Assembly: GCA_030295235.1 (NCBI GenBank) | Contig: AP026131.1 | Coordinates: forward strand, 1,364,001 to 1,428,000 | DNA length: 64,000 nt | Origin: Fistulifera solaris | Lineage: Eukaryota | Direction of reading: 5' to 3' | Part shown: piece by piece, positions 1-64,000 of the stretch | How the letters are laid out: each line of letters starts with the position of its first letter | Numbering within the stretch: the stretch's first letter is position 1 | Notes under the pieces: model-generated | The model's database searches: none | The model's input: the letters and a program-made list of their open reading frames with translations, nothing else | Told to the model about the DNA's origin: nothing | Translations under genes and position numbers: made by a program

Positions 1-934
1 CAGTCATCTGGATGTAGGCCGTGCGATGCTGCTGGACAAAACTCTCCAACGTAAAGTTTGAATTGCCTTTCCATTCTCTCACGAGCGCAATGATGTCCTT
101 GTGCTTCGCAATAATGGCGTCCCATTTGTCCTTTCCAGCATACTGCGCCTTGAGTGCCAAGTAAGCTCCTCTTCCGTCCAAAGTTCGTTTAAAAGGGGCA
201 ATCGGGTCGTGATAAACCGTATTCCGTGTCGCCTCTTCAATCTTGAAATACACCTCCAGCGTTGTCTTCCTTGAAGTTCGATCGGGAATGAGAAGAACGA
301 TGGATCAAATCCTCCACAATAGATCCATGCTTTTCGGTGTAAGGCTGACTTTGCGCTCGAAGCGGGGCATTCACCGCAACATCAACCGTATCCCGAATCA
401 CGGCTGCCAAAGGCACAAACCGGGTGCCAATGCACTGATAGCAATGGTCCTTGAAAGACTCAATCCACTTGACAAAAGAGACACCTTTTCCCAACTTGGG
501 CGCCCCGGGTTGCTCTTTTCTTCTTTTTCGCCTTCAAGGCGTCCCACAGCTCCTGGAAGTTCTTAATAACCGGAGTATACATCATATCCTGCGCCCGTAA
601 CCGCTCTTCCGATTGTATCATAGAAGTGAAGGAGCTCAATAGCCGCTTCCAATCGAATCTGCGATTTGATGGGGAAGGAAAATGGCTCGCGGGGAATTGT
701 CGCTCCAGCTGGCGGGCCACCAGCTAATCCTGCATTCGGATCAGGGACACGACCGGTGGGGCGTCGAAGGCTCTCTGCGATGCGCTTCACATCATCCGGC
801 TTGAATGACAGCAAGTCATCGAATGTAGAGATGCCATCTCTCACCAACTGCTCATGCGTCGCGACCGGAATTCCCATCTGTTCTGCGGCAGTGAAGAACG
901 CCAAGTGCTGTTGTTGTGTAACCACCATGGTCAC
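1..934 (-). mobile_element. 5' (gag) part of a Ty1/copia LTR retrotransposon of diatom CoDi type, cut off by the window edge
   Basis: Frameshifted minus-strand ORFs (563-934, 460-720, 237-494) join into MVVTQQQHLAFFTAAEQMGIP...ESLRRPTGRVPDP...PFSFPIKSQIRL...VIKNFQELWDALK...IGTRFVPLAAVIR. This resembles gag N-termini of diatom copia elements. The LTR boundary could not be fixed. Confidence 0.7.
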
Positions 935-1372
935 TCGCTGTCAAAGCTAAACTGGGTCTGAATAAACTGATAAAACGTAGTGAATCGATTGAATTGCAAA
1001 CAAACAAAATTATAAAGTTAACGTCGCGTTACATCGCTGGTTCCGCGAGGGTCTTTTCAGTCTTTCAAACCTTCGCTTCGCCGTTTATGTCGGCACCCGG
1101 CTAACCCCAATCCTTAGGATAGCCCGTGATCGGCACACCACATTTTAACATTTTCTCCACCGTTTTCATTCAGTGCTATCCGTCCAGACATTCACTCGTC
1201 GTTTTATAATCATTGTATTCATTGTAGTATTATCTTAAACCTATCAATTTCGTCAATAGCACCGGATTTTCTATTGAGAGCTTATTGCGCGTCTTGTCCT
1301 GTTTTTGTTTCTGGTAGTACACTTTTCCTGTGATTTTCCCTTCCTTGCTTATCAACTTGCGTGTGTGAAACA

Positions 1373-2465
1373 ATGACAGAAGCTTTCGTCGGTCGCCCCG
1401 TTGCTGTCAATGCACAGCAGCCCCATCAGTCATCCTCGACCAAGAAGAAACAGTTTCGAGGAGAAAAACAGACAAAGAGTGCACAGCCAAAGAAAACGCC
1501 CCCAGAATCATCGAACGACCCGAACACTCCTCACATTTCCGATCCTCGCAATAAAGACACGACAAACGATCAACGTTTGACGACGAAAGCGACGAAACGA
1601 GGGAATGGTCGCAATACCGAATCGTTTGATCCTTCCAGTACGCTAGTACGTCCGGCCTTGCGGATTATGGTCGGATCTTCCGCGTTGAAACAATTCATAC
1701 AGCCGTTGCGTCATGACGATGTCGTCATTGTACCGGAACTCTTTGGACCCGAAGAGAATTGGGATCTGTATCATCAACTCTTGAAGGAAATGAAAGATCG
1801 CCAGGATTGGACGTCGTGGCACGAAGGAGCGCATCTCATTGTGAAACATCCCGATCCATCTCCGACCTTTCAAAAGGTCGTACAGACCTTGTGTGAGTAC
1901 TTTCAGATTCAACCGGCCGGAGTCCGGTTCAACTGGCACAAGGATAGTTCCGACTGGAAACCCTTTCATCACGATTCGGCGGCCTTTAACCCGCAACGCG
2001 CGAAGACGCAAAACATTACCGTCGGTGCGAGCTTTGGGGCGTGTCGGGAATTGGCCTTTCTCTTAGCTTCTGAGGATAAAAACACACCCAATGACACGCG
2101 AATCTATTTTCCGCAACCCAACAACGGTGTCTTTTCGTTTGGTCGGGATGTCAATATTCGATGGAAACACGGCATTAATGCCGTGCAGGAGAAAATCGGA
2201 GCAAGGACGGATCAGTATCATTGTGTGGGGACTCGCACAAAATGTGATTGAAGAAGAGGATTCGCCCGCACTGTTGGGTTCCGATGGCCAAGGACCTCAT
2301 GCGGCGAAGCAGAAGAATCATCATCGGGGAAATGACAAGAAGAATGGGCGTCGCAACCAGCATCACAACAAGAAAAAAATTCCGGACGATAAGACTGCTA
2401 ACATTCCTCAAAAGAAACCAGCAGCCCCGCGGTCGACAAAGAAAACAAACCTTAGTAATCAATAA
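1373..2465 (+). CDS. AlkB-like 2OG-Fe(II) dioxygenase domain protein with basic low-complexity termini (one frameshift near 2190)
   Basis: FNWHKDSSDWKPFHHD (HxD), TVGASFGACREL, distal His in WKHG, and RISI in the shifted frame. Confidence 0.7.
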
Positions 2466-2500
2466 TAATACAAATAATACTAGTTTGCAATTAATTACTG

Positions 2501-3618
2501 TTACAAGGGCTGTTTGCTACCAGCCAGCGTGAGTATTTGTATCATCCGCGAGGATTCTTGCTCCAGACAATGATGGTGCTGTGTTCCGTACTCGTGGGCC
2601 GCTTTCAACAGTAGAAAAGCTTCTTCATCGTCCCACGGGAGGGGAACAAAGTGATCGATCCAGTACCAGCACTGGATGGCAAACGTGGCTTCCTGAGGAC
2701 GTTCTTGCACTCGTTGCAGACTTTGTTGAATGGCTCGTTCCAAGTGGCATTCACGGAGCATGGTCTTGTCAATCACAATGCGTTCCGGATCCTCCTCGTA
2801 CTGCGCGACCGTGGCCAAGGCCTTGGCCAGAAATTGCCACGCCAGAAACGATAACGTTTCGTCGCGATCTTCGATGCAACTCTCTTCTTGATAAATATAT
2901 TTCTGCAAGTATTTCATCAACGAAACATCTTCTTGAAAGACCCTCTGACACATTTCGAGCGGTTCCTTTCGTAGCAAGTACAGCATTTGCTCGAGTCCGA
3001 GCTGATTCTGTCGGCGGCAACAGCTCTGCAAGAGGCCTTCGATTTGTGCAAAGCCCGACGTTTCCTTTGACACGACGACGGCATGGGCCTTGCACGATTC
3101 CGGAACATTCGGAAACTCAGGAAACTCCAACAAATCACTGTTGCATGGTTCGGACGGTTCGACTACGGCCCGAAACAACCGGCGGCGGCACCATTGCGTG
3201 GCGACGCTACATCCTGTTGTCGCTGCAATTCGACCAAAGTTCTGTTTTCGTCATCATCGACACGCCAGAGAAAGATGGATAATTTGCAACTATCTTTCAA
3301 TATATCCAATTGACCTTCCCCATCCCAATGGCAATCACAGGACGCGTGCTTCAACCGCCGTCCCAATCGCTCTAAAATGGTGTGGGCCGGTACGTTCGCG
3401 ACAAAGGTCGTGTGACGCTGGAGGCAATAATCCGGAGGAAACGATCGCAACGGTTGTTCCATCTTCCAATCGTATTTATTGTCGCGTGAATGTTGCAAAT
3501 TGGGTATTTCGGGCTTTTTCGTTTCGATGGTAGAGGAAAGTGCCGGAAGGGATCCACTGGTGCTCATGGGCACACTGCGTGCGTTTGGTTTGCTTTCGAT
3601 GGTTTCTTCTTCTCTCAT
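2501..3618 (-). CDS. Hypothetical protein (two overlapping ORFs joined by a frameshift near 3210)
   Basis: ORFs 3163-3618 (..KLSIFLWR..TLVELQRQQ) and 2501-3178 read as one protein-like sequence; start uncertain; no function recognised. Confidence 0.55.
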
Positions 3619-4380
3619 GTTGTTGTTTGCTGTATAGCTAGTATTCGTACGTGTTCTTTTTGATTATGAACTAAAGGCAAGAAAGAAGGGAAACAAATGC
3701 AACAGATGGGATCGACTACAATACCAGTGATGTAGCCGTCGCGTTGTGTCAGCTGAAAAGCTAAAAACAACGGGTGTTCTGTCCAGGTTCCTGGAACATC
3801 AAAGAAGTGCTTCTCGTCTTGCCGTCGTGTACTATCGTGCATTGGCGCTCCCGAATCCGAGAGATTTACGAATGTACAAGTACCATGTAGTCTACTATAA
3901 CTCATTGCCGGACTTTATGAAATTAGGAATAAATATTAGGATTGTGTTAGTGATCTGCCATGTACCTGTAACCTGTACCCAAACAGGAACACACTTCTTT
4001 CGAAGACATCGAACGAAATTACTCCGTAAATCGTAGTACTGTACTAACAGTACTGCAGTCTGCAGTACCAGTACTACATTGAAACGTAAAACGAGAACCG
4101 AGTGATAACTGTGAAACGTGAATGTAACGGCACCCGTGACCCGTGACCCGTGCCGTCTGTCAATCCCAGAAACGAGACGTCTCACAAAAACCGAAGCGGC
4201 CAGAAAAACATCCAGTCAACATACATCTTCAACCTTAATACGAAAGGAGCTTTTTATGGTGGGCCTCTTTCGCCTCGCGTCATCGTTTCGCATGCATCAC
4301 AACACAATCATCACGACAACCATCATCACCACCGAACCAAGCATGTTCGGAACCCAATTTAAACTCATTCTATCAACAAA

Positions 4381-5453
4381 ATGAAGCGAATACCAATGCT
4401 ATTTGTTACATTGTGGAAATCGGTGGAACACATCCGTGCGTTTGCTCCTCATTCGACAAAGACCCGGCATCGCACGTCTCTCGCGAGTACGTCGACGACT
4501 CTCCGTCAAGTTGACGGTGTGCGTGAGATTGTCGATCACTACGATGTCTTTTTACTGGATATGTGGGGTGTCTTGCACGATGGGCACACGCCGTATCCGG
4601 GAGTCTTGGAAGCTATCCGTCAATTGAAACAGGCGGGCAAAGAACTCGTCATTGTGTCAAATTCCAGTAAACGAAAAGACCATTCTGTACGAATGTTACA
4701 AAAATTGGGTTTCGATCCACAGGATTTTGCGCAAATTATCACGTCCGGGGAAGTTACTTTTCAGATGATGCAGGGAAAGTTGTCGAATGGATGTTTGCCT
4801 GCGACAAAGAAGGTTTGCGTGCTGGGGAGTGGTGACGGGGATATCGAATATTGTGCGAGTGCGGGATGGGAAGTCGTACCGATCGAAGAAGCGACACTTC
4901 TTCTCGCACGGGGTACCTTCACAGTCCAGGATGGCCGTGTCGAAATTCACAAACGAACGAATGCCGATGCCTATCACGAAGCGCTCCAAGCCACCCTGCA
5001 AACAGCGGCACAACGGAAATTACCCATGATAGTGGCAAATCCCGATAAAGTACGGCCCGATTTTGAACGTCCTCCGATGCCCGGGAAACTCGGAGATGAT
5101 TATGCTCGTTTTTGAGTAGTCCAGAAGAAGAAGACTTGTTGATTCAACGGATCGGGAAGCCATTTCCCGATGTCTACGAATTGGCGCTGAAAGATTTTTC
5201 GGTTGTCGATTTGCAACGGGTGGTCATGGTGGGAGACGCATTAGAGACGGATATCACGGGTGGAAATAGTATCGGATGTCACTCTTTGTGGGTGTTGAAC
5301 GATGGGATTCATAGTCCGGATCTGTCCTCGGAAAGTTCATTAGAAGAAGGTGCGAATACAATTTTGAAGGCATTCAACAGCAACTCCGCCAACACGTATG
5401 CGCGAGGGAAACGGATTCAACCACAAATGATCATGGAACATTTTGTTTGGTAA
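4381..5453 (+). CDS. HAD-superfamily subfamily IIA hydrolase, probably plastid-targeted (frameshift near 5112)
   Basis: FLLDMWGVLH (motif I), VSNSS (II), IGKP (III), MVGDALETDITGG (IV); N-terminal RAF-AP followed by a Ser/Thr/Arg-rich stretch resembles the diatom bipartite plastid signal. Confidence 0.85.
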
Positions 5454-5524
5454 CCTTACTACCGTACAAGACAATAGCTAAGCAGGATGAACAAATAAGA
5501 ACAATTTTTAGCACAGTAGACATG

Positions 5525-8500
5525 TTAACCGGTATTTCCCATCCCGTTCGAAATTCCCGTGATGGTGGTCAAGAGGGCGTCTTCCAGAACCTTTTCCTCG
5601 GGATTGGCTCGAATTCTTTTCAACGTTTCGGCCTGGAGCACATTCAAACAATCAACATAAGGGTTACGGACTCCTAGTGCACGCTGCAAAATGAAGTTGT
5701 TCTCTCCAAGATTCGTGTGACCCGTCAAGTCCAATATGGCCTTTTCCGTATCCAAATGGTATTGACGCGTAATTTCGCCAAGTTCCTTGGCTTGCGGATC
5801 AGTGCACAACAATTCCTCGTAGTGCTTGGCGATGGCGGGCTCGGATTTGCTCAAAATCATCTCAACGAGATCCACCATGGTTCGGAAACTATCCCATCCT
5901 TCATACATGTCCCTCAGAATTGGTGCTTTCGTTTCATCTTTCAGGCAATGGTCGATCGCATGGCCCACACCAAGCCAAGTAGGCAGATTGAAGCGCGTTT
6001 GCGTCCATGCAAAGTTCCAAGGAATGGCGCGCAGACTTTCGACACCACCACCAGCTTTGCGTTTGGCCGGACGGCTACCAATCTTGAGACTAGCAAACTC
6101 AGATTCCGGAGTGGCGGCACGGAAGTAAGGAACAAATCGCTCGTCACCACGAACGACCGCACGGTATGCGGCGCAACTAATATCACTCATTTCTTGCATA
6201 AGCGCTCTCCACTCCGGCTTCGGCGCCGGTCGCTTCTTTAAACGTTCCGCAAGTACAGCAGCTGTGTAAATGTCGAGTGTGCGTTCTGCGCGTTGGTAGT
6301 GACCAAAGTTCTGATGAATCATTTCTCCTTGTTCAGTTACACGAAATTTGCCATTGATCGTATTCGGAGCGTGGCTCATGATCGCAAGGAAGGTCTGAGG
6401 ATTGCCACCGCGTCCAACCGTACCACCTTTTCCATGGAAAAATGTCATGTCGATATTAAATTCTTCCGCTAGATGTCGAAGCGACTCCTGCGTTTGATAC
6501 TGTGCAAAGATAGCTGAGAGGCGACCAGCATCCTTAGCACTGTCGCTGTAACCAATCATGACCTCCTGTTTTCCTTGAATGATTCCCATGTAAACGGGTA
6601 GAGAAAACAATTTTCGCATGGTGTCGGTTGCTCCATTCAAATCATCAAGTGTTTCAAACAGGGGCGCGACACGGAGTGGCTTTTTGACGCCAGCATCTAG
6701 CTGCAAAAGAAGTACGGCGAGGACATCGCTAGCGCTGGTAGCTTGGCTGATCACGTAAGCACCCAAAGAACCCTCCGGTTGCTCGGCAATCATTTCATGA
6801 ATTTCTAGCGTATCACAGCATGTTTCGCTGAAGAACTTTGGGTGCTCTCTCCATATTCCCTTACGTAGTAAAGGACGCTTTGACGCGATCTGCTGCGACA
6901 ACCACGAAATCTTGGTATCTTCATCCCAATCACTGTATGACCCGAGTCCCAAAAAGCGAGTAATGGAGTCAATCGCTTCTTCATGGCGCCCGCTTTCTTG
7001 ACGGACATCAAGAGGGATTAACGTCAATCCAAATGCTGTGACTTTCCGAATAATGTCTGTCAAGCGTCCATCAGCGGTGACCGCATTTCCTGTATCACAG
7101 AGCGAGCGATGCAGCACCAATAACTCTTCCATGAATTCTTCCTTCGATACATAGACTCCAGGTGGCGGAGCCATTTCGGTAGACTCAGCCCAGGCTTGTG
7201 TAATTTTCAACTTTTCGATCATGGGACGTAGATACGCACGATAAGGCTCGCGCGGATCATCTACCTTACTAAGCACTTCGTCTGTTGCAACTGTAAGGCT
7301 AAGCTCGGAGTACAAGCTTTCCAAGTCCGCAGCAAACAAACGGGCTGCTTTTGCGCGGTTTGTTTTGCACACTCGTCGGGTGGTGTCTGGCTTGACATTT
7401 GGGTTACCATCACGGTCTCCTCCCATCCACGATCCAAACTTGAGAACTTGTGAATCTAGAGGCAAAGGCTGTCCCAGGTACTGAATGCAGGTGGCATTCA
7501 ATTTGCGTAAAAAGAGGGGTACTGTGTCCCACAAAACGGTTTCTACCACAAGTGTTCCGCGTTCAGCTTCGTCTTCCGGTGTTGGCTTGAAGCGACTAAC
7601 CTCATCGGAAAGCCAAAGGCTGGAAATTTCACGCAACAGAGCGTCGTCTAATGTAGCTTGCTCAAATCCAGATGCATTTCCTTGCTCACGAAGCTTGTCG
7701 GCTTGAGTCAAAATGTCCTGGATACGTCTCTGTTTCGAAAGAATTGTCCGGCGGTTCACTGTAACAGCAGATCAAAGAAAGAAGTTAGTCAATAGTAGAA
7801 AAAAACTGCCAGTGACGGCATTTCATTTAAATTTCGTAAGCTGTGATAGCAGCTTACTCAAGAGCTGTGAATAAAAACGGCAGCTCTGTGGTCGGCTGCA
7901 GTAGACGAACTCATATTCTACAAAAAACATCGAGATGCATAACACAACTGCGACGATAATGTTTTGACAAACCTTGTGTGGGGTGAGCCGTGAGTATTAG
8001 CTCTGTCACTTGACTTGTCAACGCTTCGAAAATCTCTTCCGGTTCATGTTCTTTGAGAAGAGCCGGTAAAACACCACCGCAAGAATCCGGCTTGTTGTAC
8101 AATCCGGAAGACGCTGTTGTAGATCCCAAGCGGCGCACACGATGATGTTGCTCGGCAGCATTCGCCAACGCCATAAAATGAGTGAAAGCTCGACTCACTC
8201 GCTGAAGATCTTGATTGTCTAAATTAGCCGCATAAAGAGCCAAGGCTTGGAGCGCTTCTGGAGTCTTATCGGCGCGCCACTTTTTCGCCAAGGCACGCAT
8301 CCCTTCCACTTGATGAAGCGTCGATTCTTCCATCACTTTTCCCAATAGACTTCCCATAGTTCGAATATCACTCCGCAACAAAGCATCCGGATCATCCTTT
8401 TCCTCGGCTGCCGCTGGCGGAACGAACAGGGTAGGTTCCGGCTCCGCAAAGAGGACAGCTTGTAGCTATCGGACGACGAGAAAGCCCGCGTCTGGAAGCT

Positions 8501-8677
8501 CAGCAATGGAGAATGACGAGCAAAAGTCGTAGGTTCAGAGGACTGAATCTTGCTGTCGTAAGACGAGAACGTTGGGAAGCCGATCGACGAAGCGTAACGA
8601 GTCGCCACCCGGGGTTGCGTTGCTGCCATCAACGAGCGAGCCAAGCGGCTTCGACGGAGTAACAAAGATGAATGCAT
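5525..8677 (-). CDS. PEPC: Phosphoenolpyruvate carboxylase, probably the mitochondrial isoform; intron 7759-7972, frameshift near 8440
   Basis: LTAHPTQ|VNRR across the intron, SWMGGDRDGNP, VMIGYSDSAKD, FHGKGGTVGRGG, LRAIPW, C-terminal MGNTG; Arg/Ser/Leu-rich N-terminus typical of mitochondrial presequences. Confidence 0.96.
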
Positions 8678-9314
8678 GTTTCTTTTCTTACAAAAAATGA
8701 ATTATCGAATGCAAATGTTCGAACGAGAAAGATACACTCTTTTGTGTGTGCGTCCTTCGCTTTTGGGAAAATATAATCAAAATGAAGGGCGAACAAAACG
8801 TCGGCAGCGAAAACAGAACTTCGACGAGAATGAGGGAAGATTGACCAATGGCCACGAAAGTTGCTACTTATTGTGTTACATTCAACAGTTTCCACGTATA
8901 CACTGACTCCTAATGTACGATGTGACGTTTTGTCTTATCATCATAGTACGCTTTCTTATACAGTCACTGCATTAGACGCTCGTATGACGTCATTCTCAGT
9001 TGTCCGTCGTCTGGACAAAATTCGTGACTCCAATCTTCGACCGACTCAGTCAACTTGGCATTCGTGACTGATCGCACGACTTCGGTCATAGTAAGAAAGC
9101 TCGCGATGACCTCGGCGTTTTCTTTTGTGTCCTTTATCTATCGAGACATTGACAATAACGAAAAGAGTCCCCACCGGCATTTCTAGTGCTTGAGATAGAC
9201 CTTGCCAGGAAATAAACATCCTTTTGTCTTTGAAAGTGACAAGAAAACAATAAAGGAGCAACTGGCGTTTCTTCAGCTTGTACGACTATCAATTTACACA
9301 CAACTAACAACACT

Positions 9315-10493
9315 ATGGTCAAAATTATCAATCGCCCAAAGCTCAGCAATGGAAGCAGCACTTTCTACGCCGTGATCGGTGGCCTCGCGGTCACCAGCAT
9401 TATATTATTCTCGCTGTCGGGCGGTGTTGGAGTACCGGACTTTAGCAGCTTGGAAAATTTGCAGGGTTCCTCTTACAGTGGTGCTTTAGTCAGTCATGCC
9501 GAGAACGGAATCGCTCTCAAAAGCTGGAGAAAGAAGCTTCGAGAGGCGTGCGAAAATGCTAAGAGTGAATCGGACGTTCTTGCCATCGAAAAAATTAACA
9601 AGTTGGGTTTTGAATATCCATCAAATCCAGTGGCTCAACCTCGGAATGACAATGCTGTCATTCGGTGCAAGCATGTGGTAATGGATTTCGGGGCGAATAT
9701 TGGGGATACGAGTGGTCACGTCATTGACTCCGGCATGATTCCGTGCGATAGAACTAAGGATCTCAAGGCGAAGACGTCGTTTGTGCACTTTGATGTTAAA
9801 ACGAAGCGCTTTGAAAATGCCGCTAATCGCAACCCCCTTACACACAATCTTGTTAATTTGATGACCAAGTTTGGCGCCTTGACGGGCCCGGAAGACTACT
9901 GCTACTACGGTGTGGAGGGAAATCCGGTCTTTACACAGCGTCTCCAAGCCATTGAAGATTTTGTCATGAGTATGCGACCGCGACCCATTCAACATATGCA
10001 CTTTTTCACCGAGTCTGTAGGAGCCGGAGAAGATGGCATGACGAAACTCTATTTGGACACGGTCAACACAGATCAGAACTTCTGGGGTTCATCCATCTTC
10101 AAAGATCATCAAGATGTCCGAAAAAGTGCCGAAGAGGCTGGAAAATCAGCCGATACCATTGCGGCGGACGTGATGGGTTACACGATTGGGACTTTGATGA
10201 GAAAGACTTTGATTGCGTTTGATCCTGCCGCATCACCCGAAGAAAAGAAAGGAAATCATTTGGTGTTGAAGGTCGATATTGAGGGTGGCGAGTACCCATT
10301 GTTACATCAAGCTGTAGAAGAAGGGACATTGTGCGAGTTCACGAAAATGGGAAACACGGCTGACCTCTTCATTGAGTTTCATAGCGCGCGAGTAACAGGC
10401 AAACACGATTATGTTGGAAAAACAAAGCAGATGAAAGAAGCGCTGGAAAAATGTGGAGTTACATTCCGTAACTTGGCAGCGTGGTGGGCGTAA
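9315..10493 (+). CDS. Type II membrane-anchored FkbM-like SAM methyltransferase
   Basis: Uninterrupted 392-aa ORF; N-terminal TM helix; DFGANIGD, YGVEGNP and LKVDIEGGEY motifs. Confidence 0.7.
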   Translation: MVKIINRPKLSNGSSTFYAVIGGLAVTSIILFSLSGGVGVPDFSSLENLQGSSYSGALVSHAENGIALKSWRKKLREACENAKSESDVLAIEKINKLGFEYPSNPVAQPRNDNAVIRCKHVVMDFGANIGDTSGHVIDSGMIPCDRTKDLKAKTSFVHFDVKTKRFENAANRNPLTHNLVNLMTKFGALTGPEDYCYYGVEGNPVFTQRLQAIEDFVMSMRPRPIQHMHFFTESVGAGEDGMTKLYLDTVNTDQNFWGSSIFKDHQDVRKSAEEAGKSADTIAADVMGYTIGTLMRKTLIAFDPAASPEEKKGNHLVLKVDIEGGEYPLLHQAVEEGTLCEFTKMGNTADLFIEFHSARVTGKHDYVGKTKQMKEALEKCGVTFRNLAAWWA

Positions 10494-11162
10494 ATATCTA
10501 CAATTAAACGATGGAACTGTTTTCTTAAATATTTGGCATATTTCCAAAATATGCCCGCGTGCTTTACTCATCTACCAAGTATTTGTGTTTCTAGACAATA
10601 ACAACGGCGTGTCCTGGAAGTGATGACAATTGGCAGAGTTATTCTCGCCACAAATCCGACGCTCTAAACGATCAATGGGTTTCGAGAGCAAGAAACACTG
10701 GAGGGTCCGTGGCAGACAAGACTACTTTCATGTCGATGATGCTGCTAATTTTAGCAAATGACAATGCATGGGACATGACGTTCCAAGGAACGGGACAAAA
10801 GGAAGCCGAGTCAACAACTCAGGAATGAAATTCAGTCTTGAGCTATTTGCGGGGTTTTTGTCACGGTTCGCGCGGTCCGAAACGAGCCCAAAATAAATTA
10901 TGACTTTTTACATATATTTGTAGTGTACCGCTTTTACTATGTTGTAAAACAAATGGTTGTAGCAATAATGGACTTCGTTCGGACATTGTTCACACAAAAA
11001 CTCAGAGACCGCAGAAGCCTATCTTTAACAGTTGAAAGTTTCTCGTCCTTTTTTCTTCATGGCTTCATTCTTCGTCGTCTCGTTTGATTATTTCTCCCTT
11101 ATCGATCGCGTCTTTGTGATTTTTATATCCAAAATAACCCCCCCCCCCCCTTATACAAATAA

Positions 11163-14100
11163 ATGAGAAGCAAGCGATTGGGGCGATTGCAACTATCACT
11201 ACTGGGATGCGTCCTCTTGGCACACCATTCCGTCGTTCATTCGCAACCCGAAGGCACTATTACAATTCCTCCACGGATCCTGGAATGTCCGCAAGATGAA
11301 AGGAATGTAGTGGACTGCCCTGTCGTCGGTACATCGACCTCTTTCGAGATTACTACGGCGATTCGACTGCGGAGAAGTTCCGATGTCTGTATGTTATTCA
11401 ACAACCTGGGCGAACCGATGGCTCGCAGTTACGATGGACATGCTTGGGAAGCTTATTTCAATACCGCGACGCCACAAGCTTCACAGATATCGTGTGATTG
11501 CTCGACTTGTATCCTGCAAGGCTTGCCGGCGGGGGAATATCAATTAATTTCGCAAGCTCATACACGGGCGCCGGTCGATGAATATGCACGCTTTCTGGAA
11601 CAGGCTACCTTTGGTCCTCGTATGGTCGATTTACAATCCTTTACCAGTCCCGAAGAATGGATTTTGGAACAAATGGAATTGCCCATGACATCGCATCGTG
11701 CTATCTATCGGAGACACTGGAATCATCGTTTTCCGCATTCGTCGTATCAAGGAGTGGTGACACATCCCTGTGCGTACGGAACACGATATCGACAAGCGGC
11801 CTTTTCTGATAAAGACTGGAAAAAATACATCACAATAAGAACCCTTTCCGATAGTCGGAAAGAATTGTCCATCGATGGACATGTTCGCACCGTCATTGAA
11901 GCACGTACACTTCATATTCGGCCTCCGGAAGAAGGATTCGAAATCGGTGATGGCGAGTAAGTAGTATCCAATAAAAAAACATTGGGCAAATCGTTTGAAT
12001 CCGTCGCTCAAACCTTCCCATTTCACAGTTACGCCATTTGTCAACGACTGCGTGCAATTGTGGGTTCTGAATTGCATCTCTTGCATCCGGAATCAGGGAA
12101 TTGTTTTCATTTGTATACAGACGGAGTGGCGAAAGGGGTACCAGAAGTCCATTTGCCCGGTACCGAAAGTCAATCCGAAGTGATAGTCAATTTGCCGGAA
12201 GAACTTGTGCAACCCATTGATTCGCAGTATTACAATGGGTCGGTTTCCGAATTATTTGTGGCGGGCGCATTGAATGATCCGGTCTGTGCCACTTTACCGA
12301 ACGTTACGGGGATACCCGAACAATCTGTTTTCGGTTTGTATCAAGGGAAATATTATATACACGATCCTCGCTATGTGGTGTTGGACAATACGTTGGAATC
12401 ACCGAACACAGATGGGAGTGCGGTGCGTTTGACTCAAGGTGCCGAAGATGAGCTGTATCGAGTCCGATGTAGCAGTGCTCCGATTACATTCGTCAATGAA
12501 GCCTTCTGCACCATAGCGCAAGATTCGGCCTGTGTTTCTTCCGAATTCGATACACGCGTTTCCGTCGACTTGACGGTGGATACATTCAGTGCGGCTTATC
12601 CCGAACGTTACGTCTATGCCGTAACTGGATTACGGCAAGATCCGGCAGTCGTGCCCACGCCCTGTACTCCAGGTGCTATTTCACGATGGATACCGGTGGA
12701 TGGTGCGATCTGTGCGAGTACATGGGTCATGGCGCAAACCCAGGAAGCACTGGCACGATTAATTCGTCGATCGACCGACCAAAATAAGCTATTGCGCGAC
12801 GTTTTGTTTCCGCAGTTAAGCGAGCCCTTCAATTGTGACCAGGCCGATGTCCAAGAATACGACTTCTCTGTTCTCGTCGATGGCACGTGTTGGCAAAACG
12901 TTCATCCTTTGCACTGGCAAATATTCGATTTCACCGAGTGGGTAGTGAATCATCCCGGTGGGGCAAGTTCAATTCAACAATTCGCGTTGGACGGAACTTT
13001 TATTTTGAAATTCCCAGATTGGCACGAGATGGATCGTTTCTACACGACAACCGAGAGCCAAGGAATCGTTCGTTTAGGTCGCCTGGGGGATTCGATTGTG
13101 TTGGCTGATTCACCGCCCGCCGCCGATGCCTTTGCAAGTGTGAAGAGTACTACTCGCGTCGGTTCCACTCTTACGTGTGGTAGTCCGTTCGAAGTAGCCA
13201 ATGAACCGTCCCTAGGTGGTAGTATGTATCAAGGGGGGATTCGACGGAGCGACTGAGTACAATGACACCACTATCGAGGAAGACTTGGAACATCAGAGAA
13301 CGAGCGTTTGGATGGACGTGGCTTTGACAGCGCCCGATCAGTTGCGGCAAAAGATGGCTTGGGCTCTCAGTCAGATCTTTGCTGTTGGTCCAACAGCTAT
13401 CGAGGCGTGGTTCTCAAGTGAGAATTTTCTCACCTTCTATGACATTTTTGTTCGGCACGCGTTTGGAAATTATCGAGATGTGTTGAAGGAGATGTCGTAC
13501 AGTCCGCTTATGGCCGAACAATTAACGTTCTTGAACAATCAAGGGACAAATTTTGTTTTTTCAGATCAGAAAATACTGCAATCACCCGATGAGAACTTTG
13601 CGCGAGAAGTTATGCAAATTTTGTCTGTAGGAGTCTATTTGCTTAACAATGACGGGACGTGGGTGCTGGACGGGAACGGCAATCCTGTCCCAACCTATTC
13701 AAATGCAGACATTGTGGAATACTCCCGAATGTGGACGGGATTCCAGCAACAGGTGATTCGCGGGAACGTAGAGTCGTGGTCCATGTGTAAGTGTGATTTT
13801 TGCTGCGCAAGAAGAAGGATCGATGTGAAGGACTTTCTAACGTCGCTTGATTCAGGGAAAGGAAGTCTGGTCGATCCGATGATGATTAATATTCGTGCGC
13901 GCGACAATTTGCCGAAGGTACGTAGAAGCTGCCCATCAGCTTTCTTTTGTGATCTAAAGTCGTCACTTACACCCACGACAGATGGGATTGAATCGAACTT
14001 ATGTTGGCGACGGTTACCCGCTCTGCAAGCATTTGCCGGCCCAACACTTTTTGAAAATCGGAGCAACCTATCGATTACTAGGATCGACGCCAAATCCTCG

Positions 14101-17100
14101 TTTGCTAGCCGAGCACGAGACGTGGTACAATAGCACTACCACGAAACGTTTGAAGCTTGCGCCAGATTCGGCTCTGTTTGCAAAACTGTGCCAACCTTCG
14201 GAAAATGGTAGTTGTCAATACAAAACTGTCATTGAGCTCGATGAAAATTTGGTGTGCACGGGTGTCGAATGTGATGTAGACTCGCTACGAATCATTGAAG
14301 TCACCGATGGATTGTTTTACGAGTACACTCGTCGACCATGCGTGGAGCAAGCATTTTATAGTGACCCTTCCATGATGCGTCTTAATTGGCACATCTTTTT
14401 CTGTGGGGATCCTGAAGTGGAGTCGGGATCCGTTGCTTGTTGTGACGGCGATAATGATGGTGCAACGATGGAATTCAATTTATTTGACGGAGAACGAACG
14501 ACTTATGCCACCGCCGAGCAGCGATGCACCGAAAATGGTAAAAATCTGTGCCGAGTTCCGTGGTGGGAGTGTGACAACTGCGATGTAAAATTAGGCGTAT
14601 GGACCAACATGGATTGTGCACTTCAAGTCAAGATTGGTCTCGATGGCAAAGTGGGTATTGTGCATCATGTGGACGTGGAGGAGGTTGATCTCGAGCATAT
14701 TCATTACAATGTCCGCCAAGACACCAAAACGACCTTTCGAGTGGATTGGGAGGGACCCATTGACGTGTTTCTAGCATCGTATGAAACGGAATGCGTTGCA
14801 CATGGATGCACGCGAGATTCGTTCGATAATCTCTGCTTATGCCCAGTTTCAGTCAAAGAAAGCCAAGTGTTTACGTCGCCCCCTACCAGAGACGAAGTAT
14901 TAGATCAGTTGACCATTGGATCCTTTTCTCCCGATATCTTGGACGAAACGTTCCAGAAAAATGATCTGGGAAACGGCGTCCACATGTACTCCACCGATGG
15001 TCAACTTTCCGCTCGCTCGATTTTCGAAGTTAAAGATAAGCTGAATATTGTGCACTTGCGAATGAATATGAGATCCACCGTTACGGTGGGGTCGAAGAAC
15101 GCTATGTCCTTTCGAAATCCAGTTCATTTTATGTCTTTGATTTACCCCGAGCTGCGCGATGCGGTTTATGAGACCGATGTCGGGCTTGATCATTATATGG
15201 TAAGTCGACAAATGATACCTGGTGAACGATGATTTATACATTGGTCGCTAACTCAATCCTCTATCATGAATTCGAAGCAACACCCAAATACAGCTCCCTT
15301 TGTATCCATTCGCTTGCTACAACGTTTCGGAATTTCCAATCCGTCACCTCGTCTTATCAAATCGGTAGCAGCTGCATTTGTTAATGGACGATATTATTCA
15401 GCGGATGGCATGTCTATTGGTTCCGGAGAATACGGCGACTTGGCCGCAACCATTGCAGCCATTCTGTTGAATCGTGAGTCGCGCACTGTGGCACTAGATG
15501 CGGATCCGACACACGGTTCACTGCAAGAACCGTTCCTTCGTCTGCTTCGCGCCATGCGCAGTCTCCAATTTCAACCTACTGAAGATGCACCTTTTGTTTG
15601 CTTCGCTGTCCCCTTGAACGATGCAATCGGACAGCAGTCTCACAAACTTCCTGACATATTTTCTTTCTTCAAACCCGAATATGTTCCTTCGGGTACGTAC
15701 TTCTTTGCGCGGCGTGGAAACGTAGCCCATCCGGCGCCTCGACCCTCACATTCGCTCGCTTCATATTACAGGTCCCATCGGAAATGCGCATCTGTATTGT
15801 CCGGAATGTATGGTACAATCCGGGCCCCGAGCTGTCGCATTGATGAACGGTTTAAATACGTTGGTCAAATACGGTCTCCGCTCCGATTATGGTGGTTTTG
15901 GTTTTCCCGAGGTAGGACCGTTTGTCCAAGGCGACTACAATGCATCGCAGGGCTTTTTGACGCATCAGCCGGATGCTGCTCTCAACTCGGTTCAGGTGGT
16001 CGACGAGTTGGCCACTTTGTTGACAGCGGGTCGTTTGGATGCCGCGAAACGGAGCAAATTGGTTGCATTGTACGATACCGCCGTTTCGCGTTTGGAAGGA
16101 TTTTTGTCCATCCTTCAAGTCATGATGATAACACCCGAATTCCACACGACCGGTTTGTCGCAAAACACGGGAGGGGTCATGCCACCCGCCGATCCTGTTG
16201 TTCCCAATACGAAGCCGTACAAAGCGGTCATTTATCTCATGTTGGAAGGTGGTATGGACTCGTACAATATGTTGGTACCGCAAGTGTGCAGTGGGGCAAA
16301 TGCGGCCGGGGTGACGGTCGATCAGCAATACCAACAAGAACGCGGGGAATTGGCGTTAGAAGAAGATGCGCGTGGCGTTACTATTGAAGCACAGGGACAG
16401 CCGTGTTCGACCTTTGCCCTGCATGACGAATTAACGTTATTTAAAGAACTGTACGACGCTGGTGAATTAATGTTCTTGGCGAATGTCGGGACCGTCGACG
16501 AATCAGACATTACAAAAGACAATTATATTGAAAAGACACGATTCCAATTGTTCGCACACAATCACATGCAAGTCGAGGTGAAGACAGTGGATCCAAAAGT
16601 AACAGACCGTGGGACGGGTGTTCTAGGTCGTCTGGCGAGTGTTTTACATGATAAAGGATACGCTACGGGTTCCACTTCGATTGACGATGCTTCCGTGACC
16701 GTCCAAGCCGCGCAATTACGGCAACCGATGCAACAGATTGTGAGTCGCATGGGTGTGGCGACATTCGATGAAAAACCCGAAACCGAAACGGTAAACATGA
16801 AACAATTTGCCGAAGAAGTGAATGCTCAAGCCGGGGCATACGATTCTCTGTTTGGACAAACTTGGTCGGCGCAAATCGTGAATGGCATCCGTGATGCGGA
16901 TTTACTCGAGAGTCAGTTAGAAACGACGCAATTGGGAGACCACTGGCCAACAGAATCGTGGATTTTGGCCGATTTTGGATACCATTTCAATACGCTGGCG
17001 CGACTAATTCAAGCTCGGACGCAGCGTGGTGTCGAACGCGATGTATTCTATATGGAAAGTCTAGCTTGGGATCATCACACCGGAATGAAAGCGGATTTAC

Positions 17101-17525
17101 GACGCAAATTCGGTTACATGAATGAAGGTTTGGGCTGGTTGGTACAAGAACTGAAGGAACAAGGCGTCTGGCAAGATGTAACCCTGGTCATCGCATCGGA
17201 ATTTGGTCGAACTCTCACACCTAACTCCGGTCAGGGATCCGATCACGGATGGGGTGGTCATTATGTAATGATGGGCGGTGATGTTCAAGGAGGACGCATC
17301 GTCGGTGATTATCCTACGGATTTAACGGACACGGGCCCTCTGAACATTGGACGGGGACGCATCATGCCGACTATGAGTTGGGATGCTGTATGGAACGGTG
17401 TAGCACAGTGGATGGGTGTTACGGAAGAGGTTGAGCTTGAAGCCATTCTTCCGAATCGAAAAGCATCTACCGGAGGCTCGTTCATGGATTTGATGACTGA
17501 AGCCGACCTGTTCAAGGCCAGATAG
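11163..17525 (+). CDS. Large secreted DUF1800-DUF1501 fusion protein; introns 11957-12028, 13787-13855, 13918-13981, 15200-15277, 15693-15771; frameshift near 13240
   Basis: Signal peptide; DUF1800 motifs ARFLEQATFGP, QLRQKMAWALSQI, PDENFAREVMQ, HPNTAPF; DUF1501 motifs YLMLEGGMDSYN, SEFGRT, GSDHGWG; GT-AG introns restore the frame. Confidence 0.85.
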
Positions 17526-18408
17526 TTTAATTTGTTTGTTGAAAAATAATAGAAGCATTTCATAATTCTATAAAACTCCCAATCTTGACTCGCTAAAATG
17601 TTACTTCCCGTCCATGTTTATATTAGTACAGAAACTTTTGGGCGGTTAAAACCATACGATCAACAGAAACAATCTGTGTCACCACTACGAACACGACGCT
17701 ATTTTTGGATGCTTTACAATTGTATAGTTCAGTTCCAGCAGTAGTGTGTCTCTTTTCAGAGGGAGAGAGTACGGTTCTTCAAATGAAAATGACACAGTGT
17801 GGCTAACTGACAGCTGCGCCAGTTGCATTCGGTCGCACGCTGTTGTCACCTCCACCATCGAAAGCTAGTTGTCGTTTCAAGAAAGAGACTTCCGCTTATT
17901 TCGAAATGCTCGATTCTAAGTCCATCCGCGGGATGATTGTTGCTTTTGTTGGTCCGTGATAGTAATTGAATCAAAAGAATAGAATGAATCCGAATAGTGA
18001 GTGCCCTTATTTCCCGTGCAGTTTCGAAAACACTTTTGAAATAGGCAACTGACGAATTCTCTCTTGTTTCGAAATGACTAATCTCCGTTGTGAGTCACGG
18101 ATCTTAAATCGAAACCTTGACAGTACTATACAATAAAACGTGCTCTGCTTCGCAGAAACCTGCTTACGTCATCCTCATTCATCTCCCACCCTCCAAAACT
18201 GCTCGAGCCCATTTCCGATCTTCACGTTGCAATGACAAAAGATTCAATCAAAATGTGCTCGAGCAATATTCATTTGTCGCCTCCATTGATTTGCCCTTTT
18301 TGACACGATTGATTGCTGGATGGAGCTAAAATTGATACGATTCCTTTCACGCTCCGCGGGGTAGACAAAAATCACAAAATCGTCGCAACAAATAATAACG
18401 CCAAAACG

Positions 18409-20330
18409 ATGAAATACTTGTTGTGCTCCTTCTTCTTACTCAACACGGTGAAGGCCGCTGAGTTGTCGGGTTACTTGATTGACAAGCAATGCATTGCGTT
18501 GTGTACCGGTGCATCACCAACGGCACCGTGTGCACCCGATGGCATCAACGTCTTGTATACGCCGCAACTGCACACGGGTTGGTGTAAGTTGTTGCCCCGA
18601 TGTGTTGCTTCCGGTTACGTTTTGTTGAGTGACACTCCCGATAGTGACGGAATACATCCCATTGTGCTCGAATTGGCCGGTAATGAATCCCAAGCCACGA
18701 CTGTCCAGTACATTGAAGGTCAGACGTCGGGTCCGTTTCCGAAAGTCGTCGTGCAGTACGATGAAACGATAGCGGAAACGAGTGAGGCTGGATATCCTTT
18801 GGCGTTCAATGCGACGATTCAAGATACGTGGGATGATTCCTATTATGCGGGGACATCAACGCACCAAGTTTTGTGTGAAGATGCGACGCAACCCAACGTT
18901 GAGAGCAACAATTTGTGCTTCCGATCCGATGTTTTGGTGACGCTTCGGTCGGATACCTATGTGATCGAAAGCAACGGATGTCCGGATCATCCGAACATGC
19001 AAGGAAGTACTGGTACAGTCGCCAATCCTCAAGGTGATTTCGTTGTTCCGGGTAGAAATGAGACAAGCACTGAAGGTGGATGTGGTGCCTGTGGCTCATG
19101 CGGTGCCGGATGTGGATCTTGCTCGGCGGGCTGTGGTGCCTGGTGCGACGCTGGATGTGGATCTTGCTCTGCCGGGTGTGATGCCGGATGCGACGCTGGA
19201 TGCGGTGCTTGCTCGGCCGGATGTGACGCTGGATGCGGTGCTTGCTCGGCGGGATGTGACGCTGGATGCGGAGCCGGATGCGGTGCTTGCTCGGCCGGGT
19301 GTTACGCCGGCTGCGGCTCTTGCTCAGCAGGATGTGATGCTGCTAGTGCCAATCGGTTCTTGCAAGGTTGTGATGCAGGATGTTCGGCTTCTTGTGGTGC
19401 AAATGCGACCACGGGATGTGGTGCTGGATGTGGATCGTGTTCGGCTGGATGCGATTCCAACTCGACTAGCTGCCGCGCGGCTGGATGTGGTGGTGGATGT
19501 TGTGCAGCAGGTTGTGGTGGATGCGGCGCAGCGGGATGTGGTGGATGCGGTGCAACTGGATGTGGTGGTAATGGCGACTGTCACACCGAATCGCACGGCA
19601 CCTATGACCCCATGTACCAGCATTACACTATGGTCATTCCGCAAGAACCGGGCACTCCAGGTGAACCCACTTACTTGAAGGACGACGATGTGGTGGGCAT
19701 CATGAGCAACGGCATATTGCTTGACACTCACAAGCCTACCTGGAGTTACGACAGTTGCAATGGTCACTCGGACAAGAAGCACCAGTATCATTACCATTTG
19801 CCTCCAAAATGCTTCTTGGAGTCACTCGGTATCGAGTTTGCTGAGAGTCCCGACTGGTGGAAAGATGGGGATCAGGTCCGGCGAGTATGCTGACATGGCC
19901 AACCAGTTCCCTGTGACGGGCCCGGCAAGTCCTGTCATTGGATGGGCGTGATGGTTTCCCCATTTTTGGAATCTCCACGATGACCAAGGCCAGCTGATGC
20001 TACCGTGCTGACTTGGATGAATGTAACGGAAAGGAAGACAGCTCGGGCAATTATGGATACTATATGACCGTCGATCCTCCCTTTGCTCCCGCCCCGTGTC
20101 TTCGTGGAGCAGTGGGTTCGTTCAGTTACTTTTCGACTAAGAAAGCATGCCCCAAAGATGGTATTGTTAACACGATTTTGGATGGCCCCGCCATAGCCGC
20201 ATGTGAGACCGTTCCCTTTGCGGATTTGGCCAATTGTGAGCCTGTCGTCGACGAAACTCCCGAAGAAAGTAGCTGTCGTGGGCGCCTCATGACAGCCTCC
20301 GTGGCGTTCGCTCTTGTCGCTGTGATGTAA
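18409..20330 (+). CDS. Secreted, possibly GPI-anchored YHYH-domain protein with a Cys/Gly/Ala-rich insert (frameshifts near 19880-20010)
   Basis: Signal peptide [54 protein letters not shown] motifs; hydrophobic C-terminal tail. Confidence 0.75.
19075..19580 (+). repeat. Coding minisatellite, units of about 33 bp encoding [15 protein letters not shown] repeats (about 41 Cys)
   Basis: Repeated GGATGYGGTGCTTGCTCGGCSGGATGTGACGCT-like units seen directly. Confidence 0.9.
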
Positions 20331-20910
20331 ATCACTCATATGCATTAATTTCGTTTTTCTGATAAGAAGTTTAGTTTTAATCTTTGACACACGTTTGCTA
20401 TCTTAGATGTGTGGCGGGATGTGTAGGGCGAGACACAATTTTCTGTCTCCACGTTAGCTTGTCCAGGTATAAGCGGTGAACATCTTTAAACCATGCAAAC
20501 CCATCTGAAGATGTAAGTAAACAATGCTCATTCCTGTTCAACTTCGACAATGGGTGCTTTAAAAACGAATCTGCTGAAAGCATCTGCTGAGTTCGCAGTC
20601 CCCCTTGTACTACAAAAATTTAGAGTGAACAAAAACAAAACGTGGGTAAGGGTCTATCTTATCGGACGAAAAATCGGTCCATGGACGCGTCCATGGACCC
20701 ATTTTCGTCTGTTCTCATCCGTTTTTTGACTTTTTGAATGTCCGCATGGACGTTCGAGCGTCCATGGACGTCCATGGGTCCACCGTCCACGGAACGGGTT
20801 TTCAGAACATGAATGAACCTTTTCTCATTATTTTTCGTGCGGTACTAAACAAACATTTCATCGTCATCTCCCTTCATTTGCACAAATCGATCGTTCTTCC
20901 ATCAATTACA

Positions 20911-22359
20911 ATGTCTATCAACAGTTCTATTGCAAGTACTGACAAAGACAGCAGCGACTGCGAGAGCATGAACACCGCTATGCAGATCGCGGTTGCGCAA
21001 GGCGACATTATAATGTCGACGACGCAAGGCATTGTGTCACGCAATACCGATAACGCGCCACCTCCGGATGTTGTTGAAGTCGCTCACCCCTTTCTGCAAG
21101 AAGAGGAACTGCATTTGACCCAGAGGAGTTTTTTAAGCTTACTACCAAGGATGTGGTCCTTGGTGATCAGCCGATCTACAGGTATGACATCAACAAGAAA
21201 CAGGCGATGTCCCGCTTGATCAGTATCGGTCCCTATCCTATTCTTGATATAAGAGTTGAATACCTACGGCCATGGGTGGTGAAATACGAAATTGAAAAGG
21301 CGAAAAACCCAAGGGCGATTTGGTGCTCGCCATCATTCAACACAAAGAGAATGGGTGTTACAAACCCAAGCCTGCTCCAACTACTGCACCAACGCTCACT
21401 AGTGCAGGTTCTTTCAACAAATGTCGTATGATAAATGCAATGATTGATCCTTCGGTCCGTAATTTGCCTGACTGGAAGAAGAATAAGACGGCTGCTGACA
21501 TGACCGAGAAACGGATTATCGGAGAAGAGTGTTTGAAACAGGTCAGAGCTTTGTACAACGACAAAGAAAAGTGCAATGAACCGGTCAAAGAGTTTTCTTG
21601 GGCTTCGGCAAAACATGATGCTGGTGAATTTCGTGCAAGTCTCGACTTCAAACTGACAAAGCATCTTACTACGGTTCAGGATGTGCACGCAAAGATGACC
21701 GCACTTGCGAATGAATACAATCAAGCTTACCAAAAATGGAAAGGCAAGACTACCAAGCGCTCGGGGCAACATGACGTAGCGAAAGAACCTTTCGAAGACA
21801 TGCATTTCAACACGCCATGGCTTGTTTATTGTCATTCTGTTGCAGAGAAGCATCCGATCTTTGCTCAGGCTACGCGTCGCGAGTTTCCACCAGGTGTAGG
21901 AGTGTGCTCAAGCAATCCCCGTACCGCGGTAAAGCCGCCACCGCAGAAGAAGGCAAAGCAAGCAGCGCCAATCGAAGCGACTACCGTTGATGAAGAGCTT
22001 GTCAAATCATCGCAAGGTGTAGCAAAATACGTGGCTGCAATATTGGATGAAACCAAGAAGAAGAATTTGCGTGAGCGAAAAGATAACTTGGCAAAGCAGA
22101 TAAAGGAGAGTGAGGCGGAAGTTCGCAATATTCTCGAAAAAAAGGCAAAACGGGACGCTCGGCTTACAAATCCTATAAGGAGAAAGCAGTCAAGAAGCTA
22201 GCTAATAAAGCTGCAGCCGAAACTTCAGATGACGGCGTCGCTGTCACTCAAAACTCGGTGAAGACGGATACAACCGAGTTCAGTGCCATCAAGGATTTGT
22301 TTTCGAAAGAAAACGAGAAAGAGCAGGTCGAACTTGAGCTCGAGGAACTGAACAAGTAA
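20911..22359 (+). CDS. Harbinger accessory ORF (putative DNA-binding partner protein), frameshifted
   Basis: Overlapping ORFs 20734-21219, 21153-21431 and 21320-22201 plus a tail to TAA 22357 lie inside the TIRs, convergent with the transposase; basic, helical composition; function inferred from the standard two-ORF Harbinger layout. Confidence 0.6.
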
Positions 22360-22416
22360 TAGATAGTCTTCCAATTTATTTTCCTATAAAATTTACATTA
22401 TATTACTCTGCAAAGG

Positions 22417-22487
22417 CTAGTGGTTGTTGTTTGCGTTGCGAATGAGGTTGTGTAAGGGCCGAACAAGTTGGGGGTCTTCACTGATGA
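22417..22487 (-). pseudogene. Severed C-terminus of the Harbinger transposase
   Basis: Removing the copia element and one TSD copy gives the continuous frame ...RRNLLVQLI-SEDPQLVRPLHNLIRNANNNH*. Confidence 0.8.
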
Positions 22488-22814
22488 TGTTGAACTCTTT
22501 CACTACCTGTAGAATATTCTAACGAATCCTATAAGGATCCCTGCAGGTAATAGATAGGTTGACAATGTTTTCACTAAATACGATTGATCCTAAGAGTCTT
22601 TCACAAAAGTAAGCCTGTTGCTCATCATCGTTCATTTCCTTCTCTTGTTGGCTTTTCTCTTCAACAAATAAATTCCTACTCTCTACTTGATACTAATCTT
22701 CCACGTCATCTCTCAATGTCGCATCATCATCAGGTTGTTGCACCTCTCATGACTTTGCTAACAATTCCGTCTTGTGAACTATCGGTGTTCAGTTCCTTGA
22801 CTTCACCTCCAACA
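22488..22814 (-). repeat. 3' LTR of the copia element
   Basis: Direct repeat of 27820-28146 with no differences seen by eye; preceded in element sense by a purine-rich CAGCAGGAGTG tract. Confidence 0.97.
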
Positions 22815-25800
22815 CACTCCTGCTGGCCGAGGATGATCTTCTCTCCATTGATATTCATTATCCAACCTCTAAACTTGTGATATTTCACTCCAACTAATGA
22901 CTTCGTCATGTAATCTGCCATCATATCATCCGTAGGACAGTATTCAATTTCCACTTCTCCTTGCTTAATCAAATCGGTAATGTAGAAATACTTGATATCG
23001 AAATGTCGTGTCCGCTTCCCAGAACTCTCTTTTCCGTTCTCTTCCAACTTCATCGAACTCTGATTGTCTCCGATAAATGATGTTCGCGTTCACTTTAAAT
23101 CCTTGTGCTTCGATAAATCTTTTCGTCCAAATCACTTTCGAAATAATATCATCAATTGACACTAACTCTGCTTCTGTCGAACTTCTCGTGTTCACTTTTT
23201 GCTTTGTCGACACAGATGCAATTGTCCCTTTTCCGAGCGTCATTGTCGCTCCAGTATGACTTTTCATGTCCTTGTGGACCGCAAACGCCGCATCAACATG
23301 CCATTTAATTGTCTGCGTATCGTCTGCTTCAAGCCTCAAAACATCGTTCTGCGTGGCTTTCAAATAACGCAAAACTCTGATTAACTTCTGCCAATCTGCT
23401 TCATTTGGTTCCTTCACTCGTTGCCAAGAACGCGATAGCTGGCTGAATATCTTGTCTCGCCCTTTTACACAAAAACATTCCTTTCATTACGAATGTGTGA
23501 AATACTTCCGCTTTCTTCTTCGATAACGGGGGCTTTTCTCATCAATCTTGAAAAGCTTTTCGGTCCATGGTCCTTTCACTTTCTCATCCAGTTCTTCCGG
23601 GAAATCTTCGACCATTCCTTTCACGTAATCGACCATATCAACTTTCAATACACCGGGCTCGGAATAATCAAGCGTCATAGCAAGATAATCGTGCTTTTTT
23701 CCTCGAGTCCCTTCGACCTTCTTCACAGATCCATATTTTTCCTGCAACCATTTCAGAAAATCATCATTCACTTTCGGATCAACATGGCTCGACTTCAAAT
23801 CATCAACGTGCCACGTGAATTGTATGCTGCTTTCCATTCACCATCCGATTTGCAACGCACGGATCATACGGGTTTAGCTCAAATCCGATCTCTTGAATAT
23901 CTTTCACGAACTTCTTGTAATAAAGTAATGCCGAGGTCAACATTCCGTATAACGCCTTCAGCATAATCACATATAGCACTTTCTCGCCGTTCTCCCAAAC
24001 CACATAGCTTGCGTAGACTTCGGGAGCTATCTCCGACTAGTACGTCAACTAAAAAATCCACGGATCTTCATGATCACTCTTTCTCCGTTCTTCCTCGGAA
24101 CTTCGGTCTGTACAAATGCGTTTGGTACGTCACTTGTCATATTGTCTCTTCCTTGTTTTGCTTCAATCACTCCTGTAATGAAAATAGATTCCAACATCAC
24201 TGTCGGACTTGCCGCTTCTTCTTTCGGCGTGTACGCTCTCTGAGTGCTTCCGTTTGCACAAGTGCGCGCTTTTGCGGTTCCGTCGCGTTTCTCCGCTAAA
24301 AATATGAGGCTCTCCATAGCCCTTTGCTTCTCGGTGGGTGTCAGATCTTCAACTCTGGTCGGTTCGAATGTCGTTCGGTCATGCAACTGTTTCATTTCAT
24401 CATAGACCGCGTCTTCACCCTTTTTACCAAGTACTTTCAGTCCTTTCTTCAGACTGTAGGTTTGCGCAAACTGCTGCGCTTCCTTTGCTTGCCACTTTTG
24501 TTGATCATACACATGATCATCGCAATCAATATTGCTTCCTCTCGGGTATACTCAGTTGCTTCATGCTCTTGGCGTAATAATATGGCACTGATGTAAGCTA
24601 TACTTGCTCGGCTTCTTCACCGTTCGACCGCTTCGTGTCTTCTGCACATCTTCTTCGTCATTCACGACGTTGTCTTCTTCGACATTTTCTTCTGCTTCCG
24701 GCGATGGTTGGATTGTCCTCTTCGACTTCCTTGACTTCTTCGTCTTCGCTCTCTGCATTATCATCTTCTTCTTCGACGCTTTCTCCATCATTCACGATGT
24801 CATTATCTTCTTCAAAATATTCCTCTTCGGCTGGCTCGTCATAATAGCCGTCGTCTTCTTCATTTGCGACGTCAGTTTCGCCAAGAATTTCTGCTATTTC
24901 ATTCACATCGACGTAATCTTCTTGATCTTCGTCTTCATCGGCTTCAATTTTCGCATTTTCTTGTTCCACGAGTTCTTCTTCGTCGTCTTCTCCGACTTCT
25001 GAATCTTCCTCACGACTCACTCCTGCAATCCAAGCAGCGTCGTAAAGTACAGCTCCACACTTAGTTTCGACTTTCAATCCTTTCGGCATCTGTTCTTTTT
25101 CTGCCATTCTCTCGACTTGTTCGATCACTTGCTCTGTCGCAACTGGTGTAACTCGGTTTCGATTGATCGTTCTTCCGGTGCTCAAATCCATGAGCTCATG
25201 TCCTCCTTGATGATTTGCCAGTGGACGTAAATAGATGCAATCCAAAGTGCGCGGATCTACCGAATTCTTCTGTTTCGGGCTCCGTATGCTTCTGCACGTA
25301 AGTGCCAAACGGGATTTTGCAATGTTTCTCGTAGTCCAATACCTCTTGATGCATAATCATTCTCGGGCTAAAATTCTGAGAGATCCCATTCTTCGATGGA
25401 AAGTAGTTCAAGTGGCGGGCTGCGTTGAACGCTAAGTGCTTCACCATTAGTCTCGGTAGACGTTTGTATGGGAGTCGATGGTACACCGCCCTGTATCTCT
25501 CTTTCAATACACGATTGTTTCGCTCGGCTTCTGGCACATGCTCTTGTGCTTCCGCAAAATTCATTCTGACATGAAATTCATCTTCAATGTCGTCTTGGAG
25601 TGCACGGTATTCATTATCGCATCGGATCTCAACAATACGAAAGCCTGCCGCATTGTAAATCCGGAATACATCCTTGAGTGCTCCCTTGTAAACTTCGCTT
25701 GTCAAGTTTCCAATCCACTGCACGGTGCGATAGCGGATGTTCAGCGAAATTGTTCCCAAAAAAGTAAAGGCCGTTAACCTTCAACGTATCCATGCATAGG

Positions 25801-27680
25801 ATAACTCTGTGCTGCTTCTGATAGATGGCAGCTGGTACCGCTGACGTAATCGGGAGACAACCGGTGCTGGTTTCTTTCGTGTTGTCTTCCCCTTGAGGCT
25901 TCCTATGTCGGGTCCAAAAATCTGTTCTGCGAGCTGTATGTCTTCCGTCGTGACGGGATTGTTCCGAATAATATTCATTCGGATGATTGCTCGGAAATCG
26001 TCCAACGATGGTGTTCCGATTGCGTGATATAAATCTCTTGCTCGCTTCTCTTTCAAATTGACGGTGCGTGTAAAACGCCTTGTTTTCCTCCACGGAATTC
26101 ATGAACTGATACTCAGTGTTCGTTCGCATTGTCGGCTTAAATATATAAAGGTCATTACCATCGTTGACAAACTTCACCGTTTTGTTCGGTAAGTGTACAT
26201 TGAATGCCGATTGCTCGTGATCGATGCGTGATCTTGTAGCGTCTTGCAACTTCTCCAAAGTTGAACACGTTAATGATGCCCTCAGGGCTAAACCAAACTT
26301 CACCCCATCCAGGAAGATTTGCTTTCAAGTTTGACGTCATCATTCCACCATTTGTTGACACATTGATTTGATCGTCAACTTCTCTAATGTCGGTGACTAG
26401 CTTCTCATTGCAGAAAATCGTTGTCGTAGATCCCGTATCCAACAAGATCCAGTCTCGAGTATCCCACTTGCTCTGGAACAATTGCATAGCTTCAATCTGC
26501 GCGCCTGACCATGCCGTGCTGCTTGGTGCTTTCTGCTCTTCTGCATTATTTCCAGCTACGTTCGCATTTGACTGCTCTTCGTTTGCTTTTGCCTTGTTGA
26601 TCGCCCCATTCCGACTTCGGCTTGTCCTTGTATCGACAGTTCGGCGACTTGTGCCCTGCTTTTCCACAGCAGTAACATTTTCCTTCCATTTGCGCAAAGG
26701 ATAATTTAGGGTTTTCTTCTTCTTCGTTCGAATCTTTTTCTTCTTTCTTCTTGTCATTATTCTTCTTGTGCTCTGACGGCTTCTTGTCAAACTTGTGATT
26801 ACTCATCACAGTGACAGCCTGGACGACAGTTTTCGGGTATTGATCATTCCCGAGCGAGTACTGGGTGTTCAATCCACCCAAGATTGACCCGTATTTGCTC
26901 CTGTCCGAGTTGGCAATAATCATGTATGCCATAAACTGCTCGAATACTTCTTCGTCCTTCATCTTGAGTTGTTCCTTCAACTTCGGTAGCACAATTGGAC
27001 CGCCAATCTGCGATTCCAAAACTTCTCTGACTGACTTGAACCTTTTCATGTAGTCGTTGAGACTTTCATTCTCTTTCTGCTTGCATTCGATCATGTTTCG
27101 GAATGCATCGTATATCGTCGTCATCGGGTATCGGCTTTCTTGGTAGCTCATTGCATGCACTTGAATAGCCTTCAATAGTTCAATTGGATTGTCTTCGATC
27201 TTCTCCTTGAAGTCTTTTTCTCTGCTGGAGTTTCTGTTGCAGTGCTAGTGAGCACATCTCCCACATCAATCCATACGCTTTCGTCTTTGTGTTCACGTAA
27301 TGTCCATATCGACGTTGATGCTGCGCTCGTAATCTTCTTTGAATTTCAATTCAAACTCTCTGTTCTCAGCCGCCTTTTTCTCCGCTTCTGTTTGTCTGCT
27401 GTATTTTAGCTTGGGCTCAAACTGTGTGAAATCGATATCTTTTATCTCGTTCAATGCTTTGGCCACATCGGCGCCCGTGATCCCACTGCTTGATGTGGTT
27501 GATCATGAATTCTTTTGTCGTATCAAAGTCTGACGACTGCTTTGCTGACCCAATGTAAAACTTGTAGTCTTTGATGTCTTTCTTCTTGGCGTAGGGCTTC
27601 TCACTGTTGCCTCGTCCCGACTTCGGTCGGTTGGACTGCTGCCCTCTTCCGCCTCCTTTGCCTCTACCTCTTCCACTCAT
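22730..27680 (-). CDS. Copia gag-pol polyprotein, broken by many frameshifts
   Basis: Zinc knuckle CYCCGKAGHKSPNC; protease WILLDTGS; integrase RCDNEY...EHVPEAERNNR; RT KALYG and WHVDD; RNase H WHVDAAF, SSTEAEL, KRTRHFDIKYF; the ORF ends inside the 3' LTR. Confidence 0.92.
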
Positions 27681-27819
27681 GGCGATTTTAGGCTTTCAGG
27701 ATGTATTGCGGTGATTGTAAACTCAGTTACGTTCTCTTTTGGCTTGGCTGTTGGCTTGTGCTGATGACGTTGCACTTTCGGTGCTTTTCAATTCTTTTTC
27801 CGTGCCTTTTGTGAAAGAC

Positions 27820-28146
27820 TGTTGAACTCTTTCACTACCTGTAGAATATTCTAACGAATCCTATAAGGATCCCTGCAGGTAATAGATAGGTTGACAATGT
27901 TTTCACTAAATACGATTGATCCTAAGAGTCTTTCACAAAAGTAAGCCTGTTGCTCATCATCGTTCATTTCCTTCTCTTGTTGGCTTTTCTCTTCAACAAA
28001 TAAATTCCTACTCTCTACTTGATACTAATCTTCCACGTCATCTCTCAATGTCGCATCATCATCAGGTTGTTGCACCTCTCATGACTTTGCTAACAATTCC
28101 GTCTTGTGAACTATCGGTGTTCAGTTCCTTGACTTCACCTCCAACA
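27820..28146 (-). repeat. 5' LTR of the copia element
   Basis: Direct repeat of 22488-22814. Confidence 0.97.
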
Positions 28147-29365
28147 GATGAGTTGCACAAGCAGATTGCGACGAACGGATGACGAGACAAGCGGATCTGG
28201 ACCTTCTACTTGGTCCCCGACAAATTGAGGTTGGGTTGCATGATTGAAGCCACCTTCGTGCTCAACAAGCCGATCTTCGTAATCAATTTCCACATTATCG
28301 TTGTCAATGATAAAATTGTGTAGCATGCAACTCACCATAAAGATTCGTTGGATCTTTTGTGACCATATGCCATCTTACTTCGAAAGATACGAAATTTCGT
28401 TGTTAGGCGACCAAAAGTCATCTCGATTCGAATCCTCAGCTGAGAAAGAAAGAAATTGAAATTTTTCTGAGCGTCCGTCAAACCATTGCCGCTAAAAGGG
28501 ATAAGAGAATAGTTTGTGAGTGGGTATGCGGAGTCGGCCACTATATAGAAGTCCTTATCAAGCTCATCTCTTGCGAGTCCACGGAGCCAATCAGTGAGGG
28601 CCGGAGACATATCCAAAGCAACACTGTCGCTTGTCTTTCCTGGGGCAGCCACATTTGCATAGGTAAATCGCAATTTTGGATCGCACATGCACTGAGTGTT
28701 GATTCCATAGCAACCGTAATGCTCCGACCAATAATCTCGGCACACTTTCAACTTCGGTTTGTCAACTGCGATCATATACCCATCTAAGCATCCAACCACC
28801 CCGTAAAACACTCCTTTTGCATCGCTGAGTTCATTGAAGCCCACTGCGGCGGCAGTGAGCTCGTCTTTTGTTTTCGGGAGCTGCAACCACATCTCCGGTG
28901 TATCAAGACATGCATTGAAGAACACATCGAGGGCTCGATCAATGGAGGCTCGTCGCGGACCGAACGTATCTTCCAAACTCTTCTCCTTCTCTCCTCCAAG
29001 GAACCGAAGGCTCATTGCAACCACCATTTCCGGCGAAATGTAAAGCAATGGGTCGCCGGTCGAGTTGAGAGATTTCGTTTTATGAAGACGATTTTCTCTC
29101 CAAGAAGATGCACCAGATATTGAAATGACGAGTACGTCATGTGATATCGATTTTGGAAGCCAGAATCACGACATTCGTAAAGGTGTTGACAAAATATCTT
29201 TCGGGCAATGTGCCGCTTTAGATCTCGCCTCTTTGGTTGTCGTAAACGTCGCCGACGACGGATTCTCCGCACCGTCAAAGTACTGAGTTGAAACTGCAAT
29301 TGAATAAGTTGCAGCAATACCAAGTCGTCCGTTGTTTCAAATGAGAATGCGATATGAAGAAACAA
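28147..29365 (-). pseudogene. Harbinger-type DDE transposase (DDE_Tnp_4/HARBI1-like), interrupted by copia and frameshifted
   Basis: FQNRYHMTYSSF, LRFLGG, VGCLDG, INTQCMCD, PGKTSD, IVADSAYP, FNFFLSQLRIRIEMTFGRL, CMLHNF. Confidence 0.92.
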
Positions 29366-30145
29366 ATGAATGATCTGTTATGGGCGACAAAAGATTGATG
29401 AAATGATTTGAATAACAAATGCCTTCGAATGCAAAAAAATGATGCCAATTCTCAAGGCATTTGTAAGGGAAAAAAGAAGATTTTTACTTAACAAATTTTA
29501 GTGTCGTAGAGATATTCCACTAAAGGCCATGGACGTCCAAATTTTTTGATAACATGCTGTCCGTCCATTCGTCCTTGCTCCATGGCCGTGGACCTGTCCA
29601 TGGACAGAAAAAATTTCGATAATTTTGGCCCTAAGACGTAAGACGTGAAGACCACTTGGCTTTTCGACGACGACTCCTCCCTCGTAAAAAGTGCCGACAA
29701 GCCGGCCATGTACGCTTTTGATTATTGATTTGGCATTGAAAGTACCGGTACAGGTACCTAAATTAGCTTAATGTGAAAAGGGGCCGACTGAAACGTTTGT
29801 TCCGTGAATGCAGCTTCCGTTTCCTTGTTCTTTGCTTCTATGGTTAACAGAAAACTGAAACAGGTACGGTGCCTGGTAACTGGTAATGTGTACTGTGTAC
29901 TTCAAGCGGTTTATGCTCGATCTACAGAAAACAGTATTCACCACACTGTAGTTCTGCGGTACAGGTACTGCTGCAAACCTCAACACATGATCTACCACGA
30001 TTTAGTCTTGTGTGCAAAGTGTCCCGTTTGTTCGTTCTTCCAACGTAGCACCTCATTGTTGTTCGCTTTTGTCCGTTTCATTTTTGTTTCCGAGCAAACC
30101 TTGCATATCGCCAAAGTTTGATTCTTTATTAGTTATTTCATCAAC

Positions 30146-31027
30146 ATGGATAATAATGCAGGAAGTCTTTCCACTCTCCTTGCGAGCGCAGCGGCATATT
30201 CTTGCAATGCCACGAAGCGTTCTCCTGTTTGTCCCGAGGAAGTGCGAATCTTCAATAACAAAGTTGATCTTCGGCTAGCTTCGAGGGAGTATATGGAGGA
30301 ACCATCTGGTTTGCCACCCAACTGCTGGGACGTATCGGAAGTGACAGACTTCAGCGACTTACTTCGAGAAATGCCAACTTTCAATGAACCCATTGGTAAC
30401 TGGGATACTTCAGCCGTCACTAACATGGCCAATCTGTTAGTGCGTTCTCCATCATTCAACCAGAATATCGGCAATTGGGATACATCCACTGTCACCAGTA
30501 TGTATGGAATGTTTGCGGATGCTTCCTCATTCAACCAAAACATCGGTAACTGGGACACCGCTAAGGTCACCAACATGGGATTTATGTTCTTCGGTGCAAA
30601 AGCATTTAATCAAAACATTGGCAAATGGAAAACGAAAGCTGTCACCAGCATGGAAGTTATGTTCAATGGGGCTGAAACATTCAACCATGACATTGGCGAC
30701 TGGGATACAGCCGCAGTTGTCAACATGTACGGAATGTTCACTGGTGCTTCGGCATTTAATCAGAACATTGGTGAGTGGAACACATCAGCCGTCCTTTCCA
30801 TGTATCAAATGTTTTATGATGCTGTGGCATTCAACCAAGACATTGGTGGGTGGGACACAACATCCGTCCTTGACATGTATGAAATGTTTGGCAATGCTGA
30901 AAAATTTAGTCAAAACTTGTGCGCTTGGAGGGGATCGCCCGCAGATAAAAGGGAAATGTTTGTTGGTAGTGCTTGTGATTTTCCTGGCACACCGACCAAC
31001 ACGGAATTTTGCACACCATGCACATAG
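30146..31027 (+). CDS. DUF285 (BspA-like) 25-aa repeat protein
   Basis: About 8 repeats of [20 protein letters not shown]; C-terminal NLCAW...MFVGSAC cap; start uncertain. Confidence 0.9.
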
Positions 31028-31772
31028 CTAGAGAGGGAGAGGGGAGGCTGAGAGAATGAGAATGCTGCAGTTACATTGAACCTAAATATTTCGAATTCTG
31101 TCAGAGGTCAGAGTGTACAAGTACCGGTACCAGTACCGTAGAAATGAGTTGTGTCCTCCTTGTTCCTTGGTGTTTGTTGCTCGATGTGGGCTTAAATGTA
31201 GAGTTCCTCCTGAATTTTCTATGCCGAAGTAATAACATGACAAAAGTCTGTATTTGTTATTTTGTACTCCGTATTTGTTATTTGTAATTGGTAATATAGT
31301 CTGTAGTCTGTAGGCTCGAGTATCGAGTATCGATGAGTCACGAGTCACGAACCGCTGGATGTTCCATGTTCAGTATGGCCTCGTCGTAAGTTGTCAGGAT
31401 TTTTTTCTTTCTGACGACTAGAAGCACTCTTCACTGTGCACAGGTCAAGGCATGGTGATGGTGGATGGTGGATGGTGAGTGGTGAGCCGGGGGCGTAAAT
31501 ACTTGTACCTCAATCCTACGTACTTGCAGTACTCCGGACTCCGGAGTCCGGATTAGCTCGTTTCTCACTCATGCGGATTGGTACTGGTACGGTACACAGT
31601 ACGGTATCCAGTACCGGTACCTCTTGTCTCGTTACATAGTCACACGTCACACCCGTTTTCCACGACTGACTCCTGCTCGCAAAGATCTTGCATCTTACTT
31701 GGACGCTCGTCCAAAGGTTTATTTTTTTTACTAAGAAAAAACTGAAATACCTATAAGTATTCCAACTCCACC

Positions 31773-33045
31773 ATGAAGTGTAAACCTGACGTTTCAATTG
31801 ACCAGGTAAAAGCAAAGCGGCAAAGCGAAGATGATGAGGATTCATATGTCGCAATGGATTCATCAGTCGTAATGGTAGAAGAAATGCTAAGTAGCGAATA
31901 CGACACAGAAGAAGATGGCAATCTTCCGGCCGAGCATGCACCACATCCGGCTCCGCAACCCGCCGAGCAAGATCCACATCCGGCACCACAATCCGCCAAA
32001 CGGTGGAACGATTATCCGCTGAAAGATATTACGGAACCGCACGAACATGATGTTTTATGTGGGCGTGGCGGTGAGTATAGCGTATGGTGGAATATGGTTT
32101 GTTGGATGTACAATTACTTGTGCTTAATTTTTTTTTGCTCGTCGTTACAGGACATTCGAATAACCACAAAGGTAATAAGAATTTTAGGGAGATGGTCGAA
32201 GGTTTTAAAAAAGAATACATCGGGTTAATAAAAATGGACAAGACGAAATTAGCCGAATACATTGTCGATGCTTGGAGAGACCAAGATCCTCCCGGACGTT
32301 TCTTGAAAAGGACGAGGCTGGAAAGTGGTATGAGGTGGGAGATGATATTGCTAGAGGAAAAACGAGCCAGGCGCTCCGCGAAAAGAAACCAACGAAGGGA
32401 AAGCGGTTTGATGTGGGAGACAAAAAAGCGTTAGAACCGAAACAAGACGAATTCGTAAGTCGGTGTGCAATTGAGTCTACATGAATTATTGTAACAACAA
32501 CAAACTGATTTAGATTCTTTGAACAGGGAGAATTCGAGAAGTCAGACGAAGCACAGTTCACTCCGTTTGGTGAGGAAGCAAACTCGCTAAATGATGAACT
32601 TGGTCTTCATTTTGATCGAGAAGAGAGCTTTGCTTGTGATTTCCCATCTTGCTCAACCTTGCTTTGCAATGATAACTTGGTCTTGACCCCCGGTGACGTG
32701 TCCAGTTGTTACATAGATAGCTCGGAGAACAGTGACGAGAGCCCACGAGGAGTTATACTAACCCATGATTTGCTCGAGAGAGATATGTCCTACAATTTTG
32801 GACATAATAAGGCATTTGAAGAAGATTTAGATTGGGAGGTTTCATGCTTGAAGCGCAAATCAAACACAGGTTTGCAGGTTGATTCTACCAAGCGCAAACC
32901 GCACGAGGTGCCATGGCGTAAGGCGGTTATGTTGAAGCGTGTCGAACCAGCATTAGATGATACACATACAAATAGTATGAGGACTATGGATGAGGAAATA
33001 AGGGTTTTGAGTCTTGAACTTGAGAAGAAGGCAAGTCTACTTTGA
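31773..33045 (+). CDS. DUF6824-domain protein, copy A (intron 32071-32150, second intron from about 32456; frameshift near 32310)
   Basis: PHEHDVLCGRGG|HSNNHKGN, IVDAWRDQDPPGRFL, WYEVGDDIARGKTSQALRE; 3' exon structure uncertain. Confidence 0.8.
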
Positions 33046-33354
33046 TCTCAGAACATCCGACCAGGGTGTGTATTTTTCACTTCTGCCCTGGACGAGTTCA
33101 GATATCTGGCCTTCCAATCAGTTGAGTCCTAAGGTAGGAGTTATGAATAGGTAGAACAAAAAGTTATCCAGTCGATCTTCTTATCTTAGTTCCTATCGTA
33201 TCTGGATGATTCATTCGATCCGTGTTGATGAGTTCGTGGACTACGTACAAGTAGTGCAATTAAAATGTGAGGCAAGCAAAACGGACGAACAAGACTGACC
33301 GTCATGAGTCACGGTTATGTTCGTTGGTGCTTATTACTCCGTATTATATAATGC

Positions 33355-33610
33355 TGAAATGCATTCGATCAAAATATTGGCATCGGAAAAGTAAACCTGT
33401 CACCAGCAGGGAAGTGATGATCACTGGAGAAGTGTTCAACCGTAACATTGGTGACTGGGATGCATCCGCCGTCATCAACATGAACGCGGAATGTTCACGG
33501 ATGCTTCGGTATTTTGAATCAGACCATCGGGTAATGGAACACATCCTGTCAATTCCATGTATCAAAGATTTTATGATGATGTGATATTCAACCAAGATAC
33601 TGGCGGTTGC
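33355..33610 (+). pseudogene. Degenerate fragment of a DUF285 gene
   Basis: DNA similarity to about 30595-30850; translates VFNRNIGDWDASAVINM with indels. Confidence 0.75.
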
Positions 33611-34417
33611 TGTGTGATACTCATGGTTTATATTTCGTGTATCTTTAAAGTTGACTGTAATCGCGTCTCCTTCGGCGTGACTAAACATGGCCGATGAAAC
33701 AAGCAAGCGCGAACGCGATCGAATAATGAAAACAAGAAACGCCCGAGACAATCTTTACTTGTACTCAGAATTCTAGACAAACCTTGTGACGTTTTTGTGG
33801 TTTCTGGGACTAATGACTAATTCCAAACAAGCGATGTACGGTGTACAGTGCCTCATGATCATCCTATGTCGTACTCCGGAGTCCGGAGTACCTCGTTTCT
33901 CACTCATGCACATTAGTACGGTACACGGTACCTGGTACCGGTACCCAGCACAGCACCTCTTGTCTCGTTACATGTTACATAGTCACACGTCACACCCGTT
34001 TTCCACGACTGACTCCTGCTCGCAAAGATCTTTACTCGGACGCTCGTCCCAAAAGGTACAAGTTTCCCTCGTCGTTAGGGCTTTACTTACGATGGTAAAG
34101 ATATCTGAAGAAAGATATGAACGTACCAGGTAAAGATGTAAAAAGGATCGTAAGGTCGTAAAAACGTCTTAGAGAAATTGTGCGTTGAAGGCTAGCAGCA
34201 AGGTGTTGAAGAGGAAACCCCGAAGGGACGAAAACCTCTCGGACGTGGCGAGGAAGCCATGTCGCATCGTGATGAACATGACCGTATTTTCCACGACTGA
34301 CTCCTGCTCGCAAAGATCTTGCATCTTACTTGGACGCTCGTCCAAAGGTTTACAAGTATTTCAACTCTCTCCTCTTGTACAAATCAAACAAACTCGTAAG
34401 GATTGCAAATCTTCACC

Positions 34418-35642
34418 ATGAATTGTAAACCTGACGATGAACAAGATAGAGATTTGTCAATCGCAAAGCGGCAAAGCGAAGATGATGAGGATTCATCAGT
34501 CGCAATGGATTCATCATCAGTCGCGATGGTAGAAGAACTGCTAAGTAGTGAATACGACACAGAAGAAGGTGGCAATCTCCCGGCCGAGCATGCACCACAT
34601 CCGGCACCGCATCCAGCGTCGCATCCGGCAGAGCAAGATTTACATCCGGCTCCGCAACCCGCCAAGCAAGATCCACATCCGGCACCACAACCCGCCAAAC
34701 GGTGGAACGATTATCCGCTGAAAGATATTACGATACCGCACGAACATGATGTTTTATTTGGGCGTGGCGGCGAGTATAGCGTTTGGTGGAATATGGTTTG
34801 TTGGATGTACAATTACTTGTTCTCAATTTTTTTGGCTTTACGTTACAGGACATACGAATAAACACGAGGGTAATAAGCAGTACAGGAAGATGGCTGAAGA
34901 TTATAAAGAAGAATACATCGGGTTAATAAAAATGGACAAGACGAAATTAGCCGAATACATTGTCGATGCTTGGAGAGACCAAGATCCTCCCGGACGTTTC
35001 TTGAAAAAGGACGAGACGGGACGTATCAGGAAAAAGGACAAGACGGTAAAGTGGTATGATGTGGGGGATAAAAAAGCTAGAGAGAAAACGAGTCAGTTAC
35101 TCCGCGAAAAGAAACCAACGAAGGGAAAGCGGTATGATGTGGGAGACAAAAAAACTAGAAAGAAAACAAGCCAGGCGCTCCACGTAAAGGTACCGAAACG
35201 AGACGAATTCGTAAGTCGGTGTGCAATTGTGTTTACGTGAATTATTGTAACAACAAACTGACAGACTGGTCACATTTTCTTATTCATTGTAAAGGGAGAT
35301 CTTGATGAGTTCGATGGTGTATTGCTAACTCCATGTTGTGATGATAGCTCAAACAACAATGACGACAGGCCAATAGGACCCTTGCAAATAACTCGGCAAA
35401 TCATTTCAGATTGGACGCTGGATGCATTCGATTTCATCTCCCCGCGTGTTCAATTCTGTTTTGAATACCACGCTCCATCATTATTTGTATACCACACCTA
35501 CAACGCTCCTAAGCCAGTGTGTCCATCTCCAAACACTCAAGGACTTGATGGCCAAGACGAGGCACATCCAAACACTCCAGGACTTGATGGCCAAGACGAG
35601 GTACATCTGCCGGTTCGTACTGTGTGTTGCGTCATTTTGTAA
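34418..35642 (+). CDS. DUF6824-domain protein, copy B (first intron has a GC donor at 34770)
   Basis: PHEHDVLFGRGG|HTNKHEGN, DPPGRFLKKD, WYDVGDKKAREKTSQLLRE; 39-bp tandem repeat (PNTxGLDGQDE x2) in the 3' part. Confidence 0.75.
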
Positions 35643-35809
35643 GGATTAGAAAATAGTACACATTGAAATAGGATGAAGGCTATACAGAACATCCGACCAA
35701 GGTGTATAAGTCACTTCAGCTCCGGATGAGCTAAGGTGTCTGATCTTCCGATCAGTTGAGCCCTAAGGTACGAGTAATGAATACATAGAACGAAAAGTTA
35801 TCAGAAAAT

Positions 35810-36050
35810 CGGCATCGGAAAAGTAAACCTGTCACCAGCAGGGAAGTGATGATCACTGGAGAAGTGTTCAACCGTAACATTGGTGACTGGGATGCATCCG
35901 CCGTCATCAACATGAACGCGGAATGTTCACGGATGCTTCGGTATTTTGAATCAGACCATCGGGTAATGGAACACATCCTGTCAATTCCATGTATCAAAGA
36001 TTTTATGATGATGTGGTATCTACCAAAATATTGGCGGTTGTTGTATGATA
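35810..36050 (+). pseudogene. Second degenerate DUF285 fragment
   Basis: Near-identical to 33380-33610. Confidence 0.75.
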
Positions 36051-36362
36051 GTCATGGTTTAAATTTCGTGTATCTTTAAAGTTGACTGTAATCGCGTCTC
36101 CTTCGGCGTGACTAAACATGGCCGATGAAACAAGCAAGCGCGAACGATCGAATAATGAAACAAGAAACGCCCGAGACAATGTATACTCAGCATACTCGAC
36201 AAACCATGTGACGTTTTTGTGGTTTCCTGGACTAATTCCAAACAAGCATCTTGTAATGTCGTCTATAAGAAATATATATTATGCAATGCCCTTGTCTGTA
36301 TCAGATACACTCGGGCTATCTACGTTTGTTTGGAAAAAGTGGCTCTCCGTCGGAACCACAAC

Positions 36363-38077
36363 TCACCCATCATCGGATTTACCCAGCAAACCAAAATATT
36401 CTTCAATCAAGGGTTGAATATCCTGAACCAAGGCACGACGAACAGCCATTGTATTGGTAGCAAAGTGCGGAAAAATAAAACAATTGGACACAGACCACAA
36501 GGGATGCTCTGGGGGAAGGGGTTCCGGAGCGGTCGTATCCAAAATCGCGTATCGGAATTGTTTCGCCTGCAAGGCCTGTGTCAAAGCTTCGGTATCGACA
36601 ACTCCACCACGAGACAGATTCAATAGTCCGGCGTGGGAAGGCAACTGGGAAAGAACATCATCATTAATCAGATTGCGTGTTTGCTCTGTCAGAGGACAAA
36701 GAGGTACCAAAATGTCACACTCAGACGCCATCTCCTTAAGATCGCCATAATATTGCAAATGATATTCGGCTTCGGTGGCGGCATTCCTAGATTTTTCTTG
36801 AACATGGTACAGAATCTCGGTGTTCGGAGCCAGACAACGAATTTGGCGTACCAATTCCTTCGCAATTGTTCCCATGCCAATGAGTGCGATTCGCGATTCC
36901 TCCAGAGGCTTGCCCGGGATATTCCACGTCAAATTCCATCCTTGGGACGGAAAGGGAACACCCTGTTGCAATAGTGCATCCCGCAGTCCCAACAGAATGA
37001 ATGCCAGTGCATATTGCGCCACATGCGACGTAATCGAGTGTCGACCGGCTTGTTGCACCGCAATCTTGCGTTTGTGACAAGCCCTTATGTCAATGTGATC
37101 CAACCCTGCACTCATGGTAATCAGCAACGACACGGAGGAGGGCAATGCTTCTATTTTTGAGCGTGGCATAGGCGTCAAAATGTCGACAACGACAACGGAA
37201 GGCTGCGTTGAGTCGTCTTTTTCACAACAATCATTTCGGACGTATTCACTAAAGGAAGTGGAGGTTGACAAAGCAGTTGAAGCACCACAGGCTTTCGAGC
37301 ATAGAACACGCACCACTGAATGAGTCCACGATCAATTTGTTCGATGCGTCTTTGAATCTGTTGACAGTTATGCTCCAACAAATCACAATCGTGCTTGTGA
37401 GTCTCCAAACTCGCCAGCACTTTTTGTAGCATGAGCTGAAAACTAATGCGCATATCTTTCGTGACATTGAGGCAATGTACATCCTTCCAACCAGCCTGTC
37501 GCATAGCTTGCATCGCCTGTTCCGGTCGCAACAAATCCGGAATCGCATTGTCTTGCGCAAACTGCTCGACTTGGTCATCCGTCGTCGTCGGTCCCGCCAT
37601 GACATCGCAAAAGACAAATGCACCACCTTGTCGTACCAAACGAAAGGCTTCTCGAAACGCCTGTATTTTACTTTGTGCATGAATGAATGCATCTTGCGAA
37701 AAGGCCAAATCAAAAGCATGGTCAGGAAAGGGCACTTGTTCAAAATCTCCTTCCACAATTGGAATCTGGTTGTGCAAATTCGATTTTGTGACGTTGTGTT
37801 GCGCTATACGATTTTGTTGGGGACAGACATTCAAACAGACGACTTTGCCCTTTTGGTTCGTCGTCGAAGACGCAATACGGATGGCACTGGCACCGGTTCC
37901 GCTTCCTAAATCAATGTATTGATAGTTTGGCGCAGTGCGACGATGCTCGGGAATCAATGTCATGGCCAAGTCGTAGTACATGTAATCGGTCATTTGATGT
38001 GCTGCTTGTGGATAGGCATCCTTTTCTTGCAAAGATACATGATCCCATTTCCCAAAATGAATGTTGTTTTCGTCATC
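36363..38077 (-). CDS. Class I SAM methyltransferase (sarcosine/dimethylglycine- or MTHB-methyltransferase-like) fused to a D-isomer-specific 2-hydroxyacid dehydrogenase; 5' end apparently missing; frameshift in an A-run near 37220
   Basis: MTase: NIHFGKW, YIDLGSGTG, CLNVCPQQN, FDLAFSQDAFIH, LVRQGGAFVFCD. Dehydrogenase: SAGLDHID, LIGMGTIA, CPLTEQTRNLI, NLSRGGVVD, LDTTAPEPL, FPHFA. Confidence 0.8.
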
Positions 38078-39109
38078 GGTTTGAGAGTGTGGTGAAAATG
38101 TTAAGATTGTTGGACTTGTGGATCACTCCGGTTGCGCAGAAGATCCTGATGGTTTGAATCATGACGAGCTTTTGAGATTAGTCAATTCAGCACTTTGCAT
38201 TTCCTATTTCGACGCGACAAAGCTCGGGTCGTCTCGTAAATTGCACACAACGGAGACCCCTGAAGGTACAAAAGCACGCAACACGATGCACAATCGACTA
38301 CAAGCAGATGCATTCTTGCCATGCGGAGGACTTCCGAATGCGAATGCAATTGATTGCTCCAGTTATAATAATTTTATTTTGGCAGATGGACGTCCATTAG
38401 CACCGCTAACTGTGGAAGGAGCCAACCTATTTATCACAAAAGACGCCAGAAAATCGATCTTTTAAGATGCTGGTGTCGTTATTGTCAAAGATTCATCTGC
38501 CAAACAAGGGCGGTGTGATGACATCGTCGTACGAGATCTATGCTGCTATGCTGTTCTTGGAAGAAGAATTTGTCGCCAACAAAGCTCAAATTGTGCAGGA
38601 AGTGTTGCAGAAATTGCGCATGTTGACGAAATTGGAAACCCGGAGCTTTTGTTTCGTGAGTATGAGGTGCATGGAAGTTCCCTTCCCGAAATTTCTCAAG
38701 TCATTAGTAACTGTATCAATGCGGCCACCGATGCGCTGACGATTGCGTTGGATTCGTTGTCGGAAGCTGATCAGCAAGCTCTTTGCCTCTCTTTCAAAAT
38801 GTATTTACCCCAAACGATTGCCGATTTAGCCTTTGATCGACTTCACGAGAGAGTCCCGAAGCAATACATCTAGAATGCGATTAGCTCTGCTTTAGCCGCG
38901 AAAATGGTATACAAGAAAGGGACGACTTATGTAATGTCACTCCCCAAAGAAAAGTTGGACATTTTTGTTTCCAATACTTAGAAAAAGAGAAGGAAGTTGT
39001 CGTTTTGCTGCAATCATTGGAGAATGTGGAAATGTCAGAGGATAAGAAACGAGCCGTCATTCAGCTGTTGGAAAAATGTGGTACCCGGACGGCTTTGGGG
39101 GTCTTCTAG
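38078..39109 (+). pseudogene. Partial duplicate of the 3' third of the glutamate dehydrogenase gene
   Basis: Collinear with 48560-49582; nonsense changes (TAA 38463 vs CAA, TAG 38871 vs AAG) and indels; no 5' part. Confidence 0.92.
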
Positions 39110-40188
39110 TTTTTCAGTTTAGGCTCTCCATAAAAAACGATCAGCAATAAGCAATAAGGTAACTTGCCATTTTGTGATTCCAACGTCTTTAGTCGGGGTA
39201 GCTCAAACTCTCTGATCCTTCGCGCGGCAATGGTAGTCTGGCAACTCACGTGGAGGATCGATTGGATTGCTTTGGTATTCCTTTCGCATCATGATTGTCG
39301 ATCGTCAAATGCCTGCTTCGGCTTTATCCGTGATAAACTCTCCCTAGACCCTAGAGAAACTGGTTCGTGATTGCTCGAGTCTTTGAGTCTTGGGTCATGA
39401 GTGTTAGAGTGTATATACTTGTATAAGAAGTGATTCTTACCTTCGCCGCTATCCGCGGTCCGCGGCGCGCGATTATTCGCGTTGGTGGCGAAATTCGCTC
39501 GAAATTGCAAAGTCTTAGTCAGCCGTGATACATGCTGTACATGATATCTAATACTAAAACACCCAAGGCGACTATACAGAAAAGACCCTGATAGTGAAAT
39601 GTAGCGAAAGCTCAGCAGTCAGCAGAATATGGAGTGCGTAGTGTGTAGTACGGGCGGAAAAACACTTCAAGGCCCTTATCTCCTTGAGATCTGAGATCAC
39701 AAGCTTGTATCGTATAGCACGTATAACTCCACGTGTCAAAGAGTCACTTGTTGCCGGGAAAACCCAAAGATATTTATGGAAGCGATCGTGCCAAAAATCG
39801 TTTCCGTACACAAAGTCATGAACAGTGAACCCCACCTTTTTATCATAGATCTTGCTTTGACTTCATTTTACTCAGTGAAACTAATCAGTGACCAGTGACC
39901 AATGATTAGTGATTCAGGAACGCACAAAATAATACTAATGTTGCTGGAATAATGAAGAGCAAGACCGAGCTCCTGAGACCTGAGAAACAGTAAAGTAAAC
40001 AAAAGACTAGACCTTGAGAGTCCTTATCAACTAAGCCCAACAGATCATGCTTATTCACTACCCGTCTTTCCTTTCGTTCCCCAACTTCTACGAAGAGCCG
40101 ACTTGGCCTCACAACTTTTGAAATCATCAAAACGTTGTCCTCGTTTTCCTCTTTTTTTCTCTTTGAGTAAACAAAATCAAAGCAAAGA

Positions 40189-43100
40189 ATGAAATTCATC
40201 AGCAGTTTGATATTCGCTGCGGCTCTCCTCGACTCTGTTACAGATGCTCAGGTGAGTCTGAACTCTTGGAAAAGTATTTTGGACGCGAACCACAAGTCCT
40301 GATGTTGCCGCCCTTTTTCGTTTTCCAGGTGACGCCGCGCTTTCTCCGAAAAACCAGTACAAAGAGCTTTTTCTGGTTGCGCTCCCGCGCGAACTCAGGG
40401 CCAATCTTGTCAAGTAACTTACAACACGAACGCCGACAAGTATACGAGTGTCAAAGGCATGGCGTGCGCTTCCGGGCTAGTGTGCTCGGAACTCAACGAC
40501 AACGGCACAGATGGCGCTATCTTCACAGGAATTTGCAATACAGAGGACAGTTATGGTCTTGCAGATCCCGACGGTAACAGCAAATGCGGCTCTCGTCGTG
40601 TAACAATCTGTCATCGCACTTGTTCGCCAACCAACCCTTGGGTGCGAATCACGATTGATTCGAGCGCATGGTATGGGTCGAGGGGAACCGTTGGAGCACA
40701 TCAACAGCACGATGCGTCGAAAGACTGCAACAGGGCCGATCTTTCTCCATGGGGTCCCATCACGAAAGATTATTTGATCAGAGACCACGGAACTCGCTAC
40801 GATGTCAAGGCCAGAAACCCTACGTGGAACTGGTCTCAAGAGAAAGCGTACTGGGCTTACTGGGAACGCGCGTGCCCTTACGTGCGCTCCACAAAGTTGA
40901 ATGGCAAGATGTGCTGCGACTGGACCAAAGGCGAATGCTGCGGTGTTCATCCCAACGACAAGTGTCCTTTGGATCCCAACAAGATGGAGCCAGGGCAGTG
41001 CGGTTGCGGAGTCCCGGATACAGATACGGACCGTGATGGTGTTGCGGATTGTGTTGACCGTTGCCCTGGACACAATGACAGAATGGATGCCGACAGAGAC
41101 GGCATCCCTGATGGATGTGACAGATGCGCTGGAGGCGACGACAAGATTGACACTGACAGAGACGGTGTGCCCGACTTTTGCGATGTTTGCCCCAACAACC
41201 GATTCGTTTCCACAACCAGCGGTCTCAAGGGCTGCACTTGTGCTGCCACCGAAGCCCAATTGCGAACGGGATGTGCGGCTCAGTTGGTAGCATGTCCTAG
41301 ATGTGGTTGTGGACGGCAAGACATAGATACGGATCGCGATGGAACCTTGGACTGCTTCGATGTCTGCCCCAACGATCCCCTAAAGACAACAAGTGCTGGA
41401 CGATGTGGTTGCGGTCGACCGGAAACGGATACAGATGGTGACGGTCTACCAGACTGCTTGGATGTGTGCCCCAACGACAGAAACAAGACCACATGCGCAG
41501 GCCATTGCGGTTGTGGAGCCTCAGAGGTGGATTCGGATGGGGACGGTATGCCTGACTGTAAGGATGGATGCCCTGGGGATCGAACCAAACTTACTCCCGG
41601 AGTGTGCGGATGCGGAGTTTCGGATCGAGATTCGGACACGGACGGAACACCTGACTGCAAGATGGATGTCCTTCGGACAACCTCAAAATTATTCCTGGTA
41701 TCTGTGGATGCGGTGTGTCGGATAGAGATTCGGACTTGGACGGAACGGTTGACTGCAGAGACGAATGTCCGCGTGATCCGCTCAAGACGAAACCAGGCGT
41801 GTGCGGTTGTGGCGTCAGTGATGTTGATAGCGACAAAGATGGAACCCCTGACTGTAAAGATGCCTGTCAAGATGATCCTACGAAGATTGAGCCAGGCCTC
41901 TGTGGATGTGGCAAGAAAGATTCGGACAACGATGGAACATGTGATGCCAACGACCAGTGCCCGTTGGATCCAAACAAGAACCAGAAGGGCAAGTGTGGTT
42001 GCGGTGTGAGTGAAACGGATTCTGACCTTGACGGAACACCGGATTGCATCGATGCATGCCCCATCGATAAGACCAAGGTTGCTCCAGGAAAATGCGGTTG
42101 CGGTGAGGCTGACTTGGATACGGACAAAGACGGTACCATGGATTGTGACGACGATTGCGTCGATGATCCAAAAAAGATTGCCCCAGGGGTGTGCGGCTGT
42201 GGCGTTTCAGAGGTTGATTCTGACAAAGACGGAATCCCTGACTGTGTCGATCAGTGCCCTCAAGATGTTAACAAGATTGTTCCAGGAATTTGTGGATGCG
42301 GTCAATCGGAAAAAGACTCGGACGGTGACGGAACGGTGGATTGTCAGGACAGATGCCCTACCGATCCTTTGAAAACCTGCCCAGAAAAGTGCGGTTGTGG
42401 CAAAATGGAAACGGACACGGACGGCGACGGTACGCCAGACTGTTTGGATACATGCCCCGCCGATCCCAACAAGATTACCCCAGGGGAATGTGGCTGTGGA
42501 ACATCAGACGTCGATTCGGATGGAGATGGTGTCCCTGACTGTAATGACAAGTGCCCTGTTGATCAAGGAAAGACTACCCCAGGGCAGTGCGGCTGTGGCA
42601 AAACGGATGTGGACACGGACAACGACGGAACGGCTGATTGCAACGACAAGTGCCCTACGGACCCCAAGAAGACCGACCCGGGCAAATGCGGATGCGGCTT
42701 GGTTGATGCAGACGCCGACGCTGACGGAAAATGCGACCATGAAGATTCATGCCCCAATGATCCCACGAAGAACGATTTAGGCGTCTGTGGTTGCGGCGTA
42801 GCAGACACGGATGCTGACAACGACGGAACACCTGATTGCGATGATGACTGCCCAGCGGACCCTTCGAAAATCGCTCCTGGGGCTTGTGGATGTGGCACAC
42901 CGGATAATGATAAAGACGGCGACGGAGTCCCTGACTGTAATGACAAGTGCCCTGAAGACGCTGACAAGACGGAACCAGGATTGTGCGGATGCGGTTCTCC
43001 GGATGTGGATGGCGACTCGGATGGAGTCCTTGATTGTGATGACGTTTGCCCGGCCGATCCCGAAAAGGCGACGGAAGAAGGAGAATGCGGATGCGGCGAG

Positions 43101-44759
43101 CCGGAGACGGATTCGGACAACGATGGAACGCCTGACTGCAATGACTTGTGCATTAACGACGTTTACAAGACCGAACCTGGGTTGTGCGGATGCGATGTGC
43201 AAGACACAGATTCGGACAATGATGGAACACCCGACTGTGACGATCTTTGCCCCACGGACCCCTCCAAGACCACCGACGTTGACACAGACGGAGACGGTAT
43301 TTACGACTGTGAGGACGAATGCCCCTTGAACCCTGACAAAACCGATCCTGGAATTTGCGGGTGCGACGAGCCTGATATTGATTCAGACAACGATGGTATC
43401 ATGGATTGCAACGAAGTCCGTGAAGTCCTCAACTTCACCAGTTCCAATCTCATTGCCACACCCGAAAAGTACAAGGAGTGCTTCAAGATTTACAACGGCG
43501 GCAAGAACGACACCACGGCTCCCGAGTTTGTGGAAACTGCCGCTGCTTATTGCCTTGCCGATTGCAAGGCGGGAGCGATGTGCATCAAGGTCCAAGCGGC
43601 TCCCGGAATTCAACTTGGCAACACCGAGGCCTGGTTCAAGGACTACTCGTGCTCCGACAGTGCCATTCAGCCCCTAGCTCCTGGAATCACGCTCACGCGC
43701 GACCTCAACGGCAAGGTCATTACATGGGAAGGTTGTTTTGAACTCCCCGAAGGCGCCACTGGAGAAAACATTCAGATCCACGCTGACTGGGGTTACTCCG
43801 GCAGCATTTCGCTCAACAACACCGCATCGACTGTCATCGGTGCGTCCATGGACTACCCCGAATGTCTCGTTCCGGAAGGCAGCCCCGAAGACACCCCCGT
43901 CGAAACACCTACCGAAATCAGTTCCTCCCCAGTCGCCGCTCCCACTGGTGCGACGATTGACAACGATCCTACGGTCGGTTTCCCCACGGCCAACTCGATT
44001 GGTGACGGCGAATCGGGCGGTGGTTACGGTGATCCTCACTTGAAGACATGGATGGGAGAAGTCTACGATTTTCATGGTGCTTGTGATTTGGTGTTGGTCA
44101 AGACTCCCACCTTCCACAACGGAGCCGGTCTCGACGTCCACATTCGCACCAAGATCCGTGATGACTGGTCGTTCATCTCGGATACGGCGGTTCGCATCGG
44201 CAATGATGTCTTGGAAGTCGGAACTCGTGCTTACTACTACTTGAACGGAGTTGCCGGTGCCGAATTGCCCGCCACGGTCGGTGGATTCCCTCTGACTTTG
44301 ACCCATTTTGGCACCAAGCGTCACAAGTTTGAGATTGATATGGGCCACATGGGCGTGATTGTCATCAAGGTCTTCAACGAGTTCTTGGCCGTAGAAGTCG
44401 ATAACGCACACAGCGACGGCTTCGGTGACAGTGTCGGTCTAATGGGTGCGTTCACGGATGGCAGTTTGGTGGGACGCAATGGTGAAGTTCACGCTGATCA
44501 CAACGAATTTGGCTTGAGCTGGCAAGTTCATGACACCGACGGCAATTTGTTCCAGAAAGTCGAAGGCCCTCAGTATCCTCAATTGTGTCAAATGCCCACT
44601 CCTTTGGCCCTGAAGAATCGTCGCATGTCCGAATCGTTGGTCAGCTTTGAAGATGCCAGCAATGCTTGCGCCGATTGGTCCGAAGAAACGCGCGAGTCTT
44701 GCATTTACGATGTCATGTCGACGGGTGATTTGGACATGGCGGAAGCGGGTGCCTTTTAA
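40189..44759 (+). CDS. Large secreted protein with thrombospondin type 3-like Ca-binding repeats and a C-terminal VWD domain (intron 40252-40328; frameshifts near 40350 and 41660)
   Basis: Signal peptide MKFISSLIFAAALL; more than 20 units of DxDxDGxPDCxDxCPxDPxKxxPGxCGCG; GDPHLKTWMGEVYDFHGACDLVL and CIYDV motifs of VWD. Confidence 0.88.
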
Positions 44760-44906
44760 ATTTCATAGGAAGACTAACTCATATGTAGAACGGATGTGAA
44801 AAGGACCGTCAAAGGAAAGGAATTTATCTGGTAGTGGAAGGAGGCAAAAGGGATGTGTCGCTGATACATTTTTTGCATGTTTCCACACCAAGCTCGTTGT
44901 TATCAT

Positions 44907-45092
44907 TCGACCACGTTCTAGAACGATTCCCCTTCCGCTGTGCCCATCTCTCATTCTGCAATAAAGTCCACTTGTCCCTCGATCCATAATCTCGTCGTCC
45001 ACTCGACCACGTTCTAGAACGATTCCCCATCCGCTGTGCCCATCTCTCATTCTGCAATAAAGCCCACTTGTCCCTCGATCCATAATCTCGTC
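44907..45092. repeat. Two-copy direct repeat, about 90-bp units with a 96-bp period
   Basis: TCGACCACGTTCTAGAACGATTCCCC...CATAATCTCGTC at 44907 and 45003, two mismatches seen. Confidence 0.9.
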
Positions 45093-46085
45093 TTCCTTCT
45101 GGCATTTGTCGTCCAAGCATATGTCGTGGAAAATGAGAGAATGGCCACTAGTTTTAAGCGCTCTGCTTGTTTTTTCAATGCTTTGTGCTTGCCATTGCGC
45201 GATGGCTGCAATTTTCGGGGTCTAGTCTATACATGCACAAACGATCTTCTTGGAGCTTTCGACACTTATGACGGAGGCTTTGCCTGGTTCAAAACGATCG
45301 AGGGTGGTGAAGTCTTGTGGGCTATGGAAGACAACTACGGTTCACGGTGCACTTCGTCGCGCCAGGCGCGGAAGAGGGTAATAAGTATGCTGTGTCCTGT
45401 GGCTCCGTGATTCCGATGCGCCGACGTAAAGTTCCTGACATGCCAGCAACACTTTCGTGTAACTGTTGCTACTCTCCTTTATCATTCGGTATGTCTTACT
45501 TTTGTCTCCGTTACGATTGGTGATTGCAGTCCCACTTTCTGCGCAAAGCAGGTTCGCTCTGGTTGAAGCATTACAGTGAACATTGGTGCAGGAGTAGAAA
45601 GAAACAGACGACTGTAAAAGAGCAAAATAAAGAAAAAGACTTGAGAAGGATTTTTTTTTGTATGATTTGTGATCGAACCGCTTGTAGGCCGGCGCTTTGA
45701 CCCAAAGGGATGATTTATTTACATGACCCGAAAAAGTCGTTACGGTTCTCGTTGTCCGTATTTGCGGCCAGTGTTCTGGTTCGGTTTCGGGTTTTTTCTT
45801 TTCTGATTATTACCGGAGTATGTATTTTTCGATACGATTTTGTCGTCGTCTTTTGTAGTTTATTCCTCTTTGCTTTGATAACTTCTTGAAACTTGGAAGG
45901 CGAAGGAATCTTGACAGCTCGTGTCAAGAAAAACATTCATTGTAAATCATCCTTTCTCATTTATTATTACAACAGAAGGAATTGATTTAGAGAATCATTT
46001 TTAATTGATTTCGAAAGGGCAACAGAAAGTCTCGTGTATCGTTCGAGATCCTTTGACGAATAAACAAAAGAACTCTTTCGAGACA

Positions 46086-49000
46086 ATGACACTTTGGTTG
46101 AAAATCACTGCCTCTTCTTTCTCGCGACGACTATTGACGCACCGCAATCGTACTAGCTGGTTTCGAGCATTCGCTTCGAATGGTCATGACTCAAATCCGA
46201 ACGATGCGTACCGCATTCCGGGCATGTCGCATCAGTATGGAAGTTTGGGTGAGACGCCGACTTCCCTCCATAAATCACAAGAATCGACGGCGTGGCAAGC
46301 ATCTCACAATATCGAAGTGCAGCGTGTGACCCAAAAAGCCATGATTTATGAACTCATTCATGAACAGACAAGAACGATTGAATCCGTTGTACCTTGGTTT
46401 CTCGAAAACATGCCGGCGGTGTAAGTAATGATGGAGAGGCAATGATAAAGATAGCGAGCGAGTGAGCCGTTGGGGAATAACCCTACAAAACGCACTCTAC
46501 CTTCGAGCAATGTCTATGCTCTATATTTTTTCTCATCGATTGCTTCTATTTCACTTTGCAGTTACTTCCAGCAAGTACCCGAACGCTACCGCATGGATCA
46601 CATGAAAGCCATTGCGGCCGTCAAGGATGCGAACATGGATTTGTATCTCAATTTAAAGTCGCACACACTTGATGGTCGCACCGTCTTGACGTTTATTCGT
46701 CCCGGAACAGCCCCCGGTACATTGTTGCACATGGTGCAAGAATTGCCCTACAAGTATAGTCTCGAAATGCCACTCAGCAGATTGCATGTCTTTTCGACCG
46801 TTGATGAAACCATGAGTTTGAATATGTTCGTGTACGGGCATCGTCCCGTGCACGATGAAGATGTCGATATGGATCTCATGGCACTGGCGGAACCGATATT
46901 GGAGTACGCGGCGAATGTGCAACAGGGGATTGTTGTGGATGAAGAACTGCCGCTGTCACCTTTGTTGGAGAGAGAATCGCTTGTCGAATATATGAAAATG
47001 TGTCGACCGACCTATGTGCAAATTGGTCTTATGAATCCGGCGCGGTTTTGTATGCAGCGTTTGTTGTTTGCGGAAGTTTCGGGAACCGAAGGAGTTGCAG
47101 TGCACATTGGTTTGGCGACAGATCAGACGCCCGAAATGCATTTACCGACGAGTGGACCCTTGTATTGGGTGGAAATGGCTGTAGCGAACAGTATTCCGCA
47201 AGTAGCGTTAGAAAATTTGTGACAGTTGTTGTACCATCACAAATTTGATGTTCAACGTGCGCGTTTGGATATTGTGCCTGATGGTGAAAACGGGAGTGTG
47301 ACGATATTGCGGACATTGATCAGTCCCACATCGTTGTTGTCGGCCGACTCCACCACCGACTGGCAAACATTGGCACAAGAACTCAAGCGGGCAAAATGGT
47401 TGGATCCGGATACCGTTGATTTAGTTTTCGGGAAAGAGCCTTGGTTAGGGATTGCGCGAGGGGAAGTCATTACTGCCATGTCTTCGTTGATGCATCCGGT
47501 ATTGACCAAAAATCAACAGCATGGCGTATTCGAAAGCAAATATAGCCGAAGTTGTCCATCAGCACATTGGTCATGCTGCGTTGATTGCGGATCTCTTCTT
47601 GGATCGTTTTCATCCCGACCATCCGCTGACTGACGAGTTGTATCAAAGCAGACGTGACGACTTGACGCAGTTGATTGCGAAGGAAGTTGAGGATCAGGTG
47701 GCTACATCTATTCTGAGTAAAATGCTGGAAATTGTTGATTTTACCTTGAAAACGAATGCGTACATGCCGAATCGGTACGCTTTGGGCCTGCGACTCAATC
47801 CGTCCGTCATGCATGAGCCGGGGAATACCGCCGAACTGCCGTTCGGAGTATTGTTTGTTCATGGTCGTCGTTTCAACGGCTTTCATGTACGATTCCGTGA
47901 TATCAGTCGAGGAGGTCTGCGATTGGTGACGCCCGCCAACACGGAGTTGTATGCTTTGGAGTCAGCTCGACAATACGACGAATGCTACGGATTGGCATTT
48001 GCACAACAACTCAAAAACAAAGATATGTAAGTATGAAATTGTAGTTACAGGCTTTCGCTCTGGATTTTGTTGCAAGTCTAACATTTTTATCCGCTCTAGC
48101 CCCGAGGGAGGCTCCAAAGCCGTGGCTCTGATCAATACCACAGGATTGAACGACTCGGGCAAGTACTTTGTGATGCGCAAATCAGTGAAAGCATTTACAG
48201 ATACCATATTGGATCTTATTGTAGAAACGGAAGAAACAAAGAAGTTCGTTGTGGATCGCCTAGGTCGACCAGAAGTTCTTTATTTGGGCCCGGACGAACA
48301 GATCATTCCCGGGGACATTGAATGGATTGTGAAGAGAGCGGCGGAGCGTGGGCACAATACACCAGCCGCCTTCATGAGTAGTAAACCTAGGGCGGGAATC
48401 AATCACAAACAATTCGGTGTAACAAGTGAAGGAGTGAATGTGTATTTAGATACAGCTCTTCGTCGTGTGGTGAATATAGATCCAAAGAAGGACTCTTTTA
48501 CCATTAAAATGACTGGGGGTCCCGATGGAGATGTCGCGGGCAATGAGATTAAAATTTTGGTTCGAGAGTACGGTGAAAATGTTAAGATTGTTGGAATTGC
48601 GGACCACTCCGGCTGTGCAGAAGATCCTGATGGTTTGAACCATGACGAGTTGTTGCGACTGGTCCGTTCGGCATTATGCATTTCCCATTTTGATACAACA
48701 AAACTTGGACCGTCGGGCAAGCTGCACACCACTGACACCCCTGAAGGTACCAAAGCCCGCAATACGATGCACAATAGGTTGGAAGCCGATGCATTTTTTG
48801 CCGTGTGGAGGACGTCCGAATACAATTGACTGTTCCAATTACAAGAACTTTATAAAAGCGGATGGCCGTCCTTCAGCACCGCTCATTGTTGAAGGTGCCA
48901 ATCTGTTTATCACAAAAGATGCCCGCAAATCGTTGTTTCAAGATGCTGGTGTTGTCATTGTCAAAGATTCATCGGCCAACAAGGGGGGCGTGATTACATC

Positions 49001-49582
49001 GTCGTACGAGATCTGCGCCGCCATGCTGTTGTCAGAAGAAGAATTTGTCGCCAACAAAACACAGATCGTACAGGAAGTGCTGGAGAAATTACGAATGCTG
49101 GCCAAATTGGAAGCGGAGCTCTTATTTCGTGAATATGAAGCTCATGGTGGTTCGCTTCCCGAAATATCTCAAGTCATTAGTAACTGCATTAATGCAGCCA
49201 CTGATGCACTGGCGTTGGCGTTGGATTCTTTGTCGGAAGCCGATCAAGAAGCTCTATTGCCTCTTTTCAAATGCATTTGCCCAAGACGATTGCTGATTTA
49301 GCGTTTGATCGAGTTCATGAACGAGTACCGAAGCAGTACATCAAGAATGCAATTAGTTCTGCTTTAGCCGCGAAAATGGTATACAAGGAAGGGACGACCT
49401 TTATCATGTCACTTCCCAAAGAAAAGTTGGCGACAATTTTGTTTCAGTATTTGGAGAAAGAAAAGGAAGTTGCCATATTGCTGCAATCACTGGAGAATGT
49501 GGAAATGTCGGAGGATAAGAAACGGGCCGTGATTGAACTCTTGGAAAAAGGAGGCGCTCGCACGGCTTTGGGAGTTTATTAA
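46086..49582 (+). CDS. GDH: Large NAD-dependent glutamate dehydrogenase, probably mitochondrial; introns 46421-46561 and 48027-48099; several frameshifts and an in-frame TGA at 47220
   Basis: GFHVRFRDISRGGLRLV, QQLKNKDIPEGGSK, YLGPDE, GINHKQFGVTSEGV, TGGPDGDVAGN, VEGANLF, KDSSANKGGV. Confidence 0.95.
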
Positions 49583-50029
49583 AAAGTGCTGCCATTACAA
49601 TCCTAGTTTAGGAAGAACGACAAGGGAACCTAGTAATTATGTAACCACATGTATTTTGTCAAAAAGTTGTCTTGTGTGATTCAATTTACGGATGTGGATG
49701 AAATTCCAACGCATATTTTTCTCTTGTAAAACAAAACATAATTGAAATGTTTCGTGTCGGCTATGAGAATGGTACTACTTGCTTCGGTGGTATGTGGCAT
49801 CTCAAGATTCTGGACGATTCGTGGTCTCCTAGTTTTCCAGCGAGTCCTCAGTATTTCACTTTTCAGTGGTTTTACTTCAAGCCTCCTCGCGAGATGACTG
49901 GACTGACGGAGTCGGTTCTTTACATGCACGAACGATGAAACTGAAGCTTTTACCACTTGTGCCGAGGCTTTGCCCCTGTAGCAACTGTCGATGATAGTGA
50001 CTTTTGTGTTTCGTTAGACATCTACGGTC

Positions 50030-50300
50030 CTGGGTGCACTTCATCTCGCAATTGCGTGAGACACCCGCGTTAAGTTCCTGACACGGTTGCTTTATGACTC
50101 CGTTAGCTTTGCCTGCGTAGCGACTGGAGATTGCATTCTTATTTTTCGTGGCAAGCAAATCCACTCTGGTTAGAAAGTCATCGTCCAAGAATGTCATTAC
50201 CACATTCGATCCTCGTTTCGCGAGGGCAGACACAACGCTTTCCCAATTCCACTACCACCACCACCCGTCACTAAAGCCAATCGGCGACATGCTTCTTCCT
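50030..50300 (-). pseudogene. Degraded N-terminal fragment of a short-chain dehydrogenase/reductase
   Basis: LALVTGGGGSGIGKAL followed, after a frameshift, by ALAKRGSNVVM and later LNAGV; the rest is not recognisable. Confidence 0.5.
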
Positions 50301-50568
50301 TTTTCAAAAAACGGTCGGAAACGCCAAGAGTAGGGCGAGTGCGGTCGAAAGAGGTGACGCGAAGGCTACGAGAGATTCGCACATCGTTTCTGTTGCTGGC
50401 ATTTCGTCTAGTTTCTTATCCGCCCTTGCTATAAAGGATACCCAAATTGAAACGAATAAATGGATACGGCAATGAACGACAATGCACTCAATACCAATTT
50501 TTTCAATGCAGCGATGATGATCTTTTTGTGCGTGTCATACATTACAGGAATTCCCCGATCCAGCTGCT

Positions 50569-51189
50569 TTACTTCCACCGTCCCACACGTTGCCACCAAT
50601 CCAGTTGATCTCCAAATTGCTGCATTTTCTTCTCTTTGCGTGTACTCTCTGACTTTGGTAAGTTTTCTTTATCATCATAGTCTATTGGCAGCGCTTCGGC
50701 AATTGGATAATGTTCCATGACGTGTTGGTGATTGTTGACAATGAATCCAGCCGCTTGACGATGAACCATGAGTTCCCAGCGAGCCTGAATCGCCTGTTTG
50801 CGGTGTTCATTGTAGGCCAAAGCTACTTCAGCAAGTTCCTTTCGAATCGTTTGTTGGTCCTCCGCAGTTTGCTGTAATAAAGTCTCGTATCGTTGATATT
50901 CTTGCTGCATCAATTGCACGTAGAGACGGATTTTTTGACCCTGCTTTCCCAATGCTTTTCCGATCGATCCCTGTAACTCTTCTTCAATCGTCTTGAGATG
51001 CAAGGAAGGATCATGGGTATCCCGAATGAGTTCGAGGTATGGGTTGTTCTTTTCGGTTTCGGTGTTTTTCACACGAACAGCGGCTCGTTGCCACGTCGGG
51101 GCAGAATTGGCGGAGAGAGCACGAACGGCGCCGTGTCGGTGGACTAATTGAATGATGTGTGGATATATTTTGTGGAGAAAGAAAGTCAT
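50569..51189 (-). CDS. Hypothetical helical protein, possibly mitochondrial
   Basis: Intact 206-aa ORF with protein-like composition (ARWELMVHRQAAGF; FGDQLDWWQRVGRWK). Confidence 0.65.
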   Translation of the reverse strand: MTFFLHKIYPHIIQLVHRHGAVRALSANSAPTWQRAAVRVKNTETEKNNPYLELIRDTHDPSLHLKTIEEELQGSIGKALGKQGQKIRLYVQLMQQEYQRYETLLQQTAEDQQTIRKELAEVALAYNEHRKQAIQARWELMVHRQAAGFIVNNHQHVMEHYPIAEALPIDYDDKENLPKSESTRKEKKMQQFGDQLDWWQRVGRWK

Positions 51190-52063
51190 GATCGATTAGA
51201 ATGCAAGGTACCGGTACTTGTATATTGGTCGCAAATGAATGATATTGGATGAATGATGAATGGCACTGCGTCGCAGCTAGCAGCTATCGGCCTCGATGAT
51301 GCTGATGCCGCGTGACATTTCAGTCAATTAAGGCTAGGGATGGTGAATGACTACCGGAGAGAGGGATCAGTTTTTAGTTTTTAATAATATCTTGTGCCCC
51401 AATTTCGCCGCGGTTTGATCTCATTGACTATAAGCCTTTGAAATGTCATGCAGTCTGTACATAGTACTATTGACAAATCTTGTGAAATTTCTTCGTTAAG
51501 ACTTAAGACTTGGTGCTTGGTGCTTCGGGGAACGACAATAAATAGACGATCAACGACTACATATATAAGCCCTGTCCCTGTCCCTTTTATTATTTATGTA
51601 AAGGACCCCCAACGGAAAATTCAATCGTTTGATAGGGCTTAACTAAATATTTCGCTTTTATACACTTTGAACCTGAAAGTATCGTTCAATGAAAATAATA
51701 GGGCGAACGAACGAGTGGACTTTGAATAATGACTCGATATTTTTAGCCACTGAATAACGGAGAAATACAGAGTACGATTGGTGACTATGATAAAAACAGA
51801 ACTACAGAACTACACAAGGTCGACGAAGAAGACGAAGCCGAAAGTCATCAAAAATAAAACGGGTCTTTCCTTGCAAAAGACATTCGTGTCCCTCGTTCAC
51901 CACCATTTTTGGAAGCAAAAGTCTTCACAAGTACATCGCCCAATTTTCCGCGAGGTGCACCAACAACTGTTTTCCTTGGAAAAGGCTCTCGCTTCTGATT
52001 GTGCCCGAACAAAAATACTCCCTCATCATTCGTTCTCGTTGGAGTGACAGCATTCTGTTTGCC

Positions 52064-53131
52064 ATGACGATCAGTTCTTATCACGACTTTTACGCGGTCG
52101 ACGTCGCCGACGTACGATCCCAAATGAATATCCCCCCTATGCAAGCGCAAAGGACCACGCGGTGGAGTCGTTAATCCATTTCCAGTGAAACTTTTTACAA
52201 TGTTAGAAACGACTTGCGAGGAAGGACTGGAGCATGTTGTTTCGTGGCAAGTACACGGTCGTTGTTTCATGATTCACAAGTCGGATCGATTCGTTGCGGA
52301 TGTTCTGCCGAAGTAAGTCTGTAGCTGTGTTGACGCTGGTCGAATCTGAACAACGAATCTCATTTTTCCGTATCAGATTTTTTAAACAGTCCAAGCTGGC
52401 GTCGTTTCAAAGACAGCTCAATTTGTGGGGCTTCCAAAAAGTGGTGAATGGGCCCGACCGTGGTGGTTATTACCACGAACTGTTCTTACGAGGACGACCC
52501 GATCTGGCCCCCCCTCATGTTACGAGTTAAAGGATGTGCCATGGAAGGGGTGGTTGTCAAGGACAGTCATGGAACGGAGGACCCGAACTTTTATTCGTAT
52601 CCGTACTGCGAGACAGACAAGGTCCCTAGTTTGACATCTTCGTCTGAAATGAGGGCAAATCTGATTGAACCATCCACACCACCCGATTCGCCTCGATCGG
52701 ACCCTGTTATTCAATCATCACCACCACGTAGAAGGAAACGACAGAAACCGACCAAAGCCATGGTAACACCACCCTACAAAAAGAAGGAAGCTGTGGGCTT
52801 GTCGGATGACGATCAACGAGACATGGACGAATCATCACGCTGGGGCCACGAACGACGAAAACTTGATTTTTCTCCGCCTCAGAACCTTCGTGAATTGCAT
52901 CGAACGTTTGCCAAGGAAGAGGAGGAAGATGAAGATACGAGTGAATCTACGGATTTCTGGAACATCTCCGCCGATGAACTGTTTGGCGGGCGGACATTTC
53001 AAACCGTCGAAGAATGCAATGCACAAGCACTGGAGTCGATATTGAGCTTAGAAGAAGAAGCTTTGTACGCCAAATCGGTGTTATCCGAAGTAAAAAAGAT
53101 GAAACTGTGCCTCAATCTGTGTTCTTATTGA
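52064..53131 (+). CDS. Heat-shock-factor (HSF) family transcription factor; intron 52313-52376; frameshifts in C-runs near 52135 and 52512
   Basis: PRGGVVNPFPVKL, VVSWQVHGRCFMIH, FFKQSKLASFQRQLNLWGF, YYHELFLRG. Confidence 0.92.
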
Positions 53132-53517
53132 GAACCAGAACAGAGGAGGCGTCGTCGTCGACGATGGTCGACTGCAAAAAGCCACAAGTCGTCATCGAAA
53201 CGAGTGTAATTCATATTTATCATATTCAGCAATGATTTTGGCCGTACATTTTTTTTGTTTATGATACACACAACGAATCGATTTCTAGCCAACAAGCCAA
53301 GATCCTAGCATGAAGATTCAGATTGAATCACGAAGTGTATAATGATCACAACGTCACGACGAATGAAAGCAGGGGACGGAAGACAGACGAACGCACCGCC
53401 TTCACCGCAAAAAAACATCGCACAATAACGCATTTTTTCTCATTGAAGTCCAAAAGGAGCATTGAAAATAGAAAGAAAGACCTCGTTTCATTCGTTTCAT
53501 ACTTGAATAGAACGGAG

Positions 53518-56500
53518 ATGCCGAAAAAGGGAAAGACGCCTGCAAATAATAGCAAAACAACTCCGAAATGTAACTGCCAAGACCCTTACAAATGTGAATG
53601 CGGCAACCGACCAGAACGACCGAGCAAAGGTCACAAATGGGATCCGGAAACGCAAACCTGGGGCGGAAAGGGACACAAACAAAAGGGTGCATCGGGACAA
53701 ACGGCTTCGGTCGCGCAAAAGCGACTACGACGGCTGTCGGGCAAACGTCCGTAGCGCAATGGCAACGCTTGCCATCGCAACTTTTGCAAGACTATTGCAA
53801 AAGAACAAGCGGCCGTTCCCGAAATTCGAAAATAAGAGCAAGAACGCGAAATGCCTGTATAAGGTGATTCTTCCCGATGGCAAGAATGCCCAAAAGGATC
53901 TGTTTTTTCAGCCGATGCATGCCGTTGGAAATGAAGAACAGGCACGAGAAGAAGCTTGTTTGTTGGCCCTGTTGTCGTTGACACCCAATTTGCCGCACGA
54001 ACGAACGTTACCGGAACCCTATCGGACGACATGGTTGCATGCGATTGCGTCCGTCAAGGAGAAACCGTCGTCGACAACACCGACTCCCGAGCCATCGCCA
54101 ACAACACCGACTGTTGAGCCATCGACAAAGACGCAGAAAGCACAGGCTTCGAAAGAACTCAAGCTGGCTACGACGTTTACTAGCAAAGCGGAACAGAAAC
54201 GACTCTTGGAAGAAAAGCGAAAGCTCAAGAATCAACGCATGCAACGACACGAAGCGATCCGTCGAGCGAATAAGGATCATGTGGTAGCATGAGTGCGGCG
54301 ATGCGCCGACAAATTGAACGATTGTTGCGGGGAGAACATGTTGATTGGGATGATGTGAGTTCGGAAGAGGAGGAGGAAGAAGATCCGGCGCAAGACGATT
54401 TGGAATTTTATGTTCATGATCGTTTGCATCGAGAAGGGTTCACGCGTAAACAAGCGCGAACGGCGTTCCGGCAAGTCGAACAGTCTCGTGTAAGAGATAA
54501 GCATGACAGCAACAACGAAGATGAGTGGGATGTAGCGTTTGAAGAATGTTTGCAGTGGCTATTAGTAAATCTCGATGAAGATCAGTTACCAGAGGGAATT
54601 GATCCCGACAAAGGCAATATCACACTGGATGTTGGTGTAGCTTCTACAAACGCCGTTCCGACAGGATTGGGGGCGCAATGGGGTCTTTCGAATGCTGAAG
54701 TCAAACTAGTACAAGCCAGAGTCGATGGCAATCTTGATTTTGAAACTTCCTTGTGGTCCATGGTCGTTGAAAAAGCGGGAGTGACTCTGCCGGAGACTGA
54801 ATTGACCGACATTTCACCCGAACAGAGAGAGATCAATAAATCTATGTTTCAAGAAGAAGTTGAGGCGCTAGAGGCTATTTACTCAAATGACTTTAAGATA
54901 CAAACACAGTCTTCAGGCCTGCATGTCGTCGAAATTGTCTCCTGTCAAGGGGAAATGGTGCTACGTGTGTTTATTCAAGAAGGCTCGTATCCCTTGGTAC
55001 CCCCAGAGAAGGTTTGGCTCACCGGGAATTGGGGTTCACGGTTGGTAGGTTCTGCATATCACATGGAACTGGTGAAATTTTTGGCGGACTTGCCGCTGGG
55101 TGATCCGATGATTTTTGAGTTGCATGGGCATGCTCAAATGATTTTTGAGACATTGGATGATCTTCCGACCCAACAACTTGTTGATAGTATCTCTTTGAAC
55201 TCTAATAAGAAAAATTCGAACAGTGTGCAACGGCTGGAAGAAACAAAGCTCGACAAAGTGGAAACATTCCACATGGACACCGCCAGACATACGCGACCGC
55301 GTGAAGGAAAGCCATTTTGGTGCCGATTGCCTTCTCAAACACCGGAAGCAACACCGTTCCCCAAAATTAGTACAGCCATGGAAATGGCGCGGAAATCACT
55401 TCCAGCAGCCAAGTCGAGAGATGAATTCCTACAACTCCTTCGTCATGCTGAAGAATCCGGTAGAGTGCTTCTGTTGACTGGAGAAACAGGCTGTGGCAAG
55501 ACAACACAAATTCCTCAGGTACGTTCTATTGCTATCAACACCTTCAGAGAGGCACTCGTCAGCGCTCAAACGTTCCTTCTCTTTTGTTTCGTCTTTAGTT
55601 TATTTTGGAGGAGTATCCAAAGGATGCGAAAATTGTCGTTGCTCAACCCAGACGCCTAGCAGCCACAGGTGTTGCGAGTCGAGTTGCTGCGGAGAGAGGA
55701 GAGTCGAAACCAGGCATAGGAAGTGTTGGCTATGTAGTACGAGGGGATTCAGCAATATGCGATAAGAGTCGCTTAGTCTTTTGTACGACAGGAGTGCTTC
55801 TTCGCCAATTGCAGAGCAACGGGGCACTTGACTGCATCACCCATATCGTGGTCGACGAAGTTCATGAACGTCACCTCGATACGGACGTGTTGTTGGGTCT
55901 ATTGAAGCGATACTTAACAATCTACCCTCACCTACGAGTGATTTTGATGAGTGCGACACTTGATGCTGATCGCTTTGCAAGTTATTGGGTTGGAAATACA
56001 CCGCGCATGCACATACCTGGACGAACATTTGCCGTCAAAGACTACATGCTGGAAGATGTTCTTTCGCTGACTAGTTATGTTCCACGTCGAAAGACTTTCG
56101 GTTATAAAAAAAGTTTCGGGCCCAAAAGATCAACGCCTTGGGCTGATTCGGAAATGTCCGACGACGAGGACGGAGATCCATCTGATCCAGTCACAGAACC
56201 GAAGGCAGATGCAGTGACTACGCAACCCATTAGAATCGACGATGTCATGAAGAGAATCGACGAAAATCACATCGACTATGATCTCCTGGCTGCTCTCGTT
56301 GGGCACCTTGTACGTAACAGACCGTCCGCCGATGATGGATCAATTTTGATCTTTTTTACCTGGAGCCCCCGAGATCAACAAAGCAATTGAAGCAATACAA
56401 CAAGCAGCTTTAGACCTTCCCATTCGCCTTCTTCCCTTGCACGGAGGATTGCAGCCACAGGAGCAAAATAAAGTTTTTCTTTCTGTGGAGAGAGGGTTTA

Positions 56501-57987
56501 CTAAGGTTATTGCTTCTACAAATGTCGCGGAGACATCGATAACTATACCTGATTGCACAATTGTTATTGATAGCGCCAAAGAAAAACAATCTTCTTATGA
56601 CCCAGCAAATAGAATGCCCCTTTTGCTTGAGCAATTTGCTTCCAAAGCAAGCTTAAAGCAGCGAAGAGGACGTGCTGGAAGAGTTAGAGAAGGGACTTGC
56701 TTTAAACTTATATCGAAGACAACATATCAAAAATTGCATGAGCACAGTGAGCCAGAGATACGCCGAACCGCTTTAGAACAGACTCTACTTTCTCTGCTCT
56801 ACTTAGGAGTTGAAAGCGGTACGGGTGACTTCTTTCGCTCTCTTATCGATCCGCCTAGTCCTGAATCAATCCTCGCAGCCGAGTCCACTCTCATTCAATT
56901 GAGTGCTGTCGAACGGGTGAATACGACCCTCCAGCTGACGCCGCTTGGTCTTCATTTAGCTGGAATCCCCGCGCCTCCAATGATTGGAAAAAGTAAGTTC
57001 GTCTGCTGTGTTCGTCAAAACGGAATTTGTGTCTCACTTCGTTACGGCGGTCATCAGTGTTAATTATGGGCTGTATACTTGGGTGTCGAGAGGCTTCTTT
57101 GGCAATGGCAGCCGGCATGAGTCTTGGGCGCTCGCCTTTTATCCGTATTGATAGCAATCCAAAGACGAAAGAATTATCAAGCAAGTTTAACTCGGATGTA
57201 TTGAAAGCTCGAACGGATCTCATCGAATTTGTTGGCGGCAGTGACCACGCAGTTCTTGCAGCTGTCTATTCTCAGTGGAAAGCGCCAGAGAATGACAGCT
57301 CTCGACGTCGCAGCGTTTGCGATGCACTGGGCCTGTCGTTTTCTGTAATGCGAGATATGGATCTGTTAGTCAAACAACTCGATTCGGCACTTGTCAGTTT
57401 AGGATTCTCCCCAACTGCCGACTCGAATCAAAATGGAAAGTTATGGCGAGTCATTCGCGCATGCGCTGTAGCAGCACTAGCACCAAGTCAGCTTGTGAAA
57501 GTTGTCAGACCGGCAGCAAAGTATGAAAAAACAACAGAAGGAGCCAAAGAGGTTGAAGCACAGGCTCGTGAGCTCAAGTTTTTATCCGAACTGTGCGCGA
57601 TTTAGAGCAAAAGGAGTCGGAAGAAAGGGTATTCATTCACCCTTCGTCGGCAAATTTCTCTGTGGGGGATTACAATTGTCCATGGCTCGTATTTCATTCC
57701 ATGGTTCGAACGTCAAAGCCTTTTTGCGTGATGTCACCGAATGCAACTCCTATTCCTTGCTACTCTTCGGGGGCCCTTTGGAAGTCAAAGCATCCAAAAA
57801 TGTGGTGTCTATCGATGGATGGGTTCAACTTTCGGCCAACTCACGGATAGGGGCCTTAATGGGTGGTCTCCGCCGCAAAGTGGATCAGCTACTCAGCCAA
57901 AAGGTCCGGGACCCCTCGTTTGAAATTGCTAGTACCGAAGAAATGCGACTCATTATCAAGCTGATTATCCGTGATGGTCAAAATTAA
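53518..57987 (+). CDS. DHX57: DEAH-box RNA helicase, DHX57-like, with RWD domain; introns 55519-55598 and 56993-57057; several frameshifts
   Basis: EEVEALEAIY (RWD), GETGCGKTTQ, QPRRLAA, VDEVHER, MSAT, STNVAETSITI, QRRGRAGR, LTPLGLHLA, FIHPSS. Confidence 0.88.
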
Positions 57988-59064
57988 GGAACTGGATGAA
58001 TCAATGATCACTCGAAGGTACCCTGGAGTTCAGATTCCGGCTGCAAAAGGTTGCACGAGATTCCCACGCCGAAAGCATAACGAAGCGGATGAGGACGCTC
58101 CACCTATTGCAAAAGACGCTACTCATTACGACGCAGTGTCTCCTCGAAAATACGAGCAGCATTTAGTAATTCACTTATGAATGAATTTAGCTACCAATCA
58201 AGAGACTATGATGATGGCATGGTCAAAGAAGGGGGGTAGACTGCGACAGTATTATCTTAGCGATGCAGTTGTGGTGCTCCTACCAATGGACACACCCGAC
58301 CTGTGACTTCGAACATGAAGCCTTCCTTAACTCCGAAAGTTGTGAAAGATGTTAGTCAAACAAAATGAACGTTTGGTTGTGACGATGATTCTTCATTTTG
58401 CTGGAAAGCGGGAACATTGTCACTTGCCAAAGCGACCGCATTAAATCGTGAGATCGAGCTCAATCGCTCAATTTCATTGTGAGCGTCGTCGCCAGGCAGA
58501 CTTTCGGCTGTTTTAAATTTTTAGCGCGACGGACAAATCTCTAGTTTCAATGATGCTTTGAAGCCTGGATTCTGTTTTCTTTCCCGTTTTATTCAACTAA
58601 GGTCGTCGTGTCCGCGTTTTTTGAGCGAAATGTAAACCCTTCTCCTTATCGTTGATCGATTTCGGGATTTCGGTGTTATTGAGATTCGTGGAATGACTAT
58701 GATAGAATTTGTATCGACCCTACAATACAACAGCTTCAATTTGGCTCATTTATGACCGTCACAAATTTGGCGACAAAAAGTCTTTGAGCTTGTGATTTGT
58801 CGCACCGCTTATCTTGCCAACTCATCGAGCTAGTCTACAAAAGTCCGACGACACAATCCGGAGGCCCAAATAATGAGAGACAAAAAGACCGAAGGCTACT
58901 TTCTACTCGGACAAAGAGTAAAGGCATCATGCACCACAATTTCCTCTTTCTTTGTCTTCTGTCTTCTGGCACAATTCGATCGGCGTTTGGGTCACTGGCA
59001 ACAAGAAGAAAGTAACCACAACTCCAGCCAAAAGAATATAAACGGAGGACAACATAGTAAGAAA

Positions 59065-60328
59065 ATGAAGTTCCAATTTCTATTGATTGCTTCAATTGCG
59101 GTCGCCATCGCCCGTGGCGAAACTGCGCCCTCCTCGTTACGCAAACGAGAGCTTGTTTGGGGGCAAAGTGATGCAGGAAACTTCTATACCTTGATCGCTG
59201 CCACAGACTACTCTGCTATGCAGGGAGTTGAGGTGCAACAATCTTCGGAAGGAATCACGAACGTCGGCTTCATCGATACCGGTGATTGGGTTTCTTACCC
59301 TGTGAACTTGCCCACAAATGGACCTTACCAATTCCACAGTCGAATCTCATCACCCTCTGGCGAAGGAAGCTTCGAAGTGGTGAACTTTGATACACAGCAG
59401 GTGTACGCGACTTTTAGTGGATTCCCCGCCACAGGCGATTTCCAGGCATTTACAACTGTTGATCAGACGTTTGATCTTCCGGCGGGAGCTTTCTCATTGC
59501 AAGTCAGAGCCACTCAAAGTGGATTCAACATGCTTTGGTTTTCTCTCAAAGCGGTTGCCCCAGCTCCTGTAGAGGCACCTATTGAGGTGCCTGTTGAGGC
59601 TCCTGTCGAGGCTCCTGTAGAAGCACCCGTTGAGGTCCCGGTTGAGCCACCGGTTGAGCCGCCTGTCGAACCACCTGTTGAACCCCCTGTTGAGCCGCCT
59701 GTTGAACCACCTGTCGAATTCCCCCGAAACGGTCGTCACACCTGCCCCGACTGCATCGCCGACGGTGAAGCAAACTCCTTCGCCCACTTCGACACCGACC
59801 ATGAAGAAGACTGCGGCTCCGACTTCGGCACCGACCGTCAAGCAAACTGCGGCGCCAACTTCGAGCCCTACTGCGAAACAGACTCCTTCTCCTACTTCGA
59901 GTCCGACTGTGAAACAGACGCCAGCTCCATCTGCTGCGCCCCTACCGCCTTACTTCTCGTTGATGGCCGCTTCTGGGTACGCAGAAATGGAAGGTCTTGC
60001 CCTGGAAACCTCCAGCGAAGGTCTTCCGAACCTTGCAAACTATGACGCTGGTGATTGGTCTACCTACGACATCAGTCTTCCTTACGCTGGAACCTATCAA
60101 ATGATGTTCCGTGTCAGCAGCCCCTTTGGTGAAGGTGGATTCGACATTACGAACTGGGATACGCAGGAGATCTACAGCAACGTTGACGTCATGCCCAACA
60201 CGGGCGACTGGCAGTTCTACCAAACTGTATCGGTTCTGGTCAACCTTCCAGAAGGAGGCATGCGAATGCAATTGAAGTGCTACAATCCTGGCTTCAACTT
60301 GCTTTGGTTCGTCATCAAGTCGCCTTAA
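59065..60328 (+). CDS. Secreted tandem CBM6-like protein with a Pro/Glu/Thr-rich linker and no catalytic domain (frameshift near 59720)
   Basis: Signal peptide and LRKREL; two modules with GDWxxY, RxSSPxGEG, TGD(F/W)Q, GFNxLWF; linker of EAPV/EPPV and PTxSPT repeats. Confidence 0.82.
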
Positions 60329-61114
60329 ATTAATATTATGACGTCCTTTCCCTGATGAAATCTTCATCGAACCTAGGACTTTGTGTGTAAAGTTTCATGA
60401 ATGGCTAATCCAACTTACTTGTTATTCGGCTTTATCGTAAAATATGATACTAGTTTGCGTTAATCGTTTGCCTCGAGCCTTGCGCGTTGTGACCCTTCTT
60501 TACAAAAATTCCCGACGACTTGCGCTCAAGGCTAAAGACTATATTATGTTTCAAACAAATAAATAGTCTTTAGACTTGCGAGTCCCGAGTTCCCAGCTCC
60601 CACTCCCATCTCACGTCGTCATGTGTCACGTGTCAGGTCCAAGGTCACACGTCACACCCAATTGCTTTGATAAGTATAGCTAAAAACGCTGGTAACAAAA
60701 AAGTGGACTTTGTAGGGGGCTATAGTAAAAGACGGTTTGCTAAGCAAACCGTCTGTTTGCTATTGTTGGCCCTGCTGTTTCTAGTACATTCGAATGCAGA
60801 CTCCAAAAATAATGTCAAGTGCATTTTGTATACAGTTAGTAGATGTGTGTCAACCAGTCTTAGTAAATTCAACAGGCCCAACGTGCTATTTTCGGGACTT
60901 ATTTTCGACTATAACTTTGAAGTGTAGGAAGCCTACTCGAACTTACTACTGTTTACTATCAGAACGAAGAGGTACGACACGAAAGTCCTTCTGCGAATGA
61001 CTACGCGATGAAACGTGCAGTGAAGAGAGTGCTGAGTGCTGAGAACAATATTTTGAAGCAAAATGGTGGCATTGACAACATCGACAGGTCTCCTTCATTC
61101 TAATTCCTTAAAAG

Positions 61115-63443
61115 ATGAGGCTTTTCTCCATTCATACCTTTATAATAGCATTATCTCTTCTTCTGAAGGTCGGAGCCGGAAGAGTGCTTCATCTGGGCGC
61201 CGATCACGAGAATGATCATTACTATTCGCTCATTTCGGCCGTCAATTTCGATGATTCGTCGGGTGTCGAAACGAGAATATCGTCGGAAGCACTGAAAAGT
61301 CTACGATACATGAATATTGGTGATTTTGCAGCCTATCAAGTCAATATGGCAGCCGCAGCTCCTTATTTGATGCAATTACGGATTGCTTCTCCCGTAGGTG
61401 AAGGAAGTTTCGAGATACTGAATACGCAATCACAACAAGTTCTGGCAACGGTAGAAGCAATCAATGCAACAGGCGATTGGAGTCAATGGATAACAGTGGA
61501 ACGAAAAATTGAGCTTCCTGCCGGTCTGTCAATAATACAGGTTCGAGCAACACAACCTGGCTGGGAATTGCTGTGGATTTCGTTACTGGAAATGGACCCC
61601 TTGATTTCGACGGAAGCACCAATACCCTTGATCGCACCGGCTCCCATGGCGCCTTTAGTGCCTTCTCCGGTAGTTGCTCCAGCGCCACTCATGACCGTGG
61701 CACCAACAGCTGTACCGACATCTTCGATACCTTCGTTGGCGCCATCGTCGGAACCAACGGCCATGCCGACACGACCGCCGGTTCCCTTGCCTGGCCCGGC
61801 GACGGGCTTTGTTCGTACGCATGAACGACTCATCGTCGGTCCGGACGGTAATCAATTGCAACTCAAAGGAATGGTCTTGGGTGGATGGATGGTATTACAA
61901 CCCTATCTTGTTTTGGCGGAAAATTATACCAACACGTCGAGTGAATTCTTCGATTTGGTCGAAAAGACCGTCGGACCCGATCAAATGATGGAATTTCGAC
62001 AGTCTTGGTTGGATAATTTTGTGACACACGAAGATGTCCGGGAACTCAAGAGCTTGGGGTTCAATATAATCAAGGCCCCCTTGCATTATGAATTGTTTAC
62101 GTTGCCCATTCAAGAAGAGCCTGTTCGTGGACAAGATACTTGGATCATGACAGGATTCGAATTAGTGGATCAGCTTTTGGAGTGGGGCGGCGGAGGAAGA
62201 GATATACGTGTTGCTGGATCTTCAAGCCGCTCCGGGTGGTCAGAACTTTGACAACGCTACAGATTACGACCCCAACTTTTATTCGTTTTGGCAAGATGGT
62301 GAAAATCAGCGTAAAGCGATTGCCCTGTGGCGGGAGATTGCCATGCGGTACGCCGATAATCCTTGGGTAGCGGGTTACGACCTTTTGAATTCGGTTGGAT
62401 GGAATTTCGACGAATTGGATATTACCAAACATCAAAATGGCTGTGACGAAGAGACAAATGGCCCCCTTCGTTTGTTTTACAATGGAGCGATCAATGCCAT
62501 TCGCGACTTCGATACAAATCATATGATTGTGCTTGCTGGAAATTGTTGGGGTACGAACCACAAGGGTCTATTTCCCATGAATGACGATAATGTAGTTTTG
62601 GGTTTCCGCATGTCTTGGACGTCGTTAAAAGAAGGAGAAAAGGCGCAGAGGGATGTGCCACCAGAAGAGACCATTTTTCAGCAACTATTCGAAAGGGAGA
62701 AGTACAACGTTCCATTGCTAATGACACATGCAGGCGATTTTCACAACAAATGGTACTCGGATACAACGTCCATGCTGGAAGCGAATGATATTGGCTGGAC
62801 ATGGTTTACGTGGAAAAAGATGAACTCAACGGATAGTCCCTTTGAAATTTACAGCACCACTTCGTACAATACTCTGCTTTCGCACTGGGATTACAACTGC
62901 GATGACATTCATCAAGAAAGCGCTTTTCGCGCGCTCATGCAAATAGCAAACAATACACAGCTCAGCAAAACAAGGCGTAACCGACCAGTCATTGAAGCCT
63001 TGCTGAATGAAGTTCGAAATTGTGACTCAGCATTGCAATATGAAGTGACAACCGCTGAGCCTAGGCGAATTGAAGGTGAAGATTTCTGTATGTCCTTGGG
63101 CGTGGCTACAGAGCTTGGAGCAGACGTCGACTCGGTCGGATCTAATGTCGGCTGGCTAAACAGTGGATCGACCATATCATACAAAATTGGAGTCGCTGTT
63201 CCGGGCACCTATAACATAAAATTTCGAATAGCCAGCCCCTCGGGCGACGGTGGTCTTACCATCCAGTCGAATGGCGTCCAGATTGGATCGTCAAGCGGAT
63301 TCACGCGAACGTATGGCTGGCAAAATTGGGCAGACGTCGACACATCAGTGGTTTTGCCCACCGGTGTACAAGTTCTTGACATTATTTCAACAGGTCCAGG
63401 TTGGAATTTGAATTGGCTAGAGCTATCGTTCGTTTCCGCTTAG
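61115..63443 (+). CDS. Secreted CBM6-linker-GH5-like-CBM6 protein lacking the catalytic glutamates (frameshift near 62190)
   Basis: LGGWMV, LKSLGFNII, LDLQAAPGGQ, GYDLLNSV, IRDFDTNHMI, IGWTWFTWKK; CBM6 motifs at both ends; no introns seen. Confidence 0.85.
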
Positions 63444-63609
63444 TTTTGAATGGTTATGACTGTCCATTCGGCTTGTATCATATTATTTGATTCTTCAGCA
63501 TCACAGCAAAGGCGGTCAGTTGACCGTGTAACCAAGGCCGTAGTGACAAGAATAAGAGGCAGTCAGCTATAGCGATGTCCAGAGATACTAGAACTTTTCA
63601 TTATAAGTT

Positions 63610-64000
63610 TTAACCAATTTGACGGCTTTCCACTGTGTTATTACCTAGCAACATTTTGACAACCGACGATATTGGTTTTGCCCTGTACACCAGAGTGTTG
63701 TTGGCGATTTGCATCAAAGCACGAAAGGCGCTCTCTTCTTGGATGTTGCTGCAATTCTTGCTCCAATAATCTGCTAGTGTATTGTAGGACGTAGAACTAC
63801 CGAACTGAAAAGGCATCATTGTTGTATTGAGACCTTTCCATGTCCACCATAACCATCCCAGATCACTGGATTCCATTCTTTGAATGACACTCGCCGAAGA
63901 CTCATTAAGCTCGCCGCTGACATGCGTCATAATGACTGGCACGTTGTGTTTTTCTCTGTTTGCAATCAACGACTCTATGGTCTCCATCGCCGGTTCCATT
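63610..64000 (-). CDS. C-terminus of a second, convergent GH5-like paralogue, cut off by the window edge
   Basis: REKHNVPVIMTH, LGWLWWTWK, SYNTL, ESAFRALMQIANNT shared with the 61115-63443 gene. Confidence 0.82.
   Translation of the reverse strand, partial: MEPAMETIESLIANREKHNVPVIMTHVSGELNESSASVIQRMESSDLGWLWWTWKGLNTTMMPFQFGSSTSYNTLADYWSKNCSNIQEESAFRALMQIANNTLVYRAKPISSVVKMLLGNNTVESRQIG

Follow-up and report, generated by a model that had tools for sequence, protein, structure and literature searches.

A diatom Ty1/copia retrotransposon with a perfect complement of its own LTR at the predicted primer-binding site

Here, we provide comparative evidence that a young Ty1/copia element of a diatom lineage probably starts reverse transcription from its own RNA and not from a host tRNA. 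The element lies in the window, the 64-kb stretch of Fistulifera solaris DNA that was analysed as a whole. Directly behind its 5' LTR, where a tRNA-type primer-binding site (PBS) is lacking, it carries a perfect complement of a segment within that LTR. The duplex formed by the two segments is placed exactly at the LTR boundary and is conserved with covariation in related elements. The original prediction had read this arrangement as self-priming in the manner of the fission yeast element Tf1. Comparison supports this reading, as 28 of 35 relatives have the pair at the same place in differing letters.

The limits of the element follow from its LTR pair and its target-site duplication, which enclose a whole LTR retrotransposon of Ty1/copia type on the minus strand (22488-28146, 5659 bp). 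The 5' LTR (27820-28146, minus strand), TGTTGG...TTCAACA, is 327 bp long and identical at 327/327 positions to the equally long 3' LTR (22488-22814, minus strand). Given the offset of 5332 bases between the two LTRs, the latter includes a second copy of the predicted primer segment at 22595-22609. The target-site duplication TCATC is present upstream (28147-28151, minus strand) and downstream (22483-22487, minus strand) of the element, which therefore has the TG...CA LTR ends and the 5-bp duplication that characterize Ty1/copia. A polypurine-type tract, CAGCAGGAGTG, directly precedes the 3' LTR (22815-22825, minus strand). The junction of tract and LTR start, with ...AGGAGTG followed by TGTTG, is also seen in 22 of the 28 related loci that carry the complementary pair, where the LTRs measure 179-505 bp. 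In the window the junction occurs with zero mismatches at one place, the element's own site. A further match with one mismatch is within chance, and no second element of this clade was seen within the 64-kb window.

Read in element sense on the minus strand, the 5' LTR ends with ...GTTCAACA at 27820 and is followed by GTCTTTCACAAAAG at 27819-27806. The latter is the exact reverse complement of CTTTTGTGAAAGAC, which is located inside the LTR at 27941-27928. The last LTR base (A, 27820) faces 27927 (T) and extends the 14 pairs to 15 perfect pairs. The upstream arm, CTTTTGTGAAAGACT (27927-27941, minus strand), is the predicted self-primer and would correspond to RNA bases 2-16. The downstream arm, AGTCTTTCACAAAAG (27806-27820, minus strand), whose first base is the last LTR base, is the predicted primer-binding site. 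The perfect duplex described in the original prediction, 14 bp or 15 bp with the LTR-terminal base, is hence confirmed between 27819-27806 and 27941-27928 with firm LTR limits, and so is its observation that no TGG-type tRNA PBS follows the 5' LTR of the window element. A repeat search returned the arm pair as 18 nt at 94% (27806-27823 with 27924-27941). No inverted repeat longer than 11 arose when the 666-nt region was shuffled 100 times, as compared to 15 observed. The predicted MFE structure of the RNA 27942-27790 contains the duplex, and so does the centroid structure (-40.2 kcal/mol, z -3.75); 0/200 shuffles were as good.

Self-priming in this element could proceed analogous to that of Tf1. 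Briefly, the A of an initiator-like motif in the 5' LTR (27942) would serve as transcription start. Folding back across ~105 nt of R-U5, RNA bases 2-16 (27941-27927) would then pair with the 15 bases at the LTR/leader boundary (27820-27806). The RNase H of the element would cut the RNA 3' of the paired segment, beside a conserved CTTAGG, and the freed 3'-OH at the LTR boundary would be extended through U5 and R, thereby producing minus-strand strong-stop DNA. The remaining steps would be those of the usual LTR cycle. Plus-strand strong-stop synthesis would copy the primer and thus rewrite the site to match the primer in each cycle, which would account for the perfect match that all elements show. 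The start site, the RNase H cut and the choice of pairing within one RNA over pairing between two are the parts of this scheme that we infer.

Relatives of the element were collected with the RT piece of the window, which matched 378 proteins at E up to 1e-5, many of them full-length polyproteins of ~1600-1670 residues. The named relatives are from diatoms, namely Fragilaria, Nitzschia, Attheya, and Fistulifera. An alignment of 29 full-length relatives (A1) was used to retrieve 79 related loci from metagenome contigs. Many of these contigs are circularly permuted, with a single collapsed LTR separating the pol end from the gag start. Of the 79 loci, 35 include the N-terminus of gag. The sequence upstream of gag has as its longest inverted repeat a perfect pair of 13-17 bp in 28 of the 35 gag-start loci, and the downstream arm of this pair abuts the LTR end. 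Complementarity in related elements, on which the original prediction had staked its reading, is thus widespread. The 28 positive loci and the window element together constitute the comparison set of 29 elements analyzed below.

The placement of the pair is precise throughout this set. The last A of the LTR lies inside the downstream arm in 21/29 elements, and in the other 8/29 the arm starts one base later, after ..AACA (six), ..AAGA (one), or ..AACT (one). The distance between the two arms is 52-183 nt. Across the 29 elements, the median length of the longest complement is 15 at the LTR end, as opposed to 4 at nine other offsets, where it never exceeded 8. Inverted repeats of at least 13 turned up 13 times in 3600 shuffles, counted over the entire region, and repeats of at least 14 five times. 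Identity to the RT piece of the window is 43-69% in the full alignment for 26 of the 28 positive loci, a range that leaves out L054 (26 residues aligned only) and L051 (no match). The self-complementary design therefore appears to span a broad clade of diatom copia elements.

Among the seven gag-start loci in which no pair was found, three have too little LTR on the contig, with 195 nt upstream of gag, ~57 nt of it before the apparent LTR end (L017), 11 nt upstream of gag (L018), and 49 nt upstream of gag (L075). L006 has 191 nt upstream of gag, and the gag match of L047 comprises 27 residues only. L022 and L044, with 288 and 652 nt upstream of gag, respectively, are possible real exceptions. 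L044, a more distant relative, contains a perfect inverted repeat of 43 bp at positions 1-309 of its contig. The first arm of this repeat is the very start of the contig, and the repeat may be an assembly hairpin artefact. In the locus L010, a repeat seemed to continue past the LTR end. The apparent overrun proved to be due to a further copy of LTR, PBS, and leader (41 nt) behind the 3' LTR, and the LTR limit stands. The extra PBS and 41 nt of leader (L010, 5265-5459) are followed by unrelated sequence and may derive from a truncated tandem copy or a recombinant.

The letters of the duplex vary between elements, and the two arms vary together. Among the 29 elements there are 26 distinct 13-mers at the site. 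The mean pairwise identity of the site is 43%, whereas the final eight bases of the LTR reach 79%. A+T makes up 82% of the sites, and 0/29 start with TGG. In a MAFFT alignment of 26 non-redundant R-U5-PBS segments (A2), a helix of 16 pairs has 101 compensatory cells and 89% of its cells paired. Only 17 rows of A2 are in perfect register, which makes the covariation count conservative. Controls with the helix slid along A2 gave 41-50% paired cells and covariation of 0.075-0.144, versus 0.589 observed. Compensatory changes in the duplex among related elements had been proposed beforehand as a check of self-priming. They were found at 16/16 pairs, each changed on both sides, and none of 500 shuffles reached any of five covariation measures.

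Further sequence features accompany the arms. Directly 3' of the primer segment, the window element has CTTAGG (27921-27926, minus strand), which is conserved as CTNAGR and in this form immediately follows the upstream arm in 12 of the 26 rows of A2 (columns ~68-73). It is possibly the context of the predicted RNase H cut. A CCTATT block in mid R-U5 is kept in closer relatives, and the arms between the CTNAGR and CCTATT motifs vary. On the other side of the site, the first and second base after the PBS arm (27804-27805 in the window) are rich in C (15/26 and 14/26, respectively; background C 21%).

The proposal of an alternative hypothesis, that the duplex is solely an RNA structure of the 5' leader, bases on its prominence in the predicted fold, of which it is the main feature. 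Retroviral leaders carry stems around the PBS. Such a structure could act in packaging, dimerisation, translation control, or protection of the 5' end, and priming would then be due to something unrecognised. However, the first base of the downstream arm is the last LTR base or the base after it in 29/29 elements, and the arm takes exactly the place at which minus-strand synthesis has to begin if the LTR is to be rebuilt. No other conserved site follows the arm, and the sites themselves differ from element to element, with none starting TGG. In addition, structural stems usually tolerate G-U pairs and mismatches, whereas the duplex is strictly perfect in its Watson-Crick pairing over 13-17 bp. 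Perfect identity is the outcome expected from a primer that is copied in every cycle. A purely structural role is therefore unlikely.

The RNA of the element is predicted to begin where the complementarity ends, as in Tf1. For the window element this would be the A at 27942 (minus strand; the A of TTA, followed by C), within the interval 27941-27944 given in the original prediction. Relatives have CTCA at this place. CA is found at the 5' edge of the upstream arm in 25/29 elements and TA in two, the window element among them; the A of CA is the last unpaired or the first paired position. At either register CA has a background frequency of 13.5%, which gives the 25/29 a binomial P of about 2e-18. 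Anchored on this A, 24 non-redundant elements share CTCA(+1)YWNTTT. Agreement at positions outside the anchor is likewise high (n = 24), with T at -2 in 17/24, a pyrimidine at +2 in 23/24, and T at +5 in 22/24. The shared motif resembles an initiator element, with its A as the predicted start. By eye, no obvious TATA box was seen ~30 nt upstream of the arm in the 29 sequences.

The boundary of complementarity also bears on self-priming in trans, in which the strand annealed to the site would come from another molecule, either a co-packaged second element RNA (by its 5' end) or a short promoter-proximal transcript. The arms fit pairing in cis and in trans alike, and the same segment is available in the 3' LTR (22595-22609). 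Yet the complementarity stops at the initiator-like CA, as expected of an RNA 5' end but not of the internal copy in the 3' LTR. Fold-back within one molecule is also thermodynamically favoured according to the predicted fold, and for Tf1, passages of a review describe RNA structures that bring the two regions together (PMC7175516). We regard priming by a second RNA molecule as quite improbable.

Self-priming by the 5' end of the element's own RNA could have left a further trace at the site. With the A of CA set as +1, the PBS-strand base that would face the cap guanosine, immediately 3' of the one opposite +1, is C in 22/27 elements, against a background of 21%. After removal of duplicates, C is found in 19/24 elements, i.e., in 10/10 with +1 paired and in 9/14 with +1 unpaired. 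Reverse transcriptases add C at RNA caps. It is tempting, albeit speculative and rather doubtful, to view the cap-facing C as a genomic footprint of the primer being a capped RNA 5' end. Plus-strand strong-stop synthesis would in this case read the primer through to the cap and add C. A templated C at this position would permit clean plus-strand transfer and could thus be selected or written in. If this is true, the diatom copia clade would be a natural record of cap-dependent self-priming, in which transcription start, primer length, and PBS are co-evolving.

Binding of a host tRNA or of an internal tRNA fragment, as in copia with half an initiator tRNA, would require the LTR match to be a tRNA copy or mimic. 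Half-tRNA priming is known in several Ty1/copia lineages, as stated in the sections of PMC6317226 on this subject. The 26 different A+T-rich sites among the 29 elements, however, cannot all be fitted by one tRNA, and judged from the sites alone (0/29 TGG; 26 distinct sites; 43% mean identity; 82% A+T) these elements do not belong to a tRNA-primed class. In addition, no tRNA genes were found in the window or in the 18 of the 79 related loci that were scanned, and Rfam had no match on 22400-28250 at E up to 1. Priming by a host tRNA is thus very improbable. A chance match in A+T-rich sequence, the odds of which are raised by A+T-rich arms, has a negligible probability and is refuted by shuffles of the window region (maximum 11 vs 15), offset controls, and covariation, given that the same placed match recurs with other letters in 28/35 relatives and at the LTR end only.

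Proof of self-priming exists for Tf1, and for the Tf1/sushi group it has been proposed, as set out in the passages on priming in PMC7175516 and PMC4600332. According to these passages, the PBS of Tf1 is paired by the first 11 RNA bases and the RNase H cut falls between bases 11 and 12 (PMC7175516), and the same mechanism is proposed for Tj1 of S. japonicus (PMC4600332). Like Tf1 and Tf2 of Schizosaccharomyces pombe, Tj1, and the Tf1/sushi group, the window element has by its 5' LTR a PBS that is complementary to the start, here predicted, of its own RNA. A tRNA-type site is likewise absent, and fold-back sets the 3' end at the LTR boundary. The mechanism of Tf1 was demonstrated experimentally, whereas the clade of the window element is known here from sequence alone. 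The duplex is 13-17 bp long in the diatom clade versus 11 in Tf1, and the inclusion of the last A of the LTR in the duplex, as seen in 21/29 elements, is unlike Tf1. The predicted +1 A is unpaired in 15/29 diatom elements, the window element included, whereas pairing in Tf1 starts at base 1. The superfamily also differs, as the Tf1 group is Ty3/gypsy and the window element has an RVT_2 reverse transcriptase with an integrase-like region before RT. Membership in the Tf1/sushi group (Ty3/gypsy chromoviruses) was considered and rejected on account of this RVT_2 reverse transcriptase and because RT and RNase H make up the C-terminal end of the polyprotein.

Within Ty1/copia, self-priming was already predicted for plant elements, i.e., the TAR lineage and earlier Houba and Osr-1, in the sections of PMC6317226 on these elements. 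The diatom elements resemble the TAR lineage (Houba, Osr-1) as described there in being copia-type, in the absence of a tRNA-type PBS, and in the computational prediction of self-priming. Unlike TAR, their hosts are diatoms and not land plants, and the likeness to TAR is one of description. Fungal GalEa copias likewise have no tRNA-type PBS. The parts of PMC5445492 on this site describe a 9-bp palindromic hairpin, which includes the final A of the 5' LTR, and report no LTR complement. The site of the window element differs from that of GalEa in being not palindromic and in pairing with a segment inside the LTR. With the CoDi elements it shares the copia type and the diatom origin, a likeness that refers to the diatom origin of the named relatives. 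In the main text of the CoDi paper (Maumus et al. 2009, PMC2806351), the terms primer binding, priming, self-prim, and tRNA are absent and the sole 'PBS' is a buffer.

The original prediction had assumed that self-priming was already suggested for some diatom copias and had left its novelty to be checked. No paper proposing self-priming for diatom copias was found in a full-text literature search. For Ty1/copia at large, novelty does not hold in view of the earlier plant predictions (PMC6317226). The mechanism suggested for the window element is hence not new, and the element would add a diatom copia to known self-priming. Among the alternatives to tRNA priming in LTR retroelements, self-priming is the only well-proven one, with the proof coming from a Ty3/gypsy element of fission yeast. 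Presence of the design across a clade with 43-69% RT identity (26/28 positive loci) suggests that self-priming is either old or repeatedly evolved. Independence from tRNA would then be common in an ecologically major algal group. LTR annotation tools that demand a tRNA-type PBS will mis-score such elements. The perfect arm pair offers a simple marker for them, which also predicts the transcription start of each element.

The copia identity given in the original prediction is borne out by the order of domains and by the relatives. The gag-pol coding region (22730-27680, minus strand) has its ATG at 27680 and its stop inside the 3' LTR, and contains many single-base frameshifts as assembled. In translated order it comprises a gag with CCHC knuckle, a protease with LLDTGS, an integrase-like stretch, RT with ALYG and HVDD, and RNase H. 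The integrase-like region before RT has invariant D..D..E-type residues, with no rve match in Pfam and no match in a PDB profile search with alignment A1 at E up to 0.01. By these motifs, the stretch between protease and RT is a putative integrase. Pfam searches with the 12 frame pieces of the window returned one weak RVT_2 match only (piece 24048-24551; 18.1 bits vs a cut-off of 31.6), a score that is below the cut-off because frameshifts split the domain. Two full-length relatives pass the RVT_2 cut-off of 31.6, P0002 with 38.9 bits and P0030 with 34.3 bits, and P0121 scores 30.7. The relatives above the cut-off identify the window element as copia-type. PF07727 is precomputed for most of 120 relatives among the matches listed.

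Comparison with sequence run X1 helps to explain the broken reading frames. Over 22785-27712, a contig of 4921 nt from this run has 5 substitutions and 25 gaps relative to the window. The 11 gaps listed are without exception single bases that are present in the window and absent from X1, and the contig is short by one base at every listed frameshift place. A near-identical protein shares a 90% cluster with a public Fistulifera solaris protein model of 1942 residues. This model reads through the element by changing frame at the X1 gap places, e.g., 26224, 25277, 24698, 24051, 24033, 23817, and 23070. The reading frames of host genes in other parts of the window are long and intact. The agreement of the frame breaks with the X1 gaps and the intact host ORFs suggest that the frameshifts are probably assembly errors local to the element. 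The real copy of the element is thus probably intact, with its presumed coding capacity based on run X1 and the public protein model.

Run X1 also bears on the age of the insertion. One of its contigs joins 22482 to 28147 and skips 5664 bases, i.e., the element and one copy of the target-site duplication, with 5 letters at the joint that fit either side. The flank on this empty-site contig has many substitutions relative to the window, which together with the joint indicates a second haplotype or a homeologous chromosome without the insertion. Both flanks are covered by X1 contigs in two diverged versions. With contigs over the flanks in both haplotype-like versions and over the empty site, the three sequence runs compared behave as DNA. 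The copia insertion is recent, as evident from the identical LTRs and the empty site in run X1, and this copy of the element is possibly active. On one X1 contig, a loose end of 25 letters at window position 27683 resembles a paired-end library linker of loxP type. It would be a library artefact, which fits X1 as a DNA run.

An ORF with a DDE_Tnp_4 domain (PIF/Harbinger-type transposase; 28141-29027, minus strand) adjoins the copia element on its upstream side and reads into the copia 5' LTR. The copia element is inserted into the 3' end of this DNA-transposon gene. The public protein model P0121, in which the transposase is fused to the copia polyprotein, is therefore chimeric.

Other repeats were observed elsewhere in the window. 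About 1 kb is repeated 10.5 kb apart with 81-86% identity (38078-39102 and 48559-49575), and one of the two copies overlaps an ORF with a glutamate/leucine dehydrogenase domain. Between 31860 and 36146, blocks are duplicated at a spacing of 2.4-2.7 kb with 86-98% identity. The repeats in both regions are probably segmental duplications of host DNA and not LTRs of this clade. A further repeat with spacings of 12, 33, and 45 nt (19098-19353) lies inside an ORF of 494 residues (18409-19893) that has no Pfam match.

Follow-up and report, generated by a model that had tools for sequence, protein, structure and literature searches.

Organization of the locus

In the window, the 64-kb stretch of Fistulifera solaris DNA analysed as a whole, the minus strand carries two overlapping open reading frames, 38032..37175 (its frame open back to 38122) and 37316..36363. 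The upstream frame matches Methyltransf_11 (PF08241; 68.2 bits, Pfam cut-off 21.2, E 1e-18) and contains motif I, placing it in the class I SAM-dependent methyltransferases. The downstream frame matches 2-Hacid_dh_C (PF02826; 135.7 bits, cut-off 25.1) and 2-Hacid_dh (31.1 bits, cut-off 24.6) and contains a GxGxxG-type motif and the catalytic triad of the D-2-hydroxyacid dehydrogenases. The features are as follows.

37218..38077, minus strand: methyltransferase-domain coding part (tblastn; PF08241), corresponding to residues 57-~342 of the relative P0002
37892..37912, minus strand: SAM-binding motif I, DLGSGTG, read from the sequence; D112-G116 do not vary among 45 family members, and the window retains them
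37218..37222, minus strand: A5 homopolymer, the site of the frame change; contigs carry A6
36366..37217, minus strand: D-isomer-specific 2-hydroxyacid dehydrogenase coding part (PF02826, GRHPR match, tblastn)
36861..36878, minus strand: dinucleotide-binding motif G-M-G-T-I-A, a GxGxxA variant of GxGxxG, aligned with GLGRIG of GRHPR
36465..36611, minus strand: catalytic triad codons, Arg 36611-36609 (SRG), Glu 36524-36522 (PEP) and His 36467-36465 (PH)
36363-36365, minus strand: stop codon that ends the dehydrogenase part
38078..39102, plus strand: junction at 38078, followed by an inverted glutamate-dehydrogenase-like fragment (self-comparison; ELFV_dehydrog match for 38118-38462)
35800..36247, no strand assigned: 3' flank, a 92% copy of 33368-33832 (window self-comparison)

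By tblastn, P0002, a 624-aa protein, aligns in two frames, its residues 57-348 at 38077..37199 and 339-623 at 37223..36369, with zero stops and no intervening sequence (E 5e-175, far above chance). The methyltransferase and dehydrogenase domains are set apart only by a one-base frame change. The part at 37218..38077 extends into the dehydrogenase fold, of which it codes for the first ~45 profile positions (PVVLQLL...MIVVKK), and the NCBIfam alignments of the 286-aa downstream piece begin at profile position ~47. Across the family, G454 and G456 of the dinucleotide-binding motif are invariant, as are the triad residues R543, E572 and H591, all three of which are retained in the window copy. A preliminary description of this DNA had read a class I SAM methyltransferase running into a complete D-2-hydroxyacid dehydrogenase with its Arg/Glu/His triad kept; the motifs that it named are present, both domains have Pfam matches, and SRG, PEP and PH align with human GRHPR (2gcg), bearing out this reading.

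The frame change at the A5 run

It had further been proposed that one extra A near 37220 joins the two domains. Adding one A to the run at 37222-37218 yields ...MIVVKKDDSTQ..., where relatives read VVKEDDSTQ. Every contig of runs X1-X3 over 37217 carries A6, restoring a single frame, and the extra base behind 37217 (T on the forward strand) is found at full depth (X1 27.8/27.8, X2 17/17, X3 14.1/14.1). A single X2 contig of 1498 nt covers 36526-38022 with one gap. Runs X5-X9, wetland, freshwater and sediment metagenomes with small shares, were left out of these comparisons. Other homopolymers in the window also differ in length: X1 contigs otherwise letter-identical to it disagree at 38781 (T3 versus T4) and 38971, and in the parent glutamate dehydrogenase (GDH) gene a T6 run at 48794-48799 interrupts the conserved ADAFLPCGG, a motif that the duplicate has in frame. 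Since A6 occurs in all covering contigs and the window holds other homopolymer-length errors, the frame change is very probably an assembly error rather than a mutation, and the joining of the two domains in one protein is supported by the contigs and by the abundance of fused homologues in diatoms.

A private A5 allele is possible, because elsewhere the A6 contigs show ~2% difference from the window, and variants, rare ones included, are lost from Logan contigs. Were the frameshift genuine, the window copy would be a pseudogene disabled twice over, by truncation and by frameshift; A5 is indeed what the window sequence reads, and a copy without promoter or start codon would be under no selection against such a change. 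We nevertheless consider this improbable, as A5 appears in no contig of the three runs, the window has the further homopolymer discrepancies described above, and the remainder of the open reading frame is unbroken across 570 codons. An intron at this point was rejected: the sole GT..AG pairs in the overlap span 37 or 40 nt, neither of them 2 mod 3, and relatives are colinear there.

A partial copy among duplicated segments

At its 5' end the gene breaks off at 38078. From the stop at 38123-38125 down to the NIHFGKW motif there is no ATG in frame, and the N-terminal region of the relatives (DxFHFSxxYW ... IKLKFYS) has no tblastn match anywhere in the 64-kb window, homology beginning at P0002 residue 57. 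The adjoining segment, 38078-39102, is an 82% copy of 48559-49575, which is glutamate-dehydrogenase-like by self-comparison and Pfam (ELFV_dehydrog), and this inverted GDH fragment stands in place of the gene's first 56 codons and promoter. PDB searches with the two parent GDH ORFs returned almost no matches, and GDH identity was settled by Pfam and DNA alignment. Contigs of X1, X2 and X3 diverge from the window at 38078 into sequence encoding ...KLKLYSRILH in frame, which is the N-terminal region of the relatives. By contrast, one X1 contig, 681 letters long and matching the window in all of them, covers 38049-38729 across the junction at a depth of 17.9. On the 3' side, contigs of a near-identical copy part from the window sequence at ~36260-36309, as loose ends. 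Around the gene fragment lies a mosaic of duplicated segments, and the window holds a partial copy (codons ~57-624) whose ~56 first codons and upstream region were lost at the rearrangement junction, in agreement with the 5' truncation previously put forward from the missing ATG and the GDH duplicate.

It is very improbable that the window gene is really intact, encoding a full 620-aa protein, with frame change and 5' break both artefacts of assembly: homopolymer-length errors and contigs with a complete N-terminal region do occur, but the window-identical contig crosses the junction, the break matches the start of the GDH duplicate to the base, and the 3' flank is likewise duplicated, the other copy leaving the window sequence there. 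An intron does not explain the 5' break either; no AG precedes 38078, the GDH-derived sequence begins at that very base, no first exon was found within 26 kb upstream, and the Skeletonema intron lies 8 codons further on.

A full-length, in-frame copy that is ~98% identical is present in the same organism (locus FisN_16Lh025, fragment model GAX26208.1) and is probably the transcribed one. In the RNA-like runs X2-X4 only the letters of this other copy were seen, and 38171-39500 had no cover, with the proviso that contigs can drop variants. With no in-frame upstream ATG and an inverted GDH fragment as upstream DNA, the window copy is a partial duplicate and not the working gene. Its 286 + 284 codons contain no stops and keep 87 of 88 family-invariant columns, the exception being Y290N; the 25 listed differences between window and contigs comprise 16 synonymous and 9 non-synonymous changes. 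The other near-identical copy carries a Y-to-C change at the nearly invariant Y110. With each of the two altered at a highly conserved residue, constraint may be relaxed on both, and the paralogue GAX25165 (P0316, 621 aa) may be the main gene; clustering at 90% places it with P0003, a protein 75% identical to the methyltransferase domain of the window. The window copy itself is of little functional interest, other than showing a recent segmental duplication and homopolymer errors of assembly.

A diatom family of fused proteins

The preliminary description had pointed to intact two-domain homologues as a check on the fusion. Fused forms proved abundant in diatoms: methyltransferase and 2-Hacid_dh domains are combined in 52 of 55 long homologues, and 40 of these 52 also have a C-terminal class II aldolase-like domain; Skeletonema KAK1739142.1 is an example of the three-domain form. 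Some members bear an extra N-terminal Phe/Leu-dehydrogenase-like domain, giving four-domain forms. Mean identity in the family is 53%, with a conserved N-terminal DxFHFS motif, and SAM-binding motif I and 30 further methyltransferase-domain columns are invariant across 45 members. Judged by these shared architectures and conserved columns, the fusion is a real, conserved and widespread diatom gene family.

A tree of 70 methyltransferase domains unites the 26 diatom fused domains, without exception, in a single clade (SH-aLRT 100) placed among TpMMT-type proteins of one domain, and the window domain groups with five two-domain proteins (99) inside a three-domain clade (99). The class II aldolase-like domain, present in most diatoms' protein, would be one that the F. 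solaris lineage has lost. Against solved structures, the aldolase-II domain matches adducin heads (1e-22), NovR (E 7e-13) and fuculose aldolase (1e-12), and its metal motif HxH...H is kept (HLHT in 32/33 sequences, NHG in 33/33). An assignment to MtnB was rejected: the aldolase-II model that scores highest with P0026 is the generic NF005451 (137.5 bits, cut-off 207), and MtnB is not among the best 25 NCBIfam families. The N-terminal domain of the four-domain forms is Phe/Leu-dehydrogenase-like by profile against the PDB (E 1e-23) and, for P0051, by Pfam (ELFV, E 1e-14); P0051 is the only one of these forms that retains the catalytic Lys and GxGxxG of amino-acid dehydrogenases.

The fusion proteins are already known in print, as proteins of unknown function: a 2022 paper in mLife mentions 'TpMMT-like proteins with extra domains' (GAX25165, EJK59074) and sets them aside as such (PMC10989797). 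Beyond it, we found no other literature on GAX25165 or EJK59074 in main texts, although supplements may list members. A search for diatom 2-hydroxyacid dehydrogenase, methyltransferase and class II aldolase returned nothing on the fusion family, and one for dimethylsulfoniopropionate, hydroxyacid dehydrogenase and diatom returned one unrelated review only. These proteins are good candidates for missing steps of dimethylsulfoniopropionate (DMSP) synthesis in algae.

Relation to TpMMT

Identity and tree position make TpMMT, the MTHB S-methyltransferase of diatoms, a paralogue of the fused methyltransferase domain. TpMMT (XP_002291473, our P0291), which served as 'TpMT2' in DMSP-gene searches (PMC11347835), is 40-44% identical to the window domain and 41% identical to that of GAX25165. 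It belongs to the single-domain diatom family out of which the fused domains branch and shares 80% identity with P0251, a single-domain protein encoded next to a three-domain gene. Such linkage is frequent: of 19 loci whose upstream DNA was long enough for assessment, 14 have a TpMMT-type gene in head-to-head orientation 0.5-1.5 kb upstream of the three-domain gene and 5 are without this neighbour; in two annotated genomes the pair has consecutive locus tags. An assignment of the single-domain neighbour family to DSYE clade E was set aside, as no named Fragilariopsis or Nitzschia protein occurs among the 120 relatives listed, a weak argument given that most of them are unnamed.

The preliminary description had related the domain broadly to MTHB S-methyltransferases. 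This stands for TpMMT, its nearest characterised relative, whereas the proposed link to DsyG/DSYE is only distant, DsyG being 31% identical to TpMMT (Wang et al. 2024, PMC11306096). The window protein is also not TpMMT proper: the mLife study counts as TpMMT those proteins with at least ~70% identity to the T. pseudonana enzyme (PMC10989797), far from the identity seen here in a multi-domain architecture. Of 57 TpMMT-specific positions (conserved in the TpMMT-type proteins, rare in the outgroup), fused domains retain only 18 and the window copy 25, so substrate specificity may differ from that of TpMMT. The best solved relative of the domain is the sarcosine/dimethylglycine N-methyltransferase SDMT (2o57, E 8e-15), but membership in that group is not indicated, as the best NCBIfam model, NF041675 (sarc_dimgly_tmase), scores 73.6 bits against a cut-off of 550.

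Among solved structures, the dehydrogenase comes closest to glyoxylate/hydroxypyruvate reductases and formate dehydrogenases, led by human GRHPR (2gcg/2h1s, E 1.5e-29), and no NCBIfam model reached its cut-off.

Proposed function and alternatives

Dimethylsulfide derives from DMSP, a sulfur compound of major importance in the sea. To our knowledge, genes of the algal DMSP pathway are known for the S-methyltransferase step only. MTHB of this pathway is reportedly the D-form, as Gage 1997 and Summers 1998 are said to have established. In the intact protein, the dehydrogenase domain would use NAD(P)H to reduce a 2-oxo acid to a D-2-hydroxy acid, which the methyltransferase domain would then methylate. 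The most likely substrates would be 4-methylthio-2-oxobutyrate (MTOB), converted to D-MTHB and on to DMSHB, two steps that follow one another in the algal transamination route to DMSP. Such a role is plausible but unproven, and we put it forward tentatively. The idea is strengthened by the head-to-head linkage with TpMMT-type genes and by the added amino-acid dehydrogenase-like and NovR-related aldolase-II domains predicted in other members.

Extended to the whole family, the diatom multi-domain proteins could be DMSP synthases, in which the dehydrogenase would be the MTOB reductase, the TpMMT-like domain the MTHB S-methyltransferase, the NovR-related metal-binding aldolase-II domain the still missing O2-dependent DMSHB decarboxylase, and the Phe/Leu-dehydrogenase-like domain of the four-domain forms would make MTOB from methionine. 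In its entirety this scheme is speculative and rather unlikely; if it is true, the two-domain form of Fistulifera would act as reductase and methyltransferase, ending at DMSHB or depending on a separate decarboxylase.

The fusion may instead serve another pathway, in which reduction of glyoxylate, hydroxypyruvate or another 2-oxo acid is linked to the N- or O-methylation of another osmolyte or metabolite (of the glycine-betaine type, or a methylated hydroxy acid), the TpMMT linkage reflecting tandem duplication only. The nearness of the methyltransferase domain to SDMT and its model and of the dehydrogenase to GRHPR favours this, as do the changes at 39 of 57 TpMMT-specific positions; going by the tree, the duplication that gave rise to the fused domain could have left the head-to-head pair behind. 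We regard it as possible but unlikely, since the SDMT model falls far below its cut-off, the nearest characterised relative S-methylates a D-2-hydroxy acid, and the added domains fit a chain from amino acid through 2-oxo acid, 2-hydroxy acid and methylated intermediate to a decarboxylated product, not glycine methylation.

Alternatively, the fused methyltransferase domain could be inactive, with a scaffold or regulatory part, while the neighbouring TpMMT-type enzyme methylates and the fusion supplies the reductase (and, in three-domain forms, aldolase-II activity). Most diatoms with the three-domain gene do keep the separate adjacent gene, and the same TpMMT-specific positions are altered; however, the invariance of motif I and of the further methyltransferase columns makes this quite improbable, and so does the situation in F. 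solaris, where the only named single-domain TpMMT-type protein among the relatives listed is the fragment model GAX26208.1.

Taken as a whole, the reading that we lean towards, and hold to be somewhat probable, is that of a partial copy of a diatom TpMMT-like methyltransferase/D-2-hydroxyacid dehydrogenase gene with an assembly-error frameshift, the intact protein having a DMSP-type role. As a TpMMT paralogue is fused to a dehydrogenase, TpMMT-type genes lie head-to-head with the fused gene and two added domains match the chemistry of the remaining steps, the family offers directly clonable candidates for the reductase and, in its three-domain forms, for the decarboxylase. Our search of the literature from 2022 on MTOB reductase and DMSHB decarboxylase found only Wang et al. 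2024 in main texts (supplements may list family members), which describes knowledge of the decarboxylase step as still lacking and a predicted bacterial MTOB reductase as inactive (PMC11306096).

Comparison with known enzymes

TpMMT belongs to the same methyltransferase family as the fused domain and is represented by head-to-head gene neighbours in many diatoms. It is a single-domain protein of ~310 aa, whereas the fused form is multi-domain, below 70% identity and of a function predicted from sequence. GAX25165 of F. solaris and EJK59074 of T. oceanica are of the same family as the window copy, which differs from GAX25165 in lacking the first 56 codons, in its frame change and in being closer (98%) to GAX26208.1/FisN_16Lh025.

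With GRHPR and other D-2-hydroxyacid dehydrogenases, the diatom enzyme has in common the fold, the Arg-Glu-His triad and the dinucleotide-binding motif; it differs in being fused behind a methyltransferase and in falling below every NCBIfam equivalog cut-off. NovR chemistry takes place on 2-hydroxy acids. The aldolase-II domain of the relatives, a domain absent from the window, resembles the NovR/CloR-type oxidative decarboxylases (9ryg) in its NovR match and kept HxH...H motif, although adducin heads match better and fuculose aldolase about equally.

A parallel in organization is DsyGD of Gynuella sunshinyii, an MTHB S-methyltransferase joined to a DMSHB decarboxylase (PMC11306096). Its methyltransferase domain is of the same broad PF08241 group, at the identity to TpMMT given above for DsyG, and its partner is a ureidoglycolate-lyase-like decarboxylase (PF04115) rather than a 2-hydroxyacid dehydrogenase or an aldolase-II domain. 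DsyGD is bacterial and of demonstrated activity (PMC11306096), whereas the diatom fusion is a candidate predicted from sequence. What the two would share is a single polypeptide that carries successive steps of the transamination pathway.

Two overlapping reading frames belong to one fused gene

The minus-strand gene is split between two overlapping open reading frames in different frames, which meet at a short A run and lie next to a duplicated dehydrogenase fragment:
38032–37175 (frame open back to 38122), minus strand: class I SAM methyltransferase (MT; Pfam PF08241, E 1e-18)
37316–36363, minus strand: D-isomer-specific 2-hydroxyacid dehydrogenase (Pfam PF02826, 135.7 bits; PF00389, 31.1 bits)
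37222–37218, minus strand: A5 run, meeting point of both frames
38078–39102, plus strand: GDH-type fragment, an 82% copy of 48559–49575, piece of an ELFV-type dehydrogenase gene

The preliminary description had the MT running into the dehydrogenase, which was confirmed by Pfam on both frames and by collinear tblastn alignment of P0002, a 624-residue fused relative (residues 57–348 on 38077–37199, residues 339–623 on 37223–36369), free of stops and inserted DNA along its length. NCBIfam 2-hydroxyacid dehydrogenase models align to the downstream piece only from about profile position 47; it follows that the dehydrogenase fold starts before the frame change, where its first strands are encoded, and that the downstream frame is not a stand-alone gene. 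The remainder of the reading frame has changed little: of 88 family-invariant columns it retains 87 (exception, Y290N), and 37 of 566 aligned residues differ from P0002. The 98% match to the F. solaris fragment model GAX26208.1 (FisN_16Lh025), together with composition and gene content, assigns the window to Fistulifera solaris or to a very close relative.

At the frame-change site, relatives read VVKEDDSTQ and the window with one A added reads VVKKDDSTQ. We compared window positions 35000–39500 with contigs from four coded sequencing runs (X1–X4) of one organism. As the preliminary description had proposed for an extra A near 37220, all contigs covering 37217 carry an additional plus-strand T, so that the coding strand has A6 (insertion-bearing depth over total depth: X1, 27.8/27.8; X2, 17/17; X3, 14.1/14.1); this count is for X1–X3, X4 giving no entry there. 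Among the 25 differences listed (24 further exist), 16 are synonymous and 9 non-synonymous. One X2 contig of 1498 letters spans 36526–38022 with 30 substitutions and a single gap at the A run, and both domains therefore lie on one continuous sequence. X1 contigs without substitutions relative to the window still differ from it in homopolymer length at 38781 (T3 versus T4) and 38971. Furthermore, in the parent glutamate-dehydrogenase-like gene (about 47951–49575, plus strand), a T6 run at 48794–48799 shifts the frame within the conserved ADAFLPCGG motif; the 82% duplicate keeps this motif in frame. This second frame change probably reflects an assembly error in homopolymer length. Pyrosequencing and nanopore-only assemblies of F. 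solaris are available, according to bioRxiv 10.1101/2021.11.10.468027. We consider it very probable that the frameshift at the A run is an assembly artefact, with the caveat that the A6 contigs diverge from the window by about 2% at other sites and that Logan contigs drop variants.

The window copy is truncated and a full-length form exists

Homology with relatives ends at 38077. The frame has no ATG upstream of the NIHFGKW motif, and the 56 N-terminal residues of P0002 (motifs DHFHFSHFYW and IKLKLYS) were absent from the whole 64 kb window by tblastn. Contigs of X1, X2 and X3 depart from the window exactly at 38078 and, compared with relatives, encode ...KLKLYSRILH in frame with DDENNIHF. X1 also contains a 681-letter contig that is window-identical from 38049 to 38729, across the junction. 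There are therefore two forms, a full-length one and the window's junction form, and the expectation of a copy cut off where the GDH duplicate starts at 38078 was borne out. Because both flanks are duplicated, the window holds an approximately 1.8-kb partial duplicate amid a duplication patchwork; as a truncated duplicate, this element carries little functional weight.

The patchwork, a series of diverged segmental duplicates, occupies 30400–36250:
35800–36247: duplicated segment forming the 3' flank
33368–33832 and 35800–36247: duplicate pair, 92%
31656–32500 and 34287–35256: duplicate pair, 78%
30598–30852 and 33357–33609: duplicate pair
30146–31024: DUF285 gene
34746–35237: DUF6824 gene

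Elsewhere in the window, 5528–7759 (minus strand) encodes a phosphoenolpyruvate carboxylase (PF00311, E 3e-246). Two 100% identical 327-bp direct repeats (22488–22814 and 27820–28146), 5.3 kb apart, enclose a strongly AT-skewed stretch (−0.28 to −0.30), possibly an LTR-type element, whose four minus-strand ORFs matched no Pfam family. At 40459–44759 (plus strand), long ORFs rich in Cys and Asp carry many CGCG..DTDxDGxxDC-type repeats; their resemblance to thrombospondin type 3 calcium-binding repeats is weak and does not reach the Pfam cut-off.

X2–X4 cover genic stretches only, with a poly(A) loose end in X2, and so are probably RNA; X1, with coverage in all 30 bins, is probably DNA. X2–X4 show the letters of the full-length form only. 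Its substitutions match peculiarities of GAX26208.1 (E to A, Y to C), and its C-to-T at 37238 explains the stop after that model's odd C-terminus. The 230-residue model begins with an internal Met, and its ending, ...GLIQCEYV, fits a spurious intron (about 37311–37249) running into the stop made by this substitution. The RNA-like contigs indicate that FisN_16Lh025 is instead the full-length fused ORF.

Fused proteins form a compact diatom family

Intact two-domain homologues, a check proposed at the outset, were found: among 1963 candidates, in a search limited to longer proteins, there were 55 long homologues, 52 of which carry the MT and 2-Hacid_dh families together. Aldolase_II (PF00596) is additionally present in 40 of these 52 (about 860–940 residues); the other 12 span 578–718 residues. 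Named sources are Skeletonema, Thalassiosira, Cyclotella, Seminavis, Cylindrotheca, Amphora, a Bacillariaceae MAG and Chromera velia. An exhaustive representative search returned 19 clusters at E <= 1e-30 versus 4847 at E <= 0.001, which argues for a compact family. Across a 45-member alignment, mean column identity is 53%, with no variation in the SAM motif or in the dehydrogenase's Arg-Glu-His triad.

In a quick IQ-TREE phylogeny (LG+G4) of 70 MT domains, with rows hand-picked and truncated sequences left out, the 26 fused domains from diatoms all group in a single clade (SH-aLRT 100) amid diatom single-domain proteins. A two-domain clade (99; window, P0002, P0003 from the GAX25165 cluster, P0004, P0005 and P0006) is nested within the three-domain clade (99), so the window's lineage lost the aldolase-II domain. 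MT–aldolase-II proteins without the dehydrogenase also occur (P0060 and Chromera P0321). At metagenome locus L024 (48–2947), an MT closer to the single-domain type (64% to P0215) than to the fused type (48%) is followed on the same strand by dehydrogenase and aldolase-II, an arrangement that may represent a second, independent fusion.

The aldolase-II metal motif HxH...H is kept (HLHT in 32/33 and NHG in 33/33 long sequences), and solved relatives of this domain include adducin heads (1e-22), 3ocr, TqaM, the decarboxylase NovR (7e-13) and fuculose aldolase (1e-12). Longer relatives of 1131–1234 residues carry a fourth, N-terminal domain (P0051, P0062, P0075 and P0063, encoded in L032), and P0071 is an 800-residue form with an extra N-terminal domain. 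The P0051 N-terminus matches ELFV_dehydrog (E 1e-14), and a five-sequence N-terminal profile matches phenylalanine and leucine dehydrogenases (E 1e-23); among the five, P0051 alone keeps the catalytic Lys and GxGxxG.

The fused gene is linked to a TpMMT-type gene at most loci

TpMT2 is reportedly TpMMT (Kageyama et al. 2018), the MTHB S-methyltransferase of Thalassiosira pseudonana. The T. pseudonana protein XP_002291473 (P0291) belongs to the single-domain family. P0251 (ACHAXR_013457), which shares 80% identity with it, lies next to ACHAXR_013456, a three-domain protein. In PMC11347835, XP_002291473 serves as the 'TpMT2' query for DMSP genes.

We sorted 36 metagenome loci by tblastn with domain queries: 19 contain the fused gene's 5' end with at least 1.7 kb upstream, 11 begin within or too close to the gene, and six have the single-domain gene only. 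In 14 of the 19 (L001, L005, L006, L008, L013–L019, L021, L033 and L036), a single-domain TpMMT-type gene (51–69% identity to P0215) lies head-to-head with a three-domain gene, on the opposite strand and 0.5–1.5 kb upstream; with near-duplicate loci merged, this holds for about 10 of 14 distinct sequences. The neighbour is absent from five of the 19 (L009, L011, L012, L030 and L032). The arrangement is conserved across centric and pennate diatom-like contigs.

A candidate route towards DMSP

For this family, the identity of the domains, their conserved catalytic motifs, the order of fusion and the linkage are direct observations. The dehydrogenase domain would reduce a 2-oxo acid to a D-2-hydroxy acid, which the MT domain would then methylate; three-domain forms might carry DMSHB onward to DMSP. 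Our best single guess, offered tentatively, is that the fused protein converts MTOB to D-MTHB and DMSHB, and to DMSP in three-domain forms, because the nearest characterised methyltransferase S-methylates D-MTHB and the accreted domains fit a chain from amino acid through 2-oxo acid, D-2-hydroxy acid and methylated product to oxidative decarboxylation. The earlier proposal that the fusion couples MTOB reduction with MTHB methylation is partly supported, and gains from TpMMT kinship and head-to-head linkage. Against it, only 18 of the 57 positions specific to TpMMT are conserved in 90% or more of the fused domains, the dehydrogenase is equally close to glyoxylate/hydroxypyruvate reductases, and no curated NCBIfam equivalog model's cut-off was reached.

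An mLife 2022 study names GAX25165 (P0316, an F. solaris fused paralogue) and EJK59074 as TpMMT-like, with an MT domain less than 50% identical to TpMMT and with extra domains, calls their function unknown and excludes them; no other paper in the literature searched mentions either. The family was thus known to exist but unexplained. What appears to be new is its functional reading, its linkage to TpMMT and the existence of four-domain forms. A search for MTOB reductase or DMSHB decarboxylase returned Wang et al. 2024 (PMC11306096) alone, and one for DMSP, hydroxyacid dehydrogenase and diatom an unrelated review only. Wang et al. describe the decarboxylase step as still unknown and a predicted bacterial reductase as inactive. 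The fusion family is a strong candidate, open to direct testing, for the reductase still missing from diatom DMSP synthesis and possibly for its decarboxylase. Its closest analogue in logic is DsyGD, the bifunctional MTHB S-methyltransferase and DMSHB decarboxylase of Gynuella sunshinyii.
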